DNA of 64,000 bases. It comes from Acidobacteria bacterium Ga0077551. Its GTDB lineage: Bacteria; Pseudomonadota; Alphaproteobacteria; Caulobacterales; Hyphomonadaceae. Below are positions 1 to 64,000 of this stretch, one piece after another. The stretch lies in the NCBI GenBank assembly GCA_001464545.1, contig LNFC01000011.1, positions 817-64,816 of the forward strand, given 5' to 3'. The translations under genes were made by a program, and so were the position numbers. Positions within the stretch are counted from its first letter, which is position 1, and each line of letters begins with the position of its first letter. The notes below the pieces were generated by a model. It searched no databases. It was not told the DNA's origin and saw nothing but the letters and a program-made list of their open reading frames with translations.

Positions 1-1043
1 TCGACCGGGCGATGAACGGGCTGGATCCCAAATCGACGCTGGTGATCGGCGTGTCGAAATCCTTCGGCACCGAGGAGACACTTTATAACGTGGCGCGGGC
101 GCGCACCTGGCTGGAGGGCGCGCTGGGGGATGCGGCGAGCCAGCACCTGGCGCTGGTGACGGCGAACCCGGCCAAGGCGAAGGCCTGGCTGGGCGGGCGG
201 GAGGCGCACCTGTTCGACATGCCGCTGTCCGTGGGCGGACGGTTCTCGCTGTGGTCGGCGGCGTCGCTCGGCTGCATGATCTCGCTGGGGCCGGACGTCT
301 TCCGGGAGATCCTGGCGGGCGCGGCGCAGATGGACGCGCATGCGCAGGGCTCGGCGCTGGCGGCGAACCTGCCGATGCGGCTGGCACTGCTGGATTACTG
401 GAATGCCTCGGTGCGGGGCGAGCCGATGCGGGTGGTGCTGGCCTATGCCAACCGGCTCAGGATGCTGCCGACCTACCTGCAGCAGCTGGAGATGGAATCG
501 AACGGCAAGTCCGTGGGGCCGACCGGCGCGACGGTGACGCCGCCGACGGCGCCGGCGGTGTGGGGCGGTGAAGGCTCGGTGGGGCAGCATTCGTATCACC
601 AATGGCTGCATCAGGGCTCGCAGGCGGTGCCGTGCGAGTTCATCCTGGCGGCGGACCGCACGCGCGATCCGGAAGGGCTGGCGGCGCTGACCTCGCATGC
701 GCTGGCGCAGGCGGAAGTGCTGGCCAACGGGCGCAGCCTCGCGGAAGTGGAGGCCGAGGAGCCGGGGCTGCCGGAGGGCGTGGCGCCGCAGAAGGTGCAC
801 GCGGGGGGGCGCGCTTCGACGCTGCTGTCGCATGACGGGTTCGGGCCGAGGGCGTTTGGTGCGCTGGTGGCCCTGTATGAGCACCGGACGTATTTTGCGG
901 GGCACCTGTGGGGCCTCAATCCGTTCGACCAGTGGGGCGTGGAGCGCGGCAAGACGATGGCGGCGCGGCTGAAGCCGGCCCTCACGGCGCCGGACAAGGC
1001 GGACGATCCGGTAACGGCGGCGCTGATCCGGATGATCTCCTGA
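1..1043 (+). CDS. pgi: Glucose-6-phosphate isomerase, C-terminal ~345 codons (5' end outside window)
   Basis: The frame of ORF 12..1043 stays open back to base 1. PGI signature GSVGQHSYHQWLHQG and EMESNGKS are present, with strong GC3 bias. Confidence 0.9.
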   Translation, partial: DRAMNGLDPKSTLVIGVSKSFGTEETLYNVARARTWLEGALGDAASQHLALVTANPAKAKAWLGGREAHLFDMPLSVGGRFSLWSAASLGCMISLGPDVFREILAGAAQMDAHAQGSALAANLPMRLALLDYWNASVRGEPMRVVLAYANRLRMLPTYLQQLEMESNGKSVGPTGATVTPPTAPAVWGGEGSVGQHSYHQWLHQGSQAVPCEFILAADRTRDPEGLAALTSHALAQAEVLANGRSLAEVEAEEPGLPEGVAPQKVHAGGRASTLLSHDGFGPRAFGALVALYEHRTYFAGHLWGLNPFDQWGVERGKTMAARLKPALTAPDKADDPVTAALIRMIS

Positions 1044-1046
1044 ACG

Positions 1047-2084
1047 ATGCCAATTGCGAAACTGCTCCGGGAACAGACGATCGGCGAGACGCGCTGGGTC
1101 GCGCTGGACGGTCGCGGCGAAGCGGCGGCGCTGTACCTGGATCGGGCCCATGAGGATGCGCGGCGGGCGGTGATCGGCGAGCGGCTGGGCGCGCACGTCC
1201 GCAAGCTGGATTCGGGCGCGGGCGGCGCGTTTGTTTCTCTGGGCGCGAAGGGCGAGGGCTTCCTGCGACTGAAGGCAGGCGAGACGTTTGCGGAAGGCGC
1301 GGCCGTGACCGTCGAGGTGGCCGCCGAGGCGCGGCGGGGCAAGCTGGCGCGGGTGCGATTGGCGGATGGCGCGGAGATGCCGGCGAGCGGGGTTGCGGGC
1401 TGGCGGGCGTCGCTGAATGGTGGTGCGGCGGCGGCGGTCGAGGACAGGGCGGCGGGCGATTCGGAAATTGGCGCGGCGTTCGATGAGGCGCTGTCGGCGT
1501 CGGCGGTGCTGCGCGGCGGCGGGCGGCTGCAGGCGGAGCGGACCGAGGCGCTGATCGCGGCGGATATCGATACGGCGGGACGCAATGCGCGCGGGGGAAA
1601 AGCGGCGGCGGCGCTGGCGATCAACCTGGAGGCGGCCGGCGCGCTGGCGCGGCAGATGCTGCTACGCGGCTGGGGCGGGCTGGCGGTGCTCGATTGCGTC
1701 GCGCCGGTGGACAAGGATGCGGGCGGGCGGATCCGGGCGGCGTTCCTAGAGGCGTTCCGGGAGATTTCGGGCCGGCAGGTGAAGGCGCTGGCGCCGTCAC
1801 CGTTCGGGCTGATGGAGATTTCGGCGGACTGGCAGGTGACGCCGCTGGCCGAGCGGATGCAGGACGGGCCGCAGGCGATGGCGCTGGACGGATTGCGGCA
1901 GCTGGAGGCGGCGGCGCGGGCGCAGCGGATGGGGCGACTGAGCCTCGCCCTGCCCCCGCCAGCGCTGGCCTGGCTGGCACAGAGCGGGCTCGGCGCCGAG
2001 GCGCGGCTGGCGCAGAATTATGGGGCGCGGCTGGAGATTGTCACGGGACAGGCGGGCGCGGCGGAGGTAAAGCCCGGCGGATGA
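1047..2084 (+). CDS. RNase E/G-family ribonuclease-like protein (short, catalytic-core type)
   Basis: 345-aa ORF starting 3 nt after pgi. Motifs AADIDTAG and GGLAVLDCV resemble the RNase E/G metal-binding core. Its stop overlaps the yacG start (ATGA). Confidence 0.55.
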   Translation: MPIAKLLREQTIGETRWVALDGRGEAAALYLDRAHEDARRAVIGERLGAHVRKLDSGAGGAFVSLGAKGEGFLRLKAGETFAEGAAVTVEVAAEARRGKLARVRLADGAEMPASGVAGWRASLNGGAAAAVEDRAAGDSEIGAAFDEALSASAVLRGGGRLQAERTEALIAADIDTAGRNARGGKAAAALAINLEAAGALARQMLLRGWGGLAVLDCVAPVDKDAGGRIRAAFLEAFREISGRQVKALAPSPFGLMEISADWQVTPLAERMQDGPQAMALDGLRQLEAAARAQRMGRLSLALPPPALAWLAQSGLGAEARLAQNYGARLEIVTGQAGAAEVKPGG

Positions 2085-2299
2085 GCAAACCTGTCTCCCC
2101 TGAAGCGCGCCAGCCGAAATGCGCGCGCTGCCGCAAGCATCCGGTACTGGCGGACTATCGCCCCTTCTGTTCGAAACGCTGCGCCGACGCCGATCTCGGC
2201 AGCTGGCTGAACGGCAACTACGCGATTGCCGGCGGGCCGGTGGAGGACGCCGACGACGCGCCGGACCGCGCGGCGCCGCTGCCGGACGAGGACGATTGA
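2081..2299 (+). CDS. yacG: DNA gyrase inhibitor YacG (zinc-ribbon protein)
   Basis: MSKPVSPEARQPKCARCRK...FCSKRCADADLGSWL shows the CxxC...CxxxC zinc ribbon plus DLGxW motif. I chose the internal ATG at 2081 because the upstream part of ORF 1694..2299 overlaps the RNase-like gene. Confidence 0.85.
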   Translation: MSKPVSPEARQPKCARCRKHPVLADYRPFCSKRCADADLGSWLNGNYAIAGGPVEDADDAPDRAAPLPDEDD

Positions 2300-2379
2300 G
2301 GCTTCGCTGAAATCGCCATGGACAAGGGCATAGACAAGCTTGGGGGCCTTCGTTAAGTAGCCGCTTCCCCAAATGGCCC

Positions 2380-2454
2380 GCCCGGGTAGCTCAGGGGTAG
2401 AGCAGCGGATTGAAAATCCGCGTGTCGGTGGTTCGATTCCGCCCCCGGGCACCA
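2380..2454 (+). tRNA. tRNA-Phe (GAA)
   Basis: 75-nt cloverleaf with acceptor GCCCGGG/CCCGGGC, anticodon loop TTGAAAA, T-loop TTCGATT and encoded CCA. Confidence 0.95.
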
Positions 2455-2529
2455 TGCACCTCGCCGTCGACGTTCGTGGCGGCTGAGCAAAATACGTGAG
2501 AACAACGAGTTGCACTTGCCGCACGCCGA

Positions 2530-3573
2530 TCAGCGCGCAGGATCCGGGCTGACCTTTACGAGGGTCTTGCCAAAATTGTTGCCCGCCAGCATGGCGCGGA
2601 ATGCGGCCGGGGCCGAGCGCAGGCCCGGCGAAATATCCTCGCGGTAGTGAATGTGGCCGCTGCGCAGCCAGCCGGCCATTTCGGCGAGGAAGGTGTCCTG
2701 ATGGCTGGCGACAAAGTCGCCAACGAAAAGCGGGTTCACGTTTACACCAAGCCGGGAGAATACCGGCGCGCCGGTTTGCCGCCAGGCGTCCATGATGTCG
2801 CCGTCCATGGCGCCGTATTGTGAAGCAAGTCCGCAAAGCGTGATGCGGGACTTCGGTTTCAGTAGCGGGAGGACAGCTTCGTAGACGGAGCCGCCGACAT
2901 TCTCAAAATAGATGTCGGCGCCGTCCGGACAGGCTGCCCTTAGCTGTTCGCGAAAATCCGGCGCGAGATGTGAAACGCAGGCGTCGAAGCCCAGCTCGTC
3001 TTTCACGAAGGCGCACTTCTCGGCGCGCCCGGCGACGCCCACGACACGGCAGCCCCGCAGCCTGGCAAGCTGGCCCACGATCTGCCCGACGCCGCCCGAC
3101 GCAGCGGAGACAATGACTGTCTCACCCGGTGACGGCTCGCATTGAAGATAGAGGCCGGCATAGGCGGTGAGGCCGAGCATGCCGAGAACCCCGAGCGCGG
3201 TCGAGACCGGTGCGGCTGCCGGATCGAGCTTACGGGGGAACATGTAGCCGAAGTTGGGGACACCCTCGCCCGTGACGCCGAAGGTCTGCCAGCCATTGGT
3301 GTTGAAGAGGTAGTCGCCCTCGCTGAACCCGGAGAGGCGGCTTTCCACGACTTGCGAGACCGTGCGGCCATGGCAGATGTCTCCGGGCGCCTCGACGCCG
3401 CGGCGCCGGCGGCCCCATTGGTAGGGGTCGAGCGACAGATAGATGGTGCGGGTGAGCATCTGTCCGGGGCCGGGTGTGGGCGCCGGTGTTTCGCGCCAGG
3501 CAAAGTCTTCCTCAACCGGCCAGCCGCCCGGCGGCGTGCGCGCCAGAACCCAGTGTGGATTGATCCGGTCCAT
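2530..3573 (-). CDS. NADP-dependent oxidoreductase, medium-chain dehydrogenase/reductase family (CurA/YncB/PTGR-like)
   Basis: 347 aa. Cofactor loop AASGGVGQIVGQLARLRGCRVVGVAG, an LSLDPY motif and typical length. Confidence 0.8.
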   Translation of the reverse strand: MDRINPHWVLARTPPGGWPVEEDFAWRETPAPTPGPGQMLTRTIYLSLDPYQWGRRRRGVEAPGDICHGRTVSQVVESRLSGFSEGDYLFNTNGWQTFGVTGEGVPNFGYMFPRKLDPAAAPVSTALGVLGMLGLTAYAGLYLQCEPSPGETVIVSAASGGVGQIVGQLARLRGCRVVGVAGRAEKCAFVKDELGFDACVSHLAPDFREQLRAACPDGADIYFENVGGSVYEAVLPLLKPKSRITLCGLASQYGAMDGDIMDAWRQTGAPVFSRLGVNVNPLFVGDFVASHQDTFLAEMAGWLRSGHIHYREDISPGLRSAPAAFRAMLAGNNFGKTLVKVSPDPAR

Positions 3574-3709
3574 GCCGATGCCTTGTTGCCTGCTTCCACC
3601 GACAAGAAGGGAGGCAGGTGCGGCATTGTCAATTCTGCAGCCAGTTGCTGCCGGCGTGAGAAGCGGGAACGCGCCACCCTGATCGGAGGCCGATGCTGAT
3701 TTTGGGAAG

Positions 3710-3785
3710 TGGCTCCGTGAGCAGGACTCGAACCTGCGACCGGGCGATTAACAGTCGCCTGCTCTACCAACTGAGCTATCACGGA
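3710..3785 (-). tRNA. tRNA-Asn (GTT)
   Basis: 76 nt. The reverse complement starts TCCGTGATAGCTCAG, with anticodon loop CTGTTAA, T-arm GGTTCGAGTCC and 3' end TCACGGAGCCA. Confidence 0.95.
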
Positions 3786-3888
3786 ATAGCCGGAACGGGG
3801 GGAATAGCAGACCGCGCACCCCGTTCAAGTGCCTAAGTGCGGCGCCTTCACGATTTATGGGGGCGGCCGGATCGCCCTTCCCGCACAG

Positions 3889-3916
3889 AAAAAAGGCGGG
3901 AGCGTGAGCTCCCGCC
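3889..3916 (-). terminator. Rho-independent terminator downstream of tRNA-Cys
   Basis: Stem GGCGGGAGC/GCTCCCGCC (3895..3916) is preceded on the + strand by AAAAAA, which is a U-run on the minus-strand transcript. Confidence 0.6.
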
Positions 3917-3976
3917 AAAGGCGTTGGGTGATGGTGGGTGTCTCCAAGAAGACATGTACAAGGTCACCCGATATGG

Positions 3977-3992
3977 TTAATTCCGGGTTAAC
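3977..3992. promoter_or_regulatory. Exact TTAA-N7-TTAAC (CtrA-box consensus) between two tRNA genes
   Basis: TTAAttccgggTTAAC read directly from the sequence. The target gene is unclear. Confidence 0.25.
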
Positions 3993-4061
3993 GGATCGCG
4001 GCAATCTGGAGCGCCGGTATTTACGGCTGCGGCCAGCGCGTTTGAATTTCAGGGAGGGCGA

Positions 4062-4135
4062 TGGAGGCTCCACCCGGAATCGAACCGGGGTGCACGGATT
4101 TGCAATCCGCTGCGTCACCACTCCGCCATGGAGCC
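4062..4135 (-). tRNA. tRNA-Cys (GCA)
   Basis: 74 nt. The reverse complement is GGCTCCATGGCGGAGTGG..., with anticodon loop TTGCAAA, T-arm GGTTCGATTCC and encoded CCA. Confidence 0.95.
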
Positions 4136-4282
4136 TCAGGCAACCGGAGCCGTCCCTAGCAAGGCTGGCGGGGGGAGACAATCGGCGGGCGCAGGCTAAT
4201 TTCGCGGCGCGGCGAAGATTGCGTGCGCAGCGGGGCATGATACATGGCGCCAGACCCGGCTTCGCAGAGGGAAGTGACTCGC

Positions 4283-4936
4283 ATGGATTTCGACCTCGCC
4301 CGTGAGATCATGGTGGACAGCCAGATCCGCCCGAACGATGTGACCGACCCGCGGATCGTCAGTGCGTTCTTGCGCACGCCGCGCGAAGTGTTCGTGCCGA
4401 ACGCGCGCAAGGGCGTGGCCTATTCGGAGCTGGAGATCACCACCTCCCCCGGACGCGCGCTGTGGATTGCGCGCGATACGGCGAAGCTGATCAAGATGGC
4501 GGAGATCCAGCCGGCGGACGTGGTGCTCGTGGTGGGCGCCGGGGCCGGCTATGAGGCGGCGCTGATCAGCCACTTGGCCGATACCGTGATCGCGCTGGAG
4601 GAGACGGCGCAACTGGTAGATGCCATGTCGCAGCGGTTTGCCACGATCGGCGTGGACCGCGCCGCGCCGGTGGAAGGGCCGCTGGCGAAGGGACTTCCCG
4701 GGCAGGCGCCGTTTGACGTTATCTTTGTGGCCGGGATGATCGAACTGCTGCCGGACGCCTGGACGGAGCAGCTGCGGGACGGCGGGCGGCTGGTCGCCGT
4801 GGTGGCTGATGCGGGCGGCATGGGCCGGGGCAAGGTGTTCACGAAGGCGGGAAACACGGTGTCGGCGCGTGAGGGCTTTGACTGCTGCCCGCCGCGGTTC
4901 TCGGCGTTCGACCGGAAACCTAGTTTTAGCTTCTGA
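4283..4936 (+). CDS. pcm: Protein-L-isoaspartate O-methyltransferase family protein
   Basis: MDFDLAREIMVDSQIRPNDV...; SAM-binding motif VLVVGAGAGYEAA. ATG 4283 has a GAGGGA RBS 10 nt upstream. It precedes tolC, an arrangement I recall as common in Alphaproteobacteria. Confidence 0.7.
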   Translation: MDFDLAREIMVDSQIRPNDVTDPRIVSAFLRTPREVFVPNARKGVAYSELEITTSPGRALWIARDTAKLIKMAEIQPADVVLVVGAGAGYEAALISHLADTVIALEETAQLVDAMSQRFATIGVDRAAPVEGPLAKGLPGQAPFDVIFVAGMIELLPDAWTEQLRDGGRLVAVVADAGGMGRGKVFTKAGNTVSAREGFDCCPPRFSAFDRKPSFSF

Positions 4937-5037
4937 CCTTTAGGTACTGTTCCCGAGGCTACTCTGCCGCAAGGTGAACCGTGTTCTCCTTTCGCCGGGC
5001 AGAACCTATATTGCTGGTGCAGACGAGGGAAATCGCA

Positions 5038-6318
5038 ATGCGTGCCAACACACTGACACTCCTGATCGGGGTGAGCCTGTCGAGCCTGATGTTCAGCGCA
5101 CCGGCCCAGGGCGAGACCCTTCCGGAAGCGGTTGCGGCGGCCTTCGCGACCAATCCCCAGCTTGAAATCGAGCGCTACCGGACGGATATCGCCCGCGCCA
5201 ACCTCGATCTGGCGCGCTCGTCCGGCCGGCCGCAGGTGAACCTGTCGGCGAGCGGCGGCTACCAATCCATCGACACCAACGCCGCCTTCGCCTTCGGCCT
5301 GGGCGACCAGCCGCTGGCCAGTACGCAGCTGCAGGCGGTGCAGCCGATCTATACCGGCGGACGCATCAGCGCCGGCATCCGCCGCGCCGAGGCGGGAATC
5401 GATTCGGCGGACCGGACATTTGACGCCGCGCGCCAGGACCTGATCCTTGATGTCGTGACGGCCTATGTCGACGTGCGGCGCGACCGCGAGACGGTGGCGA
5501 TTCGCAAGAACAATGTGGACGTGACCGGCGAGCAGGTGCGCGCGGCGGAAGACCGGTTCGAAGTTGGCGTCGTGACGCGGACCGACGTGGCGCAGGCGCA
5601 GGCCCGGCTGGAAGGGGCGCGCGCCGCCCTCGCCGGCGCGGAAGCGGCGTTGGAAGGCAGCTCGGCATTCTACCAGTTCCTGACGGGGCAGCCGCCGGGC
5701 GACCTGGCCGAGCCGCCGCCGTTCCCGCCCCTGCCGGCCAATGTCGAGGAAGCGTTTTCAGACGCGGTAGCAAACAATCCGTCGATCCTGGCGGCGCGGG
5801 AAGACCTGCGCGCGGCATCGGCCGGCGTGGACGAGGCCAGAGCGGCCGGGCGCGCGCAGATCAACCTCGTCGGCACGGCCGGCGTACAGGAAACCTATGG
5901 CGACACAGGCCAGCGCGACACCAGCGTGTCGGCGGTGGCACAGGGCCGGATTCCGCTGTTTTCAGGCGGGGCCATAAAGGCGCAGGTCAATTCGGCGAAG
6001 CTGCAGCGCGAACAGGCGCGGCGGCGGATCGATGCGTTCGAGACGCAGGTGCGGGCGCAGGTGGCGCAGTCCTGGTATGGCTATGATGCCTCGACGCGGG
6101 CCATCGAGGCCTCGCGCCGGCAGGTCGAGGCGGCCGAGATTGCCTATGAGGGCGCCAAGGAAGAACTGGCCGTGGGCGTGCGTACGACGCTGGACGTGCT
6201 GGACCAGGAACAGCAGTTGTTCGAGGCCCGGCTGGCGCTGGTCGGCGCGGAGCGGGATGCCTATGTGGCAGCCCACCAGCTGTTGCGGGCCATCGGCGGC
6301 CTGGACACCATCGGCTGA
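5038..6318 (+). CDS. tolC: TolC-family outer-membrane efflux channel
   Basis: Signal peptide MRANTLTLLIGVSLSSLMFSAPAQG and two TolC repeats (YRTDIARANLDLA..., EQVRAAEDRFEVGVVTRTDVAQAQ...). RBS GAGGGA precedes ATG 5038. Confidence 0.85.
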   Translation: MRANTLTLLIGVSLSSLMFSAPAQGETLPEAVAAAFATNPQLEIERYRTDIARANLDLARSSGRPQVNLSASGGYQSIDTNAAFAFGLGDQPLASTQLQAVQPIYTGGRISAGIRRAEAGIDSADRTFDAARQDLILDVVTAYVDVRRDRETVAIRKNNVDVTGEQVRAAEDRFEVGVVTRTDVAQAQARLEGARAALAGAEAALEGSSAFYQFLTGQPPGDLAEPPPFPPLPANVEEAFSDAVANNPSILAAREDLRAASAGVDEARAAGRAQINLVGTAGVQETYGDTGQRDTSVSAVAQGRIPLFSGGAIKAQVNSAKLQREQARRRIDAFETQVRAQVAQSWYGYDASTRAIEASRRQVEAAEIAYEGAKEELAVGVRTTLDVLDQEQQLFEARLALVGAERDAYVAAHQLLRAIGGLDTIG

Positions 6319-6412
6319 GTCTCTGGCCTTCCGGACGCTAACGCGTTAACTTTGTCAAAGGGTTGTTAACCGGATTCGGCCTACGCCTGAGTCCAGATCC
6401 GGGAAACGATTC
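6317..6412. promoter_or_regulatory. Cluster of four GANTC (CcrM-type methylation) sites in the popZ upstream region
   Basis: GAGTC at 6317, GATTC at 6373, GAGTC at 6389 and GATTC at 6408, read directly from the sequence. Confidence 0.35.
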
Positions 6413-6430
6413 CAGCAACGAGGGGCTAAG

Positions 6431-7078
6431 ATGGCCAACGAAGCGCACAAAGAGCCAACGATGGAGGAGATCCTCGCATCGATCCGCAAGATCATATCGG
6501 ATGACGAACCCGTGCCGGTTCGCACGCCCGGCACGCCGGCGGCAGCGACCCTTCGGGAAGTCGCGCCTGAGCCGGTCAACGATTACGAAGACATCGAGGA
6601 CGCCACCGTCGGCGACATTCTGGACGACGGCGACCAGGCGATGTTCGAGGCGGAAGAGGAGCTGCCGCCTGCCCCTGCCCCGGTTTCGACCAAGCTGACC
6701 GGCCCGGAGTTCACGTTTGAAGAAATGCTGGGCTCGGCCCGGCAGGCCGCGGCCGAACCGGCCCCGCCGCCCGTGACGCCGATCACCCGCACCGCGCCTG
6801 CCCGCCCCTCTTTCCCCACCCCGGAGACGACCCCCATGCAAACCAGCGCCCGCTACGCCCAGACCGCCCTCACCGACGAGCACACGGCGGACGTTGCCGC
6901 CGGCGCGCTCGGCAAGCTGATCTCGAAGATGGAGATTGCCGGCGACAACACGATCGAAGGTCTCGTCAAGGAGATGCTGAAGCCGATGATCAAGGATTGG
7001 CTCGATGCCAACCTCGCAAACATCGTCGAAGAGAAGGTAGAGGCCGAAGTCCAGCGTATCGCCCGCATGGCGCGCTAG
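6431..7078 (+). CDS. popZ: Polar organizing protein PopZ homologue (DUF2497)
   Basis: N-terminus EPTMEEILASIRKIISDDEP and C-terminus LVKEMLKPMIKDWLDANLANIVEEKVEAEVQRIAR closely match my memory of Caulobacter PopZ. They are joined by a Pro/Glu/Ala-rich linker. The gene sits between tolC and valS. Confidence 0.85.
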   Translation: MANEAHKEPTMEEILASIRKIISDDEPVPVRTPGTPAAATLREVAPEPVNDYEDIEDATVGDILDDGDQAMFEAEEELPPAPAPVSTKLTGPEFTFEEMLGSARQAAAEPAPPPVTPITRTAPARPSFPTPETTPMQTSARYAQTALTDEHTADVAAGALGKLISKMEIAGDNTIEGLVKEMLKPMIKDWLDANLANIVEEKVEAEVQRIARMAR

Positions 7079-7107
7079 CCTCATTTCCCAAACTTGATAT
7101 AGGGAAC

Positions 7108-7137
7108 GGCGCGCCTTCACCGGCGCGCTTTTCTTTT
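7108..7137 (+). terminator. Rho-independent terminator after popZ
   Basis: Stem GCGCGCC/GGCGCGC, loop TTCACC, followed by TTTTCTTTT. Confidence 0.7.
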
Positions 7138-7164
7138 GTGCCTTTACCGGACCCCAGCCAGACG

Positions 7165-10032
7165 ATGCTTGACCAGAGATTTGACCCCGCCGAAGCCGAA
7201 GCCCGGATCTACCAGGCCTGGGAGGAAGCCGGCTGCTTCCGCCCTTCCGGGGATACCAGCGCGCAGGCCTATTCGATCGTGATCCCGCCGCCGAACGTCA
7301 CCGGCGTGCTGCACATGGGCCATGCGCTCAACAATACGCTGCAGGATGTGCTGATCCGGTTCGAGCGGATGCGCGGCAAGAATGTGCTGTGGCAGCCGGG
7401 CACCGACCATGCCGGCATCGCGACGCAGATGGTGGTCGAGCGCCAGCTGGCGAAGGAAGGCAACAATCAGGACCGCCGCACGATGGGACGCGAGGCGTTC
7501 CTGAAGCGCGTCTGGGCGTGGAAGGAAGAATCGGGCGGCTCGATCAAGGGGCAGCTGAAGCGGCTGGGCGCCTCGTGCGACTGGTCGGTCGAGCGGTTCA
7601 CAATGGACGAGGGCCTGTCGAAGGCCGTGACGAAAGTGTTCGTCGACCTGCACAAGAAGGGCCTGATTTACCGCGACAAGCGGCTGGTGAACTGGGACCC
7701 GCATTTCCAGACGGCAATTTCCGATCTGGAAGTGGAGACGCGCGAAGTGGCGGGCCATTACTGGCACCTGCGTTATCCGATGGCGGACGGCGTGACCTAT
7801 GATCATCCGCTCAAGGATGAAGACGGCAACGTCACGTTCGAGACGCGCGACTATATCGTGGTCGCGACGTCGCGACCGGAGACGATGCTGGGCGATACCG
7901 GCGTGGCGGTGCATCCGGAGGATGCGCGATATTCGGGGCTCGTCGGCAAGGAGGTTGTGCTGCCGATCGTCGGGCGGCGGATTCCGATCGTGGCGGATGA
8001 ATATGCGAACCCCGAGAAGGGTTCGGGCGCGGTGAAGATCACGCCGGCGCATGACTTCAACGACTTTGAAGTCGGCAAGCGCGCGGGGCATGCGCCGCTG
8101 AACATCCTGACGGCAGTTGCGGCCATCGTGGACGGCGCGGAAGCCGATGCAGCGAGTATTCCCGCTGAGCTGCGCGGGCTTGACCGGTTCAAGGCGCGCG
8201 AGGCGGTGGTTGCGGCGTTCGAGGCGGCGGGTCTGCTGGAGCGGATCGAGGACCTCAAGATAGAGCAGCCGTTCGGCGACCGGTCCGGCGTCGTTATCGA
8301 GCCGTGGATGACGGATCAGTGGTATGTCGATGCGGGCACGCTGGCCAAGCCGGCGCGCGCGGCGGTCGAGGACGGGCGCACGCGCTTCGTGCCGGAGAAC
8401 TGGACGAAGACCTATTACAACTGGATGGACAATATCCAGCCGTGGTGTGTGAGCCGGCAGCTCTGGTGGGGGCACCGGATTCCGGCCTGGTATGGCCCCG
8501 CGATGACAACCGAGCCTGACGGCAATGGCGGGCACCAGGTTGCAGTCGATCATTCGGGAAACTCGCCGGGCAAGTTCTTCGTTGCTGCGACCGAAGCCGA
8601 CGCAATTGCGCAAGCGGCAGCGTTCTATCGCCGTCCGGTAAAGACCGCGGCCGACCGCGATGCGGCGCGCAGCGCGATGCTGGCGGGCGATCATGAGACC
8701 GCGATTTATCTGTATCAGGACGAAGACGTTCTCGACACCTGGTTCTCCTCGGCGCTGTGGCCCTTCTCGACACAGGGCTGGCCGGAGAATACCGAGGCGC
8801 TGAAGACCTTCTATCCGACAGCGACGCTCGTGACGGCGTTCGACATCATCTTCTTCTGGGTCGCCCGGATGATGATGATGGGGCTCGAGTTCACCGGCGA
8901 AGCTCCGTTCAAGGATGTTTATATTCATGCCCTCGTTCTCGACGAGAAGGGGCAGAAGATGTCGAAGTCCAAGGGCAATGCCATGGACCCGCTGGAGCTC
9001 GTCGACGAGTTTGGCGCCGATGCGCTGCGCTTTGCGATGAGCCGGATGGCGGGACAGGGCCGCAACATCCGCCTGTCGAAGCAGGGGGTCGAGAGCAACC
9101 GGAACTTCACGACGAAACTATGGAACGCGACGCGCTTTGCCGAGATGAACGAATGCGGCGCGCCGGGCGAGTTTGATCCGTGCTCGGCGGAGCGGCCGGT
9201 GAACCAGTGGATCCTCAGCGAGCTGGCGGACTGTGTGGCCGAAGTGACCAGGGGGATCGAGGACTACCGGTTCAACGACGCCGCCGGCGCGCTTTACAAG
9301 TTCGTCTGGAACACAGTGTGCGACTGGTATCTGGAACTGATCAAGCCGCTGCTGATGGGCATGGATGACGCGGCGAAGGCGGAGACGCGCGCGGTGTGCG
9401 GCTATGTGCTCGACGAGTCGCTGAAGCTGCTGCATCCGTTCATGCCGTTCGTGACGGAAGAACTCTGGGAGCGACGCGCGCCGGGACGCGCGCACGATCA
9501 GGGCTTCCTGATGCTGCAGCAATGGCCTGCCATCACGGAGTTCGGCCATGCCGAAGCGAGCGCCGAGATCGAATGGCTGATCGAGATGATTACCGAGATC
9601 CGCTCGCTGCGGAATGATCTAGGCGTGCCGGCGGGCGCGAAGGTGCCGATGACGCTGTTGAACCCTTCCCCGGTGGACACGCAACGCCTGGCGCGGAATG
9701 ACGAAGTGCTGCGCCGGATGGCACGGCTGGACGAGACGGCGACCGCGACATCGCAGCCGGCAGGCTCGGTGTCGACGCTGGTTGGATCGTCCGTGGCGGC
9801 GCTGCACATCGCGGACTTGATCGACAAGGTGGAAGCGCAGAAGCGTCTCGACAAGGAAATCACCACGCTCGACAAGGACATAGCAGCGACCGAGAAGAAA
9901 CTCGGCAACGCAGACTTTGTCGCGCGGGCGCCGGAAGAGATTGTCGAGGAGAACCGGGACCGGCTCAAGGACTGGGCGCTGCGCCGGGAGAAGCTCAAAT
10001 CGGCCCGGGCCGCGCTGGCCGGGATTGCCTGA
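7165..10032 (+). CDS. valS: Valine--tRNA ligase
   Basis: MLDQRFDPAEAEARIYQAWEE..., HIGH motif (PPNVTGVLHMGH), KMSKS motif (KMSKSKGN) and a C-terminal coiled coil. ATG 7165 is chosen over the 6997 extension, which overlaps popZ. Confidence 0.95.
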   Translation: MLDQRFDPAEAEARIYQAWEEAGCFRPSGDTSAQAYSIVIPPPNVTGVLHMGHALNNTLQDVLIRFERMRGKNVLWQPGTDHAGIATQMVVERQLAKEGNNQDRRTMGREAFLKRVWAWKEESGGSIKGQLKRLGASCDWSVERFTMDEGLSKAVTKVFVDLHKKGLIYRDKRLVNWDPHFQTAISDLEVETREVAGHYWHLRYPMADGVTYDHPLKDEDGNVTFETRDYIVVATSRPETMLGDTGVAVHPEDARYSGLVGKEVVLPIVGRRIPIVADEYANPEKGSGAVKITPAHDFNDFEVGKRAGHAPLNILTAVAAIVDGAEADAASIPAELRGLDRFKAREAVVAAFEAAGLLERIEDLKIEQPFGDRSGVVIEPWMTDQWYVDAGTLAKPARAAVEDGRTRFVPENWTKTYYNWMDNIQPWCVSRQLWWGHRIPAWYGPAMTTEPDGNGGHQVAVDHSGNSPGKFFVAATEADAIAQAAAFYRRPVKTAADRDAARSAMLAGDHETAIYLYQDEDVLDTWFSSALWPFSTQGWPENTEALKTFYPTATLVTAFDIIFFWVARMMMMGLEFTGEAPFKDVYIHALVLDEKGQKMSKSKGNAMDPLELVDEFGADALRFAMSRMAGQGRNIRLSKQGVESNRNFTTKLWNATRFAEMNECGAPGEFDPCSAERPVNQWILSELADCVAEVTRGIEDYRFNDAAGALYKFVWNTVCDWYLELIKPLLMGMDDAAKAETRAVCGYVLDESLKLLHPFMPFVTEELWERRAPGRAHDQGFLMLQQWPAITEFGHAEASAEIEWLIEMITEIRSLRNDLGVPAGAKVPMTLLNPSPVDTQRLARNDEVLRRMARLDETATATSQPAGSVSTLVGSSVAALHIADLIDKVEAQKRLDKEITTLDKDIAATEKKLGNADFVARAPEEIVEENRDRLKDWALRREKLKSARAALAGIA

Positions 10033-10161
10033 ACTTCCAAACGCCCGCCGCGGTACCGTTTGAGGCATGGATCGCCGCTGCTTGCGGCGATTAGGCGCTT
10101 TTCCGCAAGGAAATTGCGCGCTAGGCCCTTTTTTTCGGAACTCCGAATGGGAACGCGCTTC

Positions 10162-11889
10162 ATGACCAAGATCTGGGACAAATCCCGCCTGCCCTCCCGC
10201 CATGTGACGGAAGGCCCCGAGCGGGCGCCGCACCGCAGCTATTACTACGCGATGGGTCTCTCCACGAAGGACATCAAGAAGCCGTTCGTCGGCGTGGCGT
10301 CCTGCTGGAATGAAGCGGCGCCGTGCAACACGGCGCTGATGCGCCAGGCACACGCGGCTTCGGTGGGGGTGAAGGAAGCGGATGGTACGCCGCGCGAGTT
10401 CTGCACGATTACCGTGACCGACGGGATCGCGATGGGCCATGAGGGCATGCGCTCGTCACTGGTCAGCCGCGAAGTGATTGCGGACTCGGTCGAGCTGACG
10501 ATACGCGGTCATTCTTATGATGCGCTGGTCGGCGTGGCGGGCTGCGACAAGTCGCTGCCGGGGATGATGATGGCGATGCTGCGGCTTAACGTGCCGAGCG
10601 TGTTCATCTATGGCGGCTCAATCCTGCCGGGCCAGTTCGAAGGCAAGGATGTGACCGTGCTCGACGTGTTCGAGGCCGTCGGCGCGCATGCGGCGGGCTC
10701 AAGCGAAATGTCGAGTGCAAAGCTTGAGGCGCTCGAGAAGCTCGCCTGCCCCGGTGACGGCGCGTGTGGCGGGCAGTTTACGGCGAACACCATGGCGTGC
10801 GTGTCGGAAGCAATTGGCCTCGCGCTGCCGCTATCGTCGGCGCTGCCGGCGCCGTACCTGGAGCGGGACGCGTATTGCGTCGAGAGCGGCCGGGCCGTTA
10901 TGCGGCTGATCGAGCAGAACCTCCGTCCACGGGATATCTGCACGCGGGAAGCGTTCGAGAATGCGGCGGTGGTCGTGGCGGCCTCGGGCGGCTCGACCAA
11001 TGCCGCGCTGCACCTGCCCGCGATGGCGCATGAGTGCGGCGTGAAGTTCGATCTCAAGGACGTTGCCGCGATCTTCGCCAAGACGCCGTACATCGCGGAC
11101 CTGAAACCGGGCGGCAATTACGTGGCCAAGGATTTCGGCGAGGCGGGCGGCGTGCCGATGCTGATGAAGACGCTGTATGAGGCGGGCCTCATCCACGGGC
11201 ACTGCATGACGGTGACAGGCAAGACGGTAGCCGAGAACCTGAAGGACGTGGTGTTCAACAAGGACCAGAAGGTGATCCGCGAGGCGACCAATCCGATCTC
11301 GCCGAATGGCGGTGTGGTCGGTCTCTGGGGATCGCTGGCGCCGGACGGGGCGATCGTGAAAGTCGCGGGCCTCAAGGATCTGACGTTTTCCGGCCCGGCC
11401 CGTGTGTTCGATGGCGAGGAAGCCTGCTTCGCCGCGGTGCGCGACCGCAACTACAAGGAAGGCGAAGTGCTGGTCATCCGCTATGAGGGGCCGAAGGGCG
11501 GACCCGGCATGCGCGAGATGCTGTCGACGACGGCGGCGATCTATGGCCAGGGCATGGGCGACAAGGTGGCGCTGATCACCGATGGCCGCTTCTCCGGCGC
11601 AACGCGCGGGTTCTGCGTGGGCCATGTCGGACCGGAAGCGGCGGAAGGCGGACCTATCGGCCTGATCCGCGACGGCGACATCATCATCCTCGACGCCATC
11701 AAGGGCACCATCGACGTGCGGCTGACACCGGCCGAGATCGAAGACCGCAAGCGGGCGTGGAAGCCGCGGACGACGAAGTATGGCTCCGGCGCGCTGCAGA
11801 AATTCGCGAAACTGGTCGGCCCCGCGCATGAGGGCGCGGTGACACATTCCGGTTTCGACGGCGAACTGCACGTCTACGCCGACATTTGA
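10162..11889 (+). CDS. ilvD: Dihydroxy-acid dehydratase
   Basis: IlvD/Edd family motifs [18 protein letters not shown] and [20 protein letters not shown]. 575 aa from ATG 10162. Confidence 0.85.
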
Positions 11890-11956
11890 CCGGGCCCTTT
11901 CAGGAAGCCAGAGCACACCTTATGCTCAATGATCTGGGCAGGATCGGGAATCGGGC

Positions 11957-12964
11957 ATGAGTGACAAGGATCAAAGCCCCGACGCGGGCGCGCCGCTGTC
12001 GCTGGGCGACCTGCCGCCGGAATTTGCCGGGTTCGACCGCATCTACGAACAGGAAATCCGGCCCAGCCTGATGGCGCGGGAGGCGGAGCGGGTCGCCGCA
12101 GCGCAGAAGGCGATCCAGACGCGCTGGATCGGCGGAGCGATCATTGCGGCGGGTGTGGGGATCGGCTTTGCGCTGCTGAAGCTGCCGGTGGTGGCGATCA
12201 TCGTTGGCATCATCGGCTTTGGCGTGATCGGCTGGGGCAACATGGGCATCTCGCGGCTCGCGGGCGAGGCCAAGGCACTGATCGTGGAACCCATCGCGCG
12301 CCAGCTCGATCTGACATTCACGCCCGCGCCCGGCACATGCGAGTCGATCTACCGCCACAAGGATGTCGGCGTTGTGCCCGGCTGGGACCGGTCGAAGTTC
12401 GAGGACCTCGTCACCGGCAAGCGGGGCGCGGTGGACTTCGAACTGTTCGAGGCCCACCTCGAAGAGAAGCGCACGACCACCGACTCGAAAGGCCGCACAC
12501 AGACGACCTGGGTGACGGTGTTCCAGGGCCAGTGCCTGCGGCTCGACTTTCACAAAACCTTCTATGGCCGCACGCTGGTGACGCGGGACATGGGGTTCTT
12601 CAACCGGTTTGGCGGCGGCAACGGCATGCAACGTGCGACGCTGGAAGACCCGACGTTCGAGAAGATTTTCGAGGTCTACACAACCGACCAGGTGGAAGGC
12701 CGGTACCTGCTGACGCCGGACCTGATGCAGAAGCTTGTCGATCTCGAGGAGGTTTTCCGGGGCGGCAAGCTGAAGGCAGCCTTTGATGGCGGCGAGATGC
12801 TGATCACCGTGCAGGGCGGCAACCTGTTCGAGCCGGGATCGATGTTCAAGCCGCTCGACAGCGCAGACCGGGTGCAGGAGCTGCTGAAGGATTTTGCGGC
12901 GGTGTTCGGGCTGATCGACGCCGTGACGGCCGGGCGGAGCAAGATGCCGCCGCCGGCGGCCTGA
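11957..12964 (+). CDS. Hypothetical membrane protein (DUF3137-like)
   Basis: 335 aa. Two hydrophobic helices (IGGAIIAAGVGIGFALL, VVAIIVGIIGFGVIGW) precede a soluble domain. The family assignment is from memory only. Confidence 0.5.
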   Translation: MSDKDQSPDAGAPLSLGDLPPEFAGFDRIYEQEIRPSLMAREAERVAAAQKAIQTRWIGGAIIAAGVGIGFALLKLPVVAIIVGIIGFGVIGWGNMGISRLAGEAKALIVEPIARQLDLTFTPAPGTCESIYRHKDVGVVPGWDRSKFEDLVTGKRGAVDFELFEAHLEEKRTTTDSKGRTQTTWVTVFQGQCLRLDFHKTFYGRTLVTRDMGFFNRFGGGNGMQRATLEDPTFEKIFEVYTTDQVEGRYLLTPDLMQKLVDLEEVFRGGKLKAAFDGGEMLITVQGGNLFEPGSMFKPLDSADRVQELLKDFAAVFGLIDAVTAGRSKMPPPAA

Positions 12965-13051
12965 TCCGAAGCCTGCAGGTTTCGGCACTGTTCATGGTGG
13001 CTTCCTGCGGTTGCCGAATAATTGCCGCAGTGATCGGAGAAACACGTATCC

Positions 13052-13429
13052 ATGATGCGCTGCGCAATCTCATTCGGACTTCTGGCCATGGTGCTGGCGG
13101 GGCCTGCCCTTGCCAATGGCAAGGCTGATGTGGCCTCCTGCAAGGCGATGCAGGCGACGCTGGCTCCGCGCGAGGCGGAGATCAGTGAGTTGACCGAGCA
13201 GCGCGAGGCTGCGGCGCTGCGCGCTGAAGAGGCCGGCATTGCCTGGGAAGACGCCGAGATCCACCGGCTGGTTTCGGTCGCGCATGCCGCCACCGCCGAC
13301 CGCGAACTTGCAGCGTATGATGCGGCAAAGAAGAAGTTCGCAAGAGACGAACTCGCGCTGCGAAGCGCCGTGCTACAGTTCAATACCGACGTCGCCGTCT
13401 ACAACGCGCGCTGCTCCCCGAAGGAGTAG
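13052..13429 (+). CDS. Secreted hypothetical protein (coiled-coil, two Cys)
   Basis: Signal peptide MMRCAISFGLLAMVLAGPALA, high GC3 and no recognisable domain. Confidence 0.55.
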   Translation: MMRCAISFGLLAMVLAGPALANGKADVASCKAMQATLAPREAEISELTEQREAAALRAEEAGIAWEDAEIHRLVSVAHAATADRELAAYDAAKKKFARDELALRSAVLQFNTDVAVYNARCSPKE

Positions 13430-13432
13430 TGA

Positions 13433-15400
13433 TCAGGGCGTGACGATCGGGAACGGCTCCGGCGCGGCCGGAGGATCGAGGACGCCGAGCAGGACCGCGG
13501 CGGCGGTTGGATCACCCGAGATGGTCAGCGCGCCCTTCATCACAAGGTCGGCCGGTTTCTGGCCCGCGAAGATCATGCCCAGGAAAGCCGCCTTCGGCAT
13601 CGTGAGCGTCGCCGAGGCAGGCTGGCCGGTGCCCGGCTCGTGCACGAGCACGGAGTTGCGGATGCTGACCAGGCGGGACTCGCCGAGGTCCGGGAACACG
13701 AACGCGATGGTGACCGATTTTCCGTCCGCCAACTGAGGATCGACCCGTACGGCGAGCATGTCGAAGACCTGCTCGACGGAGATGGCGGAGACGACATCCG
13801 CCGAAAGCGTGGACATGCCCGACGCGCTGGGATCGACGCGCGCTTCGACGGCGCCGGTGAGGTACATGTTGCGCCAGAGCGAGCCTTCGGCCTGGTAGCC
13901 CATCTGCTCGAAGGCCTTGGCGAGGAGTTCGCGCGCCTCGGTGTTGGTGTCATCGGCGAAGACGAGGTGGCTGGCGACTTCGGCGGCCCAGCGATAGTCG
14001 GCTTCGTTGAACGCCTTCTGCGCGGTCCGCAGCGCCTTGCCCGCACCGCCCATGGCTTCGACATAGCGCACGGCGGCCTGTTCGGGTGGCCAAGGGTTCA
14101 GGTTGGCGGGGTTGGCGTCGTACCAGCCGAGGTAGCGCTGGTACACGGCCTTCGAATTGTGGGCCATCGTGCCGTAATAGCCGCGATTGTACCATTTGGA
14201 GGCGAGGCTGTCCGGCAGGGCGATGACTTCGGCGATCTCTTCGGCGGTGTAGCCCTTGTTCATCAGGCGGACGGACTGGTCGTGGAGGTATTTGTAGGCG
14301 TCCCGGTGCGTGGCCATGAAGGATGCCACGTTTTCCTGTCCCCAGCGCGGCCAGCCGTGGGAGACGAACATCACGTCGGTGCGGGCGCCGTAGAGGTGGA
14401 TCGACTCGGTCAGATAGTCCGCCCACGCCTTTGAATCGCGCACGAGCGCGCCGCGCGGCGGAAGGATATTGTGCATCGTCGGGTTGGCATTCTCGGCGAG
14501 GCAGAGGGCTTTCAGGTGCGGAAGGTAGAAGTTCATCTCGGACGGAGCTTCGGTGCCGGGCGTGATCTGGAACTCGATCTCGATACCGTCGATGACGAGC
14601 TTCTGGCCGGTCTCGGTGATCGTCACGGTGGGCGCGATCAGGCTGAAGGAGCCGTTCGGCAAGCCGGTGCCGATACCGGCGCCGCCCTGCCCGGCCGGGC
14701 CGGGCGTCAGGCGGGTGCCAAACTGGTAGTTGGCGCGGCGGCTCATGGCGGGCCCGGCAATCAGGTTCTCGCTGACCGCGTGCTCCATGAACCCGTCTGG
14801 CGCGATGATCTGCACCTTGCCGGCGGCGACATCCGCGTCGGAGACAATGCCTTTGACCCCGCCGAAATGGTCACCGTGGCTGTGGGTGTAGATGACCGCG
14901 ACGATGGGCTTGTCGCCGATATGCTCGTGCACCAGCGACATGGCGGCAGCGGCGGTCTCCGTGGCGGTGAGCGGATCAACGATGATGTAGCCGGTTTCGG
15001 TGGCAATGATGCTCATCACCGAAATGTCGAAACCGCGGACCTGCCAGAGGCCCGGCGTGACTTCGAACAGGCCGTGATTGTTCAGGAGGCCGAGGTGGCG
15101 CCAGAGGCTGGGGTTCATCGTGTCAGGCGCGGCGCCTTCGGCGAAATCATAGGCGCCGGCGTCGAAAACGACGCGTCCGTCCGCAGCGAGAATCCTGGTG
15201 TCTTTCAGGGTGGCGATGAAGCCCTGGCTCGCCAGTGCGTTCTCGCTCTCGTCCGACCAGGGAAGGCCGGCCGAGAAGGCCTGATTGGCGGAGACCGTGG
15301 CCGGGGTTGCGACACCCGCCGGCGCGGTGACCTGCTGCGCGCAGGCTTGAATGCCCAGACAGATGGCAATCGCCGCCAAGGCGGACCTGGATTTCAACAT
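13433..15400 (-). CDS. Alkyl/aryl-sulfatase, metallo-beta-lactamase fold (SdsA1/YjcS type), secreted
   Basis: HSHGDHFGG zinc motif, a dimerisation region and a C-terminal SCP2-like region. Signal peptide MLKSRSALAAIAICLGIQACA. ATG 15400 has a GGGGAGA RBS. Confidence 0.8.
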   Translation of the reverse strand: MLKSRSALAAIAICLGIQACAQQVTAPAGVATPATVSANQAFSAGLPWSDESENALASQGFIATLKDTRILAADGRVVFDAGAYDFAEGAAPDTMNPSLWRHLGLLNNHGLFEVTPGLWQVRGFDISVMSIIATETGYIIVDPLTATETAAAAMSLVHEHIGDKPIVAVIYTHSHGDHFGGVKGIVSDADVAAGKVQIIAPDGFMEHAVSENLIAGPAMSRRANYQFGTRLTPGPAGQGGAGIGTGLPNGSFSLIAPTVTITETGQKLVIDGIEIEFQITPGTEAPSEMNFYLPHLKALCLAENANPTMHNILPPRGALVRDSKAWADYLTESIHLYGARTDVMFVSHGWPRWGQENVASFMATHRDAYKYLHDQSVRLMNKGYTAEEIAEVIALPDSLASKWYNRGYYGTMAHNSKAVYQRYLGWYDANPANLNPWPPEQAAVRYVEAMGGAGKALRTAQKAFNEADYRWAAEVASHLVFADDTNTEARELLAKAFEQMGYQAEGSLWRNMYLTGAVEARVDPSASGMSTLSADVVSAISVEQVFDMLAVRVDPQLADGKSVTIAFVFPDLGESRLVSIRNSVLVHEPGTGQPASATLTMPKAAFLGMIFAGQKPADLVMKGALTISGDPTAAAVLLGVLDPPAAPEPFPIVTP

Positions 15401-15557
15401 AGACGTCTCCCCGTTTGTGCCGGATTTTGTCAACCAGCTTACATTGGCGACCCTAGCGCGGAACGCGCGCCGCGCAACGGGACAATCGGCGGAATGCCGC
15501 AAGGGTATTTGGATTGCCCTCTGGACGCTCCGGCCATGGCCCGTCTATCTGCTTGCC

Positions 15558-16424
15558 ATGATCACCGGCCCGACTTCCCACAGCTATATCTCGCAGCGCG
15601 TGCGCCTTCATTATGTCGATTGGGGCAATCCCGATGCGCCGCCCCTGATCCTGCTGCATGGCGGGCGGGATCATTGCCGCAGCTGGGACTGGGTGGCCGA
15701 GGAGCTGCGCAATGACTGGCATGTCATCGCGCCGGACCTGCGCGGTCACGGCGACAGCGGCTGGTCTGCTGATGGCGACTATTCGGTGCGCTCCTGCGTC
15801 TATGACCTCGCGCAACTGATCCACCAGAAGAAGCTGGCACCGCTGACGATCGTTGCTCACTCGTATGGCGGGAACATCTCGCTGCGCTATGCCGGCATCT
15901 ATCCGGAAAACGTGCGCAAGGTGGTCGCCATCGAGGGGCTGGGGCCCTCGCCGCGCATGCTGAAGGAACGGATGGCCGAGCCGATTGCCAAGCGGATGCG
16001 CACATGGATCGACGCCAAGCGGGCCGCGGCTGGTCGCAGCCCGAAGAAGTACGCGACGCTGGAAGAAGCCTACGAGCGGATGAAGGAAGAGAACAAGTAT
16101 CTCTCCGATGCGCAGGCCCGGCATCTGACGATCCATGGCATCAGCCAGAACGAGGACAGCACCTATTCCTGGAAGTTCGACAATCATTTCCGCGTGATGG
16201 TGCCTTACGACCTGCCGCAGGATGACGTGGACGCGCTATGGCGCGAGATCACCTGCCCGACGCTCCTGCTCTACGGCCAGAACAGCTGGGCCTCGAACCC
16301 GGAAACGGATGGGCGGATTGCGAACTTCAAAAATGCGCAGGTCAAGGTCTACGAGAATGCCGGCCACTGGCTGCATCACGACCAGTTCGACCGGTTCGTT
16401 GCCGAGCTGAAAGCGTTCCTCTAA
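15558..16424 (+). CDS. Alpha/beta hydrolase
   Basis: LILLHGGRDHCRSW (HGG oxyanion motif) and nucleophile elbow AHSYGG. ATG 15558 is chosen over the 15351 extension. Confidence 0.8.
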   Translation: MITGPTSHSYISQRVRLHYVDWGNPDAPPLILLHGGRDHCRSWDWVAEELRNDWHVIAPDLRGHGDSGWSADGDYSVRSCVYDLAQLIHQKKLAPLTIVAHSYGGNISLRYAGIYPENVRKVVAIEGLGPSPRMLKERMAEPIAKRMRTWIDAKRAAAGRSPKKYATLEEAYERMKEENKYLSDAQARHLTIHGISQNEDSTYSWKFDNHFRVMVPYDLPQDDVDALWREITCPTLLLYGQNSWASNPETDGRIANFKNAQVKVYENAGHWLHHDQFDRFVAELKAFL

Positions 16425-16438
16425 GCGCCGCGCTGCGC

Positions 16439-17659
16439 TCAGGAGAAATGCAGTCGGCGATACTTGCCGCGGAAATAGAGCAGCGGGTCGCGGCGCGGAT
16501 CGAAGGTGGCGCGCAGGACTTCGCCGACGAGGATGACGTGGTCGCCGCCGTCGTGCATCTGGTGGCGGCGGCATTCGAAGTTCGCGAGCGCGTTCGACAG
16601 GACGGGCGCATCATGCCGGCCGCGCTGCCAAGGCGTCTGGCGGAAGCGGTCTTCGCCGGGCACCGCGAACAAGGTGGAGGCGGGTTGCTGGCCGATGTGC
16701 AGAACATTGACGGCAAAATGCTCTGCCAGTTCGAGGGCTTTGAGGCTGCTTGACGTCTTGGCGATGCAGACGAGGAGCAGCGGCGGGTCGAGCGAGACGG
16801 AGGTGAAGGAGTTGGCCGTGAGGCCGACCGGATCGCCGCCGGCATCGAAGGCGGTCACCACCGTTACGCCTGTTGCGAAACAGCCGAGCGCGTCGCGCAG
16901 GGTGCGCGCGTCCGAACCGGAGCGGTATTCCGGCACGAAGCGCGGGATGCGGCGTTCGAGGAAGTCGAGCAAAGTCGCGCTGAACAGGTCGCCGCGGTCG
17001 GAGGCGACGAGGTGACCCGCCTCCCCGATTTCGGCGTATTCGGCGGCGGGTATCTGTTCGACAATTCGGCTTGCGGAGGCGGCGTCGGTGATATCGCTGA
17101 GGGCGCCGCGCACGAACAGGGCGGGTACGCGGATTTTCGGCGCGGCGGCCTTGAAGCGTCTTAGCGCATCTTCGAGATCGAACCGCTCGAGCATGCGCGG
17201 ATCCCAGGCGCCCTTGGCGGTCTCGGAAGCGGCGCGAAGGGTGCCGGCGGCCTTCCGGATGTTCGTGAGGTCGAGGTCCGGCGGGGCGTCGGCGAGGATC
17301 AGGCCGGAGGCGAGATGTCCGCCGTCTTCGCCCACGGCCACGGCCGCGACCCATCCGCCGAGCGAGGCGCCGACGATGACCGGTCGGGAGGGCAGCTGGG
17401 CGAGGATGGCGCGAAGGTCTTCGACATAGGCGCCGAATTCGTAGCGGCCGTCGGCCGGCCACTCGCTTTCGCCGTGCCCGCGAAGGTCCAGGGCGATCAC
17501 TTGCCGGCCTGCGCGCACCAGGGCGGCGGCCGCATCGTTCCAGATGTCCCGTGTCTGGCCGCCGCCGTGCACCAGCAGCACCAGCGGATCATCGGGGTCG
17601 CCGCGCAGGTCACCGCGGATGACGACGCCGCCGAACCCCTTGAACTGCGAGAGTGGCAT
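16439..17659 (-). CDS. Fusion protein: N-terminal alpha/beta hydrolase + C-terminal flavin reductase-like domain
   Basis: N-terminus LVLLVHGGGQTRDIW and GASLGG elbow. C-terminus LRDALGCFATGVTVVTA...LTANSFTSVSLDPPLLLVCI, which is typical of the flavin reductase (HpaC/NtaB) fold. ATG 17659 has an AAGGA RBS. Confidence 0.75.
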   Translation of the reverse strand: MPLSQFKGFGGVVIRGDLRGDPDDPLVLLVHGGGQTRDIWNDAAAALVRAGRQVIALDLRGHGESEWPADGRYEFGAYVEDLRAILAQLPSRPVIVGASLGGWVAAVAVGEDGGHLASGLILADAPPDLDLTNIRKAAGTLRAASETAKGAWDPRMLERFDLEDALRRFKAAAPKIRVPALFVRGALSDITDAASASRIVEQIPAAEYAEIGEAGHLVASDRGDLFSATLLDFLERRIPRFVPEYRSGSDARTLRDALGCFATGVTVVTAFDAGGDPVGLTANSFTSVSLDPPLLLVCIAKTSSSLKALELAEHFAVNVLHIGQQPASTLFAVPGEDRFRQTPWQRGRHDAPVLSNALANFECRRHQMHDGGDHVILVGEVLRATFDPRRDPLLYFRGKYRRLHFS

Positions 17660-17811
17660 TGGCGTTCCTTGAAATCCGGGCCTGAGAAGGCGAAAAGCCA
17701 AATCGGGCCATCAGGGTGATCTAGGGCCAGCCTCTAGCGCGAACATGCGGCAATTGCGAGACGGCTCGTCGCAGGGTTGGGCACCCGAGCCTCCCACATG
17801 GGGATTGTCGC

Positions 17812-18900
17812 TCAGGCGACGGCGAGCGACGGCTCTCCAAGATCCAGCGGGGCGACTTCCACCCGGTTGCGGCCGTTCTGCTTGGCGCGGTAAAGCGCCG
17901 TGTCCGCCCGCTCCAGGGCCGGCAGGATGTCGATGTCGGCAAAGCCGGGTTCGCTTATGCCGACGCTGATGGTGATCGAAAACCGGCCCGTCTTTCCGGA
18001 GAACTTCAAGTCGCTGACAGCCTCTCTGAGGCGGTTTGCCAGAATGGCGGCGCGCAAGGGTTCGGTTTCGGGCAGCACCATGGCGAATTCTTCGCCGCCG
18101 AGCCGGCCGAGCAGGTCTTCGTCCCGGATATTGGCGGTCAGACAGGCCACGAGCCGCGTCAGGACTTCGTCCCCGGCGGCGTGGCCATGCACGTCGTTCA
18201 CACGCTTGAAGTGGTCGATGTCCAGCATCATCGCCGTGACTGGCTTGACATGCCGGCTGGCGCGCAGGACCTCGCGCTCGGCAAACCGGAAGAAGGCCCG
18301 GCGGTTGAGCGCCTTGGTGAGAGGATCGGTCATCGCCAGGTCGAAGAGATCACACTTGTCGTGCTCGGCCTCGATGAGGTCGCGCACGGCATAGCGCGCA
18401 GCGCTCCGTACACAGATGTCCTGGCTGACGATTGCGGCAAAACTCTCCAGCAGGGCCAGCCGGCCTTCACCAAAGTCATTCGGTTTGCTGTCGATCAGGC
18501 AGAGCGTGCCGAAACGCTTGCCGTCCGGGTCCCGGAGCGGCGCGCCAGCGAAGAAGACGATTTTCTGCTGGCCGGTGACGGCCGGATCATTGGCGAAGTA
18601 GGGATCTTCGCGCACATCCGGCACGGCAAAGGCTGATTCCGACAGGTTCGCTTGCGAACAAAAGGCCTGCAGAGCCTCGATTTCCGCCGGGCTTGCTCCG
18701 TGGGCTGACCGATACCAGTTGCGGTAGCGCTCATTCAGGGAGGCGACGACAATCGGCACGCCCAGGGCCATTGCCGTGGTTTGAGCGATCTGCGATGCCA
18801 CGTGAACTTCCGAACCATTCAGGATTCGATAGCGCTGGAGAACCTCGCTCCGCTGCTGTTCGAACCTTAGGGGCGGATAGATCATGTTTTTCGTCTTCAT
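17812..18900 (-). CDS. GAF domain-containing diguanylate cyclase (GGDEF)
   Basis: N-terminal GAF-like region, then GGEEF active site with an RxxD I-site (RDED) five residues upstream. Confidence 0.85.
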   Translation of the reverse strand: MKTKNMIYPPLRFEQQRSEVLQRYRILNGSEVHVASQIAQTTAMALGVPIVVASLNERYRNWYRSAHGASPAEIEALQAFCSQANLSESAFAVPDVREDPYFANDPAVTGQQKIVFFAGAPLRDPDGKRFGTLCLIDSKPNDFGEGRLALLESFAAIVSQDICVRSAARYAVRDLIEAEHDKCDLFDLAMTDPLTKALNRRAFFRFAEREVLRASRHVKPVTAMMLDIDHFKRVNDVHGHAAGDEVLTRLVACLTANIRDEDLLGRLGGEEFAMVLPETEPLRAAILANRLREAVSDLKFSGKTGRFSITISVGISEPGFADIDILPALERADTALYRAKQNGRNRVEVAPLDLGEPSLAVA

Positions 18901-18946
18901 CGTGGAACGATTTCAGACGCTCAGGAATAGTGTTATCCAGTTTAGC

Positions 18947-18976
18947 ATTCGTTAGCGACGTTTTCCGCTAACGAAT
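18947..18976. promoter_or_regulatory. Perfect 11-bp inverted repeat ATTCGTTAGCG-N8-CGCTAACGAAT upstream of the GGDEF gene
   Basis: Read directly from the sequence. It lies 47-76 nt upstream of start codon 18900 and is followed on the + strand by a T-rich run. Confidence 0.3.
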
Positions 18977-19029
18977 TCCCTGTTTTTATTGGACTTTTTT
19001 CCCGGCACAAGGTGGCCGGCACCAGAGAA

Positions 19030-20763
19030 TCAGCGCGCCGCGACGAGGGTGCGCAGCTCGCGCCGAAGTATTTTTCCAATCGGAGATTTCGGCAATTCGT
19101 CGACAAAATGAATTGTCCGGGGGCGTTTGTAACCGGTCAGGTGCTGGGCGCAGTGGGCCTGCACATCCTGCACCGTCAGCCCATTCTCCCGTCGGACAAC
19201 AAAGGCATGCAACTCTTCCTCGGAATTGGCGACCTTAATGCCGGCGCTCGCCGCTTCCAGGACGCCCGGGCAAGCGTTGAGGACTTCGTCGACTTCGTTG
19301 GGGAACACGTTGAAGCCGCCGACGAGGACCATGTCCTTGGCGCGGTCGACGATCTTGAGATAGCCGTCCTGGTCAATCGTGCCGATGTCGCCGGTGCGCA
19401 TCCAGCCGTTGGCAAAGGCGGCGGCGGTTTCATCCGGGCGGTGCAGGTAGCCGGACATCAGCTGCGGTCCCTTGGCGACCACTTCGCCAACGTCTCCAGC
19501 ATCCCCGAAACGTCCGTCTTCGAGCAGGATCCGGATCTCAGTGCCCGGCAAGGGCAAGCCGGCCGTACCCGGACGTTCACGCGCGTCAGGCGGATTGATT
19601 GTCAGCAGGGTCGTGGCTTCGGTCATTCCGTAGCCTTCGATGATCTGGGCCGATGTCATCTCGCGCCAGCGTTTGCCGATCAGCGGGTCGAGTGCAGCGG
19701 CGCCGGAAATGGTCAGCGAGAGCTTCGGCGGGTTCTGCTGGAACCAGGGCTCTTCCATCAATTTGGCGAACAGGGTGTTTACGCCCGGGAAAATGTCGGG
19801 ACGGAATTTCTCGAAGCTCTTCTTCAGGTTCGATAGCGGGCGCGGGCTGGGCACCAGGACGATATGGACGCCGTGGCGCAGCGCTATGACCGAGGCAAAG
19901 AGGCCGAACACGTGATAGACCGGCAACGCGAGCAACATGGTCTGCCCCTGCAGCGTGGCAAGGCTGGGCGCCAGGGCGACGAACTGGTCAATGTTGGTGA
20001 TCAGGCCCGCTTCAGTAAGGCGAACGCCCTTGGACGTGCCGGTGGTTCCGCCCGAGTACTGGTAGATGGAGTCCCTGCCCGCCGGCAGCTCTTCCGTGTA
20101 CGCATGGACCGGGTTGGAGAACCTGGCGCCTTCGGAAATCGCCTTTCGAAGCGTGACATGCGCCGCCTTCAGCGGACGCTCAAGACGCTTGACCTTGCGA
20201 AGCAGGAAATCGAGACCCTTCCGCTTTACGGCCGGGAAGAAATCCGTCAGCGACAACGAGATGACATGCTTCACATCAGTGCCGGCCGTGGCCGCATCGA
20301 TTGTGTCCGCAAAGATGATCGATCCGATGAGAACCTGCGCCTTGCAATCGCGCAGCTGGCGGCGCGTTTCGGACTCGGTGTAGAGCGGGTTGACGTTCGA
20401 CAGGACGAGCCCTGCGCGCAGTACGCCCAGAAGACAGACAACGTAGCTGATGCAGTTTGGCGACTGGACCGCGACGACCGTGCCGGGCGCCAGCTTCAGC
20501 ACTTCGCGGAAATAGCGCGCAAGATTGGCCGACTGGCGTTCGACGTCGGCGAAGGTCAGCGAGGTCGAGATGCCGTTGGGTAGCGCCGTCGTCAGAAACG
20601 GCTTGTTTGCATAGGCCAACGCGGCGTCCCGCACGATGGCTTCGAGCCGTTGCGGTTCATATTTCGCCATTGCGCCATGAAACTCCAGCGCTTCCGCGTT
20701 GTACGACAGCAGATGCGGTTGTGGCGTAGGCGGAGGATTGGAGGAGAGTTCACGGGCGAGCAT
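19030..20763 (-). CDS. Long-chain-fatty-acid--CoA ligase / AMP-dependent synthetase
   Basis: AMP-binding motif YSGGTTGTSKGVRLT, TGD motif and C-terminal PKSPIGKILRREL. Confidence 0.85.
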   Translation of the reverse strand: MLARELSSNPPPTPQPHLLSYNAEALEFHGAMAKYEPQRLEAIVRDAALAYANKPFLTTALPNGISTSLTFADVERQSANLARYFREVLKLAPGTVVAVQSPNCISYVVCLLGVLRAGLVLSNVNPLYTESETRRQLRDCKAQVLIGSIIFADTIDAATAGTDVKHVISLSLTDFFPAVKRKGLDFLLRKVKRLERPLKAAHVTLRKAISEGARFSNPVHAYTEELPAGRDSIYQYSGGTTGTSKGVRLTEAGLITNIDQFVALAPSLATLQGQTMLLALPVYHVFGLFASVIALRHGVHIVLVPSPRPLSNLKKSFEKFRPDIFPGVNTLFAKLMEEPWFQQNPPKLSLTISGAAALDPLIGKRWREMTSAQIIEGYGMTEATTLLTINPPDARERPGTAGLPLPGTEIRILLEDGRFGDAGDVGEVVAKGPQLMSGYLHRPDETAAAFANGWMRTGDIGTIDQDGYLKIVDRAKDMVLVGGFNVFPNEVDEVLNACPGVLEAASAGIKVANSEEELHAFVVRRENGLTVQDVQAHCAQHLTGYKRPRTIHFVDELPKSPIGKILRRELRTLVAAR

Positions 20764-21142
20764 GGTTGGATCCGGTTCTTTGTGAGAGCCTGCATCCTCT
20801 CACATTTTGGTTTGCGCCCCATTCAGCGTCCTGCGTGAACTCCGCGTAGTCCGGTAACTCCTTGTAAAGAGCTTCAGAAGCTGCCCGCCCCATTGTCAGA
20901 AAGACATTCGCAGCTGCTGCGAACCTGTTCTGTCTTCTGAAGGCCGCTGCGAGAACAGATAGCCCGCGAACGTCAAAGCAGTGCAAGCGACAACCAGGTG
21001 CAGCGGCTCAGAGGGACAGACAGATTCAAAATACGAACCCGGAAGCGGATCGGCGTTTCACGACTTCTGCGCTGTTCCGCGGCTTCCCCAACTGCCGGAA
21101 CGCGCCTTTAGCTGCCTCGCTAACCAGCCCGCCGGCCGAGCC

Positions 21143-21928
21143 TCAAGGGCCCGTGAAGCGGATCGTGCCCGTTTCCAGTCCTGACAGCACTATCTCCCGG
21201 CCGCCGGACTTCATCATCCATTCCAGCCGGTGATCCCGGTACTGGCGTTTGAACAGGCCCGCCTTCACGGCCTGGTCGACTTGCGCCATGCCGCCGACGG
21301 AGGCTTCGGACTCCTTGCGGGTCTGCGCCACGCTGGCACGTGCATTCGCCCGCTCGAACCAGCGCGCAAGCCGTGATCCTGCCGCTGGCGCGATGCCGAA
21401 GCCGGCGGCGCCGTTCAGGTAAGGCACCACGCTCAGATCACCCCAGCCGAACTTCGCGCCGTTGAACCAGTCTGCATCGCCGAGTTGGGTTTCCAGCATC
21501 GCAAAGAACGCGCTCGCCTGGGTCCTGGCCTGGGCTTCCATGTGCGCCTTAAGCGGGCCGTCTGCACGCTTGAAGAAGTTCAGCTCCCCGAGGCCCCAGG
21601 TGATGGCTTCGAACTGGGTATCCATCACGTCTTCGATCATCCGCACCTTCGCTCTGTGCGCAGGTTCAGCGGGCAACATCGGCGGCGCAGGCCAGACGTC
21701 TTCGATGTATTCTAGGATGATCGTGCTGTCGAAAATGGCGGTGCCGCCGTGGATCAACGCCGGAACCTCGCCGCGTGGATTGGCGCTGGCAAAACCGCCG
21801 CCTGTTGCGCCGGTACCAATCCCCTCCGGCAAGCGCACGTCGAAGGGCACGGCCTTTTCACGCAGCGAAATCTTGACCTTCTGTGCGTAGGGTGAAAGCG
21901 GGTGTTCGTAGAGAAGCAGGTCTGACAT
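21143..21928 (-). CDS. Glutathione S-transferase family protein
   Basis: N-terminal thioredoxin-like fold LLLYEHPLSPYAQKVKISL, EVPALIHGGTAIFDSTIILEYIE. Confidence 0.8.
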   Translation of the reverse strand: MSDLLLYEHPLSPYAQKVKISLREKAVPFDVRLPEGIGTGATGGGFASANPRGEVPALIHGGTAIFDSTIILEYIEDVWPAPPMLPAEPAHRAKVRMIEDVMDTQFEAITWGLGELNFFKRADGPLKAHMEAQARTQASAFFAMLETQLGDADWFNGAKFGWGDLSVVPYLNGAAGFGIAPAAGSRLARWFERANARASVAQTRKESEASVGGMAQVDQAVKAGLFKRQYRDHRLEWMMKSGGREIVLSGLETGTIRFTGP

Positions 21929-22124
21929 CGTTCATCTCCCGTGCGGCGTTGGCAGAGCCACTTGGGTTTGAACTTGCCATGGGTTCGGCTGGAAACAAGC
22001 CAGCGCTGCGATTGACCTCGCGTCTTACCGTGCTTGCAAACCCGAAAGCCTACTGTCGGCAACGACATCGAAAGCGAGCGGGCCCGACTGACGCAGCGGG
22101 CGCGCTGTCCCGGCATCCGGCCAA

Positions 22125-22163
22125 GAAAAAAGGGCGGACCGCAAAGGTCCGCCCTCTTGTTTT
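22125..22163 (-). terminator. Rho-independent (bidirectional) terminator downstream of katG
   Basis: AAAAAAA-GGGCGGACC-gcaaa-GGTCCGCCC-TCTTGTTTT. A second hairpin CCCGGCC/GGCCGGG lies at 22172..22190. Confidence 0.8.
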
Positions 22164-22207
22164 CAGGCGAGGTCCCGGCCTGTCCGGCCGGGAGTAGCCT
22201 CTACCCT

Positions 22208-24424
<2,217 letters not shown>

Positions 24425-24529
24425 TTAACAGAATCTGTGGTCGCAGGCTGAAGCTTCGGCCGCTATAGATCAAATAGATTTTACGCGCCTAAGCTATAGG
24501 AACGCCCACTAGCAGCGGGTGCCGGCCTC

Positions 24530-25954
24530 TCAGACGGCTGCAGGCTTCCGCGTGAACACGGTTTGCGCCTGGCAGAATTCCAACACACCGTCTGGTCCGC
24601 CTTCCACGCCGATGCCGGATTGCTTGAAGCCGCCAAAGGCCGCGTGCGGGCTGAGGTGCTGGCTCTCGTTGATCCAGACCGTGCCCGCCTGCAGGCGGGT
24701 CGCGATGTCCTGCGCGCGGTCGATGTCACTCGACCAGATCGAAGCGCCGAGGCCATACTCGCTGTCATTGGCGCGGCCGATGACGTCGTCGAGATTGTCG
24801 AACTTGAGCAGCGGCAACACCGGGCCGAACTGTTCCTCCTGCACGATGCGGGCGGACTCGGGCGGATTGTCGAGGATGGTGATCGGCACGAAATAACCCG
24901 GCACCTTGGAGGCCTCGCCGCCGATCAGGAACTTGTAGCCATTGTCCTTGGCATCCTGGATCAGTTCCAGCACGCGCTTGTACTGGGCAGAGTTCTGGAT
25001 CGGGCCGATCTGGGTGCCCTGCTCTGCGCCATCGCCGATCTTGACGGTCTTGGCGTACTCGACAATCGCCGCCTTGAGGGGCTCGTAGATGTCCTTGTGG
25101 ATATACATCCGCTTGGTGGCGATGCAGATCTGCCCGGTATTGCGGAACGCCGCCCAGAACAGATCTTCCGCCACCTTCTTAACGTCCACATCCGGCATCA
25201 CGATGGCCGGGTCGTTGCCGCCGAGTTCAAGCGTCACGCGCTTCAGCGAGCCGGCCGCGCTCTCCATCACTTTCTTGCCGGTCTGGGTCGAGCCGGTGAA
25301 GCTCACCTTGTCGACGCCCTTGTGCGCCGTCAGCCAGGGACCAAGACGGTCCGATCCGGACACCACGTTCAGCACACCGTCCGGCAACACGCCGCGCAGC
25401 AGCTCGCCGATGCGCAGCGTCGTCAGCGGCGTCGTGGGGGCCGGCTTCAGCACGACCGTGTTTCCTGCCAGCAAGGCCGGGCCCAGCTTGAACGCCGCCA
25501 GGATGACGGGGAAGTTCCACGGCACGATCGCGGCGACGACGCCGATCGGCCCGTAGCGCGTCACGGCATGCCGCTCGGCCGAGTCTTCCGAAACATGTTC
25601 CGGGATCTCGTGCTTGGAGGATTCCATCAGCCAGAAGGCGCCGCCACCGACATCGCCTTCGGCGTCGGGGTGCGGCTTGCCCTGCTCGCGCGTCAGCAGG
25701 CGCGAAAGCTCCGGAATGTTCTGCATGATGATGCCCGCCATCACGTTCAGCAGCTCGCGCCGCTTGGCGATGGGCGTGGCCTTCCAGGCCGGGAACGCCG
25801 CCCGGGCCGCTGCAACCGCTGTGTCCAGTTCCGCTTTCGAACAATCCGGCGCCTGCGCGAACACTTCGCCAGTCGCCGGATTTTCGACGCCGAAGGTTTC
25901 AGTGCCGGCAACTGCCTTGCCGTTGATGGTCATCGTGAACTTGTGGTCAGCCAT
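24530..25954 (-). CDS. NAD(P)-dependent aldehyde dehydrogenase
   Basis: ELGGNDP glutamate motif and catalytic Cys context NTGQICIATKR. ATG 25954 has a GGGAGGA RBS. Confidence 0.85.
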   Translation of the reverse strand: MADHKFTMTINGKAVAGTETFGVENPATGEVFAQAPDCSKAELDTAVAAARAAFPAWKATPIAKRRELLNVMAGIIMQNIPELSRLLTREQGKPHPDAEGDVGGGAFWLMESSKHEIPEHVSEDSAERHAVTRYGPIGVVAAIVPWNFPVILAAFKLGPALLAGNTVVLKPAPTTPLTTLRIGELLRGVLPDGVLNVVSGSDRLGPWLTAHKGVDKVSFTGSTQTGKKVMESAAGSLKRVTLELGGNDPAIVMPDVDVKKVAEDLFWAAFRNTGQICIATKRMYIHKDIYEPLKAAIVEYAKTVKIGDGAEQGTQIGPIQNSAQYKRVLELIQDAKDNGYKFLIGGEASKVPGYFVPITILDNPPESARIVQEEQFGPVLPLLKFDNLDDVIGRANDSEYGLGASIWSSDIDRAQDIATRLQAGTVWINESQHLSPHAAFGGFKQSGIGVEGGPDGVLEFCQAQTVFTRKPAAV

Positions 25955-26020
25955 TGCCGTGTCCTCCCGGTCTATCGCGACACTCAACGCCACACCGCGC
26001 AATTTCACAAGTCTGCGGAC

Positions 26021-27226
26021 TTATTCCATTTGGTCACGATCCAACGCGCGCTGCACATCCTTGTAGAACTCCCGCCGCGCTTCCCACTCTCCGCCGCGCA
26101 GGCCGAGCGCCGATGTCCAGCTGGCATTGGAGGCGATCACAAGGTTGCGGTTCGGGTCGATGAAAATGCCCTGGCCGAAAATCCCGTCGGCCTGGTACGA
26201 GCCATCATCCCAGGTCCACCACTGGTATCCGTACCCTTCACCGGCCGAGTTGATGTCGGCCTGTTTTTGAGTCGCCGCAGCGATCCAGCCTTCCGGCAGG
26301 ATGCTCTCGCCGCCCACCACGCCGCCGGCCAGCATGAACAGGCCGAACCGCGCAAAGTCACGCGTGGTCGCCTGGATACAGCACCCCGCAATCTCGTGCC
26401 CGTCCTGTCCGAGCAACCAGGTGGCATCCTGCTCCATCCCGAAGGGCGTCCAGATTTTCTCGGACAGATAGGCGTTCAGCGTCTTGCCCGTCGCCTCACT
26501 GACCAGAACGCCGATCAGGTTCGTCTCGCCGGTCGAGTAGTTCCACTGCTCTCCCGCCGGATGCGCCCGCGGCAGCCCGGCCATGTAGGCGGCGACCGTG
26601 CTGACGCCTTCGACAGGCGCCTGCAGATCAAACCGCGCCACATCCGACTCCGGATCCTCATAATCCTCGTTCCACGCCACACCGGACGTCATCGTCAGCA
26701 ACTGCTCGATGGTCACAGAGTCATATTCCGAGCCCTTGAGGTCGGAGATGTATGTGCTGACGGGCTCATCGAGGCTCTTGATGTACCCATCCTTCATCGC
26801 CGCACCGACCAGCGTAGATGTCAGCGATTTGGCGACCGAGAAACTCGTCCACTTCCCAGACGCGCTGAAATCAAGGCCGTAGCGCTCAAGACGCACCTTT
26901 CCGTCGTGTACGATTATCAGAGACGCACTGCGCTGGCTCGCGAGGTAGGCATCGAGATCGAGGTCGAGATCGATCGGCTCGCCATCCGTCAGCGGATAAA
27001 TGGTTTCGCCCGCCGCGATCGGACGCGATTCCACGATCATCGGCACGCGGTCGATCATCCGGAAACCGGCATCCCGCTGGGCTTGGCTCCAGAACAGGAC
27101 ATCCCGGCCAACCGGCGGGTGGGTAAGCAAGGCCCGCCAATCCGGCCCAATCAATATCCAGCCCGCCCCGAGCACCACCAGGAGCGCGGCCACCCCAATT
27201 CCCAAACGCCGAATCCAGACTGACAT
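26021..27226 (-). CDS. Serine hydrolase, beta-lactamase/transpeptidase fold, N-terminally membrane-anchored
   Basis: SxxK motif SVAKS and N-terminal hydrophobic anchor IGVAALLVVLGAGWILIG. Confidence 0.75.
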   Translation of the reverse strand: MSVWIRRLGIGVAALLVVLGAGWILIGPDWRALLTHPPVGRDVLFWSQAQRDAGFRMIDRVPMIVESRPIAAGETIYPLTDGEPIDLDLDLDAYLASQRSASLIIVHDGKVRLERYGLDFSASGKWTSFSVAKSLTSTLVGAAMKDGYIKSLDEPVSTYISDLKGSEYDSVTIEQLLTMTSGVAWNEDYEDPESDVARFDLQAPVEGVSTVAAYMAGLPRAHPAGEQWNYSTGETNLIGVLVSEATGKTLNAYLSEKIWTPFGMEQDATWLLGQDGHEIAGCCIQATTRDFARFGLFMLAGGVVGGESILPEGWIAAATQKQADINSAGEGYGYQWWTWDDGSYQADGIFGQGIFIDPNRNLVIASNASWTSALGLRGGEWEARREFYKDVQRALDRDQME

Positions 27227-27356
27227 TTCATCCCCTCCCGTTTTTCCAGACCACTCCTATCCCGGCCCGCGCCGATCCGAAACCTGCCTTCCAAACGGCC
27301 CCATCCGTTGTTGCCCCAGCGTCAGCCATAACTCGTCTCCAAAACCCGCTTGTCGG

Positions 27357-27389
27357 AATTTTTGAAACATGTTCTAATTTTTCAAACAT
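27357..27389. promoter_or_regulatory. AT-rich direct repeat / palindrome, candidate promoter-operator of the 27412..32801 operon
   Basis: AATTTTTGAAACAT (27357..27370) and AATTTTTCAAACAT (27376..27389). The first copy contains the palindrome AACATGTT. It lies 23-55 nt upstream of ATG 27412. Confidence 0.35.
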
Positions 27390-27411
27390 TCCACAAAAGG
27401 GACCTGAGGAA

Positions 27412-27648
27412 ATGCCGGCCACCGAACTCTCGACTGTGCGCAAATCGATCCTTCCCAAGGGCGGCGACACTTGGCAGTCGATCGCAGCCCGCTGCCTCTC
27501 CGGCACACCGGAAGCCGAAGCCGTCTCCCAGTTGCAAAGCTGGAACCTGCACGTCTTCATGCGCGCCTCGGGCGCCGCAGGCAGCATGCGCGGCACGAAC
27601 CCCATCCTGCCGAGCGATGTCATCTTCATCGAGCCGCCGCGCGCCTGA
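27412..27648 (+). CDS. Small LysM / phage tail protein X-like protein
   Basis: 78 aa. GGDTWQSIAARC...ILPSDVIFIEPP follows the LysM/gpX pattern. High GC3, GAGGA RBS, and its stop lies 3 nt before the next ORF. Confidence 0.55.
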   Translation: MPATELSTVRKSILPKGGDTWQSIAARCLSGTPEAEAVSQLQSWNLHVFMRASGAAGSMRGTNPILPSDVIFIEPPRA

Positions 27649-27651
27649 TCG

Positions 27652-27906
27652 ATGAGCGGCGCAAAGGTCAGCCATGTCCAGATTGCCGCCGCGCATGACG
27701 GCGAGGCCGAACTGGTCGTGACGCTGTCGTTCGAGAACGGCGGCCAGTCTCTGGTAGCGCTGGACGAGTTCGCCGCCCGCTCCTTGCTCGCGTCCTGCGC
27801 GGCTGACTCGGCGGACGGTTTGATCGGCGCCAGCTGGGAACAGGTCCGCGACGCCCTCGTTGCTTCATCCGGCAGGTATGCCGAAACTCAGAACACAGAA
27901 CATTAG
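27652..27906 (+). CDS. Hypothetical small protein
   Basis: 84 aa with no recognised motif, tightly packed between operon members and with coding-like GC3. Confidence 0.45.
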   Translation: MSGAKVSHVQIAAAHDGEAELVVTLSFENGGQSLVALDEFAARSLLASCAADSADGLIGASWEQVRDALVASSGRYAETQNTEH

Positions 27907-27919
27907 GGAGGAATTTGAA

Positions 27920-29617
27920 ATGTACGATCTGGTGATCAGGAATGGCCGTGTGGTCGATGGCTCCGGCATGCCGGCCTACAATGCCGACATCGCGCTCAGC
28001 GGCAATCGCATCGCGAAAATCGGCCGCATCTCCGAGAAAGGCCGCAAGGAAATCGACGCAGAGGGTAAGGTCGTCTCGCCCGGCTTCATCGATCCGCACA
28101 CGCACTTTGATGCGCAACTCCTCTGGGACGGCTACGCCAAGCCTGCGCTCTCACACGGCGTCACCACCATCGTGCCGGGCAACTGCTCGCTCTCCCTCGC
28201 GCCGCTGCGCGCCGAGTTCCGCACCAAGCTCGTCGGCATGTTCAACCAGATCGAAGAGATGCCGCTGAAAGCCTTCAAGGAAGGCGTTGTCTGGGACTGG
28301 GAAACCTTCTCCGAATATATCACGCGCATCCGCAAGGGCCTCGCCATCAACGTCGCCCCGCTCGTCGGCCACTCCGTCATCCGCCTCTGGGTGATGGGTG
28401 AAGCCGCCATGGAGCGCACCGCCACGCCGGAAGAGATCGCCGAAATGCAGGGCGTGCTGCGTGAATGCCTCGACGCCGGCGCCATCGGCCTCTCCACCAG
28501 CTATGTGGATATGGACGAAAAGCTCCAGCCAGTACCCAGCCGCTACGCGGACGCCGCCGAAGTCGAAGCCTTCGCCAGCGTGCTCGGCGAGTATGGCCGC
28601 ATCCTCCAGATCGTCCCGGAATTCTACGACGCCGACCTCACCATCGCCCGTCTCGACCAGCTGGCTGAAATCTCCCTCAAGTACGGGATTCCAACCACGT
28701 TCTCGCCGCTCTTCGTCAACGCCGACAACGTCGACGCGGTCGACCGCGTCATGCGCCGCGTCGATGAGCAGTTCGCCCGCGGTGCGCGCGTCTGGCCGCA
28801 GGTGCAGACCCGCCCGATCGACATCAGCTTCTGCTTCGCTGTGCCGAGCCTCCTCTTCATCCGCCTGCCCGGCTGGTACCGCATCATGCGCTTCGGTACG
28901 CCGGACCAGATCGTCGCTGCCTTCAAGGATCCCGCGACCCGCGAGAAACTTGTCGCCGAGTCCGCCGTCTACAACGCCCTCTGGCCGAACCTCCGCCTGC
29001 GCCTGGTGCAGACCGAAGCGAACCAGAAATATGTCGGCATGACCGTCGGAGAAATCGCCGCCGCACGCGGCACCACGCCGATTGACGTGATGATCGACCT
29101 CTCCATCGAAGAGCATCTCGACGCCCACTTCCTCGCCGCCGACATGGGCCACAATTCCGACGAGCGCGTCGGCGCCCTGCTCAAGCACCCCCGCGTGCAC
29201 ATCGGCGCCAGCGACGGCGGCGCACACATCCTGTCCTTCTCGACCTACGGAGACACCGGCTTCCTGTTCGCGCACTATGTCCGTGAACTGAACGCCATGT
29301 CGATCGAGTCCGCCGTCAAGAAGATCACCTCCGAAACCGCCGCCATCTGGGGCATTCCGGACCGCGGCCTCCTGCAGCAGGGCTACATCGCCGACATCGT
29401 GATCTTCGATCCACAGACGATCAATCGCGGCGAAGAGAAGTACGTCCAGGACGTGCCCGGTGATGGCAGCCGCTATATCCGGGACGCCATGGGCGTCGAC
29501 ACGGTGATCGTCGGCGGCGGCGTCGCCTGGACGGCAGTCGCCGGCTACAATGCCGAGACGCGCGGCGAAATCCTCCCCGGCCAGGTGCAGGACACTCGTA
29601 CGCTGGTGCCGGCATGA
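27920..29617 (+). CDS. Amidohydrolase, N-acyl-D-amino-acid deacylase (D-aminoacylase) family
   Basis: MYDLVIRNGRVVDGSG...VVSPGFIDPHTHFD metal-binding HxH motif. GGGAGG RBS before ATG 27920. Confidence 0.8.
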   Translation: MYDLVIRNGRVVDGSGMPAYNADIALSGNRIAKIGRISEKGRKEIDAEGKVVSPGFIDPHTHFDAQLLWDGYAKPALSHGVTTIVPGNCSLSLAPLRAEFRTKLVGMFNQIEEMPLKAFKEGVVWDWETFSEYITRIRKGLAINVAPLVGHSVIRLWVMGEAAMERTATPEEIAEMQGVLRECLDAGAIGLSTSYVDMDEKLQPVPSRYADAAEVEAFASVLGEYGRILQIVPEFYDADLTIARLDQLAEISLKYGIPTTFSPLFVNADNVDAVDRVMRRVDEQFARGARVWPQVQTRPIDISFCFAVPSLLFIRLPGWYRIMRFGTPDQIVAAFKDPATREKLVAESAVYNALWPNLRLRLVQTEANQKYVGMTVGEIAAARGTTPIDVMIDLSIEEHLDAHFLAADMGHNSDERVGALLKHPRVHIGASDGGAHILSFSTYGDTGFLFAHYVRELNAMSIESAVKKITSETAAIWGIPDRGLLQQGYIADIVIFDPQTINRGEEKYVQDVPGDGSRYIRDAMGVDTVIVGGGVAWTAVAGYNAETRGEILPGQVQDTRTLVPA

Positions 29618-30573
29618 GCTGGCCTGGCGTCTCCCAGCGCCGGGTTGCCACGAACGGAATTTCCCTGAACATCGCCGAGGCGGGCAAAGGCCCCCTCGTC
29701 CTGTTGCTGCACGGATTTCCGGAGTCCTGGTATTCCTGGCGTCACCAGTTCGCGCCGCTCGCGGCGGCCGGCTACCACGTCGTCGCGCCCGACATGCGCG
29801 GCTATGGCAAGAGCGACAGGCCCGCGGAGATCGCGGCATACTGCCAGTCCGAAGTCGTCAAGGACATCATCGGCCTCGTTCCCGCCCTCGGCTATAAGAC
29901 CGCCATTGTCATCGGCCATGACTGGGGCGCGCCCACCGCCTGGGCCACGGCTCTCAATCATCCGGATGTGGTAACTGCCGTGGGCGGACTGTCTGTCCCC
30001 TTCATGCCCCGCTCGCCCATCCAGCCGATGCCGATGCTGCGCGAGATGTTCAAGGGGCAGTTTTTCTACCAGCTCTATTTCCAGGAACCCGGCGTCGCCG
30101 AAGCCGAGTTCGAACGCGACATCCGCATGTGCCTGAAAAAGTTCCTTGTGCTCGGCGGCGGCGAGACGGACCTCGCCTCGCTTCCGGTGAAAGGCGAACA
30201 CGACGACATGTTCTCGAACATGCCGGAACCGAAGACCCTCCCGAAATGGCTGACCGAGGCAGACCTCGATTTCTTTGTCGAAGAATTCTCCCGCTCCGGC
30301 CTGCGCGGCCCGCTGAACTATTACCGCAACCACGACCTCTACTGGGAACACACCAAGGACGCTCCGACCTCGATCCGGCAACCGGCCATGTACGTGGCCG
30401 GAACACATGACGGCGTCGTGATGATGGCGGCGGCCGGCATCGAGATGATGCCGCATTTCGTGACCGATCTGCGGATCAACAAGATGATCCCCGGCATCGG
30501 CCACTGGACCCAGCAGGAAGCACCCGAAGCGGTCAACGAACTCATCCTGGATTTCCTCAAGCAGATCAATTGA
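29614..30573 (+). CDS. Alpha/beta hydrolase, epoxide hydrolase-like
   Basis: HGFPESWYSWRHQ and nucleophile motif GHDWGA. ATGA overlap with the preceding gene. Confidence 0.8.
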   Translation: MSWPGVSQRRVATNGISLNIAEAGKGPLVLLLHGFPESWYSWRHQFAPLAAAGYHVVAPDMRGYGKSDRPAEIAAYCQSEVVKDIIGLVPALGYKTAIVIGHDWGAPTAWATALNHPDVVTAVGGLSVPFMPRSPIQPMPMLREMFKGQFFYQLYFQEPGVAEAEFERDIRMCLKKFLVLGGGETDLASLPVKGEHDDMFSNMPEPKTLPKWLTEADLDFFVEEFSRSGLRGPLNYYRNHDLYWEHTKDAPTSIRQPAMYVAGTHDGVVMMAAAGIEMMPHFVTDLRINKMIPGIGHWTQQEAPEAVNELILDFLKQIN

Positions 30574-30585
30574 ACGGCAACGCCC

Positions 30586-32112
30586 ATGTCAAAAACCGAA
30601 ACAGTCATCGTCATCGGCGCCGGCATCGGCGGCCTCTGCACGGCCCTGATGCTGGCCCCGAGCGGGCGCGCCATCACATTGCTCGAGCGGGACGGCCCGA
30701 TCGAAAGCCAGGACCCGGACCAGCTTTTCCGCGACTGGCGCCGCACGGGCGTCGGCCATGTGCGCCAGAGCCACGCCTTCCTGGCGCGCCTGCGCACCAT
30801 CATGAAGGCCGAGCATCCCCAGTTGCTGGAGCAGCTGAAAACCCTCGGCGTCCGAGAACTGACATTCGACAACATGCTGACCCCGCCGCAGCAGGCGCTC
30901 TACACGCCCCAGCCGCAGGACGAAGAACTGACCTTCATCACCAGCCGCCGCACGACGCTCGAGTTCGCCATGCGCCGCTATGTCGAAACGCTCGGTAACG
31001 TGACTATCCGGTCCGGCTTCCTGGTCCGCCGCCTCGTCACATCCAAGGCAGCGGACGGCGTCATCAATGTCACCGGCGTCACCGGCGAGCAGGACGGCGC
31101 CGAGACCACCCTAACTGCCGATGTGATCGTCGACACCACCGGCAAGAGCGGCTTCACCTTCGACCAGCTCGTCGAAGAAGGCGCCAATGTCCGCGAAGAG
31201 AAAGAAGACGCCGGCATCCTCTATTTCACCAAGCATTACCGCCTGAAGCCGGGCCAGCCGGAACCGGATCGCAACGAGCACCCGCCCGCGAGCGGCGACC
31301 TCGGCTACCTCAAGTACGGCGTCTTCCCGGGCGACAATGGCAACTTCTCCATCACCATCGCCCTGCCGGAAGTCGAACTCGAGCTGCGCAAGTCGATCCT
31401 CAATCCGGAAATCTTCCACCAGATCACCCTGAACCTGCCCGGGCTTCATCCGTGGACGAACAGCACGCGGTCCGAGCCGACCAGCAAGGTGTTCGGCATG
31501 GGCGACCTCGTCAGCCGCTGGCGCGATCTCGTCATCGACGGCAAGCCCGCCACGCGCGGCTACTTCGCCCTCGGCGACACGCTGATCCGCACCAACCCGC
31601 TCTATGGCCGGGGCTGTTCCTTCGCCGCTGTAGGCGCGCAGCAGCTGCGCAAGACGCTCGACGAGACCGCCGACCCAACCCAACGCGCCATCCTGCTCCA
31701 CCAGCGCCTCGAAGCGGAGCTGCGCCCCTTCTATCTCACCCAGCGCCGCCAGGATCGCACCGCCATCAAGCGCGCCCGCGAAACGCTGACACCCGGCTTC
31801 AAGCCGAAGTTCAAGGCGAAACTGATGCAGAGCTTCGTCGACGACGGCATCCGCATCGCCGTGCGCTCCGATGTCCGCCTGCTGCGCGAAGCAATGCGCG
31901 GCTTCCACATGCTCGAGCATCCGGACAAGTGGCTCGGCAAGCCGAACAATCTCGCCACGGTCCTGTACTACTGGGCGCGCGGCAAGAAGCTCAACGCCGC
32001 CGCCTATCCGCCAAGTGCGGGACCGGAGCGTCAGGAAATGATGCAGGCCCTGAATCTCGACTACCGGGCTGACCTCATTGCGCCGCCCGAAGAAACCCGG
32101 CTCGCCGCATGA
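30586..32112 (+). CDS. FAD-dependent oxidoreductase
   Basis: N-terminal dinucleotide fold VIVIGAGIGGLCTALMLA...LLERD. 508 aa. Confidence 0.7.
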   Translation: MSKTETVIVIGAGIGGLCTALMLAPSGRAITLLERDGPIESQDPDQLFRDWRRTGVGHVRQSHAFLARLRTIMKAEHPQLLEQLKTLGVRELTFDNMLTPPQQALYTPQPQDEELTFITSRRTTLEFAMRRYVETLGNVTIRSGFLVRRLVTSKAADGVINVTGVTGEQDGAETTLTADVIVDTTGKSGFTFDQLVEEGANVREEKEDAGILYFTKHYRLKPGQPEPDRNEHPPASGDLGYLKYGVFPGDNGNFSITIALPEVELELRKSILNPEIFHQITLNLPGLHPWTNSTRSEPTSKVFGMGDLVSRWRDLVIDGKPATRGYFALGDTLIRTNPLYGRGCSFAAVGAQQLRKTLDETADPTQRAILLHQRLEAELRPFYLTQRRQDRTAIKRARETLTPGFKPKFKAKLMQSFVDDGIRIAVRSDVRLLREAMRGFHMLEHPDKWLGKPNNLATVLYYWARGKKLNAAAYPPSAGPERQEMMQALNLDYRADLIAPPEETRLAA

Positions 32113-32801
32113 CCGATGCGACCATCGCGAGCGATCTGGGCCGGCGCGAACAGGCGAAAGCCGACCGCCGCCTGAAGATCGTGCGCGCTGCGCGCGATCT
32201 CATCCGCGAGACGGGCGACACGAACCTATCCATGCGGATGATCGCGCAGCGCGCCGAAGTCAGCGTCGCGACGCCCTACAACCTGTTTGGCTCCAAACGC
32301 GCCGTTGTAATGGCCGTCCTCGAGGATGAGCGCGATTTCCTGCACCGTTTCATGGCGTTGAAAGTTGATAACGCCATTGACCGCATCTTCGAAGCCCACG
32401 CCCTCGGCGCCGGCTATTTCATTCAGGACCCGGACTTCTACCGGCCGCTCTGGAAAGCGCTTCTGGACACCAATGGCGAAGACAATACCGGTCTCGCCAC
32501 GCCCGAGCGCCAGGAACAGACCCGCGCCGCCTGGCGCTGGCTGATCGTGCAGGCCCAGGACGAGGGCCTGCTGCAGGCCGCCATGCCGGCCGAAATCCTG
32601 GAACGGACGCTCTCGCATCTTGGCAACGGTATCATGCTCAGCTGGGCGATGGGCACGATGCCGACGCGCGAACTGCTGCCCACAGCCGCCCTCGGCTACG
32701 CCCTCATCCTCGCCTCGGCCGCCACGCCCAAAGGGCGCCCCCTCCTCGACAAGCAGATTTCCAGAAACCGCAAGCTGCTCGGCAAGCCCGGCGACATGTA
32801 G
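32109..32801 (+). CDS. TetR/AcrR-family transcriptional regulator
   Basis: HTH region LSMRMIAQRAEVSVATPYNLFGSKRAVV. ATGA overlap with the oxidoreductase gene. Confidence 0.85.
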   Translation: MTDATIASDLGRREQAKADRRLKIVRAARDLIRETGDTNLSMRMIAQRAEVSVATPYNLFGSKRAVVMAVLEDERDFLHRFMALKVDNAIDRIFEAHALGAGYFIQDPDFYRPLWKALLDTNGEDNTGLATPERQEQTRAAWRWLIVQAQDEGLLQAAMPAEILERTLSHLGNGIMLSWAMGTMPTRELLPTAALGYALILASAATPKGRPLLDKQISRNRKLLGKPGDM

Positions 32802-32805
32802 CCCG

Positions 32806-33555
32806 TCAGCCGGCGCCTGTCCCCACGAGCAGGCCCCGCGCTGTCAATCGCTCCCACGCCTCTTCCGCATCATCCACGATGTCGAACAGGCCAAGGTCGG
32901 CCGGGCTGATCATGCCGGTCTCGGCCAGCGCTTCGAAGTTGATGATCCGTGTCCAGAACGCCCGGTCATACAGCACGATCGGAATCGCAGGCGCTTTTCC
33001 CGTCTGCGAAATCGTCAACAGTTCGAAGAGTTCATCCAGCGTCCCGAAGCCGCCAGGGAAAATCACCAATGCGCGCGCCCGCATCGCGAAATGCATCTTT
33101 CGCATCGCGAAATAGTGAAACTTGAAACTGAGTTCCGGTGTGATGTAAGGGTTAGGCGCCTGCTCATGCGGGATAGCAATGTTCAGCCCGATGGACATCG
33201 CGCCCGCGTCCTGCGCGCCGCGGTTGGCCGCTTCCATGATCCCCGGACCGCCGCCGGTGACGATCACGTTGTCATGCCAGGGTTCGCGGTCCGCCAGCGC
33301 CCCGCCGCGCTCCGAGGCAATCCGCGCAAAAGTTCGCGCCGCGTTATAGGTCTTCGCTTGCCAGTCGCCGCCATCCTCAAGGATGCGCGCACTGCCGAAC
33401 ACCACGATCGTCGAGCGGATGCGGCGCGCGCGCATGTGCTCCTCCGCCTTCGCATACTCCATCATGAACCGCGCGCCGCGCATCGAGTCGCCGAGGATGA
33501 ACTCCTGGTCCAGCGCCGCCAGTTGATAGCTTTCGTCTTTCGTCCGGTCGGTCAT
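32806..33555 (-). CDS. LOG-family (TIGR00730) nucleotide phosphoribohydrolase
   Basis: Motifs GGGPGIMEA and PGGFGTLDELFE. Confidence 0.85.
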   Translation of the reverse strand: MTDRTKDESYQLAALDQEFILGDSMRGARFMMEYAKAEEHMRARRIRSTIVVFGSARILEDGGDWQAKTYNAARTFARIASERGGALADREPWHDNVIVTGGGPGIMEAANRGAQDAGAMSIGLNIAIPHEQAPNPYITPELSFKFHYFAMRKMHFAMRARALVIFPGGFGTLDELFELLTISQTGKAPAIPIVLYDRAFWTRIINFEALAETGMISPADLGLFDIVDDAEEAWERLTARGLLVGTGAG

Positions 33556-33759
33556 GCACTTTCAGTCCTGATGGAGGGCCACTTGTTGCCTAGCTAGTGG
33601 CGCGCGCGGCGGCCTGTGGCAACAACCAGTTGGAGCTGACGATATGCGATGTCGGTCTCGCCTCCGTAGTTTCACGGATGTCCTTTCTCCCGAGAAAAGC
33701 ACAGGGTCCGGCTGCGGCGCTGCTTTCCAGCGTGCGCTCACACCAGAAAGGTTTTGCCC

Positions 33760-34599
33760 ATGGCGGTTCGCGACATTTCTGTTTGCATTTCGTCGCTTGA
33801 GTCCGATTTTGCATTGCTCCATCAGGCTGCCGCTCTGTCTGAAGCCTGGGCAGCGCATCTGAGCTGCTGCGCCATCGGCATCCAGCCCGCGCCCGCCTAT
33901 TCTGACGGGATGATCGGAACGATGGAAGTCGTCGCGGCGCAATTTCAGGCGGGTGAAGCTGAAATCCTCAAGTTCCGCAAAGACCTCCATATCCACATCA
34001 AGGAAAAACTGCCGGCCATTGAGCTTCGCGAAACGCGGGCCTTCGCGGCCGGTATCGCCGATGTGACTTCCGTGTATGCGCGGTATGCGGACATTCTGGT
34101 CACGCGCATGCCGGAGAAGTCCGATACGGTGCGCCATGGCGAGATCATTGAAGGCGGCCTCTTTGGCGGCGGGCGGCCCGTTCTGGTCTTGCCGAAGGAC
34201 TGGAAGCCCGCGCCGTTGGGGGCTCGGGTCCTGTTTGCCTGGGACTCCAGCCGCGAGGCTTCGCGTGCCATTCATGATGCGCTGCCCCTGCTCGCGCCGG
34301 GCGCTGAAGTGTGCGTCACCACGGTCGATGCCCAGATCGGCTGGAAGAAACATGGCGAAGCGCCGGGCCTTGATATTGCGGCACATCTTGCCCGTCATGG
34401 ACTGCGCGTCACGGTGCGCAATGAGGACAGTCTCGGCAAACCGGTGGGCCAGCGCCTTGCCGATAGTGCCAACGATTTCAATGCAGACATGATTGTCATG
34501 GGGGCCTACCGGCATTCCAAGCTCGCCCAGCGGCTGATTGGCGGGCCGAGCCATTTCCTGATTTCCGGATCTCCGCTACCTGTATTCCTGTCGCGTTGA
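33760..34599 (+). CDS. Universal stress protein (tandem USP domains)
   Basis: C-terminal DMIVMGAYRHSKLAQRLIGGPSHFLISGSPLPVFLSR. ATG 33760 is preferred, with TTG 33754 as an alternative. Confidence 0.75.
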   Translation: MAVRDISVCISSLESDFALLHQAAALSEAWAAHLSCCAIGIQPAPAYSDGMIGTMEVVAAQFQAGEAEILKFRKDLHIHIKEKLPAIELRETRAFAAGIADVTSVYARYADILVTRMPEKSDTVRHGEIIEGGLFGGGRPVLVLPKDWKPAPLGARVLFAWDSSREASRAIHDALPLLAPGAEVCVTTVDAQIGWKKHGEAPGLDIAAHLARHGLRVTVRNEDSLGKPVGQRLADSANDFNADMIVMGAYRHSKLAQRLIGGPSHFLISGSPLPVFLSR

Positions 34600-34607
34600 G
34601 GAAGACC

Positions 34608-34985
34608 ATGATCCAGCCTTTCAGACTGCATCCTGCTACGGCCCTGCTCTGCCTTGCCCTTCCGCTGGTAGCGCTTGGGGCTTGCTCAAATACGGGTGCA
34701 TCGCCGGCATCTGAAGCCGCCTTGGCTTCGCCGACCTTGCCAGGTCAGGAAATTGCAACGCGCCTCTGCTCCGGCTGTCATGCGATCGGCCGGACGGATG
34801 AAAGTCCGCACCCGGACGCATTGCCCTTCCGCAAGATTTCGATTCGGTATCCGGTTCGGAATCTTGAGGAGGCTCTTGGGGAGGGGATTTTTGTGGGGCA
34901 TCCGGATATGCCGCCATTCCAACTGGAGCCGGATGATATTGACGAGCTACTCGACTATATCGAGTCCATTCAGGATCCCGCGTAA
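34608..34985 (+). CDS. c-type cytochrome, probable lipoprotein
   Basis: Haem-binding CSGCH, lipobox-like LGAC, and GAGGAAG RBS before ATG 34608. Confidence 0.75.
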   Translation: MIQPFRLHPATALLCLALPLVALGACSNTGASPASEAALASPTLPGQEIATRLCSGCHAIGRTDESPHPDALPFRKISIRYPVRNLEEALGEGIFVGHPDMPPFQLEPDDIDELLDYIESIQDPA

Positions 34986-35086
34986 TCTCTGAGCGCGAAA
35001 ACTGTTGCACAGGTTTGGCCTTGTCCCGCGCATTTCGCTTATAACGACTGGCAAATCGCCGCGCGAACCCGACTGGGTTCCAGCAG

Positions 35087-35095
35087 TGGTATAAT
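35087..35095 (+). promoter_or_regulatory. Extended -10 element TGgTATAAT in an 818-bp intergenic region
   Basis: Perfect TATAAT (35090..35095) with TG at 35087..35088. No good -35 element. Confidence 0.3.
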
Positions 35096-35354
35096 GCCTG
35101 CATTTTCCGCGCCGACCGCCTCTCCCCGAAACACGCCGGCGCCCCGGCATCGCGTTGGGCTGTGCACAGTGTTGCGCAAGACGCGTTCAAAACGCCTCGA
35201 ATGTCTCTCGCCTTGTGTCGTTTTCTTCTCAACGGCTCTCACCCGGCTCTCAAAGATTCTCATTCATTATCACTTCTTATCGCTCGCTCTCGCACCGCTC
35301 TCGCCTCTGGGCATCCATAGGGGTATGCGGATGAAGCGAATAATTTTGCCGGCC

Positions 35355-35368
35355 CTGATGCGCATCAG
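35355..35368. promoter_or_regulatory. Perfect 14-bp palindrome CTGATGCGCATCAG (Crp/Fnr-type TGA-N6-TCA core)
   Basis: Read directly from the sequence. A Crp/Fnr-family gene lies about 440 bp away. Confidence 0.35.
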
Positions 35369-35433
35369 TGAGGAATCCGAAAAGCCACTGTAGGTTGTTC
35401 CACGTGGGCTTGGTCACTGAAAAGGATTCTCCG

Positions 35434-35637
35434 ATGGCTGATCGACCACTGACGCTCACCGCCAGATCGCTCGACCTGAGAATGAGCGAAGTAAAGTCCG
35501 CCTGCGATGCGCTGCCGCCTGGCGCGCGGAAGTCGGTTTCGCTTCGGCGTTATCTCTCGGCAGAGCGCGCCAAGACTTCGGGCGATACAATAGAATGCAG
35601 CCGCCGTCTGGATGCTGCACTCCTGACACTCAAATAG
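35434..35637 (+). CDS. Possible small ORF (67 aa), hypothetical
   Basis: AAGGA 8 nt upstream of the ATG, but GC3 is lower than in neighbouring genes and several rare codons occur (AGA, ATA, GTA). Confidence 0.2.
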   Translation: MADRPLTLTARSLDLRMSEVKSACDALPPGARKSVSLRRYLSAERAKTSGDTIECSRRLDAALLTLK

Positions 35638-35803
35638 TCCGCACACATGACAACCATGCACCTCTCCCTCCAAGGCGCGCTGAGTGGTTGTTATCTGCGT
35701 TGGGACTCCGGCGCGTGCAGCCACACTCTGCATAGGCTGTGATTGAGTGTTTATGGGCGGCAGCCCTGATTTCCCCCAATTGGGGCTGCCGCTTCCCCCG
35801 GGT

Positions 35804-36676
35804 TCAGGCGCCGGGCCGCGAGTGGGCCGACAGGTATCCTGAATCGAAGTCGGCAAGCCTGACGAGGCCGTCGCGGTCAAGGATCTCGACATTGCCGCTT
35901 CGGACATGCAGCAGCCGGGCGAGGCGCAGCTGTTTCAGAATCCGGTTCAGATGTTCGGCCGACAAGCCCAGCGCATCGGCGACGACATATTGCGAAAGCG
36001 GACATTCGTAGGCGTTCAGGAGGCCGGTGTCGCTGTCGCCCAGACGGACCGACAGTTCGAGGAAGAAATGCGCCGTGCGTTCGCGGGCGCTGCGGCGTCC
36101 GAGGCTGACAAGCCGTTCCTCGAGCATCGCATGGGCGCGGGCGTGGTCCCAGAACATGGCCCGTGCAAGCCCCGGCGCGAGCGCGAGGGCGCTGGAGAGG
36201 CGGTCGATACCGATTTCGGAAACTTCAGTATCGGTGATCGTCGACACATTGTGGCCGTGGAGAACGGCTTCGGAGGGAAATGCCTGTGCGGGCGGATACC
36301 CGATCAGATCGCCCGGGACGTATACGGACAGAATCTGGCGTGCCCCGGAGGGCAAGGACCGGTGGGCGCAGGCCCAACCCTTGTGCAGGATGAAGGCGCG
36401 TATCGAGGGCTGACCGCGGCTGACGAGTGCGGTGTTGCCGTCATAGGAGCGCTGCTGAACGATAAGCGTGGCGAGGATGCCGCGTTCCTCAGCCGAGAGG
36501 CGGCCGGCGGCGCGGCCTTCGGAAACCGTGCGAGTATGCGAGCCGTCCATTGCGCTGGCCTGTTCGACAGCGCGGTCATGGTCTTCCGGGCTGTCATCCC
36601 AAACGGCCGCGCTGCCGACCGGGCGGCGCACAGACAGCGGGCTCAGGCGCCGCGTGTTGTCCAACTCTTCAGTCAT
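35804..36676 (-). CDS. Crp/Fnr-family transcriptional regulator with ~70-aa N-terminal extension
   Basis: cNMP-binding-like barrel (ILHKGWACAH...VYVPGDLIGYP) and C-terminal HTH LSQYVVADALGLSAEHLNRILKQLR. Confidence 0.8.
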   Translation of the reverse strand: MTEELDNTRRLSPLSVRRPVGSAAVWDDSPEDHDRAVEQASAMDGSHTRTVSEGRAAGRLSAEERGILATLIVQQRSYDGNTALVSRGQPSIRAFILHKGWACAHRSLPSGARQILSVYVPGDLIGYPPAQAFPSEAVLHGHNVSTITDTEVSEIGIDRLSSALALAPGLARAMFWDHARAHAMLEERLVSLGRRSARERTAHFFLELSVRLGDSDTGLLNAYECPLSQYVVADALGLSAEHLNRILKQLRLARLLHVRSGNVEILDRDGLVRLADFDSGYLSAHSRPGA

Positions 36677-36698
36677 GGACCCCCCGTTTCGTTGGAGC

Positions 36699-36842
36699 TT
36701 ACCGGCGACCCTGGATTACCTGGACCAGCACGATGATGATGGCGACGACGATCAGGATGTGGATGAAGCCGCCCAGCGTGTATGAGCTGACGAGGCCCAG
36801 AGCCCACAGGACGATCAGGACGATAGCAACGGTCCACAGCAT
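36699..36842 (-). CDS. Lmo0937-family small membrane protein (47 aa)
   Basis: MLWTVAIVLIVLWALGLVSSYTLGGFIHILIVVAIIIVLVQVIQGRR. Strong AAGGAGG RBS. It ends 22 nt before the Crp-like gene start. Confidence 0.8.
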   Translation of the reverse strand: MLWTVAIVLIVLWALGLVSSYTLGGFIHILIVVAIIIVLVQVIQGRR

Positions 36843-36949
36843 GGCAGGCCTCCTTGGCAGATCGTGACAGGCGCCACTCGGGCGACTGCAGGGCGCGGTA
36901 TCAACCGCGTCCTGCAATCGCCGTTGCGCATTCCCCGGCAGACAAGCCG

Positions 36950-36964
36950 GCGCCATCATGGCGC
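36950..36964. promoter_or_regulatory. 15-bp palindrome GCGCCAT-C-ATGGCGC in a divergent intergenic region
   Basis: Read directly from the sequence. It lies between the Lmo0937-family gene and the megakinase gene. Confidence 0.2.
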
Positions 36965-37116
36965 TGGCAAAGTCGAAATTATCGAGCCTGACGCATAATC
37001 TGCCGCGGCTGGAGCGGCGAGGGTCGGAATCTACTTACCGGCGACGGGTGCGGAGCCAGGCAGCGGGTCCAGGCCGGTGGAATGTCCGTATTTCCCGGGC
37101 ATGGCTTTCTCCGCAC

Positions 37117-37148
37117 ATTCCCAGATTCTGTGTTAGAGATTCCCAGAT
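37117..37148 (+). promoter_or_regulatory. Two exact ATTCCCAGAT direct repeats spaced 22 nt centre-to-centre, upstream of the megakinase gene
   Basis: 37117..37126 and 37139..37148, ending 25 nt before ATG 37173. Confidence 0.3.
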
Positions 37149-37172
37149 GCGGCCGAATTGAAGGCGCCAATC

Positions 37173-40100
37173 ATGCTAGAGCCGGAAGACCCGCCCCAGA
37201 AGAATGGGCATTTGCCGGTGCTGCGCGTTGCTGAAGGCGGCAACCGCACCGAAGAGGGGGCATATGTCCCCGTCGTAGCCATCGGCGCGTCTGCAGGCGG
37301 GCTGAAGGCTTTCATCCGGCTGCTCGAAGCTGTGCCGGATCAAGCGGGCATGGCCTTCGTGCTGATCCAGCACCTGTCGCCGGACCATGAAAGCCTGATG
37401 GCCGAGTTGCTGGGCGCGCGGACCCACATGATCGTTAGCCAAATTGAAGACAAGATGCGCATCGAGCGAGATTGCGTGTACGTGAACCCTCCGGGTCAGG
37501 ACGTCTCGCTGATGGGCAACACGCTCTCGATCAGTGCCCATCCGTCTGAGCGGAATGCGCCTTTGCCCTTTGACCACTTCCTTACATCTCTTGCGCTGGA
37601 ACGCAGCGGCCGGGCGATGTGTGTCATCCTGTCCGGAACCGGGCAAGATGGCAGCAAGGGCTTGAAGGCGGTGAAACGCGCAGGCGGCTTCGTGATTGCG
37701 CAGGATCCGCAAGACGCCGAAGCCGATGGCATGCCCCGAAGCGCAATCCAGACAGGCGATGTGGACGCCATTCTGACAACCGCGCAGATACCCTTCGCCC
37801 TGATGAACTGGAATGGGCTGTCCATGGATGAGCGCCAACCGGCGGCGCATGGGCAGGATGACCGTGTTCCGGACTGGCTGCACCAGGTGATCCAGATCAT
37901 CTTTGAACGGACGGGCGCCGATTTCCGTCTCTACAAGCCGGGCACGCTGGTGCGCCGGATTGCGCGGCGCATGGCGCTGGCGACCGCCACGGCGGGAAAC
38001 GGAACGGACTATCTGAAGCTACTGCTCTCGAGCCCGCAGGAATGCGAAGCCCTGGCGGCGGATCTCTTGATCAACGTGACGCGGTTCTTCCGGGATCCGC
38101 AGGTATTCGATTTTCTCGAAGCCAGCGTGATACCGGACCTCGTGCGCAATCACCGGCTAGACCGGCCGCTGCGCATCTGGGTCGCGGGATGCAGTTCGGG
38201 CGAAGAGGCCTGGTCACTCGCCATGCTGCTGCGAGAAGCGATTGAAGCCGACGGGCGTGGCATACGCCTGCAGATTCTCGCCTCGGACATTGACCCGGAC
38301 GCCATCGCGACGGCGCGCGCAGGCATCTATGCGCCGTCGATCGCCGGCGATGTGTCTGCCGAACGGCTGGCGCGGTATTTCACGCCGGACGAACGGGGCT
38401 ACCGGATCCGTGATGACCTGCGCGCACAGGCGGTGTTCACCGTGCAGAACCTGCTGAGCGATCCTCCGTTTGCGCGGCTCGACCTGATCTCCTGCCGGAA
38501 CGTGCTGATCTATCTGGGACCGGAAGCGCAATCGAAGATCATTTCGCTGTTTCACTTCGCGCTGGTCGCCAACGGCATCCTTCTGCTGGGCACTTCCGAA
38601 ACCGGCGGCGACGTCGGCGGGCGTTTCGAGATCGTGTCGAAACCCGCGCGCGTCTATCGTCACATCGGCCGGGCACGTTCGCGCGGAACGGACGATACAA
38701 CCACACATTTCGGGCAGGACGCCGAGGGCAACCTTTTCGTGATGGACCTTGAACCTGCACCAGACCTGCGATTTGCGGATGTTTGCCGGCGGGTGGTTGC
38801 CCGGCACTATACGCCCGCATCGGTGCTGGTCACCCGGGACGGGACCTGCCTCCACTTCCTCGGTCCGGTCGATCTCTATCTGGATGTCCCGCAAGGGTCG
38901 GCATCGCTGGAAATCCTGCCGATGGTTCCGCTGTCGCACCGCGCCGTTCTGCGTGAGGCGATCATCCGCACCGGGACGGAAGAGCCGTTGATACAGATTT
39001 CCGGCCTGAAGACCTCAAAAGCGGGTAGCACGGCAGCGTTCAGCACCGATGTCCGGTTTGTGCCGGATGACGGCGATGAACTCGTGCTGATCACGTTCCA
39101 GCCCCGCGCGGAGCTGCCCGCTCCCTCTGAAGTTTCCAGCAGCGACAAAGGCAGACAAACCCTGCGGCTGGTCGAAGTGGCCGGGCTTCGCCAGGAACTG
39201 GACCATACGACCCGGCTGCTCGAACGCGCGATGGAGACCGAGCGCAAGATCCGGCGCGACTCGCTGCGGCTGAACGAAGAATATCAGTCCACGAACGAAG
39301 AGCTGGTGACCTCGAAGGAAGAGCTGCAATCGCTGAACGAGGAGCTGACGGTTCTCAACAGCCAGCTGCAGGAAGCGCTGGAGCGCCAGCGGACGACCTC
39401 GGACGACCTGAAGAACGTTCTCTACAGCACGAACGTGGCGACGCTCTTCCTTGACCGGCAGTTGTGCATCCGGTTTTTCACGCCGGCGACGAAGACCGTG
39501 TTTGGCGTGATCGCGTCGGACATCGGCCGGCCGCTGGCCGATCTGCGCTCGCTCGCGGTCGACACGCAGCTGATGGTCGAAGCCGAGGCCGTGCTGCAAT
39601 CGGCCGAGATCATCGAGCGGGAAGTCTCGACACCGGCAGGCGCCTGGTTCCTGCGCCGCATCCTGCCCTATCGCAGCCATAGCGAAACGATTGAAGGCGT
39701 CGTCATCACCTATATCGATGTGCTGGAGCAGCACAAAGCGGTGGAGGCGCTGGAGGCGGCGATCCGGCAGGCGGAGCATGCGAGCATCGCGAAGACGCGC
39801 TTTCTCGCGACCGCCAGCCATGACCTGCGTCAGCCGCTGCAGACACTCACCTTCATCCACGGGCTGCTGGCGCGCGGCGCCGTCAAGCCCGAGGCCAAGC
39901 ACCTGGTGGACCGGATCGAGCAGGCGGTGGGCGCAATGTCCGGCATGCTGAACACGATGCTGGACATCAACCAGATCGAAGCCGGCGTGATCACCTATGA
40001 GCTGGAAGACTTTCCAATTTCGGAAATCCTGTCCAGTCTGCATACCGAATATCTGTATCACGCGGAGGCGAAGTCTCTGGAGCTGCGGATGGTGCCTTCA

Positions 40101-41549
40101 AGTGCGATCATCCAGACTGATCGCCGCCTGCTGCTGCAGATGATCCGCAACCTCCTGAGCAATGCGATCCGCTATACCGATTCCGGCTGCGTGCTGATCG
40201 GCTGCCGGCGCCGCAAGGGCAGCCTTCGCATCGAGATCTGGGATACCGGGATCGGCATAGACGGCGAGGAGCTGCCGAACGTCTTCGGCGAGTATCACAA
40301 GATCAACAGCCGGGGCCGGTCACCGACCGAAGGCATGGGGCTCGGGCTGTCGATTGTCCAACGCCTCGCCGACATGCTCGGCCACCGGGTCTATGCCCGC
40401 TCGTCGCCGGGACACGGATCGATGTTCTCCATCGAGGTGCCCCTCGCCCCGGCCGTGAACGGCAAGGCGGATGACAGCCTGCAGGCGATGGATCCGGTCC
40501 TGCCGAAACGGGATGCGGCGCTGACGGCGAGCATATTGCTGGCCGAGGATGACCCCGACCTGCGCCAGCTGCTTCAGATCTTGTTGCAGCAGGACGGGCA
40601 CACGGTCGCGGCGGCCGCGGATCTGGAATCGGCGCTGCAAGTGGCCGGCAAAGGCCGCAGCGCGCCCGAATTGCTGATCGCGGACTACAACCTGCCCAAT
40701 GGGCAGAATGGTCTCGACCTGGCGCTGCAGCTGAAGCGGACCATCGCGCCGGACATGGAAGTGATCATCCTGACCGGGGACATCTCGACAGCGACACAGG
40801 TGCTGATCGCCAAGGAAGAGTTCCGGCAACTGAAGAAGCCCGTCAGCCCTGCAGAGCTTGAGGCCGAAATCCAGCTGGCCATTCAGCGCGTCCGGCTGGT
40901 GCCGCGGGTCGTTGTACCGAAAGCGGAAGTTACCGCAGGCCACGCCCAGGTCGTGATTGTCGATGATGACAGGAACTTCTGCGACTCCCTGACCGGCCTG
41001 TTGCAGGCGGACGGCCTCAAGGTGCGGTCTTTCTCGTCGGGCGAGGCTTTCCTCGCGACCCTCAGCACGCTGACGGCCGCAGACGAGCCAGTCTGCGTGC
41101 TGATTGACGCCTATCTTGGCGGCCTGAGCGGGTTTGACGTGCTCGACGCCCTACACCGGGCGAAATCGCTGGCGGCGTCCATAATGATCACCGGCAACAG
41201 CGATGTCCGCATGGCCGTAAAGGCGATGAAGGCAGGCGCACTCGACTTCATCGAGAAGCCGATCGATGTCGCAACGCTTCGGCTCGCCATCGACCAGGCG
41301 CTGGCTACCGGACGGGATTCTGCCGCCATTGTTGCGCGGCGCACAGCAGCGGCCGCACAATTGCAAAAGCTGACGGCGCGGGAGCGCGAAGTGCTCGACC
41401 GGATCCTCAGTGGTCAGCCGAACAAGAATATCGCCGCCGATCTGGGGATCAGCCAGCGCACGGTCGAGAGCCACCGCGCCTCCGTGATGATCAAGACCGG
41501 CTGCAAGACGCTACCGGCGCTCGTGAGACTGGCCGTCAGGGCGGCGTAA
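37173..41549 (+). CDS. Multidomain signalling protein: CheB methylesterase - CheR methyltransferase - PAS - coiled coil - PAS - HisKA/HATPase - REC - REC - LuxR/FixJ HTH
   Basis: CheB-like IGASAGGLKAF...QHLSPDHES. CheR-like TRFFRD, WVAGCSSGEEAWSLAMLL. Heptad segment NEEYQSTNEELVTSKEELQSLNEELTVLNSQLQ. H-box ASHDLRQPL (His codon at 39819). G-boxes DTGIGI/GLGLSIV. REC1 LLIADYNLP. REC2 VVIVDDD...VLIDAYLGG. HTH LTAREREVLDRILSGQPNKNIAADLGISQRTVESHR. Confidence 0.85.
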   Translation: MLEPEDPPQKNGHLPVLRVAEGGNRTEEGAYVPVVAIGASAGGLKAFIRLLEAVPDQAGMAFVLIQHLSPDHESLMAELLGARTHMIVSQIEDKMRIERDCVYVNPPGQDVSLMGNTLSISAHPSERNAPLPFDHFLTSLALERSGRAMCVILSGTGQDGSKGLKAVKRAGGFVIAQDPQDAEADGMPRSAIQTGDVDAILTTAQIPFALMNWNGLSMDERQPAAHGQDDRVPDWLHQVIQIIFERTGADFRLYKPGTLVRRIARRMALATATAGNGTDYLKLLLSSPQECEALAADLLINVTRFFRDPQVFDFLEASVIPDLVRNHRLDRPLRIWVAGCSSGEEAWSLAMLLREAIEADGRGIRLQILASDIDPDAIATARAGIYAPSIAGDVSAERLARYFTPDERGYRIRDDLRAQAVFTVQNLLSDPPFARLDLISCRNVLIYLGPEAQSKIISLFHFALVANGILLLGTSETGGDVGGRFEIVSKPARVYRHIGRARSRGTDDTTTHFGQDAEGNLFVMDLEPAPDLRFADVCRRVVARHYTPASVLVTRDGTCLHFLGPVDLYLDVPQGSASLEILPMVPLSHRAVLREAIIRTGTEEPLIQISGLKTSKAGSTAAFSTDVRFVPDDGDELVLITFQPRAELPAPSEVSSSDKGRQTLRLVEVAGLRQELDHTTRLLERAMETERKIRRDSLRLNEEYQSTNEELVTSKEELQSLNEELTVLNSQLQEALERQRTTSDDLKNVLYSTNVATLFLDRQLCIRFFTPATKTVFGVIASDIGRPLADLRSLAVDTQLMVEAEAVLQSAEIIEREVSTPAGAWFLRRILPYRSHSETIEGVVITYIDVLEQHKAVEALEAAIRQAEHASIAKTRFLATASHDLRQPLQTLTFIHGLLARGAVKPEAKHLVDRIEQAVGAMSGMLNTMLDINQIEAGVITYELEDFPISEILSSLHTEYLYHAEAKSLELRMVPSSAIIQTDRRLLLQMIRNLLSNAIRYTDSGCVLIGCRRRKGSLRIEIWDTGIGIDGEELPNVFGEYHKINSRGRSPTEGMGLGLSIVQRLADMLGHRVYARSSPGHGSMFSIEVPLAPAVNGKADDSLQAMDPVLPKRDAALTASILLAEDDPDLRQLLQILLQQDGHTVAAAADLESALQVAGKGRSAPELLIADYNLPNGQNGLDLALQLKRTIAPDMEVIILTGDISTATQVLIAKEEFRQLKKPVSPAELEAEIQLAIQRVRLVPRVVVPKAEVTAGHAQVVIVDDDRNFCDSLTGLLQADGLKVRSFSSGEAFLATLSTLTAADEPVCVLIDAYLGGLSGFDVLDALHRAKSLAASIMITGNSDVRMAVKAMKAGALDFIEKPIDVATLRLAIDQALATGRDSAAIVARRTAAAAQLQKLTAREREVLDRILSGQPNKNIAADLGISQRTVESHRASVMIKTGCKTLPALVRLAVRAA

Positions 41550-41603
41550 CGCGCCGCCCCACCCGGATCAGTTCGGCATTGAAGTATCCGAAGACCGAAA
41601 CCG

Positions 41604-41912
41604 CTAGCGGCGGCTCCAGAGGATGACGCCGATGACCATGGCCAGGCCTGCTGCGAGGCCGAGGCTGGCTTTCGGGCGGTCTTCGACGAAATCACGCATG
41701 AGTTTGACCGCTTTGGAAGATTCCTTTTCCGCTGCATGGGCAAAGTGACGGACGCCGTCTTTGGCGTCGTGGACGACGTCACCGGCATACTCGTTTAATC
41801 CGTGCGCTGTCTTTCTGGCGGCGACGGCTGTGTCGTGGAACGCGGTGACGGCGGCGTCACCCATGTTCTTGCCGGCTGCCGCGAAGGAATTCGTACGATT
41901 TTCGTGGGACAT
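41604..41912 (-). CDS. DUF883 (ElaB/YqjD-like) tail-anchored stress protein
   Basis: MSHENRTNSF... with C-terminal anchor LGLAAGLAMVIGVILWSRR. GGAG RBS before ATG 41912. Confidence 0.75.
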   Translation of the reverse strand: MSHENRTNSFAAAGKNMGDAAVTAFHDTAVAARKTAHGLNEYAGDVVHDAKDGVRHFAHAAEKESSKAVKLMRDFVEDRPKASLGLAAGLAMVIGVILWSRR

Positions 41913-41977
41913 TATGGTTACTCCGGGAGGTTCACTTGACGGACGGGTTAGCCCGTCCTGCTTGACTATCATTGCGT

Positions 41978-42769
41978 CTACGCGGTCCGCAGTCTCGGAA
42001 TGTACGGCTCGGCGTCATTTGAAAGCATGCCGTGCACTGAACTGCCCGGCGCTTTTGCGACGAGGGCGGCGACCTGCTGCATCAGGTCACCCATGGCATC
42101 CCGGGCACTCAGGCTTGTATCCGTGCTGTAGCTGGCCTGGTTCTCTGACAACAAGACCGTCAGACGAAAACGTGCCCGCGAAACCCGGCTTTTGACGGTT
42201 CCCGTCGCGCACCCACAGACCTTCGCTGCTTCGATGTAACTCATGCCGCCTGCACCGACCAGCAGAAGCGCTTCACGCTGATCGACAGGCAGCAGCGCGA
42301 TCAGGTTACGGAGCGCGAGCAAGTCGAGTTCGTCGCCGCTTTCAGTCCCGCTCGCCGGCATCTCCGACATCGCATCATCCGCAAGCGGCAGCATCCGCCA
42401 GCTTCGGCGCTTGTAGGAAAAGAAAACGTTGCGGAGGATCGTGGTGCACCAGGCTTTCAGGTTTGTGCCCGGCTGAAAGCGGTCGCGGGCCATCCATGCA
42501 TTCAGGAGCGTATCCTGAAGCAGGTCATCCGCAAGGCTGGCATTGCTGCACAGGCTGAGGGCGTAACGCCTCAACTGGGTCAGCTCCCGCACCAAGGCTT
42601 CCTGAAAATCCGTATCCGGAACTTCACGCGGAAGTGTTGGAAAACGATCCGAGAAGGGCGTGACGACCGGACGCGCCCTTGGTAGCAAGACCGCAACGTC
42701 GGACGCCCTCGCACCAGACACAGGCCGGTACTTTGGAACTATACGCACAGTAGATTCAATTGCGCTCAT
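41978..42769 (-). CDS. ECF sigma factor, EcfG paralogue (SigU-like), no adjacent NepR
   Basis: Regions 2 and 4 are near-identical in pattern to the EcfG at 51804..52406 (LRNVFFSYKRRSWR vs LRNVFYSEKRRSWR; LLVGAGGMSYIEAAKVCGCATGTVKSRVSRAR vs ILVGAGGMAYEEAAQIIGCAVGTIKSRVSRAR). ATG 42769 has a GGAGGG RBS. The start is uncertain (ORF open to 42853). Confidence 0.75.
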   Translation of the reverse strand: MSAIESTVRIVPKYRPVSGARASDVAVLLPRARPVVTPFSDRFPTLPREVPDTDFQEALVRELTQLRRYALSLCSNASLADDLLQDTLLNAWMARDRFQPGTNLKAWCTTILRNVFFSYKRRSWRMLPLADDAMSEMPASGTESGDELDLLALRNLIALLPVDQREALLLVGAGGMSYIEAAKVCGCATGTVKSRVSRARFRLTVLLSENQASYSTDTSLSARDAMGDLMQQVAALVAKAPGSSVHGMLSNDAEPYIPRLRTA

Positions 42770-42939
42770 TGGGCTGGGCCCTCCAGATGGGCTGGTTCCT
42801 GCGCGGGCGATCCGCGGGGTTCGGGAACGAGCCATTCGTGTTCGTCTGAACACATGGGCAAATTGTATCGGGAATACTGATGCTGGTTAGCTTCGGGATA
42901 TCCCTAGGCGAGCTGCTTACGTGAACTTCCGGAAAGATT

Positions 42940-42964
42940 GGAACCTTTGCTCCCCTTACGCGCT
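42940..42964 (+). promoter_or_regulatory. Near-consensus EcfG-type promoter (GGAAC-N16-CGCT) upstream of the DUF4398 gene
   Basis: One mismatch in the -10 element. It ends 50 nt before ATG 43014. Confidence 0.35.
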
Positions 42965-43013
42965 CATGCAGCACGTGCCGTGCTCCACAAAGGGGCGGCC
43001 TGGGAGAATTCAC

Positions 43014-43367
43014 ATGTCAAAGAAATTCGGAGCAGCCCTGTTTGGTGCGCTTCTGCTTGCATCGCCTGTCGCTTTCGCGGAACCCGCGCGCGATGAACTC
43101 ATCCGCACCGAAGCACAAATCAGTGCGCTGAACACAGCTGACGCCTCAAGTGCGGCGCCCACCAATTTCCAGGAAGCGCAACTTCGCCTGAGCGAAGCAC
43201 GTGAAGCGGAAGACAAGAACAAGGACGAAGTTTCCCTATGGCGCTCTGCCGAAGCTTCGCTTCAGGCCGACATCGTCCAGGAAAAGATCAAGCTGAACGC
43301 ACTTGAGCGCACTGTCTCGGAAATCGAGACAGGTATCGCCACGCTGCGCCGCGAACTGAACTCGTAG
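43014..43367 (+). CDS. Secreted DUF4398-like protein
   Basis: Signal peptide MSKKFGAALFGALLLASPVAFA, followed by a helical Ala/Glu-rich domain. GGGAGA RBS. Confidence 0.65.
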   Translation: MSKKFGAALFGALLLASPVAFAEPARDELIRTEAQISALNTADASSAAPTNFQEAQLRLSEAREAEDKNKDEVSLWRSAEASLQADIVQEKIKLNALERTVSEIETGIATLRRELNS

Positions 43368-43373
43368 AAAGTC

Positions 43374-44267
43374 ATGACCATGAAACACATACTCACGAAA
43401 ACAGCCGGCATCGCAGCCCTCGCCCTAGTACTGGGGGCTTGCTCGTCGATGCCTGACCCGAGCCCGCGCCTGCTGGCGGCGGAAGCTTCCCTGCAACGCG
43501 CCAAGGCCGATCCGGCGGCGATGGAAACCGGCCGTTCCGCGGTCGAAAAAGCCGACGCAGCGCTGGTGCAGGCCCGCGACTATTACATGCGCGGCAAGGA
43601 CGACGAGTACATCCACACGATCCGGATGGGTGAAGGCTATGTCGCCCTTGCCGAAACTCGCGGCGCTCAGCGCGAAGCGAATGCCCGGATCGAGGCTCTG
43701 AACACCGAACGCGCCGAAGTGGTTTCGCAAGCCCGGCTCCGCGAAGTCGCCATTGCTGAAGCTGCAACGGCAACTGCTGAAAACCGCGCGGATCAATCCG
43801 AGTCTGTTGCCGCAAAGGCGGTCGCTGACCGGACTGCTTCGGACGCCGCACGGCGGGCCGCTGAAGCGCGCGCCGCGTCGCTCGCCTCCGAGCTTGACGA
43901 GTATGAGCAGACAAAGACCGAACTTGGCCTGACGCTGATCCTGAGGGACCTTCAGTTTGCGTCTGACTCGGCCGTGCTCACGCCGGGCGCCCAGAACCGG
44001 CTTGCACCGCTCGCGGCCTTCATGGCGAAGCAGCCTGAAGCGCGCATCCAGATTGCGGGACATACGGACTCCCAGGGAGCCGATTCCTACAATCAGAACC
44101 TCTCTGCGCAACGTGCGGCGTCTGTCGCAACCTATCTCGTGTCGACCGGCGTGACGGCCGACCGGATCAACAGCGTCGGCTTTGGCGAGAGCGTACCGCT
44201 GTCGTCCAATGACACTGCGGCCGGCCGGGCGATCAACCGCCGTGTCGAAGTGACCATTCTCGACTAG
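43374..44267 (+). CDS. OmpA-family lipoprotein with N-terminal DUF4398-like domain
   Basis: Lipobox LVLGAC. C-terminal OmpA-like domain with FASDSAVLTPGAQNRL...IAGHTDSQGADSYNQNLSAQRAASV...NRRVEV. Confidence 0.85.
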   Translation: MTMKHILTKTAGIAALALVLGACSSMPDPSPRLLAAEASLQRAKADPAAMETGRSAVEKADAALVQARDYYMRGKDDEYIHTIRMGEGYVALAETRGAQREANARIEALNTERAEVVSQARLREVAIAEAATATAENRADQSESVAAKAVADRTASDAARRAAEARAASLASELDEYEQTKTELGLTLILRDLQFASDSAVLTPGAQNRLAPLAAFMAKQPEARIQIAGHTDSQGADSYNQNLSAQRAASVATYLVSTGVTADRINSVGFGESVPLSSNDTAAGRAINRRVEVTILD

Positions 44268-44391
44268 GCGCCGGTCTGTTCAAGCACTTCACTTTCGCAG
44301 CCAGCCTTGCCTTCCGGGCCCAGGCTGGCTGCATCTGATTCTGACCAGCTTCACTTCTGGTTGCCTGCACCGGTTTTGATTGGGAATTGAT

Positions 44392-45261
44392 ATGGGACGC
44401 GAACAGTCCAGCGCCACGCCAAAAGGGCCACGGCGCCACACCCCTCCGGCCGAAGCCACCCGCAACCTCCGGCTTGCTGCAGACTTCCATGCTGCCTACC
44501 CGCCCGAGCTAACCGGCGACGGAGTACTTGTTCCCGGGCCGTTCGGCCTGAAACTGGAACGTTATGCGCTCCAAGGCGGCCGGCCGCCCCGTTCAATCCG
44601 TTCACTGATGGCCCACAAGCGCACTTTCGAGCCCGGCGTACAAGTGATGCAGCAAGGCGATGCCGGCGGCGTCGCCTATATCATCGAGCAGGGATGGACC
44701 TTTTCGAGCAGTGTCCTGCGCAACGGCTCGCGGCAGATACTGGACGTCCAGGTGCCCGGAGATGTTGCCGGCCTGCAGAGCCTGCCCGTTCCCACCGCCG
44801 CCAACGATGTGACCGCTATCACCAAGGTGCATGCTTTCGAAATCCAGCTTGATGCTGTCATGGATGCCATCTCGTCAGACGCCGACCTCGCGGCCTTCAT
44901 CTTCTGGCTCGCAGCCCGGCAGAATGATGTCGCCTCCGTGCGGATCATCGATATCGGCCGGCGCACCTCGGTCGAGCGGGTGGCGCATTTCATCCTGGAG
45001 CTGGCCACTCGCCTGCGGCTGGCCGGGATCGGAACAGACTCCGGATTCCCCTGCCCGCTCACGCAATACCTGCTGGGTGACGCGCTCGGCCTGACATCGG
45101 TGCATGTGAACCGGGTCTTGAGGGATCTGCGCACGTCGGGTCTGGCGCATCATCAACGTGGCTGGATCAGCCTGCTAAATGCCAGTGAGCTGAGCGCTGT
45201 CGCCGGGTTCAGCAGCGCCTATCTGCGCGGTACGGGTACTGGGTGTACGGACGCAATGTGA
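44392..45261 (+). CDS. Crp/Fnr-family transcriptional regulator (paralogue of 35804..36676) with N-terminal extension
   Basis: GVAYIIEQGWTFSS...VQVPGDVAGLQS barrel and HTH LTQYLLGDALGLTSVHVNRVLRDLR. ATG 44392 is preferred over TTG 44380. Confidence 0.8.
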   Translation: MGREQSSATPKGPRRHTPPAEATRNLRLAADFHAAYPPELTGDGVLVPGPFGLKLERYALQGGRPPRSIRSLMAHKRTFEPGVQVMQQGDAGGVAYIIEQGWTFSSSVLRNGSRQILDVQVPGDVAGLQSLPVPTAANDVTAITKVHAFEIQLDAVMDAISSDADLAAFIFWLAARQNDVASVRIIDIGRRTSVERVAHFILELATRLRLAGIGTDSGFPCPLTQYLLGDALGLTSVHVNRVLRDLRTSGLAHHQRGWISLLNASELSAVAGFSSAYLRGTGTGCTDAM

Positions 45262-45264
45262 AAC

Positions 45265-45292
45265 GGCGCCGCTGGTCGAGGACCAGGGCGCC
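45265..45292. terminator. Hairpin between convergent genes (possible bidirectional terminator)
   Basis: GGCGCCGCTGGTC-gag-GACCAGGGCGCC, a 12-13 bp stem with one bulge. No clear U-run. Confidence 0.4.
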
Positions 45293-45319
45293 GCCGTCAC
45301 GTCTGCGCGGGGCAGATGC

Positions 45320-45616
45320 CTATTTCAGCGCGCGGGTCGCTTCTTCGAGTTCGCGGTGTGCTTCGGCATCCTTGCCGGCCTGCTGGGCTTTTTCCGCCGA
45401 CTGATAATGCTTCAGCGCGTTGGCCTTTTTCTGGCCTTCAGGCGCCTTGTCCCAGGCAGACTTCACAGCCTGCATCTTGCCGGTGACGCCGGACTGGTTG
45501 CCTTCGCCCGTCTTGGCGCCAGCCGGCAGCACGGCGTGGCCCTCGTCTGTCGCAGTTCCCGCCGGCAGGACGGCGTGGTCAGCTTTGCTGTCCTTGTTCA
45601 TGTTGTCGTTCGACAT
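45320..45616 (-). CDS. Small hydrophilic hypothetical protein (98 aa)
   Basis: Strong AAGGAGA RBS, an internal HAVLPAG duplication and a Lys/Ala/Glu-rich helical C-terminus. Confidence 0.6.
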   Translation of the reverse strand: MSNDNMNKDSKADHAVLPAGTATDEGHAVLPAGAKTGEGNQSGVTGKMQAVKSAWDKAPEGQKKANALKHYQSAEKAQQAGKDAEAHRELEEATRALK

Positions 45617-45770
45617 GGTCTTCTCCTTGGGTTGTGCCCGGCAACCGGAACAGGCGCCGTGGGCACAAACGGTTCGCGGGGGATCGCCAACCTGAAATCA
45701 ACATAGTGCCTGCACCGCCGGCGGGCGTTGATGCAGGTTGGTTTCAGACCAAATGGTAATCCTTGGGCAG

Positions 45771-46514
45771 CTATTGCGCTTCAATCGACAGGATGACCGG
45801 TTCCAGGAATGCAGCGAGCGGCGCCGAGATCACGACCACTCCCTCCTTGGTCGGATGAAGTCCGTCCGGCTGCAGCAGCGAGGGATCGCCTTCGATCTGT
45901 CCGAGCAAGGAGGGATAGTAGGGCACGCCATACTCGGCGGCGAGTTCGGGATAGATAGCGGCGTAAGCGGCTTCCCGGCTGCCGGGCTCCAAAGCGCCGC
46001 GCGGCGTGAGGCCGACGAGCACGACGGGGATGCCGGCGGCCCTGGCGCGCTCCAGGATGGCGGCGAGATTGGCGCGGGCAATGTCTGGCGGTACGCCCAT
46101 CAGGAAATCATTGGCACCGAGGGCAACGACGAGCAGATCGGGCTCGGCGGCGGCAACGCTCCAGTCGAACCGGGCGAGGCCGTTGGCGGTGGTATCACCG
46201 GAGACGCCGGCATTGACGGCGACGGCGTCGAGGCCGCTGGCGCGCCAGATGGCCTCGACCTGATCGGGCATCGCCTCGTCCGGCTGCAGCCCGTATCCGG
46301 CTGTCAGGCTGTCGCCGAGAAACACGACGACTTCCGAGTCGCTGGAGATTTCCGCCTTGGGGTCCGGCGCTTCCTGCACGGACGGGGCGGCTGCGGGCGC
46401 GGGAGAGACCGCCGCAGGCTGACCGCAGGCGGTCACAAATATCGCCGCCAAAGCGGATAACAGTGAAAGACGGCGAGATGGCCCTTGCCGGGCTTGCGGC
46501 GCAAACGAGTTCAT
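45771..46514 (-). CDS. tesA: SGNH/GDSL arylesterase-thioesterase (TesA-like), secreted/lipoprotein
   Basis: GDSLTAGYG, SGDTT, GANDF and DGLHP blocks. Divergent from ybbA-like ABC genes. ATG 46514 is chosen; the 493-aa ORF extension is antisense to the ABC gene. Confidence 0.85.
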   Translation of the reverse strand: MNSFAPQARQGPSRRLSLLSALAAIFVTACGQPAAVSPAPAAAPSVQEAPDPKAEISSDSEVVVFLGDSLTAGYGLQPDEAMPDQVEAIWRASGLDAVAVNAGVSGDTTANGLARFDWSVAAAEPDLLVVALGANDFLMGVPPDIARANLAAILERARAAGIPVVLVGLTPRGALEPGSREAAYAAIYPELAAEYGVPYYPSLLGQIEGDPSLLQPDGLHPTKEGVVVISAPLAAFLEPVILSIEAQ

Positions 46515-46580
46515 ACGTATCGATAGACTTCGCATCCCCCGCTGACAATGTGCGCCGGGTTCAACAGAAAGTGTTTTTGA

Positions 46581-47261
46581 ATGGCTGAAGCGCTGCGACT
46601 GACCGGGGTCTGGCTGACGTTCCCGGCCGCTTCCGGTGCGGATGGATCGGCTTCGCTGGATGTCCTGAAAGGCGTTGATTTTGTCGCCATGGATGGCGAG
46701 AGCGTCGCGGTTGTGGGGCCATCGGGGTCGGGCAAGTCGTCGCTGATTGCGGTTGCCGCGGGGCTGGAGCGTGCCAGCCGGGGCGAGGTGACGCTGCTCG
46801 GCGAGCGGATCGAGACGTATGGCGAGGACCAGCTGGCCAAGCTGCGCCGGGGCCGGGTCAGCATGGTGTTCCAGTCGTTCCACCTGCTGGAAACGATGAC
46901 GGCGTTCGACAATGTGCGGGCACCGCTGGAGATCGCCCGGCTGGACAAGGTGGATGCGCGCGCCAATGCGGCGCTCGACGCGGTGGGGCTGAGCGCGCGG
47001 CGGCTGCACTATCCCGGACAGCTGTCGGGCGGCGAGCGGCAGCGTGTTGCGGTGGCACGGGCCCTCGCCTCCGATCCGGCGCTGGTGTTTGCCGATGAGC
47101 CGACGGGCAATCTGGACGCCGAAAGCGGGCGCATCGTTGCCGATCTGCTGTTCTCCATCGCCAAGGACCGGGGCTCGACGCTGGTGATCGTGACGCATGA
47201 CACGGACCTCGCCGCGCGCGCCGGACGGACGGTGCATATGCGCGACGGGCACATCGTATGA
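46581..47261 (+). CDS. ABC transporter ATP-binding protein (YbbA/LolD-like)
   Basis: Walker A GPSGSGKSS, signature LSGGERQRVAVARAL and Walker B LVFADEPTGNLD. Confidence 0.9.
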   Translation: MAEALRLTGVWLTFPAASGADGSASLDVLKGVDFVAMDGESVAVVGPSGSGKSSLIAVAAGLERASRGEVTLLGERIETYGEDQLAKLRRGRVSMVFQSFHLLETMTAFDNVRAPLEIARLDKVDARANAALDAVGLSARRLHYPGQLSGGERQRVAVARALASDPALVFADEPTGNLDAESGRIVADLLFSIAKDRGSTLVIVTHDTDLAARAGRTVHMRDGHIV

Positions 47262-49789
47262 ACAGCGTATCGTTCAAGCTCGCACGCAGCGAGCTGTCCC
47301 GGGGCTTCAAGGGTTTCTGGATCTATCTTGCCTGTCTGGCGCTCGGCACAGCGGCGATTGCGGCGGCCGGATCGGTGACCGAGACGTTTTCGCGGGGTGT
47401 CGCGGGCGAGGCGCGCTCCCTGCTCGGCGCGGATGCGCAGTTCACGACCGCGCAGCGGCGTCCCACCGCCGTAGAGCGGGCCTTTGCCGAAAGCCTGGGG
47501 ACGATTTCCGAAACCGTCTCTCTGGATGTGATGGGCACCGCCAATGATGTGCGGGCACAGGTCGATGTGACCGCGGTGGATGGCGGCTATCCACTGATCG
47601 GCAAGGCCGTGCTGTCGGGCACGGAGACCGAACTGCAGGCAGCGCTGGCCAGGCGCGGCGACCGCTGGGGCGTTGTTGTGACGCAGTCTTTCCTCGACAC
47701 ATTCGGGGTGGCGATGGGCGACGCGGTCGAGATCGGGCCGGTCGCGGGGGTTGTGACGGCGCGGCTGGATCTGTCGCCGGACCGGATCGGCACGCCGGGC
47801 ACGTTCGGGCCGGAAGCGACGGTGGCGCTGGACGCGATGGCGGAGGCCGAGCGGCTGTCACCCGGCCAGCTGTTCAGGTCGATTGTGCGGATCCTTTTTA
47901 AGCCCGGGCAGACGTTTGCGGCGGCGGAGAAGACTTTCAATGAAAGCTTTCCGGACGAAGGCACGCGGCTGAGAGGACCGGAAGATGCCGTCGACGGGCT
48001 GCAGAACCTGTTGCAGACGCTGAACAGCTTCCTCGCCGTGATCGGCATTGCGGCGCTGGTGGCAGGCGGCGTGGGCGTGGCGCAGGCGACGGCGGCGTTC
48101 CTCGACTCGCGCCGGCAGTCGATTGCGGTGCTGAAAGTGTTTGGCGCGGATGCGGCGACGATCCGCAGCGCGTATCTTCTGCAGCTGGGCGTGCTGGCAC
48201 TTGTGGGGGCGCTGGCCGGCACCGCGCTGGGGGCGGCGGCGCCCTATCTGCTGGCGGTGTTCGCCGGCGGCGCGATTCCAATTCCGCAGGCGCTGGGACT
48301 TTATCCGGTGGCCTTGCTGAAGGCGCTGACGCTGGGTGTGCTGGCGGCGGCGGTTTTCGCCCTGCCGGCTATCGGACAGGCGCGGGCGACGCGGCCCGCT
48401 TCGCTGTTCCGCCGGATCGGCGAGGCGGAGCGAACCTCGGCGCCCTGGATCGAACGGGGCTGGGCGATCGGCGCGGCAGCCGCATTGGCGGGATTGGCCG
48501 TGGCCACCAGCTACCGCCCTGCCCTGACGGCGATGATCCTTGTCGGCGCCATGGTCACAGCCGGCGTGTTTGTCGTGGCGGCGATCCTCGTGAAGCGGCT
48601 GGCGAAGGCCGCCTCGGCAGGTGCGCGCGGGTTCTGGCGGCTGGCGCTCGCAAACCTCGGCGGGCCGGGCTCGCTGGCGCCGACCATTGTGCCGGCGCTG
48701 GGGCTGGGCCTGGCGCTGCTGGTGCTGGTCGTCTCGGTACAGACGAATCTTATCCGGCAGATCACCGACACCGCGCCGGCCAATGCCCCGTCGCTTGTCT
48801 TTTCGCAGATTCCGAATGCGAAGGTGGCCAGTTTCAATGACGTTCTAAACGCGAACGGGGTCGATACGGAAAATCCGGATGCCTATCGCCAGGCGCCGTT
48901 CCTTCTGGCGCGTGTCATCGCGCTGAAAGGAAAGCCGCTGGTGGAAAGCGAAGTGGCGGAATCCGAACGCTGGGTGGTGCGTGGTGAGACGAGCCTGACG
49001 TATTTTGCAGAGGCGCCGCCTGAAACGGTGCTGGTGGCGGGCAGCTGGTGGGATGCGGATTATGCCGGGCCCTTGCTGGTGTCGGTCGAGGAGGATGCCG
49101 CGAAGGGGCTGGGCGTCGGGGTGGGCGATACGATCGGTTACCGGATCGCCGGGCGCGAAGTGACCGCGACCGTGGCTTCGCTGCGCAAGGTGGATTGGGG
49201 CACGTTCGGCATAGGATCGAATACGGCCTTCATTCTTTCGCCCGGTACGCTCGAAGCGGCGAACCCGGCCTATGTCGCGATTGCAAAGGCCACGCCCGAA
49301 CAGGAAAGCGCGATCATTGCGGCACTGGGCACGGACCTGCGCGAAGTGGTGGTGTTCCAGACGCGGCCCGCGCTGGAGACGGCGGCGCGGGTGTTCGGAC
49401 AGATTGCGCTGGCGGTGAACGCGGCGGCCGGCATCGTGACGCTGGCCGGGCTGCTGGTACTGCTCGGGACTTTCGCGTCGCTGGCCCAGAAGCGCCGGCG
49501 CGAAGCGGCCCTTCTGAAAGTGTTTGGTGCTTCGCGCGGCGAAATCCTGGGGCTGTACGCGACCGAGTTTGCCGTGGCGGCGGGAATCGCGGCGCTGGTG
49601 GGCACGATGATCGGCGTTGGCGCGTCCTGGCCGATTGTGACGTATGTGTTCGAGGCGACCTGGAGCCTGCAGTGGCAGCCGGCTGCGTGGGTGATGGGCG
49701 CGGCGATTTTCGTTTCGGCTCTGGGCGGGGCATTTGTGGGCTTGTCGACCCTGTCGCGGACACCCGCTGACGTACTGCGGACGCCATAG
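47258..49789 (+). CDS. FtsX-family ABC transporter permease (YbbP-like, duplicated FtsX domain)
   Basis: 843 aa with multiple TM clusters in two halves. ATGA overlap with the ATPase gene. Confidence 0.85.
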   Translation: MNSVSFKLARSELSRGFKGFWIYLACLALGTAAIAAAGSVTETFSRGVAGEARSLLGADAQFTTAQRRPTAVERAFAESLGTISETVSLDVMGTANDVRAQVDVTAVDGGYPLIGKAVLSGTETELQAALARRGDRWGVVVTQSFLDTFGVAMGDAVEIGPVAGVVTARLDLSPDRIGTPGTFGPEATVALDAMAEAERLSPGQLFRSIVRILFKPGQTFAAAEKTFNESFPDEGTRLRGPEDAVDGLQNLLQTLNSFLAVIGIAALVAGGVGVAQATAAFLDSRRQSIAVLKVFGADAATIRSAYLLQLGVLALVGALAGTALGAAAPYLLAVFAGGAIPIPQALGLYPVALLKALTLGVLAAAVFALPAIGQARATRPASLFRRIGEAERTSAPWIERGWAIGAAAALAGLAVATSYRPALTAMILVGAMVTAGVFVVAAILVKRLAKAASAGARGFWRLALANLGGPGSLAPTIVPALGLGLALLVLVVSVQTNLIRQITDTAPANAPSLVFSQIPNAKVASFNDVLNANGVDTENPDAYRQAPFLLARVIALKGKPLVESEVAESERWVVRGETSLTYFAEAPPETVLVAGSWWDADYAGPLLVSVEEDAAKGLGVGVGDTIGYRIAGREVTATVASLRKVDWGTFGIGSNTAFILSPGTLEAANPAYVAIAKATPEQESAIIAALGTDLREVVVFQTRPALETAARVFGQIALAVNAAAGIVTLAGLLVLLGTFASLAQKRRREAALLKVFGASRGEILGLYATEFAVAAGIAALVGTMIGVGASWPIVTYVFEATWSLQWQPAAWVMGAAIFVSALGGAFVGLSTLSRTPADVLRTP

Positions 49790-49827
49790 CGCGAGCAATT
49801 TTCTTAGCAAAGATCAGCAAAATTGTT

Positions 49828-49852
49828 GGAACCTCGATCAACGCACCGCGTT
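49828..49852 (+). promoter_or_regulatory. EcfG-type (general stress response) promoter GGAAC-N16-CGTT
   Basis: Exact match: GGAAC 49828..49832 and CGTT 49849..49852. It ends 53 nt before the entericidin-like start. Confidence 0.6.
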
Positions 49853-49904
49853 ATTTGTCCGACTGCAGCCCACTGGGAACTGCAGCCTAACAAAGGAGAG
49901 AACA

Positions 49905-50057
49905 ATGAAGGTCAAATTCGCCGTTCCCGCCATGGCGCTTGCCGCCATGCTTCTGGCTGCGTGCAACACTGTCGATGGCGTCGGCAAGGACGTTGAAGCC
50001 GCCGGCGAAGGAATCCAGGAGGGCTCCGAAGCCGTCGAGGAAGATCTCAAAGATTAA
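49905..50057 (+). CDS. Entericidin A/B-family small lipoprotein
   Basis: MKVKFAVPAMALAAMLLAACNTVDGVGKDVEAAGEGIQ with lipobox LAAC. AAGGAGAG RBS. Confidence 0.8.
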   Translation: MKVKFAVPAMALAAMLLAACNTVDGVGKDVEAAGEGIQEGSEAVEEDLKD

Positions 50058-50080
50058 GTCTGGCGAACTGGCCAGTCACA

Positions 50081-50113
50081 GCGTGCCCCCGAAACGGGGC
50101 ACGCTTTTCTTTT
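50081..50113 (+). terminator. Rho-independent terminator after the entericidin-like gene
   Basis: GCGTGCCCC-cgaaac-GGGGCACGC followed by TTTTCTTTT. Confidence 0.8.
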
Positions 50114-50127
50114 GCGACCGTGTTGAC

Positions 50128-51804
50128 TCACTGCTCGATTGGAAATGTCAGCTCAATGATGACATTGTCGGGGTCGTCTCCGAGATCTTCGACCGCGCCG
50201 CCCATCTGACGCGCGAAGGCGGCGAGGAACAGGTTCGTATCCCGCGACCTCGTTGCCTCGTCACTCGCGGTGGGTTCCCGGCCGCAACTCATGCGGAGAC
50301 GCGCGTGGCCGTTCTCCTGCCGGAACTCAAGGCTCAGGTCCCGGATGACGCCGCTGTCGCCTGTCGCGGGGCACAGATGATCGAACGCTTCCTGCACGAA
50401 CATCGCCATCGGAACGGCAAGGTCTGACGGGAGGGACACATCCTCGACGTCGGGCACAAGATGCCGGCTCTCTTCTTCCCAGCCTTGCCGCTCATGGATC
50501 TGCTTGCAGATCGCGTCGAACAATTCCGACGCATCCACGGTTTCAATGTGCGATTCGTTGAGCAGCGAATGATGCACGGCCGCCATCATGGCGACGCGCT
50601 GGGCGGCGAGGCGCAGGGCCACCTGGGTCTCCGGTTGGACCTCGCTGCGGCCCTGCAGTTTCAGCATGCTGAGCATGACCTGAAGGTTGTTCTTGACGCG
50701 GTGATGCGTCTCGCGGAAGGCGCCCTTCATGCGGGCGAGGGCCTGCAGCAGGTCGGATTCGTGAACCTTCACGCTCTCTGTCAGATCGTCAAAGGCGCGG
50801 GCGAGTTGCTGAAGCTCTGCCGGGGCCCGCGCGAGATCGTCTGCCAGCGGCGTGTATTCGGCCGAGCGGCGAAGGTCCGAAATCCGAAGCCGCAAGCGTT
50901 CGATCCAGCGAAGCACCAGCGTGTCCATGATCCACGTGGCGGTCAGCAGGGCGGCCAGGAACGCCAGAACGGGGATCGTCAGTGCAACGACGGTCTCGAT
51001 CCGCGAATTCCGGGGCGTGGATGAAGGCGTGAGGATCCACAGGCTATCGGTCGCGAGCGGCATTACGACCACGTCAACGCGCCCGCCCTGGGGCAAACGA
51101 AGCTGGCGCGCGGTGCGCTCCAGGATGGCCTCGCTGGTCAACCACCCAACCGGTATGCGCTCGACGATCCCGGATCCCAGCACATCCCCGTCGACCAGCA
51201 CGATGCCCTGCCGCAATCCTGGCGAGGCGGTCTCCGGCAGGCTCTTTGCCAGCTGCTCAATGCTGACGGTCACGGCGACCGAGCCTTCAAATTCTCCGGC
51301 GTCATTTGCGACGCCTTGGAGCATCCAGATGACGGGGTCGCCCAAGGCCAGTCCGTCGAAGCGGGACGATTCGATGGTCTTCATGCCTCTTCGGAGCTGA
51401 TCGTTCCATCCAAGGTCGGGCATGGGCTGGCCGACGAGATTCTCGCCAGCGAAAAAGCACGTCACCTGCCCTTCGGCATTGAACCGAAAGACGTTGCGAA
51501 AGGGAAGATTGAGGCCTGAAAGACGATTGCTGATTTGTGTGCAGGTCGGTTTGCGTTCGTCGACTGCCATCAGGCTCAAGGCGAGGCGCGTGCCGGCGAG
51601 AACCGTGTCGACTCCGGATTGGCCTTCACGCGAGGTCTCCACCAGTTCCTGGTATTTTGCCTGTCTGGCTTCTTCGCGTTCGCCGCTGACACGCATGGCG
51701 CCGAGCACCAGCAGCGGGCTGAGCGCAAGCGCCATTGCGCCGATGACCTGCCAGCGCAGACTCATCCTCAGCGGCGCCGGCCCCCTCGCGATCTCCTCGT
51801 TCAT
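50128..51804 (-). CDS. GSR-associated HisKA_2-type sensor histidine kinase (PhyK/PhyP-like), two TM segments flanking a periplasmic domain
   Basis: H-box THHRVKNNLQVMLSMLKLQ. TM helices VIGAMALALSPLLVLGAM and LTIPVLAFLAALLTATWIM. The start ATG shares one base with the ecfG stop (TGATG). Confidence 0.8.
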   Translation of the reverse strand: MNEEIARGPAPLRMSLRWQVIGAMALALSPLLVLGAMRVSGEREEARQAKYQELVETSREGQSGVDTVLAGTRLALSLMAVDERKPTCTQISNRLSGLNLPFRNVFRFNAEGQVTCFFAGENLVGQPMPDLGWNDQLRRGMKTIESSRFDGLALGDPVIWMLQGVANDAGEFEGSVAVTVSIEQLAKSLPETASPGLRQGIVLVDGDVLGSGIVERIPVGWLTSEAILERTARQLRLPQGGRVDVVVMPLATDSLWILTPSSTPRNSRIETVVALTIPVLAFLAALLTATWIMDTLVLRWIERLRLRISDLRRSAEYTPLADDLARAPAELQQLARAFDDLTESVKVHESDLLQALARMKGAFRETHHRVKNNLQVMLSMLKLQGRSEVQPETQVALRLAAQRVAMMAAVHHSLLNESHIETVDASELFDAICKQIHERQGWEEESRHLVPDVEDVSLPSDLAVPMAMFVQEAFDHLCPATGDSGVIRDLSLEFRQENGHARLRMSCGREPTASDEATRSRDTNLFLAAFARQMGGAVEDLGDDPDNVIIELTFPIEQ

Positions 51805-52406
51805 CAGCTTTCCCGGCTCAGAGCGCTGACTTGGTCCATGATGTTGTTGAACGCCGCCTTGCCGGACGTGATGGCGGGCGCGCCGGCCAGGGCCTTGGGC
51901 GCCTTGTCGCCGCCCAGCATTTCTCCGAGTGCCTTGCGGGCGCGGCTGACGCGGCTCTTGATGGTGCCGACGGCGCAACCGATGATCTGGGCGGCTTCTT
52001 CGTAAGCCATGCCGCCGGCGCCCACGAGGATGATCGCTTCGCGCTGGTCGTCGGGCAGATGATCGAGCGCATTGCGCAGTTCGACCAGTTCCATCCCCTT
52101 GCTCGGATCATCCGACGCCACGAGCGTGCGCTCGGCCATCTCGGGAGACAGTTCTGTGGAGCGCCACGAGCGGCGCTTTTCGGAATAGAAGACGTTGCGA
52201 AGGATCGTAAAGGTCCAGGCGCGGAAGCTGGTGGTCGGCGTGAAGCTGTCGCGCGCCTTCCAGGCCCGCAGCATCGTGTCCTGAACCAGGTCGTCCGCGG
52301 CCACGGCGTCGTTGCACAGGCTGCGCGCGAAGGCGCGCAGGTGCGGCACCATTTCCAGGAGGGCTGCCTTGAACTCGCTGGCCGGGAGCGGGAGCGGCGC
52401 TGTCAT
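51804..52406 (-). CDS. ecfG: ECF sigma factor EcfG (general stress response)
   Basis: Sigma regions 2 and 4 are recognisable. It lies immediately downstream of and overlapping nepR (ATGA), and divergent from phyR. Confidence 0.85.
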   Translation of the reverse strand: MTAPLPLPASEFKAALLEMVPHLRAFARSLCNDAVAADDLVQDTMLRAWKARDSFTPTTSFRAWTFTILRNVFYSEKRRSWRSTELSPEMAERTLVASDDPSKGMELVELRNALDHLPDDQREAIILVGAGGMAYEEAAQIIGCAVGTIKSRVSRARKALGEMLGGDKAPKALAGAPAITSGKAAFNNIMDQVSALSRES

Positions 52407-52612
52407 GAGGCGCCGGTTTCAGGCTGACCGGACTCGCTGCGCTCGGCCGCCTCAGCTTCTTCCAGCAGTTTCAGGAACTCGTCCGGAATGGACTCGTCCA
52501 CGACGCCTTCGTACATCTGGCGCAAACGTTCACCGATCGCCCGGTTGCCAAGGCGCCGCTGGCTCTTAGGACCATCGGACGGACCCCCTTCGGGCTTTCT
52601 GGTATCGCTCAT
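52403..52612 (-). CDS. nepR: Anti-sigma factor NepR
   Basis: 69 aa. IGERLRQMYEGVVDESIPDEFLKLLEE matches the NepR core pattern. Position is upstream of ecfG. Confidence 0.85.
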   Translation of the reverse strand: MSDTRKPEGGPSDGPKSQRRLGNRAIGERLRQMYEGVVDESIPDEFLKLLEEAEAAERSESGQPETGAS

Positions 52613-52686
52613 CGCACCACCTTAAATTCGGGTCACCTGGCGGAATAACCAGTTTCTCAAGCCAATTTTGCCATATTCAGGCCAAT

Positions 52687-52711
52687 AACGCATCAGCGCA
52701 GAACGAGTTCC
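52687..52711 (-). promoter_or_regulatory. EcfG-type promoter for nepR-ecfG-kinase (GGAAC-N16-CGTT on the minus strand)
   Basis: The + strand reads AACG (52687..52690)-N16-GTTCC (52707..52711), 75 nt upstream of the nepR start. Confidence 0.65.
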
Positions 52712-52751
52712 CTGCGTTGCTGCTGATTTCGAAAATAATTTCAGATCGGGT

Positions 52752-52776
52752 GAAACCAATCTCGATGAGGGGCGTT
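52752..52776 (+). promoter_or_regulatory. EcfG-type promoter for phyR (GAAAC-N16-CGTT)
   Basis: One mismatch in the -35 element. CGTT at 52773..52776 lies 32 nt before ATG 52808. Confidence 0.55.
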
Positions 52777-52807
52777 GTTACGCATGTACACGCAGGAGGT
52801 TCCCTAG

Positions 52808-53599
52808 ATGTCGATGATTGCACAATTCCGTCCCCATCTGCCGTTCTTGAGGCGATATGCGCGCGCGCTCACGGGCACGCAGCAAAGCGGTGACGCCTAC
52901 ATTCTCGCGAGTCTCGAAGCCATGAAAGAGGCCCCCGGCCAGATCGTCGAGGCCTCTACGGCGCGCGTCACGCTATACCAGTTCTTCCATGCCATCTGGT
53001 CAACCACCGGCGCGCATCTCGAAACGGGAGCGAAAGCAGCAATGGCCTCGCCCGAGGCGCGGCTTCGCAAGCTGGCACCGATCGAACGGCAGGCTTTTCT
53101 CCTGACGACCCTTGAGGGCTTCACGCGTTCGGAAGCCTGCGAGATTCTCGGCAAAAGCAAAGGTGAACTGGAAGCGCTTCTTGATGCCGCGCACCGCGAG
53201 ATCGAGAAACAGCTGACGACTTCGGTGCTGATCATCGAGGACGAGCCTATCATTGCGGCAGATCTCGCGCACCTTGTGGAAGATCTTGGCCACAAGTTCG
53301 CGGGCGGCGCAGCGACGCGGCGGGCGGCCGTGGAAATGGCGAAACGCCTGAAGCCGGGCCTTATCCTGTGCGATGTTCAGTTGGCGGACAATTCGTCGGG
53401 CATCGACGCCGTGCAGGACATCCTCGAAGAGATGGACGTTCCAGTGATCTTCATCACCGCGTTTCCCGAGCGCCTGCTGACCGGCGAGCGGCCGGAGCCG
53501 ACCTATCTGATCACGAAGCCATTCCAGGACGATACGGTGAAGGCCGCCATCAGCCAGGCCTTGTTCTTTGGAACAGAAGCGGCCGTCGAGGAGATCTGA
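52808..53599 (+). CDS. phyR: Anti-anti-sigma response regulator PhyR (sigma-like domain + receiver)
   Basis: [23 protein letters not shown] sigma-like N-terminus. C-terminal receiver VLIIEDEPI...[14 protein letters not shown]...KPF. Confidence 0.9.
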
Positions 53600-53613
53600 C
53601 GCGCAATTTGTTT

Positions 53614-53638
53614 GGAACGTTACCAAATGAGCGGCGTT
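53614..53638 (+). promoter_or_regulatory. EcfG-type promoter GGAAC-N16-CGTT
   Basis: Exact match, ending 51 nt before the DUF1328 start codon. Confidence 0.6.
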
Positions 53639-53688
53639 GTATCTTCGTAGACTGCCTGAATGGTCGGGCACAGAAAATGGAGGCACAC

Positions 53689-53862
53689 ATGCTCGGTTGG
53701 GCACTTACATTTTTCGTTCTGGCGATCATCGCTGCTTTGCTCGGTTTCGGCGGCATCGCCGGCGCCGCTGCAGGCATCGCACAATTCCTGTTCGTCGTAT
53801 TCCTCGTCCTTCTCGTGGTCACCTTCATTGTCCGCGCACTCCGAGGACGGAGCATAACCTGA
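53689..53862 (+). CDS. DUF1328 (UPF0391) small membrane protein
   Basis: [52 protein letters not shown] 5 nt upstream. Confidence 0.8.
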
Positions 53863-53952
53863 ATTTCCCAGCGGCCCCTCCCCCTCCTGCAAACCGCTGA
53901 GGAACCGGCGCCGGCCAAGCTTCCCCCCCACGTACGTTTGGCCGCGCGCCGA

Positions 53953-53988
53953 CCGCCATCCAGTCAACCTGGATGGCGGTTTCGCTTT
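53953..53988 (+). terminator. Rho-independent terminator after the DUF1328 gene
   Basis: Perfect 11-bp stem CCGCCATCCAG-tcaac-CTGGATGGCGG followed by TTTCGCTTT. Confidence 0.8.
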
Positions 53989-54005
53989 GAGCGGATGTCT
54001 GGAAA

Positions 54006-55181
54006 TCAGTCGTGTGGTGGACGGTGCGGCACTGAAAAGGTCACGACGAGACGGCCGTTTTCGATCACGCGGTCCATCGTTCCGCCTGCGGACAAGACGA
54101 GCCGGCGCATGACGTGCAGGCCGGTATGCGTCGATGACGCCTGCTCGGTGTCATCAAGGTCGACACGGTCCACGCCTTCGGTCCAGACGAGCCTAAGCCA
54201 GCTGTCCTTGAGTTCGCCCTCGCAGTGGACCGCGTCGCCGGCGCGCAAGGCGCCGTACTTGAGCGAATTCGTGGTCAGCTCTCCAATCACGACAGCGATG
54301 ATCCGCATGCCGGATTCATCGATGCGGCAATCCGGAAGGAGAGAAACATCGAAGGTCTCGGCACTGACGCCTGCTGCGCTGACGAGATCAGAGATGAGTT
54401 CGCGCAATGGAAAATCCTGCGCAACGTCGACCAGCTTTGCCTGGGCAACGGCGAGAGACGAAAAGCGATTGACGAGCGCCTCGGCAAAAGACTGGTGCTC
54501 GGGCGCCGTGCGCGCACTTATCTTGGTGATCGCACTGGAGATGGCGAACGCATTCTTGAGGCGGTGACGCATTTCAAGGGCGATCGTTTCATACATCTTC
54601 CGGTTGGTGACGGTTTCGGTGACGTCCTTCGACACGACAAGGAGACGGATGACGTGCCCGGAAGCGTCGGTCACCGGCGAGATGCGTACATCCCACCATT
54701 TGGGCGTGCCCTGAGCGGTCGGGCAAAATCCGCGGAAGTCCCAGAGCTTGCCCGCGGCGGCGCTGGTGTTCGCTTCACGGACGGCAGCTTCGGCCTCTGC
54801 GGGCCAGATGTCCCACCAATAGCGCCCCAAGACATCTTCAGCGCCGGCCATCTGCCGCACCAGCAGGCCTGCGCGGTTGATGTAAAGCACGCGCCCTTCG
54901 GGATCGAGCAGCTTTATGCAATCGCGGCTGTTGTCGAGCATCGCGGTCAGCACGGCGTCCATGACGTCGGGGCCGGATGGAAGCATGCCTTGGAATTCCG
55001 AGGACCGGAACATCTGTACATACCTTTCACTACCAGGATCGCCGGTCAGGGCGTGTCCCGGGACCTCCATAGAACTACCAGAGTGTGACGCCAGGGCCAA
55101 TGCCCGGTATGCGAGTGGTACCCCACCGGGCCGCAGATGCCGCTTTTTAGGCCTGACGGGCGGCACCTTCCCTTGCGCCAT
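54006..55181 (-). CDS. PAS domain-containing HWE-family sensor histidine kinase (cytoplasmic)
   Basis: H-box EMRHRLKNAFAISSAITKI with an upstream PAS region (DCIKLLDPEGRVLYINRAG). The start is uncertain: ATG 55181 (GAAGGA RBS), 55070 or 55013, and the ORF is open to 55208. Confidence 0.75.
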   Translation of the reverse strand: MAQGKVPPVRPKKRHLRPGGVPLAYRALALASHSGSSMEVPGHALTGDPGSERYVQMFRSSEFQGMLPSGPDVMDAVLTAMLDNSRDCIKLLDPEGRVLYINRAGLLVRQMAGAEDVLGRYWWDIWPAEAEAAVREANTSAAAGKLWDFRGFCPTAQGTPKWWDVRISPVTDASGHVIRLLVVSKDVTETVTNRKMYETIALEMRHRLKNAFAISSAITKISARTAPEHQSFAEALVNRFSSLAVAQAKLVDVAQDFPLRELISDLVSAAGVSAETFDVSLLPDCRIDESGMRIIAVVIGELTTNSLKYGALRAGDAVHCEGELKDSWLRLVWTEGVDRVDLDDTEQASSTHTGLHVMRRLVLSAGGTMDRVIENGRLVVTFSVPHRPPHD

Positions 55182-55242
55182 TGTTCCTTCGGTTTGTGTT
55201 GTGTGCAAGATCGGTCAAAACACAAACTTGCCGGGGAGAGAC

Positions 55243-56940
55243 ATGCACTACGAGGAACTTCAGAAGGCGCGCCAGGAACTGACCGGGCCGGGCGGTGCGT
55301 TCGAAATCGTGGAGGCCGACGTGCTCGGCAACCGGCTTCGTGTCTTCAAGAATGCCCCGGGAAGCATCCGGGATGTCTGGATGGCGACAGCGGTGTTCGC
55401 GGACCGCCCCTATCTGATCTACGAGAACGAGCGCCTCTCCTATGGCGACTCCCATGCGCAGGTGAACGCCATCGCGGCCTGGTTGTTTGCGCAGGGCGTG
55501 AAGCCGGGTGACCGGGTTGCGGTTGCGATGCGCAACTACCCGGAATGGATGCTGATCTATTGGGCGTGTGTCTCCATTGGCGTCGCCGTCGTCGGCATGA
55601 ACGCCTGGTGGACGGCCGAGGAAATGGCGTACGGCCTTGAGGATTCGGCACCCAAAGTGCTGTTCCTGGATGCCGAGCGGCTTGAGCGCCTGCGCGAGCG
55701 TCCGGAACTGGCGGCGCGGCAGAAACTGGTGGGTGTGCGGATGCCGTCCACCGTGCCGGGTGTCACGCCGTGGTCTGACGTCATCGCGCACGGCGGCGCG
55801 ATGCCGGACGTGGCCGTCGATCCGGATTCCGATGCCTGTATCTTCTACACCTCCGGCACGACCGGCTTTCCCAAGGGGGCCCAGCTGACGCACCGCGGCT
55901 GCGTCGCGAACCTGATGAACATGATGTATGCGGGCGCCTCTTCCGCGCTGGCGATGCAACGCGCGACGGGCCTTGAGCCACCGGCGACGCCTCCGGTGCC
56001 GGTGACGCTGATCACGACGCCGCTGTTCCATGTCACGGCCAATAACTGCGGCGCCTATGCTGCGACGGCAGCCGGCGGGGCGCTTGTTTTGATGTACCGC
56101 TGGGACGCCGGCGAAGCGCTGCGTCTGATTGCGCGCGAGCGCGTCAGCGGCATGAGCGGCGTGCCGGTGATGGCCCGTGAGCTGATCAACCATCAGGACT
56201 TTGCGACCACCGACACCTCAAGCCTGCTCGCCCTGGCGGGCGGCGGCGCGCAGGTACCGCCGGACCTTGTGCACAAGATCGAAGCCAAGGTGGCGACCGC
56301 GCGGCCGGGCACCGGCTATGGCATGACGGAGACGTGCGGGATCATCACGTCGATCTCCGGAGACTTCTTCGTCGACAGGCCCGACAGCGCGGGCCCGGCG
56401 ATGCCGAACTTCGAAGTCAAATGTGTGGACGACGAGGGCAAGACGGTCCCGGCGGGCCAGGTCGGCGAGCTGTGGGTGAAGGGGTCGTCGGTGATCAAGG
56501 GCTATATCAACCGCCCGGATGCCACCGCTTCTTCGATCACGGATGGATGGCTGCATACGGGCGACATCGCGCGCCTCGACGAGCATGGCTTCATCTACAT
56601 CGTGGACCGCAAGAAGGACATGGTGCTGCGCGGCGGCGAGAACGTCTACTGCGCCGAAGTCGAGGCGGTCATCTACCGCCACAGCGCGATTGCCGAATGC
56701 TGCGTGTTCGGCGTTCCGGATGAGCGGCTCGGCGAGGAAGTGGGCGTGGCGATCGTGCTGAAGGCGGGCGAGAGCCTGACGGACGCCGCGCTGCGCGAGC
56801 ATTGCGCGGCGATCATGGCGAAGCACAAGATCCCGCGTTACATCTGGTTCCAGGAAGAAGCCCTGCCGCGCAATGCGAGCGGCAAGTTCCTCAAACGTGA
56901 ACTCCGCGAGCGCCTCAGCACGGACCTTCCGTCCGCCTGA
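55243..56940 (+). CDS. Acyl-CoA synthetase / AMP-dependent ligase
   Basis: YTSGTTGFPKGAQLTHRG, TGD motif and C-terminal SGKFLKRELR. GGGGAGAG RBS before ATG 55243. Confidence 0.85.
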   Translation: MHYEELQKARQELTGPGGAFEIVEADVLGNRLRVFKNAPGSIRDVWMATAVFADRPYLIYENERLSYGDSHAQVNAIAAWLFAQGVKPGDRVAVAMRNYPEWMLIYWACVSIGVAVVGMNAWWTAEEMAYGLEDSAPKVLFLDAERLERLRERPELAARQKLVGVRMPSTVPGVTPWSDVIAHGGAMPDVAVDPDSDACIFYTSGTTGFPKGAQLTHRGCVANLMNMMYAGASSALAMQRATGLEPPATPPVPVTLITTPLFHVTANNCGAYAATAAGGALVLMYRWDAGEALRLIARERVSGMSGVPVMARELINHQDFATTDTSSLLALAGGGAQVPPDLVHKIEAKVATARPGTGYGMTETCGIITSISGDFFVDRPDSAGPAMPNFEVKCVDDEGKTVPAGQVGELWVKGSSVIKGYINRPDATASSITDGWLHTGDIARLDEHGFIYIVDRKKDMVLRGGENVYCAEVEAVIYRHSAIAECCVFGVPDERLGEEVGVAIVLKAGESLTDAALREHCAAIMAKHKIPRYIWFQEEALPRNASGKFLKRELRERLSTDLPSA

Positions 56941-56949
56941 GGACTCCGG

Positions 56950-58209
56950 TCACTTCTTTTTGCGGCCGCTCGTGGGAATGTCCTTGAACGGAACATCCTT
57001 GTCGACGCGGATGTCGCCGGGCAGGCCCAGCACGCGCTCGCCGATGATGTTGCGCAGGATCTCGTCCGAGCCGCCTTCGATGCGGGTGGCGGGCGAGCGC
57101 ATCAGCATGGCCTGAAAGCGGCCCTGCTGCGGGCTGTCTTCGTCCCAGACGACACCGGCCTCGCCCTGAAGGTCGAGCGCGAACATGGAGAGATCCTGCA
57201 TGGTCGCGCCGGCCACCAGCTTGCCGATGGAGTTTTCCGGGCCCGGGATTTCGCCTTTCGACAGGGCCGAGATGGCGCGCATGCCGGTATATTTCAGGCC
57301 GCTCTGCTTGACCGCAATCTGCGCGAGCCGTGAGCGGACCGCTGAATCCTCGACCGCCGGACGCCCGTCGATTTCGGCTTCCATGCAGAAGCGGAACAGT
57401 TCGGGAAAGCCGGTCGACATGCCGGAGCCGATGGACAGGCGCTCGTTCATCAGCGTGGTGAGCGAGACTTCCCAGCCCTGCCCCACGTCGCCGAGGCGCT
57501 GGTTGTCCGGAATGCGGACATCGGTGAAATAGACCTCGTTGAAGCTGGACTGGCCATTCGCCTGTTTGATCGGGCGCACTTCGACGCCGGGGCTCTTCAT
57601 GTCGAGGAAGAACATCGTCAAGCCCTTGTGCTTGGGCACATCGGGATTGGTGCGGGTGATCAGAAGACCCCAGTCGGAATATTGCGCGCCGCTCGTCCAG
57701 ATCTTCTGGCCATTGATGATCCAGTCGCCCGAACCGTCGTCGGCCTTCGCGGCGCGCGTGCGCAGGCCGGCGAGGTCAGACCCGCTCGCCGGCTCGGAGA
57801 AGAGCTGGCACCACACGTGCTCGCCGCTCGCGAGCGGGGGCAGCAGTTTGCGTTTATGCTCTTCGCTGGCCCAGCTCATGACGGTGGGGCCGCACATGCC
57901 GTGGCCGATGGTGAACACGCCGGTCAGTGCGGCGTAAGGGCCTTCTTCCTGACCCCAGATGACGCGCTCGATCGGCGTGCGGGCGGCGCCGCCGTATTCC
58001 TTCGGCCAGTGCAGACACGCCCAGCCGGCTTCCGCCTTCTTCTTCTGCCAGGCCTTACCGGCCGCGATGGGGTCTTCACTGACCACGCCGTTCGAGCCGA
58101 AGCTGGCGCGCTTCAGTTCTTCTTCCAGGTGCCTCGGCGCATTGGCATCGATCCAGGCACGCACCTGGGTGCGGAAGGCGGCTTCTTCGACGGTATCTTC
58201 GAAATCCAT
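56950..58209 (-). CDS. Acyl-CoA dehydrogenase (catalytic Glu-containing subunit)
   Basis: 419 aa with the ACAD fold. C-terminal RIEGGSDEILRNIIGER aligns with the canonical YEGTSEIQ motif and retains the Glu. Confidence 0.8.
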   Translation of the reverse strand: MDFEDTVEEAAFRTQVRAWIDANAPRHLEEELKRASFGSNGVVSEDPIAAGKAWQKKKAEAGWACLHWPKEYGGAARTPIERVIWGQEEGPYAALTGVFTIGHGMCGPTVMSWASEEHKRKLLPPLASGEHVWCQLFSEPASGSDLAGLRTRAAKADDGSGDWIINGQKIWTSGAQYSDWGLLITRTNPDVPKHKGLTMFFLDMKSPGVEVRPIKQANGQSSFNEVYFTDVRIPDNQRLGDVGQGWEVSLTTLMNERLSIGSGMSTGFPELFRFCMEAEIDGRPAVEDSAVRSRLAQIAVKQSGLKYTGMRAISALSKGEIPGPENSIGKLVAGATMQDLSMFALDLQGEAGVVWDEDSPQQGRFQAMLMRSPATRIEGGSDEILRNIIGERVLGLPGDIRVDKDVPFKDIPTSGRKKK

Positions 58210-58225
58210 GTCTCTTCTCCTACGC

Positions 58226-59350
58226 TCAGGCCGCTGTCTCGGCGTTGCCTGCGCTCATGCGTTCAATCAGCAGCGTTTCCCAGGTCGATTGCGATCCCAG
58301 CGCCAGCGCCAGGGCATTGGACCGGCGGTAGAACAGGTGGCAATCGAAAGCCCAGGTGAAGCCCATGCCGCCATGCACCTGGATGTTGTTCTTGGCGCAG
58401 TGCTGGAAGGCGGTGGTCGCGGACACGCGGGCAGTCGCAGCGGCGACCGGCAGCTCTGCTGCGCCGGAGACCAGCGCCCAGGCGCCGTAGTAGCAGTTCG
58501 AGCGGGCCAGGGTGGCGGACACGTACATGTCGGCGAGGATGTGCTTGATGCCCTGAAACGAGCCGATCGGGCGGCCGAACGCCATCCGCTCGAGCGCATA
58601 GTCCCGGGCCATTTCAAGCGCCCGGTCAGCGCCGCCAAGTTGTTCGAAGGCCATCAGCACGGCGGCGCGGTCCAGGACCTGCGAGGCGATGTGCCAGCCG
58701 TCGCCCTTTGCGCCGAGGAGTTCGGCAGGGGCGCGGTCGAACACGAGGCGGGCCTGGCCGCGGGTCGGGTCAATCGACTCAAGCGTCTCCCGGCGCACAC
58801 CGGCCGCTGCAAGCTCCACAAGGTAGAGCGAGACCTTGCCCTTCTCATCGCGCGCCGCAACGACGGCAAAATCGGCCACGTCACCATCCGCCACCGGAAA
58901 CTTGACGCCGGTCAGCTTGCCGCCTTCAACCTTGGCCGAAATCCGCGCCGGTGTCGTCCGGCCCTGGCCTTCGCTCAGGGCGAACGTGCCGATGGCTTCG
59001 CCGGCCGCGAGCTTGGGGAGCCAGAGTTCCTTCTGCTTGGAAGTGCCGGCCTGGATCAGGAATTCGGCGGCGAGATAGATAGAGGAGGATACGGGGACCG
59101 GCGCGAGCGCACGGCCGAGTTCTTCCGCCACCACGCAAAGTTCGAGGTGGGTCAGGCCTGACCCGCCGTATTCCTCCGGGATGGCCGCGCCCAGGACACC
59201 CATTTCCGCCAGACCGCGATACAGCGCCTTGTCGTAGCTTTCCGGCCCTTCGAGGATGGCGCGGACAGCGGAAGATGGGCACTTTTCGTTCAGAAACCGG
59301 CGTATCTGGTCACGCAGCTGTTTCTGCTCGTCCGAGAAATCAAGGTTCAT
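58226..59350 (-). CDS. Acyl-CoA dehydrogenase family protein (canonical catalytic Glu position substituted)
   Basis: 374 aa from ATG 59350 (GGGAGG RBS). QVHGGMGFTW...ALALGSQSTWETLLIER aligns to IYEGTSEIQ with Leu in place of Glu. Confidence 0.75.
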   Translation of the reverse strand: MNLDFSDEQKQLRDQIRRFLNEKCPSSAVRAILEGPESYDKALYRGLAEMGVLGAAIPEEYGGSGLTHLELCVVAEELGRALAPVPVSSSIYLAAEFLIQAGTSKQKELWLPKLAAGEAIGTFALSEGQGRTTPARISAKVEGGKLTGVKFPVADGDVADFAVVAARDEKGKVSLYLVELAAAGVRRETLESIDPTRGQARLVFDRAPAELLGAKGDGWHIASQVLDRAAVLMAFEQLGGADRALEMARDYALERMAFGRPIGSFQGIKHILADMYVSATLARSNCYYGAWALVSGAAELPVAAATARVSATTAFQHCAKNNIQVHGGMGFTWAFDCHLFYRRSNALALALGSQSTWETLLIERMSAGNAETAA

Positions 59351-59552
59351 GTCGGGCCTCCCTGTTCGATCTGGCCGCGCGGGGCGCTGCCAATCCGTCT
59401 GTTTGATTGCCGCCAACTTTGAGGTGCTGGAAGGCGAGGTCAATCCATTCCGCGAAGTCACCCCGCCGCCGGTCGACGCACCGCGCCTCGACTTGCCCGG
59501 CATCGCCGCATAGGCTGAATTCAAAGCATTGTGGGAGGTTGGCGGGCGCAAC

Positions 59553-62480
59553 ATGGCGGACGAAGCGAGGACTTACCGCGCCTTCATCAGCTATTCCCAG
59601 CAAGACAAGCTGTGGGGCAAACGCCTGCATGGCTGGCTTGAGAGCTATCGTCTGCCGGCCGGCACCACGGCCCGCGTGCCCGCCGGCGAGCGGCTCGGCC
59701 GCTTTTTCCGCGATGATGAGGAGATGGCGGCAGCCTCCAACATCGCCAGCATCGTCGAGAAATCCATCGACGAATCGGAAAGCATGATCGTCATCTGCTC
59801 GCCGCGCTCCGCCAAATCCCAATGGGTCGCCTCAGAAATCGAACGGTTCCGGCGCCGGGGCCGGGACGGCAAGGTTTTCGCGTTCATCATCGACGGCGTT
59901 CCAAACTCGGGGGACCCCGAAACCGAGTGCTTCCCCCCTGCCCTTCGCCGCAGTGCCAATCCGGACAATCCGAACGATCTGCCGATCGAGCCTCTGGGGC
60001 TGGATATCCGCAAGGATGGCCGGGACCGCGCCGTGGCGCGTCTGGCAGCGGGACTGCTGGATGCCGACTTCGACGATCTCTGGCAGCGGGACCGGCGGCG
60101 CGATGAATCGCGACTGCGCCAATTGATCCTTGGGCTGACGGTGCTGAGCTCCGTGTTTGCCTTGCTGGCGGCGACAGCAGTCTTCATGGGCCTTCAGGCC
60201 CGGCAGAACGAGCGGATCGCACACGACAATCTCGCGGCATTCTTTGCCGAGCGGGCCTGGCAGAACCTGGACCGCGAAAACCCGCTGGCGGCCGCGCGGT
60301 ACGCCCTAGCGGGGCGGCAACTGTCGGAAACGAACGCGCGAAGCTACCATGCCGTTCTGGGCGCCGTCATGTTTGATGCCGGCGAGACATTGCCGCCCCT
60401 GTTACACGACGGGGCCATCCTGAGCGGCGTCTACGCCCCGGACGGCCGGACCGTCGTCACAACCAGCCAGGACACGGCCGCAAAAATCTGGGCTGCAGAC
60501 ACCGGCACACTGATTTCTACACTGACCGGCCATACAGACCGTGTCGGCGCTGCCGCCTTCTCACCAAATGGCGCGCGGCTCGCCACAGCCAGCAATGACG
60601 GCAGCGCCATCGTCTGGGATATCAAAAATATCAGCGTCGTGGCCCGCCTTACGGGGCACGAACAGGCTCTTCAGACGATAGAGTTTTCGCCAGATGGCCT
60701 CACCGTGCTCACGGCCAGCCGGGATGGAACTGCGCGCATCTGGAATGCCGCAACCGGCGCCGTGGTTCACCAACTCGGCACACCGGGTGACGCCGTCTGG
60801 ACGGCTAGGTATTCAGGTGACGGTCAACGGATCGTGACGTCGCATGAAGATGGCAAGGCGCGGATCTGGAGCGTGGCGGATGGTCGTTTGATCAGGACAC
60901 TGACGGGGCATACTGGCGCGATTTATGGCGCATCGTTTTCACCGGACGCGTCCCGGATCGTCACGGCCAGCTTCGACCAGACCGCCCGTATCTGGAACGC
61001 GGCGAACGGCAGAACATTGGCCACGCTTGAGGGGCATACGGACAGCGTGCTGACCGGCGTTTTCTCGCCTGATGGGAAGACAGTCGCCACAGCCAGCGGC
61101 GACTCCACCGCGCGCCTCTGGGATGCTCGGACCGGCCGTCTGAAATCCATACTGACCGGGCATAAGGGAACCGTCCGCACCGCGACATTCTCAGCGGATG
61201 GCGAATGGCTTCTGACCATCAGCAACGATGCCACTTCCAAACTCTGGAGCGCCGCTACGGGAGAGCTGTCGAGAACCTTGCTGGGCCATGCTGAACGCAT
61301 CCGGATGGGCGTGTTCTCGCCCAACGGCCAGCAGATCCTGACCGCGAGCGACGACGGCACAGCGAAGATCTGGCGGGCCCGGGGGCGGCTGCTCTCGAGC
61401 TTTGCCGTCGGTGAAGACGCTGTGGCCTTCGCGGAGCTTTCGCGCGACGGCGCCTACCTGGTCACGGCGGGTCAGGACGACACGGTGCAGGTCTGGGACG
61501 CGGAGACGGCCAAGCGCCTTGCGATTCTGACGGAGCACACGGGCGATGTTTACGGCGTCGCCTTTTCGCCCGATGCATCGCATGTCGTCACCGCCAGCCA
61601 AGATGGTACCAGCAAGATCTGGGACTGGAAAACCGGAAAGGTTACCGCGACGCTGGTTGGACATCAGGGACCTGTCACCAGCGCATCCTATTCGCGGCAA
61701 GGCGACCGGATTGTTACCGCCAGTGAAGACACCACCGCCAGGGTATGGGACGCAGCGACCGGGAAGATCCTGTTCACATTGGCCGCGGAAGGCGACACCG
61801 TGCGAGGCGCGGAATTCTCACCCGATGGCACGCTGATCGTGACCGCCGGTCGCGACCGGATCGCGCGCATCTGGAGCGCCGTGGACGGATCAATGCTGGG
61901 CATGCTCGAAGGCCATACCGGCAGCATCGGGTCGGCGGCGTTTTCGCCGGATGGCAAACGCATCGTGACCGGCAGCGCGGATGGAACAGCCCGGGTCTGG
62001 GACACAACGGATCGCCGCGTGGTGGCAACCCTGACCGCCCTCAAGGGCATTGTCTCGACTGTCCAGTTCTCCCCTGACGGCGAGCGCATCGCGACGGCAA
62101 ACCTCGATCAGACGGCCAACATCTGGGACGCTGAAGATGGCCGCCTGCTGACGACCTTGCCCGGGTTTGGAAGCGAGGTGCGCAGTGCGACATTCTCCGC
62201 CGACGGATCGCGGATCGTTGCGGCCAGTAGCGACGGGACGATCCGCATCTGGGATGTTTCCCGCCTGACGCAGGACTGGGACACCCTTGCGGCAGGCGCC
62301 TGCACCTACCTGCTCAGTGCCGCCAGCCGCGAGTTTTCCCGGCTGGAGATAGAAACGGACCAGCTTCTCGGCTCCGAGTGGCCGGATGCGTCGCGAGATG
62401 TGTGTTCGGGCGCACAGCGCACGCCAACCATTTCGGAGCTTTACGCAGCCGCAGGCATCGAACGGCATGCCCGCGACTGA
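59553..62480 (+). CDS. TIR domain - single TM helix - 15x WD40-repeat protein
   Basis: N-terminal TIR pattern YRAFISYSQQD...MIVICSPRSAKSQWVASEIERF...FAFIIDG. TM helix LILGLTVLSSVFALLAATAVFMGL (60123..60194). Fifteen 42-aa blades of pattern GHxxxVxxAxFSPDGxxIVTASxDxTARIWDxxxGxxLxTL. Confidence 0.85.
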   Translation: MADEARTYRAFISYSQQDKLWGKRLHGWLESYRLPAGTTARVPAGERLGRFFRDDEEMAAASNIASIVEKSIDESESMIVICSPRSAKSQWVASEIERFRRRGRDGKVFAFIIDGVPNSGDPETECFPPALRRSANPDNPNDLPIEPLGLDIRKDGRDRAVARLAAGLLDADFDDLWQRDRRRDESRLRQLILGLTVLSSVFALLAATAVFMGLQARQNERIAHDNLAAFFAERAWQNLDRENPLAAARYALAGRQLSETNARSYHAVLGAVMFDAGETLPPLLHDGAILSGVYAPDGRTVVTTSQDTAAKIWAADTGTLISTLTGHTDRVGAAAFSPNGARLATASNDGSAIVWDIKNISVVARLTGHEQALQTIEFSPDGLTVLTASRDGTARIWNAATGAVVHQLGTPGDAVWTARYSGDGQRIVTSHEDGKARIWSVADGRLIRTLTGHTGAIYGASFSPDASRIVTASFDQTARIWNAANGRTLATLEGHTDSVLTGVFSPDGKTVATASGDSTARLWDARTGRLKSILTGHKGTVRTATFSADGEWLLTISNDATSKLWSAATGELSRTLLGHAERIRMGVFSPNGQQILTASDDGTAKIWRARGRLLSSFAVGEDAVAFAELSRDGAYLVTAGQDDTVQVWDAETAKRLAILTEHTGDVYGVAFSPDASHVVTASQDGTSKIWDWKTGKVTATLVGHQGPVTSASYSRQGDRIVTASEDTTARVWDAATGKILFTLAAEGDTVRGAEFSPDGTLIVTAGRDRIARIWSAVDGSMLGMLEGHTGSIGSAAFSPDGKRIVTGSADGTARVWDTTDRRVVATLTALKGIVSTVQFSPDGERIATANLDQTANIWDAEDGRLLTTLPGFGSEVRSATFSADGSRIVAASSDGTIRIWDVSRLTQDWDTLAAGACTYLLSAASREFSRLEIETDQLLGSEWPDASRDVCSGAQRTPTISELYAAAGIERHARD
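60400..62267 (+). repeat. Tandem 126-nt coding repeats (15 WD40 blades)
   Basis: Periodic FSPDG / TAS.DGTARIW units counted by eye in the translation. Confidence 0.8.
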
Positions 62481-62503
62481 CGTGGTGCATTAATTCAGGA
62501 CTG

Positions 62504-62528
62504 AAAAAAACGCCTAGTCGTCAGGCGT
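62504..62528 (-). terminator. Rho-independent terminator of the acidic-protein gene (overlaps its stop codon)
   Basis: The + strand reads AAAAAAA-ACGCCT-agtcgtc-AGGCGT, which on the minus strand is the hairpin followed by a U-run. Confidence 0.65.
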
Positions 62529-62876
62529 GGTACCCGGCCTGGTCGAGCCGCCGGGATCGCTCTCAGCCGTGGAGCCCGGGGCGGCGAGAACCGCGCCATC
62601 GGCTGGGGCCGCGTCGGCCACCGGTGCGGGCAGCGGAGCAGCTTCCGGTTCGGCAGCTTCGGTCACGGCTTCAACCGGCGCTTCAGATTCCTGCAGCATT
62701 TCTGCTGGTTCTTCTGCTTCAACGTCTTCCTCGACCCACTCTTCCTCCGGCTCAACGATTTCCGCCTCTACAACATCCTCGCCTTGAGCGAGCGCAATTG
62801 CGGATACGGACGAGACGAGAGACGCGGCCACAAAGGCCGTTGCCGTGAGAAGTGTTCTGCCAACCTGTCGCATCAT
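62514..62876 (-). CDS. Secreted acidic low-complexity protein
   Basis: Signal peptide MMRQVGRTLLTATAFVAASLVSSVSAIALA, then a Glu/Ala/Pro/Val-rich tract. AAGGGG RBS before ATG 62876. Confidence 0.6.
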   Translation of the reverse strand: MMRQVGRTLLTATAFVAASLVSSVSAIALAQGEDVVEAEIVEPEEEWVEEDVEAEEPAEMLQESEAPVEAVTEAAEPEAAPLPAPVADAAPADGAVLAAPGSTAESDPGGSTRPGTTPDD

Positions 62877-62984
62877 AGTCCCCTTTGTGAAGCTACTCTG
62901 GGTCCAAGGTACACCCAATTCGAAGAGGCGAACATGGGCAAAATTCAGTGCGTCTGCAGCGCAGGGCCGCGCCGGCTTCACGGT

Positions 62985-63791
62985 TCACTCGAACCCGCGC
63001 ATCCCGTATTTCAGGCGGGCATCGATCATCTCGTAGCAAAGCGTGATGATGAAATGATCATCCTCCGGATTGGCGCTGCGGACCGTGTCAAAGTAAAAGG
63101 TGTCTGATTTCGCCTTGCCTTCGCAGCTCATCGCTTGGATCGACGTGCGATTGGTCAGGTAGAACTCGGCCTCGATATCGTCTTTCAGGTCTTCTACCAC
63201 CCCGCTGTCGCGCAGGAACTGATGTGCATCCTCCATCCCGCCGGTGGGCGCCACATAAACGATATTGATGGACTGCCCAGTCTGGCCGCTATAATCGCGG
63301 AACACCTCGTCGATCTCGTTCTCCATCGCCTGGTACAACGCGGTGCAATCCGTGTTCGGATCAACGAGCTCTGCGAAGTCGGCGAATGCCACTGGGTTGC
63401 TGCCATACATGAGGCAGATGATGTCCAGCGCGCGCTGTTGCGGCGGCGCGTGAGGTTCGTTGCGGATGATGGAGCTGTCTACCTGCAGCCAGCCGCCTGC
63501 CGCGCTGATGATTTCGTCGATACCATCCGGATCATCCGCATCCGGCTGGAGCAGGATCATCGCGAACTTGTCGGCATAGTCCTCCCGGTCCGCGCTCGAC
63601 CAGTCCGGATTGTTGTTCATGTCTGCGATCTGTCCCATCAGCAGATGTCCGGCTTCATGGTAGGCGAGGAAACGGACGAACCCCCGGACGAATGTTTCGG
63701 TCGCTTCGTCACGCGGCGGGGTTTCGGGCTGCGCGACGAACGATAGCGGCGCGAGGATCGCGGCGACAATCAAGGACCGAAGGACATTCAT
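62985..63791 (-). CDS. Putative secreted zinc metallopeptidase (HExxH; DUF4344-like)
   Basis: Signal-like N-terminus MNVLRSLIVAAILAPLSFVA. HEAGH motif in FLAYHEAGHLLMGQ. GGGGAG RBS before ATG 63791. Confidence 0.6.
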   Translation of the reverse strand: MNVLRSLIVAAILAPLSFVAQPETPPRDEATETFVRGFVRFLAYHEAGHLLMGQIADMNNNPDWSSADREDYADKFAMILLQPDADDPDGIDEIISAAGGWLQVDSSIIRNEPHAPPQQRALDIICLMYGSNPVAFADFAELVDPNTDCTALYQAMENEIDEVFRDYSGQTGQSINIVYVAPTGGMEDAHQFLRDSGVVEDLKDDIEAEFYLTNRTSIQAMSCEGKAKSDTFYFDTVRSANPEDDHFIITLCYEMIDARLKYGMRGFE

Positions 63792-63885
63792 TGTGATCAC
63801 TCCCCGTAGAACGTGATCCTAACTCATTTTCGCGGATTATGAAGATGGGCTGAGCGGTGGGCGTTCGCTGCCAGCGGTTTGGGGG

Positions 63886-64000
63886 TTACTTGCCCGAACT
63901 GGTCTTGCTTTCAGGTGCTGGCTTGATGAGCTTGTCAGCGGCGGACAGGACCTTGAGAATCTCGTCGACAATCGAGTTGTCCATCATCGGCTTTTGGACC
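63886..64000 (-). CDS. 3' end of an unidentified gene continuing beyond the window
   Basis: The open frame ends ...VQKPMMDNSIVDEILKVLSAADKLIKPAPESKTSSGK-TAA (stop at 63886..63888). Only 37 codons are visible. Confidence 0.3.
   Translation of the reverse strand, partial: VQKPMMDNSIVDEILKVLSAADKLIKPAPESKTSSGK

Follow-up and report, generated by a model that had tools for sequence, protein, structure and literature searches.

Gene, reading frame, and domain order

The window analyzed here, a stretch of 64 kb (64,000 nt), contains a single plus-strand open reading frame without stop codons from position 37158 to 41549. An ATG at 37173, preceded by a Shine-Dalgarno-like GAAGG, opens a gene of 1458 codons plus stop (37173..41549) with the ORF- and Pfam-based order CheB-CheR-PAS-helix-PAS_10-HisKA-HATPase-REC-REC-HTH; this and all features below lie on the plus strand. 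The one-frame 1458-aa polypeptide described in a first-pass annotation was found intact, its domain order agreed with Pfam and with our AF2 model, and its sub-coordinates were all correct: codon 39819 is H883, the motif LLIADYNLP contains D1171, and the second receiver and the HTH lie where they had been placed. That annotation had also raised the concern of a frameshift or a split ORF. Five contigs that we read (with two distinct places shown) encode the identical protein. At least two samples are represented among them, one being a JGI metagenome and another a Logan run. Given this recurrence, and given that at least 120 homologous clusters share the length and domain set of the protein, the fusion is real, and a frameshift or assembly artifact is unlikely. 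No recognizable membrane segment was present in the 1458-aa protein.

The CheB-type methylesterase/deamidase catalytic domain (37275..37793, aa 35–207; CheB_methylest, 177 bits in Pfam) has the triad S40, H67, and D159, invariant in 20 homologs and 90–100% conserved in 60, and matched structures 3sft and 1chd in Foldseek; the N-terminal receiver of canonical CheB was missing according to Pfam. It is followed by a CheR methyltransferase (37884..38642, aa 238–490; Pfam CheR_N at aa 238–287 and CheR at aa 301–490, 172 bits), in which an N-terminal helical domain with an arginine-rich helix, RRxxRR (261–266), precedes the SAM-binding domain. The CheR motifs TxFFRD, WxAGCSxGEE, ASDID, and SCRNxxIYL were all invariant among homologs, and Foldseek matched this domain to 1af7, 1bc5, and 5ftw.

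Next comes a first PAS-like fold (38760..39107, aa ~530–645). Pfam detected no PAS domain at aa ~530–645, but AF2 predicted a PAS-type helix/five-strand fold there (helices 530–545 and 587–599; strands 549–554, 558–563, 606–614, 620–632, and 635–644), with mean pLDDT of 72–88 in most 10-residue blocks. A single long helix, predicted as a coiled coil, joins this fold to a PAS_10 domain (39408..39722, aa 746–850; 84 bits against a Pfam cutoff of 22, also modeled by AF2), and Foldseek aligned the whole PAS-helix-PAS stretch to tandem-PAS proteins. The helix (39141..39422, aa 657–750) is modeled as 94 continuous residues, with pLDDT of 90–93 across aa 691–730. Within it, candidate methyl-accepting heptads (39273..39377, aa 701–735) read NEEYQST, NEELVTS, KEELQSL, NEELTVL, and NSQLQEA, placing the Glu pairs E702/E703, E709/E710, E716/E717, and E723/E724 ahead of Q731.

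The histidine kinase core (39789..40448; HisKA at aa 873–938 and HATPase_c at aa 983–1092 in Pfam) has the phospho-acceptor H883 within ASHDLRQPL and the N, G1, and G2 boxes. It is a generic HisKA hybrid kinase rather than a FixL-like one, and together with the following receiver it came nearest to the NahK/ErcS family model (364 bits, below the cutoff of 400), whose members signal via a separate Hpt protein. Two Response_reg domains follow. Receiver 1 (40524..40886, aa ~1118–1238; E1125, D1126, D1171, T1201, and K1222) matched only generic receivers in the PDB, while receiver 2 (40944..41306, aa ~1258–1378; D1264–D1266, D1312, T1340, and K1362) is FixJ-like, with FixJ 5xso as its best PDB match (E 1.4e-32). 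The chain ends in a LuxR/GerE-type HTH (41367..41534, aa 1399–1454; Pfam GerE, 59 bits) whose recognition helix, ISQRTVESHRASVM, is close to the ISPRTVEVHRANVM of FixJ in an alignment to the FixJ C-domain 1x3u. The C-terminal REC-HTH is closest to FixJ, although its NCBIfam FixJ equivalog score of 198.6 bits lies below the cutoff of 255.

Conservation and distribution of the family

The full architecture was common to at least 120 protein clusters at the 90% identity level, 49–92% identical to the query, and key residues and architecture were invariant over 20 to 60 homologs in this identity range. The possibility of degenerate catalytic or phospho-acceptor residues had been raised earlier; the CheB triad, the SAM and substrate motifs of CheR, H883, D1171, and D1312 were all intact among homologs. 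The appended REC-LuxR had been considered the trait that sets this protein apart. Instead, it was present in all of the best 120 homologous clusters, in 21 of the 149 top-ranking representatives (50% identity level) for the PAS-helix-PAS module, in about 10 further N-terminally truncated entries, and in every examined alphaproteobacterial orthologous locus whose contig extends that far. No split kinase/regulator version occurred among the alphaproteobacterial orthologous loci examined. The family is large and catalogued, the fusion is not unusual, and the gene is an intact member. Homologs carry only the name "CheB/CheR fusion protein" (KEGG K13924) in public sources, and we found no functional study of the family in the literature searched, so that it is known only as annotation. 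Compared with K13924 (CheB_methylest, CheR_N, CheR, and PAS_10), the N-terminal block, its order, and the conserved helix are the same, whereas HK-REC-REC-LuxR follows as an addition in the branch represented in the window.

At a threshold of E ≤ 1e-3, 14,628 cluster representatives matched the module. CheB-CheR-PAS-helix-PAS_10 was inherited as one block, found in the majority of bacterial phyla and in some methanogens. Its C-terminal output, in contrast, varied from none to HK, HK-REC, HK-REC-REC-HTH, or an unassigned region; such joint inheritance suggests that the substrate is part of the block. Apart from the catalytic sites, conservation was highest in the helix rather than at extra receiver surfaces. 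The pattern N/K-E-E-L-x-S/T-x has four copies here and up to six in relatives. Across phyla, Glu occupied positions b and c of the central four heptads, positions that are normally the most variable in coiled coils, in 93–99% of 144 representatives (50%-identity clusters), with Asn/Lys at position a and Ser/Thr/Ala at position f. After the central heptads follows N-S-Q, in which Q and E interchange (88%/10%). In contrast, the upstream half of the helix was poorly conserved. While Glu-rich heptads are frequent in coiled coils, the pattern E-E-x-x-S/T-S/T every 7 residues corresponds to the MCP methylation consensus and to the 7-residue spacing of Tsr methylation sites 297/304/311 (PMC1079850). 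This MCP likeness is at the motif level, as a helix profile searched against the PDB retrieved only generic and designed coiled coils and no chemoreceptor. Given these conserved Glu pairs matching the chemoreceptor methylation consensus, the inter-PAS helix could plausibly serve the fused CheR and CheB as an internal substrate, and an earlier suggestion of self-modification gains support. The AF2 model has a pTM of 0.34, at which the reach of the helix to the CheR and CheB active sites is not readable.

FixJ-type box and genomic neighborhood

The divergent promoter region contains a FixJ-type box, AGGGTCGGAATCTACTTA (37020..37037; reverse complement TAAGTAGATTCCGACCCT), located 136 nt 5' of the ATG, which may serve the HTH of the protein itself as an operator. 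The 18-bp consensus, AGnnTCGGAAWCTACyyA, occurred 46 times across 15 alphaproteobacterial loci totaling 311 kb, versus 1.5 times in shuffles (~30-fold enriched), and only 6 times in 1.0 Mb of non-alphaproteobacterial loci. In 9 of the 15 alphaproteobacterial loci, a box in the same orientation preceded the gene by 95–160 nt; copies were intergenic in 13 of 16 cases in loci with gene calls, and some adjoined small stress genes. Its reverse complement, GTAGWTTCCGA, matches the known FixJ SELEX consensus GTAGTTTCCC and the fixK site TAAGTAATTTCCCTTA (PMC4999443). A weaker copy with two mismatches, AGTCTCGGAATGTACGGC (41991..42008), is contained in the 3'-terminal part of the EcfG-like sigma gene, ~80 nt upstream of a DUF883-like gene, and its position was kept in two Hyphomonas homologous loci (L082 and L084). 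The box could also be a target of some other regulator, such as a canonical FixJ encoded separately. Similar to FixL/FixJ, the protein combines a PAS-containing kinase with a FixJ-like REC-HTH and a similar recognition helix, and Crp/FNR-family genes flank its gene. Unlike in that system, kinase and regulator are fused, no heme-PAS signature was seen in the protein, and no FixK/FNR boxes were found in the window.

The phyR-nepR-ecfG core locus lies ~9–10 kb downstream of the end of the gene, and the EcfG-like sigma gene adjacent to it has no NepR beside it, which bears out the stress-gene cluster with an orphan EcfG paralog described in the first-pass annotation. Distant homologs were likewise found among typical stress-regulon genes. 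Although the PhyR-NepR-EcfG general stress response is thus a genomic neighbor, the protein has no PhyR sigma-like domain, NepR, or HWE/HisKA_2 kinase, and the canonical EcfG promoter motif GGAAC-N16-17-CGTT is absent upstream of its gene. As stated previously, the 64-kb window holds no MCP, CheA, CheW, or other che gene, nor an Hpt gene, and MCP, CheA, and CheW were also missing from the flanks of four homologous loci.

Candidate mechanism and alternatives

Our best explanation, with a probability of roughly 0.45, is a self-methylating single-protein kinase-regulator that tunes transcription, each step being read from sequence. Dimerization would involve the DHp helices together with the long coiled coil and its Asn ladder. 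A cytoplasmic cue at the two PAS folds would control the activity of H883 in the kinase, which would phosphorylate D1312 of the FixJ-like receiver and allow the HTH to bind FixJ-type boxes upstream of its own gene and beside small stress genes. The fused CheR would methylate the solvent-exposed Glu pairs on the inter-PAS coiled coil, CheB would demethylate them and may deamidate Q731, and the resulting shift in helix charge or packing would reset kinase output. Receiver 1 (D1171), without an HPt partner, may be a phosphate sink or a feedback receiver replacing the one missing from the CheB domain.

A closed circuit from input to transcription in one protein, as proposed earlier, is plausible, but it is not supported as stated: with no HPt domain lying between receivers 1 and 2, the sequence does not fix the phosphoryl route among H883, D1171, and D1312. 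Classical hybrid kinases require an HPt step, and together with the NahK/ErcS-like HK-REC1 this would suit a different arrangement, in which H883 feeds only receiver 1 and then a free Hpt, receiver 2 is served by that Hpt or another kinase, and the helix, resembling the PAS-Q-linker-PAS of PpsR and other tandem-PAS proteins, is a signaling or dimerization linker only. We consider this doubtful, as no Hpt was found in the protein, the scanned window ORFs, or the flanks of four homologous loci, REC2-HTH stayed fused in all alphaproteobacterial orthologous loci with contigs long enough to show it, and a plain linker would not require such conserved exposed Glu-Glu. Moreover, direct intramolecular HK-to-RR signaling works in Bacteroides HTCS, in which histidine kinase and DNA-binding response regulator are likewise parts of one polypeptide (PMC11253607). 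HTCS, however, sit in the membrane and sense glycans in the periplasm; they have a single receiver and an HTH of the AraC type, whereas the protein described here carries the CheB/CheR block, two receivers, and an HTH of the LuxR type.

The substrate could also lie elsewhere. CheB and CheR might act in trans on chemoreceptors encoded at other loci, linking methylation state to transcription or serving as extra adaptation enzymes; their catalytic and substrate-binding motifs are indistinguishable from the canonical ones, and the nearest named relatives are Hyphomonas, whose swarmer cells are flagellated. This seems unlikely given that MCP and che genes are missing nearby in the window and in four homologous loci, that CheB and CheR are always found with the PAS-helix-PAS block regardless of which output follows, and that this block is also present in MAGs of Bacteroidales, Porphyromonas, and Flavobacteriaceae, groups that to our knowledge generally lack chemotaxis genes. 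Methylation of the acidic pockets of the receivers (E1125/D1126 or D1264–D1266), blocking phosphorylation, has a precedent in PhoP, which Salmonella CheR methylates at R112 and which is also methylated at E107/E108 and, by an unidentified enzyme, at E8/D9 (PMC8546571). Both receivers here retain their acidic pairs, but 15 HK-only and 8 module-only proteins among the 149 representatives have no receiver, which therefore cannot be the general substrate, and conservation favors the helix over extra receiver surfaces; we regard this option as improbable. Least credible is a loss of enzymatic function in CheB and CheR, by degeneration or in favor of a role as ligand sensors (e.g., of SAM or SAH): the missing regulatory receiver of CheB would fit such a role, yet the invariance of the Ser-His-Asp triad and of all SAM and substrate motifs among distant homologs is the pattern expected of active enzymes.

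The self-methylating kinase-regulator would share with MCP/CheR/CheB adaptation the same two enzymes with intact active sites and a candidate helix with Glu-Glu every 7 residues and one Gln at an equivalent position. It would differ in the lack of an MCP signaling domain, CheA, and CheW and of the CheB receiver, in having enzymes and putative substrate in one chain, and in an output that is transcription rather than motility. Members of this widespread alphaproteobacterial family are soluble single-polypeptide two-component regulators, and the one studied here probably methylates itself to tune gene expression. If so, adaptation or memory like that of chemoreceptor methylation would operate inside one transcription-regulating protein.

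Reading frame, conservation and class of the fusion protein

The target gene lies in a single open frame on the + strand (37158 to 41549) that is stop-free on translation, and its ATG at 37173, preceded by a GAAGG Shine-Dalgarno-like sequence, gives a protein of 1458 residues. Pfam placed CheB_methylest at aa 35–207 (177 bits), CheR_N at aa 238–287 (32 bits), CheR at aa 301–490 (172 bits), PAS_10 at aa 746–850 (84 bits), HisKA at aa 873–938, HATPase_c at aa 983–1092, two copies of Response_reg, and GerE at aa 1399–1454 (59 bits versus a cutoff of 23.5). The domain limits that the first-pass annotation had read from the sequence were all correct, including the His codon at 39819, which corresponds to H883.

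The identical 1458-aa protein was encoded by each of five contigs read, which represent at least two samples and include a 67,958-bp JGI metagenome contig where the gene's neighbours are those seen in the window. Among 5.8 billion proteins searched were at least 120 homologue clusters of 1307–1579 aa (most 1430–1490) at 49–92% identity, all with the same Pfam families, GerE included, and named, where a name was given, 'chemotaxis protein CheB' or 'CheB/CheR fusion protein'. Their sources include Hyphomonas, Pannonibacter, Bosea, Bradyrhizobium, Methylovirgula, Roseiarcus, Stellaceae, and Hypericibacter, and the entire gene was collinear in fetched loci of Rhodopila, Sphingomonadales, Acetobacteraceae, Parvibaculum, and others. 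A split form, with a shorter kinase and an adjacent separate REC-LuxR gene, was absent from the close relatives' loci examined. Given the identical protein on independent contigs, the ubiquitous full-length homologues, and the collinear loci, a frameshift or assembly artefact is ruled out and the fusion is genuine and common. Since the regulator is present in all of the closest homologue clusters, the emphasis that the first-pass annotation had placed on its being appended is unwarranted.

We read residue conservation from two alignments, one with 20 homologues and one with 60. The CheB triad, consisting of S40 (GASAGG), H67 (QHL), and D159 (SGTGxDG), was invariant in the 20 homologues and 90–100% conserved in the 60, while the CheR motifs TxFFRD, WxAGCSxGEE, ASDID, and SCRNxxIYL and the Arg-rich helix of the CheR N-domain were invariant or nearly so; the Ser-His-Asp and SAM-binding residues, which had been singled out for checking, are thus intact. 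Equally conserved were the kinase core (H883 in ASHDLRQPL, N993/N997 of the N box, DTGIG of G1, and GLGLGL of G2), receiver 1 (E1125, D1126, D1171, T1201, and K1222), receiver 2 (D1264–D1266, D1312, T1340, and K1362), and the HTH. The grounds on which the fusion was to have been rejected, namely an ORF split by a frameshift or stop, or degenerate catalytic or phospho-acceptor residues, do not apply.

By its sequence, the N-terminal part has the organization of a K13924-type CheB/CheR fusion, with CheB and its triad followed directly by CheR_N and CheR and then by a PAS-like fold, a helix, and PAS_10. It is continued by a hybrid sensor histidine kinase, with an H-box His, N, G1, and G2 boxes, and a fused receiver with its phospho-acceptor Asp, and by a NarL/FixJ-type response regulator, in which an acidic pocket, Asp, Thr, and Lys precede a GerE/LuxR HTH. 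The NCBIfam model nearest to aa 868–1234, the NahK/ErcS hybrid kinase (NF041832), scored 364.4 bits, under its curated cutoff of 400, and the relation of the HK-REC1 part to NahK/ErcS is one of resemblance only. Likewise, the model nearest to aa 1257–1457, the FixJ equivalog (NCBIfam NF006900), scored 198.6 bits, under its curated cutoff of 255, so that the C-terminal module is FixJ-like and not assignable to FixJ.

The CheB-CheR block and its Glu-Glu helix

The AlphaFold2 model of aa 1–870 had a mean pLDDT of 75.8 and a pTM of 0.34, and therefore single domains are reliable while their relative arrangement, including any docking of the helix onto the enzymes, is not. The model contained soluble folds only, with a PAS-type fold at aa ∼530–645 that Pfam had not detected, one unbroken helix at aa 657–750, then PAS_10, and then a helix running into the kinase. 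With Foldseek, CheR matched 1af7 and the CheB catalytic domain matched 3sft and 1chd; further matches were to the tandem-PAS proteins DosP, the FixL PAS pair, and PpsR N-Q-PAS1.

The PAS-helix-PAS module (query aa 521–859) matched 14,628 of 1.84 billion cluster representatives at E ≤ 1e-3 and 3,696 at E ≤ 1e-30. CheB, CheR, and the module were collinear wherever a contig spanned all three parts; a few loci began within CheR. In a one-genome-per-species scan, the matches listed for the whole block came from most bacterial phyla as well as from Methanosarcina and Methanolobus, and the closest relative among them had about 51% identity. Local domain annotation of the best 149 module representatives revealed varied C-termini, with HK-REC-REC-HTH in 21 (plus about ten N-terminally truncated entries), HK only in 15, HK-REC in 10, nothing beyond the block in 8, and other or unrecognised C-termini in the remainder. 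As judged from these sequences, the evolutionary unit is the five-part N-terminal block, and the output is exchangeable. In three homologue loci from other phyla (L054, L032, and L018), two or three CheB-CheR-module genes are adjacent within one locus, with three copies in L054, a Proteobacteria MAG, and an extra CheB domain in L018; such side-by-side genes indicate paralogue expansion of the module.

Outside the catalytic sites, conservation was highest in the helix, where aa 701–735 of the window protein read NEEYQST NEELVTS KEELQSL NEELTVL NSQLQEA. Across 144 representatives of 50%-identity clusters, heptad position a was Asn or Lys (59–100%), b was Glu (81–99%; 93–99% in the central four heptads), c was Glu (78–99%; 97–99% in the central four), d was Leu, Phe, or Tyr in the central heptads, and f was Ser, Thr, or Ala. 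In coiled coils, b and c are solvent-exposed positions that usually vary. The N-terminal half of the same helix was poorly conserved. In the next heptad of these 144 representatives, Ser-Gln replaces Glu-Glu, with Gln in 88% and Glu in 10%; a site where Gln and Glu interchange is reminiscent of the receptor sites deamidated by CheB. At the level of the motif only, EEYQST, EELVTS, EELQSL, and EELTVL, at a 7-residue spacing, agree with the methylation consensus of methyl-accepting chemotaxis proteins (MCPs; PMC1079850), and the Glu pairs have the same spacing as Tsr sites 297, 304, and 311 (PMC1079850).

The target protein had no Pfam MCPsignal match to an MCP signalling (hairpin) domain, and probe and profile searches for it were likewise negative. 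In the PDB, the helix profile matched coiled coils of generic or designed type but not a single chemoreceptor, and sequence homology of the PAS-helix-PAS module to solved chemoreceptors was likewise not found. No major ORF of the window was found to encode MCP, CheA, or CheW, in agreement with the first-pass annotation, which had seen no MCP or other che gene there. Because the enzymes always co-occur with the helix, the Arg-rich substrate-binding helix of CheR is conserved, and no chemoreceptor gene is nearby, this helix would, on these sequence grounds, be the likeliest substrate for the CheR and CheB fused to it. The most far-reaching reading, to which we give a probability of roughly one in three, is that this inter-PAS Asn-ladder coiled coil may be a true methyl-accepting segment and the family one of 'methyl-accepting histidine kinases'. 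Such single proteins would carry their own CheR/CheB adaptation loop and thereby endow a two-component system that controls transcription with memory and adaptation; in this branch, the loop would lead to a FixJ-type operator that precedes the gene of the protein itself.

Phosphoryl route and FixJ-like output

Pfam detected no HPt domain in the target protein, and the scanned ORFs of the window and the regions flanking four homologue loci revealed no gene for an Hpt protein. The simplest reading, by analogy with the one-polypeptide hybrid two-component system (HTCS) regulators of Bacteroides (PMC11253607), would be direct transfer from H883 to D1312, although the route may instead run through an unlinked Hpt. 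Given direct transfer, receiver 1 would be a sink, or the feedback receiver missing from this CheB domain. As a candidate CheB-type receiver, receiver 1 gave generic receiver matches only in a PDB search. The target protein resembles HTCS in that a histidine kinase and a DNA-binding response regulator share one polypeptide (PMC11253607). However, HTCS have a membrane-anchored periplasmic sensor and an AraC-type HTH, whereas the HTH here is of the GerE/LuxR type, and Pfam matched no periplasmic-sensor or membrane-domain families in the target protein.

The closest solved structure to the C-terminal REC-HTH was full-length FixJ (5xso, E 1.4e-32), followed by StyR and the FixJ C-domain, and the recognition helices of the target HTH and FixJ are very similar. 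Alignment of the regions upstream of the window gene and two Hyphomonas homologues, whose upstream neighbour genes differ, revealed a conserved TCGGAATCTAC, which extends to an 18-bp non-palindromic box, AGnnTCGGAAWCTACyyA, with flanks that are not conserved. Allowing up to two mismatches, we counted 46 copies in 311 kb from 15 alphaproteobacterial loci with the gene versus 1.5 in shuffles, and 6 copies in 1.0 Mb of loci from other phyla. In nine of these 15 alphaproteobacterial loci, a copy in the same orientation precedes the gene by about 95–160 nt, and where gene calls were available, 13 of 16 copies were intergenic, often adjoining small stress genes. The window has an exact copy at 37020–37037, in the divergent promoter region, and a 2-mismatch copy at 41991–42008, in the 3' end of an EcfG-like sigma gene, as also in two Hyphomonas loci; no further copies occur in the 64 kb.

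The reverse complement of the box, GTAGWTTCCGA, matches the FixJ SELEX consensus GTAGTTTCCC; the window copy, likewise reverse-complemented (TAAGTAGATTCCGACCCT), is similar to the fixK-promoter site TAAGTAATTTCCCTTA. Both of these FixJ sites are given in PMC4999443. Being enriched, recurrent upstream of the gene, and similar to FixJ sites, the box is a good candidate for the operator of the target protein's own HTH, which would imply autoregulation and a local regulon, although a separate FixJ paralogue may bind it instead. An ECF-type promoter was considered and rejected, given that the flanks contain no conserved −10 or −35 partner and that orientation relative to neighbouring genes varies. 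In three homologue loci (L004, L005, and L086), boxes with up to two mismatches form dense clusters of 7 copies per 20 kb, mostly intergenic and beside BON, YflT, RMF, and unnamed 70–120 aa ORFs, with varying orientation relative to the adjacent gene; their sequence context suggests a local regulon. The FixK/FNR box TTGAT-N4-ATCAA had no match in the window with up to one mismatch, leaving a FixJ-to-FixK-type cascade through the flanking Crp genes unsupported, and Rfam identified no known RNA family near the target gene.

Genomic setting and implications

Divergent and upstream of the target gene are a 47-aa DUF5670 gene and a Crp/FNR-family regulator (35804–36676, −), with two + strand genes farther upstream, one for Usp and one possibly for cytochrome c (faint Pfam match). 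Downstream are a DUF883-like gene, an EcfG-like ECF sigma factor with no adjacent nepR (41978–42769, −; Sigma70_r2, r4_2, and PhyR_sigma2 matches), a DUF4398 gene, an OmpA-family gene, and a second Crp/FNR-family regulator (44392–45261, +). This neighbour annotation bears out the stress-gene setting and orphan EcfG paralogue described in the first-pass annotation. The downstream block is retained in Hyphomonas homologue loci at 65–77% identity, and the second EcfG-like sigma gene adjoins the CheB/CheR kinase gene in two of them. Homologues of ∼50% identity have CsbD, BON, YflT, RMF, Gly-zipper, and HWE-kinase genes as neighbours.

The window also contains the whole core locus for the general stress response of Alphaproteobacteria (50131–55208), with a HisKA_2 kinase (50131–51978, −), ecfG (51807–52406, −), nepR (52406–52612, −), phyR (52808–53596, +), and a PAS-HWE kinase (54009–55208, −). 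GGAAC-N-CGTT motifs occur upstream of nepR-ecfG (52687–52711, −) and elsewhere at this locus (53614–53638, +). A 50-aa entericidin-family gene (49905–50057), probably a member of the general stress regulon, is preceded by the EcfG-type promoter motif GGAACCTCGATCAACGCACCGCGTT (49828–49852) at a distance of about 50 nt. No canonical EcfG promoter (GGAAC-N15–18-CGTT) was found upstream of the target gene, and all six window matches are elsewhere.

Elsewhere in the window, a GAF-GGDEF diguanylate cyclase (17815–18900, −) and a 731-aa ORF (22211–24403, −) lie upstream of the stress-gene region; the latter has two peroxidase-family (PF00141) domains and is probably a catalase-peroxidase of the KatG type. 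A 983-aa protein (59529–62477, +), large for a bacterial WD40 protein, consists largely of WD40 repeats (at least nine). Positions 1–2000 have 72% G+C versus about 63% elsewhere and include a 367-aa ORF with no Pfam match (614–1714, −); three tRNA genes follow (2380–2451, 3713–3785, and 4065–4135).

The family is already catalogued, as KEGG K13924 and as JGI 'CheB/CheR fusion protein', and our literature search on cheBR and K13924 returned annotation-level mentions only. It combines known parts (CheB, CheR, PAS, hybrid kinase, and FixJ-like regulator), and one-polypeptide kinase-regulators have precedent in Bacteroides (PMC11253607); the arrangement is not a discovery. What appears undescribed, as far as our search showed, is its likely logic as read from sequence, in which chemotaxis-type methylation enzymes would act on a conserved Glu-Glu helix within a two-component protein that regulates transcription and whose own gene would have a FixJ-type operator.

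In chemotaxis, adaptation by reversible methylation of glutamate is textbook knowledge. Its targets are generally taken to be, in essence, chemoreceptors, and memory and adaptation of this type are not known outside chemotaxis. Here, the two methylation enzymes share one chain with a kinase, a transcription factor, and a conserved Glu-Glu helix, in a family that is very common yet unstudied as far as our literature search showed. The target protein could thus be a compact soluble system for input, memory, kinase activity, and DNA output in a single chain, and the predicted operator and methylation sites make the idea directly testable. Should the helix prove to be the substrate, adaptation by methylation would extend to ordinary gene-regulating two-component systems and, with the module present in more than 14,000 sequence clusters of bacteria and archaea, would represent a large unrecognised signalling principle.

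Follow-up and report, generated by a model that had tools for sequence, protein, structure and literature searches.

The 975-residue protein encoded at positions 59,553 to 62,480 of the window (the whole stretch of 64,000 nucleotides that was analyzed) is predicted to be a bacterial membrane protein with a TIR domain of the NAD-cleaving type on the inside and a large WD40 propeller sensor on the outside. The best explanation, which we regard as having about an even chance of being correct, is a Thoeris-like TIR pathway in which a single-pass inner-membrane receptor directs its sensor toward the periplasm or envelope. No description of a bacterial protein with a TIR domain, a transmembrane (TM) helix, and WD40 repeats was found in the literature searched. 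The relevant features are as follows.

59351..59552, no strand: intergenic region, common with a divergent acyl-CoA dehydrogenase gene (sequence read)
59553..62480, plus strand: whole gene, stop codon included, for the 975-residue TIR - TM - 15xWD40 - Cys-pair tail protein (ORF list, translation)
59580..60062, plus strand: TIR domain proper, residues 10-170, with a conserved C-terminal half (Pfam TIR_2, AlphaFold2/Foldseek, invariant alignment columns)
59835..59837, plus strand: codon for Glu 95, at the catalytic-Glu position of NAD-cleaving TIR domains, W91-x3-E95 (alignment)
60069..60122, plus strand: Arg-rich cytoplasmic helix leading into the membrane, residues 173-190, ..FDDLWQRDRRRDESRLRQ (AlphaFold2 model; motif conserved family-wide)
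60123..60194, plus strand: single TM helix, residues 191-214, predicted signal-anchor, N-in/C-out (hydropathy, charge bias)
60195..60368, plus strand: predicted periplasmic juxtamembrane helices, residues 215-272, ..FFAERAW..AARYALAG.. (AlphaFold2 model)
60369..62255, plus strand: 15 tandem WD40 repeats, residues 273-901, predicted periplasmic, enough for two propellers (PF00400, segmentation)
62256..62477, plus strand: C-terminal tail, residues 902-975, with a conserved Cys pair, likely a disulfide (Cys spacing in orthologues)
62510..62528, minus strand: terminator-like hairpin between the two convergent genes, which are 33 nt apart (consensus scan only, which is weak evidence)
62514..62876, minus strand: small secreted acidic protein, about 120 residues from MMRQVG.. 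(ORF list)
62985..63800, minus strand: DUF4344 putative metallopeptidase, 271 residues, with a signal peptide (Pfam DUF4344, PF14247, 60 bits)

Domain architecture and predicted topology

The open reading frame extends from 59,529 or 59,553 to 62,480 on the plus strand. The ATG at 59,553 yields 975 residues and agrees with the N-termini of the orthologues, which are 940-1000 residues in length and occur in about 40 genomes. A GGGAGG sequence is positioned 13 nt 5' of this ATG, and a scan of the region upstream revealed no sigma-70-like promoter.

The N-terminal region is matched by Pfam TIR_2 from residue 11 to residue 114 with a score of 41.8 bits (cut-off 28), and the ThsB_TIR (29.2 bits, cut-off 21.2) and TIR (24.0 bits, cut-off 21.3) profiles likewise lie above their curated thresholds. 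The AlphaFold2 model for residues 1-287, with a pLDDT of 83.9, displays a TIR fold of the flavodoxin-like alpha/beta type. All of its significant Foldseek matches in the PDB are TIR domains, with RUN1, TLR1, MAL, BcThsB, SARM1, and AbTir at the top of the list. Glu 95 aligns with the glutamate of the S.WC..E motif in plant L6 and RUN1, and within the W91-x3-E95 motif it is invariant in 16 diverse family members. The aligned RUN1 residue is taken by us to be E100 on the basis of the motif and the literature rather than of residue numbering in the alignment; PDB entry 7s2z is the NAD-bound E100A mutant of RUN1. The invariance of E95 and W91, the alignment with the RUN1 and L6 glutamates, and a dN/dS of 0.04-0.09 for the domain argue for a catalytically competent TIR.

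The segment that follows had been described in the sequence-only reading as a linker of about 60 residues. Such a segment is present, but it is not a loose one. Residues 115-170 belong to the TIR module and are highly conserved, with E125-C126-F127 (ECF) and E146-P147 and D151 (EP...D, 146-151) invariant, and residues 173-240 are modeled as one continuous helix through the membrane. Further helices are formed by residues 244-255 and 262-275 in the AlphaFold2 model. The juxtamembrane helices are retained in members of the WD40 type, including the distant P0116.

The Kyte-Doolittle 19-residue maximum of 2.25 falls at residues 191-214, a stretch of 24 uncharged hydrophobic residues, and no other segment of the protein rises above the threshold. 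Exactly one TM helix is found in the same place (residues ∼185-220) in 119 of the 136 best newly retrieved representatives. The 15 positions preceding the helix contain six lysine or arginine residues, compared with two in the 15 that follow. The corresponding family means are 6.3 on the N side versus 2.4 on the C side, with the N side richer in every one of 76 members. Cysteines show a similar asymmetry, the density being 1.37 per 100 residues before the helix versus 0.32 after it, and 107 of 126 representatives have an even number of cysteines C-terminal to it. From these simple rules we strongly infer a predicted single-pass, N-in/C-out topology. The periplasmic placement of the WD40 region is further supported by the two conserved neighbors described below, both of which have signal peptides and one of which, the DUF4344 protein, contains four invariant cysteines.

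The repeat region contains exactly 15 WD40 repeats by segmentation, fourteen of 42 residues and one of 41, and PF00400 matches 13 stretches with a total of 419 bits. Beyond it lies the tail with Cys 917 (62,301-62,303) and Cys 951 (62,403-62,405), the only cysteines following the helix. A pair spaced by 33-35 residues occurs in 38 of 41 orthologues, the rest of the WD40 region being nearly devoid of cysteine, and the distant P0116 has the same tail. Membership in the TolB/PQQ propellers was rejected, given that the NCBIfam similarity is below threshold (TolB, 97 bits versus a cut-off of 343). Positional orthology of the blades is complete in close relatives (15/15) and falls to 2-9 of 15 in distant ones, which gives too little information for a ligand to be inferred. 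Between the TIR and WD40 regions lie the TM helix and only about 60 residues from that helix to the first blade, and no Pfam match to a P-loop or STAND domain (NACHT, NB-ARC, AAA_16) was observed in the 975-residue protein.

Much of this architecture had been drawn in the sequence-only reading: an N-terminal TIR domain without a signal peptide and with a glutamate at the catalytic position (codon 59,835-59,837), one hydrophobic helix at 60,123-60,194, 15 WD40 blades, a tail holding the sole cysteine pair after the helix, and no NTPase. Pfam profiles (TIR_2 among them, at the score given above), hydropathy, repeat segmentation, translation, and the alignment with L6 and RUN1 together with invariance of the glutamate all bear it out. 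The proposed division into a cytoplasmic TIR and a periplasmic WD40 region is supported by prediction throughout the family, on the strength of the charge bias and the even cysteine counts.

Conserved neighbors and the wider family

At 32 or more of the 44 orthologous loci the DUF4344 gene lies downstream of the TIR gene in convergent orientation, while the outer flanks vary. All three of the divergent DUF4344 homologues examined adjoin a TIR orthologue of 959-975 residues. The encoded protein resembles the DUF4344 family (PF14247) in its 60-bit match and its HExxH motif, here HEAGH with a downstream glutamate, and differs in that the subfamily, which comprises 69 clusters, is tied to the TIR receptor gene. 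The alignment also reveals conserved E73 and D77. Close homologues contain 268 residues versus the 271 here, and the gene may start three codons downstream. The AlphaFold2 model has a pLDDT of 86.7, and Foldseek provided no fold match for it in the PDB (best E value 0.09). In the literature searched, DUF4344 appears only as a domain of antibacterial effectors of the Xanthomonas type IV secretion system (T4SS; PMC6536674).

The gene for the small acidic protein sits between the TIR and DUF4344 genes in many loci. Its product has a signal peptide, an acidic low-complexity region, and a conserved C-terminal motif, PGSTAESDPGGSTRPGTTPDD, and shows no Pfam match. In other clades an acidic tail ending in ..LGSGGARV.RRPR is fused to the C-terminus of DUF4344. 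Note that the link between the DUF4344 and TIR genes is convergent rather than operonic, and thus part of it could be inherited synteny. Hairpins in the region are no more numerous than in shuffled sequence by the consensus scan.

Of 80 loci, 10 have a SLATT-domain protein, referred to here as c4, next to a family member, and in four of these c4 is encoded immediately upstream in the same orientation. Only six loci of the WD40 type have it nearby. Its SLATT_1 match has an E value of 5e-9 and falls below the NCBIfam curated cut-off (36 versus 41 bits), and a profile search against PDB sequences gave no match. All three unselected c4 loci contain adjacent TIR genes, one of which belongs to the TIR+helix family. 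The N-terminal domain of c4 (GVTGHR..GGTGHT) has a SLOG-like look, which is an impression only. No SLATT, SLOG, Macro, or SIR2-like gene or other candidate effector was found beside the TIR gene or in the 64-kb window; the one tblastn match of c4 in the window was an antisense artifact over the TIR gene.

The sequence-only reading had suggested a possible one-component system and had noted no meaningful neighbors. With DUF4344 and the acidic protein as conserved convergent partners, and an adjacent SLATT-domain protein in related loci, the receptor is probably not a one-component device. Nor is it isolated, for no fewer than 1,422 clusters (50% identity, E<1e-30) contain the TIR+helix module, attached to WD40, FGE-sulfatase, TPR, MORN, or TCAF_N domains. 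The TIR+TM module is thus constant and the C-terminal domains are swapped, WD40 or other propellers being present in more than half of the 136 best newly retrieved representatives. Several genomes contain two paralogues. The only names met for members were "TIR domain-containing protein," "WD40 repeat protein," and "hypothetical."

Purifying selection is evident across the TIR, membrane, and WD40 parts (dN/dS of 0.04-0.14), with values of 0.13-0.14 for the WD40 region and 0.22-0.25 at the variable blade positions. A hypervariable sensor shaped by an arms race was dropped from consideration, as dN/dS is below 1 everywhere, including at those positions, and the test for positive selection was negative. 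Given this purifying selection on the WD40 region, a stable endogenous ligand fits at least as well as phage sensing.

The genes surrounding the locus, which include those for acyl-CoA metabolism, PhyR/EcfG, and an HWE kinase, are housekeeping and general-stress-response genes rather than a defense island. The recurrent flanking families at other loci are housekeeping-like as judged by eye from their sequences, and the orthologue is present in many Hyphomonas and Hyphomonadaceae genomes in non-defense contexts. The native GC content and the lack of flanking mobile elements noted earlier were confirmed. PADLOC, applied to the whole protein, its N-terminal part, the DUF4344 neighbor, c4, and two paralogues, gave no meaningful match. 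Its hits were weak or of the repeat type (the propeller to HEAT-ARM_XIII, ThsB/SAVED-TIR, and HExxH), and a catalogued defense system was rejected on that basis. Viral contigs scanned with the module alignment yielded no relatives. The abortive-infection or antiphage role suggested earlier thus finds no support in PADLOC, in the housekeeping neighborhood, among viral contigs, or in the mode of selection, and a defense role is unproven.

Relation to known TIR systems and membrane receptors

According to a Thoeris survey preprint (Yirmiya et al., bioRxiv 2025, 10.64898/2025.12.03.692087), the experimentally validated type VII system consists of a TIR protein (ThsB) and the SLATT effector ThsH with cADPR as the signal, and type III combines several TIR proteins with one SLOG effector. 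Standalone TIR genes were discarded in that survey, which places the TIR+helix family outside the survey. The protein described here is similar to Thoeris in its catalytic-position glutamate and its match to the ThsB_TIR model, and to type VII in that family members at related loci adjoin a SLATT-domain membrane protein, in some cases along with further TIR genes. It differs in that a TM helix anchors the TIR and connects it to a predicted periplasmic sensor of 760 residues, whereas the ThsB proteins described are taken to be soluble cytoplasmic sensors. In addition, no effector gene is adjacent at this locus, such adjacency being seen only in related loci (c4, 10 of 80), and the gene lies outside a defense island.

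The TIR-STAND-repeat proteins (Avs or bacterial NLR-like proteins and plant TNLs) share the N-terminal TIR and the C-terminal repeat sensor (WD40, TPR, or LRR). Here, however, the NTPase switch is absent and the two modules are separated by a membrane, such that the sensing compartment differs.

The animal TLR analogy drawn in the sequence-only reading holds only for the topology. As in the TLR/IL-1 receptors, a single-pass protein would place a repeat-built ectodomain outside and a TIR inside, and TLR1/2 TIR structures are among those matching the fold. The parts, on the other hand, come in inverted order. The TIR is N-terminal and followed by a signal-anchor helix, with no signal peptide, rather than C-terminal in a type I orientation, and the ectodomain is formed by WD40 propellers rather than by LRR or Ig domains. 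The TIR retains the enzymatic glutamate, whereas TLR TIRs are scaffolds, and only the TIR domain is homologous.

The receptor Ser/Thr kinases of Planctomycetota, in which a kinase is followed by a TM helix and WD40, TPR, or FGE-sulfatase domains predicted to be periplasmic (PMC11032199), lend further support to a periplasmic WD40 region here. Metacaspase - TM - sensor proteins are also known (PMC3501461). Both share with the present family its logic and its C-terminal sensor repertoire behind one TM helix, and differ in the output domain, which is a TIR here and a kinase or caspase-like protease there. In papers from the Aravind group, FGS and WD40 sensors are mostly treated as intracellular.

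Proposed mechanism, alternatives, and implications

The analysis shows which domains are present, a glutamate in the catalytic position, a single TM helix, the size of the family, and the linkage of the genes. With regard to the ligand, the oligomerization, the product, the effector, and the biological role, be it defense or physiological signaling, we can only infer a scheme. In the preferred reading the N-terminal TIR would remain in the cytoplasm while the signal-anchor helix crosses the inner membrane once, leaving in the periplasm some 760 residues that would form the juxtamembrane helices, a double propeller of 15 WD40 blades, and a tail stapled by a disulfide. When the propellers bind a ligand in the periplasm, the long transmembrane helices would change in register or in the way they cluster. 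The TIR domains thus brought together would assemble composite active sites, as in other TIR enzymes, and cleave NAD+ via Glu 95. The output would most likely be not simple depletion of NAD+ but a diffusible ADP-ribose-derived signal with a separate effector as its target, because family members elsewhere, like the TIR protein of type VII Thoeris, adjoin a conserved SLATT membrane protein. On the periplasmic side, the secreted gluzincin-like DUF4344 metallopeptidase and the small acidic protein with its C-terminal motif probably take part in the input.

Given the lack of an effector gene in the 64-kb window and the few WD40-type loci with c4, the TIR itself could also deplete NAD+ as the output, or the output could be of another kind. 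Such depletion is central to the alternative favored in the sequence-only reading, a one-component suicide sensor of the same topology in which the WD40 region would sense envelope damage or phage contact and the TIR, being itself the effector, would oligomerize and deplete bulk NAD+, leading to growth arrest or abortive infection with neither a diffusible signal nor a partner effector. The absence of an adjacent effector gene from the window and from most WD40-type loci and the invariant glutamate are in its favor, as is the depletion of NAD+ by TIR effectors in CBASS, Pycsar, pAgo, and Avs reported in the preprint (10.64898/2025.12.03.692087). It is rather unlikely, however, in that a typical patchy defense gene would not be expected in a housekeeping context, without PADLOC matches, under purifying selection, and with orthologues conserved across a bacterial family. 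Furthermore, the SLATT protein that recurs beside family members is suggestive of signaling, and the conserved secreted partners would be left unexplained.

Those partners find a place in a physiological receptor, the WD40 region of which would bind the C-terminal motif of the acidic protein following processing by DUF4344, with a TIR-derived second messenger regulating envelope, stress, or developmental functions in Hyphomonadaceae. The three-gene module is conserved, with two of its parts fused in some clades, all parts are under purifying selection, and the orthologue is spread across many Hyphomonas and Hyphomonadaceae genomes in non-defense contexts. Short peptides are common ligands of WD40 propellers. 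We nevertheless consider this reading doubtful. We know of no bacterial TIR with a housekeeping signaling role, none was found in the literature searched, and the family link to pore-type SLATT effectors suggests a toxic output.

Finally, it is very improbable that the membrane-receptor reading is wrong altogether, with the helix buried or peripheral and both domains cytoplasmic, or with the TIR a non-catalytic scaffold as in animal TLR adaptors: the topology rests on simple rules only, canonical bacterial WD40 repeats are mostly cytoplasmic, and many TIR domains are scaffolds, but the 24 uncharged hydrophobic residues with a Kyte-Doolittle value of 2.25, the charge bias in 76/76 members, the even cysteine parity in 107/126 representatives, and the secreted partner proteins argue against the former, and the invariant glutamate and WxxxE motif against the latter.

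The preferred reading of a Thoeris-like envelope receptor can be extended, at a level that is speculative and quite unlikely to hold in full, to a Toll/Spaetzle-like module. In it DUF4344 would process an acidic pro-peptide, the motif PGST.ES.PGGSTRPGTTPD would serve as the WD40 ligand, the bound receptor would activate its TIR enzyme, and paralogous receptors would share a SLATT effector. If so, the paralogous TCAF_N, FGE-sulfatase, and TPR ectodomains would constitute a repertoire of envelope-facing TIR receptors converging on that shared effector, some with a secreted partner of their own such as DUF3472.

To our knowledge, the TIR proteins of bacterial immunity that have been investigated to date (Thoeris ThsB, TIR-SAVED, TIR-pAgo, and TIR-STAND) are cytoplasmic. 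Coupling a sensor outside the membrane to a TIR enzyme on its inner side would give TIR signaling a new input compartment, and the family would be a prokaryotic example of the receptor topology of animal TLRs. Its members, which offer a defined catalytic residue and a three-gene module as well as a possible peptide ligand, would be tractable candidates for the study of transmembrane TIR activation, and this very large, unstudied family may reveal how bacteria couple envelope sensing to TIR signaling.

Architecture of the TIR-TM-WD40 protein

The protein is encoded by one long open reading frame in the ORF list of the window. Its parts, as located by translation, hydropathy and repeat segmentation, are the following.

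59529/59553-62480, plus strand: TIR-TM-WD40 open reading frame
59835-59837, plus strand: codon of Glu95, the glutamate at the catalytic position
60123-60194, plus strand: single membrane helix, aa 191-214 (Kyte-Doolittle 19-residue maximum of 2.25)
aa 273-901, plus strand: 15 WD40 units (14 with 42 aa, one with 41)

The ATG at 59553, with GGGAGG 13 nt on its 5' side, gives a protein of 975 aa that starts MADEARTYRAFISYSQ, in agreement with the N-termini of the orthologues. The two families for which the sequence-only reading had proposed HMM searches are both present. Indeed, the N-terminal part, scanned alone against Pfam, matched TIR_2 with 41.8 bits (cut-off 28) as well as ThsB_TIR with 29.2 bits, and the region from aa ∼290 to 900 matched WD40 (PF00400) with 419 bits together with many propeller families. 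The stretch from aa 191 to 214 is the sole strongly hydrophobic one, Cys residues C917 and C951 in the tail are the only ones C-terminal of the helix, and no NTPase domain was matched by Pfam in the protein. The architecture first read from the sequence, namely a TIR domain, one helix, 15 WD40 units and a two-Cys tail with no NTPase between TIR and WD40, was thus borne out.

The model of aa 1-287, built with AlphaFold2 on 16 family sequences, has a mean pLDDT of 83.9. It displays a TIR fold from aa 10 to 170, followed by a single unbroken helix (aa 173-240) that runs through the membrane. The significant PDB matches found with Foldseek are all TIR domains: RUN1, TLR1, MAL, B. cereus ThsB, SARM1, AbTir and SPARTA. 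In a sequence alignment to solved structures, the 'SQWVASE' of the window protein is matched with 'SKWCLME' of L6 and 'SRWCLDE' of RUN1, and Glu95 therefore aligns with the motif glutamate, just where the sequence-only reading had placed it. We take the motif glutamate to be E100 of RUN1 on the basis of the motif and the literature rather than of residue numbering in the alignment; a structure of the RUN1 E100A mutant with bound NAD exists. The segment that had been described as a 60-aa linker is present but belongs to a conserved module, with the invariant E125-C126-F127, E146-P147 and D151 in aa 115-170 of the family alignment.

Family and predicted topology

With the first 287 aa as query, 420 relatives were retrieved, in which the TIR+helix module is 45-80% identical and the C-terminus varies, the domains there being WD40, FGE-sulfatase, TPR, MORN and PF27016 (TCAF_N). 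HMMER, run exhaustively with aa 1-214 on 1.84 billion representatives, returned 9,287 matches at E<1e-10 and at least 1,422 at E<1e-30, and the best 150 all span essentially the entire module. Of 136 representatives that were new to the set, 119 show one hydrophobic helix and no more, located at aa ∼185-220. WD40 repeats were recognized in 76 with an HMM from the window protein's own blades, and five carry an FGE-sulfatase domain; nine of the remainder, examined with Pfam, comprise four divergent propellers and five proteins with no Pfam domain after the helix. Family members bear no source names more specific than 'TIR domain-containing protein' or 'WD40 repeat protein'.

Among GTDB species genomes, 177 relatives were detected, the best 80 of which come mainly from Hyphomonas, Hyphomonadaceae and Caulobacterales, with a few from Gammaproteobacteria or Acidobacteriota. 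The two nearest are 97% identical across the N-terminal query, an identity that assigns the window to a Hyphomonas-like alphaproteobacterium. Approximately 40 full-length orthologues of 940-1000 aa retain the layout unchanged, and several genomes encode two paralogues with differing C-terminal domains. At locus L034 (∼12250-16800), a second TIR-TM-WD40 paralogue of 1067 aa, on the opposite strand, lies ∼2.5 kb downstream of the first, past the DUF4344 gene. Locus L001 (CAMDAC010000033.1), labelled 'Candidatus Sulfopaludibacter sp.' (Acidobacteriota), encodes a TIR protein 97% identical to aa 1-287 of the window protein and has the gene order of the window; the contig is Hyphomonas-like and was probably mis-binned.

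Topology was judged by family-wide rules. In 76 members, the 15 residues flanking the helix contain on average 6.3 Lys/Arg before it versus 2.4 after it, and the N-terminal side has the excess in 76/76, a family-wide pattern that supports the N-in/C-out prediction made earlier from the window protein by the positive-inside rule. The tail Cys pair, spaced by 33-35 residues, is found in 38 of 41 orthologues, and 30 of the 41 are otherwise Cys-free over the ∼760 aa that follow the helix. Cysteine density falls from 1.37 per 100 aa before the helix to 0.32 beyond it, and the count of Cys after the helix is even in 107/126 representatives. This pattern is the look of disulfide-bonded extracytoplasmic domains. 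Both conserved neighbours described below are predicted to be secreted and were counted with this evidence. In planctomycete Ser/Thr kinases, WD40, TPR and FGE-sulfatase domains are likewise predicted to be periplasmic behind one helix (PMC11032199), and metacaspase-TM-sensor proteins were catalogued earlier (PMC3501461). Taken together, a cytoplasmic TIR domain and a periplasmic WD40 region are strongly inferred. The best-supported reading is that of a bitopic receptor in which a predicted periplasmic WD40 sensor is coupled to a cytoplasmic, putatively catalytically competent TIR domain.

Secreted neighbours and genomic setting

The sequence-only reading had also called for a survey of conserved neighbours and had itself named none near the gene. 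Clustering of the ORFs of 80 loci revealed two that it had overlooked.

62514-62876, minus strand: small acidic protein, between the TIR gene and the DUF4344 gene
62985-63800, minus strand: DUF4344 protein, 271 aa (Pfam 'putative metallopeptidase', 60 bits)

The DUF4344 gene lies directly downstream of the TIR gene, in convergent orientation, in at least 32 of the 44 WD40-type loci with enough flank, and the genes beyond it vary from locus to locus. Its product carries a signal peptide and four invariant Cys residues. The HEAGH is likewise invariant and is followed, 21 residues on, by a Glu, a distance that we read as gluzincin-like spacing. The subfamily is small (69 clusters), and three of three divergent members, selected by the length of their contigs, adjoin an orthologue of 959-975 aa with 51-55% identity to the window protein. 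The AlphaFold2 model (pLDDT 86.7) gave no fold match in the PDB. The list of domains in antibacterial effectors of Xanthomonas type IV secretion includes DUF4344 (PMC6536674), and the fold may accordingly act on envelope targets.

The acidic protein has a signal peptide and a low-complexity stretch rich in acidic residues. At its C-terminus is a conserved motif, which is PGST.ES.PGGSTRPGTTPD in Hyphomonas and takes the form PLGSSG.GGTGGNGRP.QDP in other genera. Where a clade is without the small gene, the DUF4344 protein bears a C-terminal acidic extension ending ..DDLGSGGARV.RRPR. It would represent a fusion of the two proteins, the homology being moderately supported by a short shared motif. 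On the basis of linkage, the three genes are taken to be a functional module. At one metagenomic locus, a short gene (L084:5287-5712) that adjoins the DUF4344 gene matches a phage integrase weakly and is the sole mobile-element hint around the module. At loci L046, L050, L051, L056 and L057, the gene just downstream of a ∼455-aa TIR-TM-TCAF_N paralogue encodes a signal-peptide-bearing DUF3472 protein, and thus each receptor type may have its own periplasmic partner.

The surroundings of the TIR gene, which include two acyl-CoA dehydrogenases, an acyl-CoA ligase and the Pfam-assigned genes below, are not a defence island.

51804-52406, minus strand: EcfG-type sigma factor
52808-53599, plus strand: PhyR
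∼53680-53862, plus strand: DUF1328 small membrane protein
54006-55208, minus strand: PAS/HWE histidine kinase

Together, these four genes (51804-55208) make up a complete general-stress-response cluster of the alphaproteobacterial type, which lies ∼4 kb upstream of the TIR gene. The GC content of the TIR gene resembles that of the remainder of the window, as had been noted from the sequence; positions 1-2000 have a GC of 0.72, well over the window average of ∼0.64, and a GC skew of +0.21. PADLOC returned no real match for any component, and viral contigs yielded no relatives of the TIR+helix module.

The TIR module is the most conserved region and the WD40 region the least (55-72% versus 34-52% identity in distant orthologues). 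Comparison with three close relatives gives a dN/dS of 0.04-0.09 for TIR and 0.13-0.14 for WD40, and within the blades 0.22-0.25 at variable and 0.07-0.08 at scaffold positions. These values indicate purifying selection throughout, with no arms-race signature against the three relatives. A rival reading, a non-immune receptor for peptide or envelope signalling, is considered unlikely. Between window 59553-62477 and a relative at L002:1551-4475, dS amounts to 0.10 over the TIR part, rising to 0.6-0.7 at the TM helix and beyond. This jump suggests recombination between close strains near the TIR/TM junction, in agreement with the modular domain swaps in the family.

SLATT-like proteins and proposed signalling

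A membrane protein of ∼670 aa, referred to as c4, is encoded beside the TIR gene in 10 of 80 loci, directly upstream on the same strand in four of them (L033, L034, L035 and L043). Its soluble N-terminal domain spans ∼250 aa and precedes two pairs of TM helices. The NCBIfam match to SLATT_1 (E 5e-9, 36 bits) is under the cut-off of 41, and those to SLATT_4 (NCBIfam) and DUF4231 (Pfam) are weak. More than 1,500 homologues exist, all without a name. Three of three, picked solely for long contigs, adjoin TIR_2 genes on the same strand, encoding TIR-TPR, TIR-AAA_16 and a TIR-TM-TCAF_N that is 58% identical to the window TIR+helix module. Two clusters from other Alphaproteobacteria, with c4 and the TIR genes on one strand, look like multi-TIR Thoeris-type systems: L085:1-7022 (c4, STAND-like TIR-AAA_16, a beta-lactamase-fold gene and TIR-TPR) and L087:2867-8393 (c4, TIR-TPR, a thioesterase and TIR-TM-TCAF_N). 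A 2025 preprint from the Sorek laboratory reports a validated type VII Thoeris with a TIR, a SLATT effector and canonical cADPR as signal, cites a type III with several TIRs and one SLOG effector, and states that standalone TIR genes were dropped from its survey (bioRxiv 10.64898/2025.12.03.692087). No c4 lies within the 64-kb window. Another rival reading, a one-component suicide sensor that depletes NAD+, is considered unlikely.

For the bitopic receptor, a course from ligand and activation mechanism to product, effector and a role in defence or physiology can be proposed. Ligand-dependent clustering would assemble the TIR active sites, and the product, a signal derived from ADPR, would act on a separate effector, of the SLATT type where linked. 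On the periplasmic side, the DUF4344 peptidase and the acidic peptide would take part in the input. That the topology is wrong, or the TIR domain non-catalytic, is highly improbable beside the charge and Cys patterns and the aligned Glu95.

Judged by the available tests, the protein resembles a Thoeris sensor or a receptor kinase in how it works. It does not belong to Thoeris, because the two features tested in the window, an adjacent effector and a defence-island context, are both absent. Nor is it a STAND/NLR protein, which has an NTPase that it lacks, or a TLR, as LRRs are missing and its parts stand in inverted order. No description of bacterial TIR-TM-WD40 proteins was found in the literature searched. 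What sets the protein apart is the predicted transmembrane input to its TIR sensor/enzyme, which would face the envelope, and the window gene stands for a large unstudied family rather than a single oddity.
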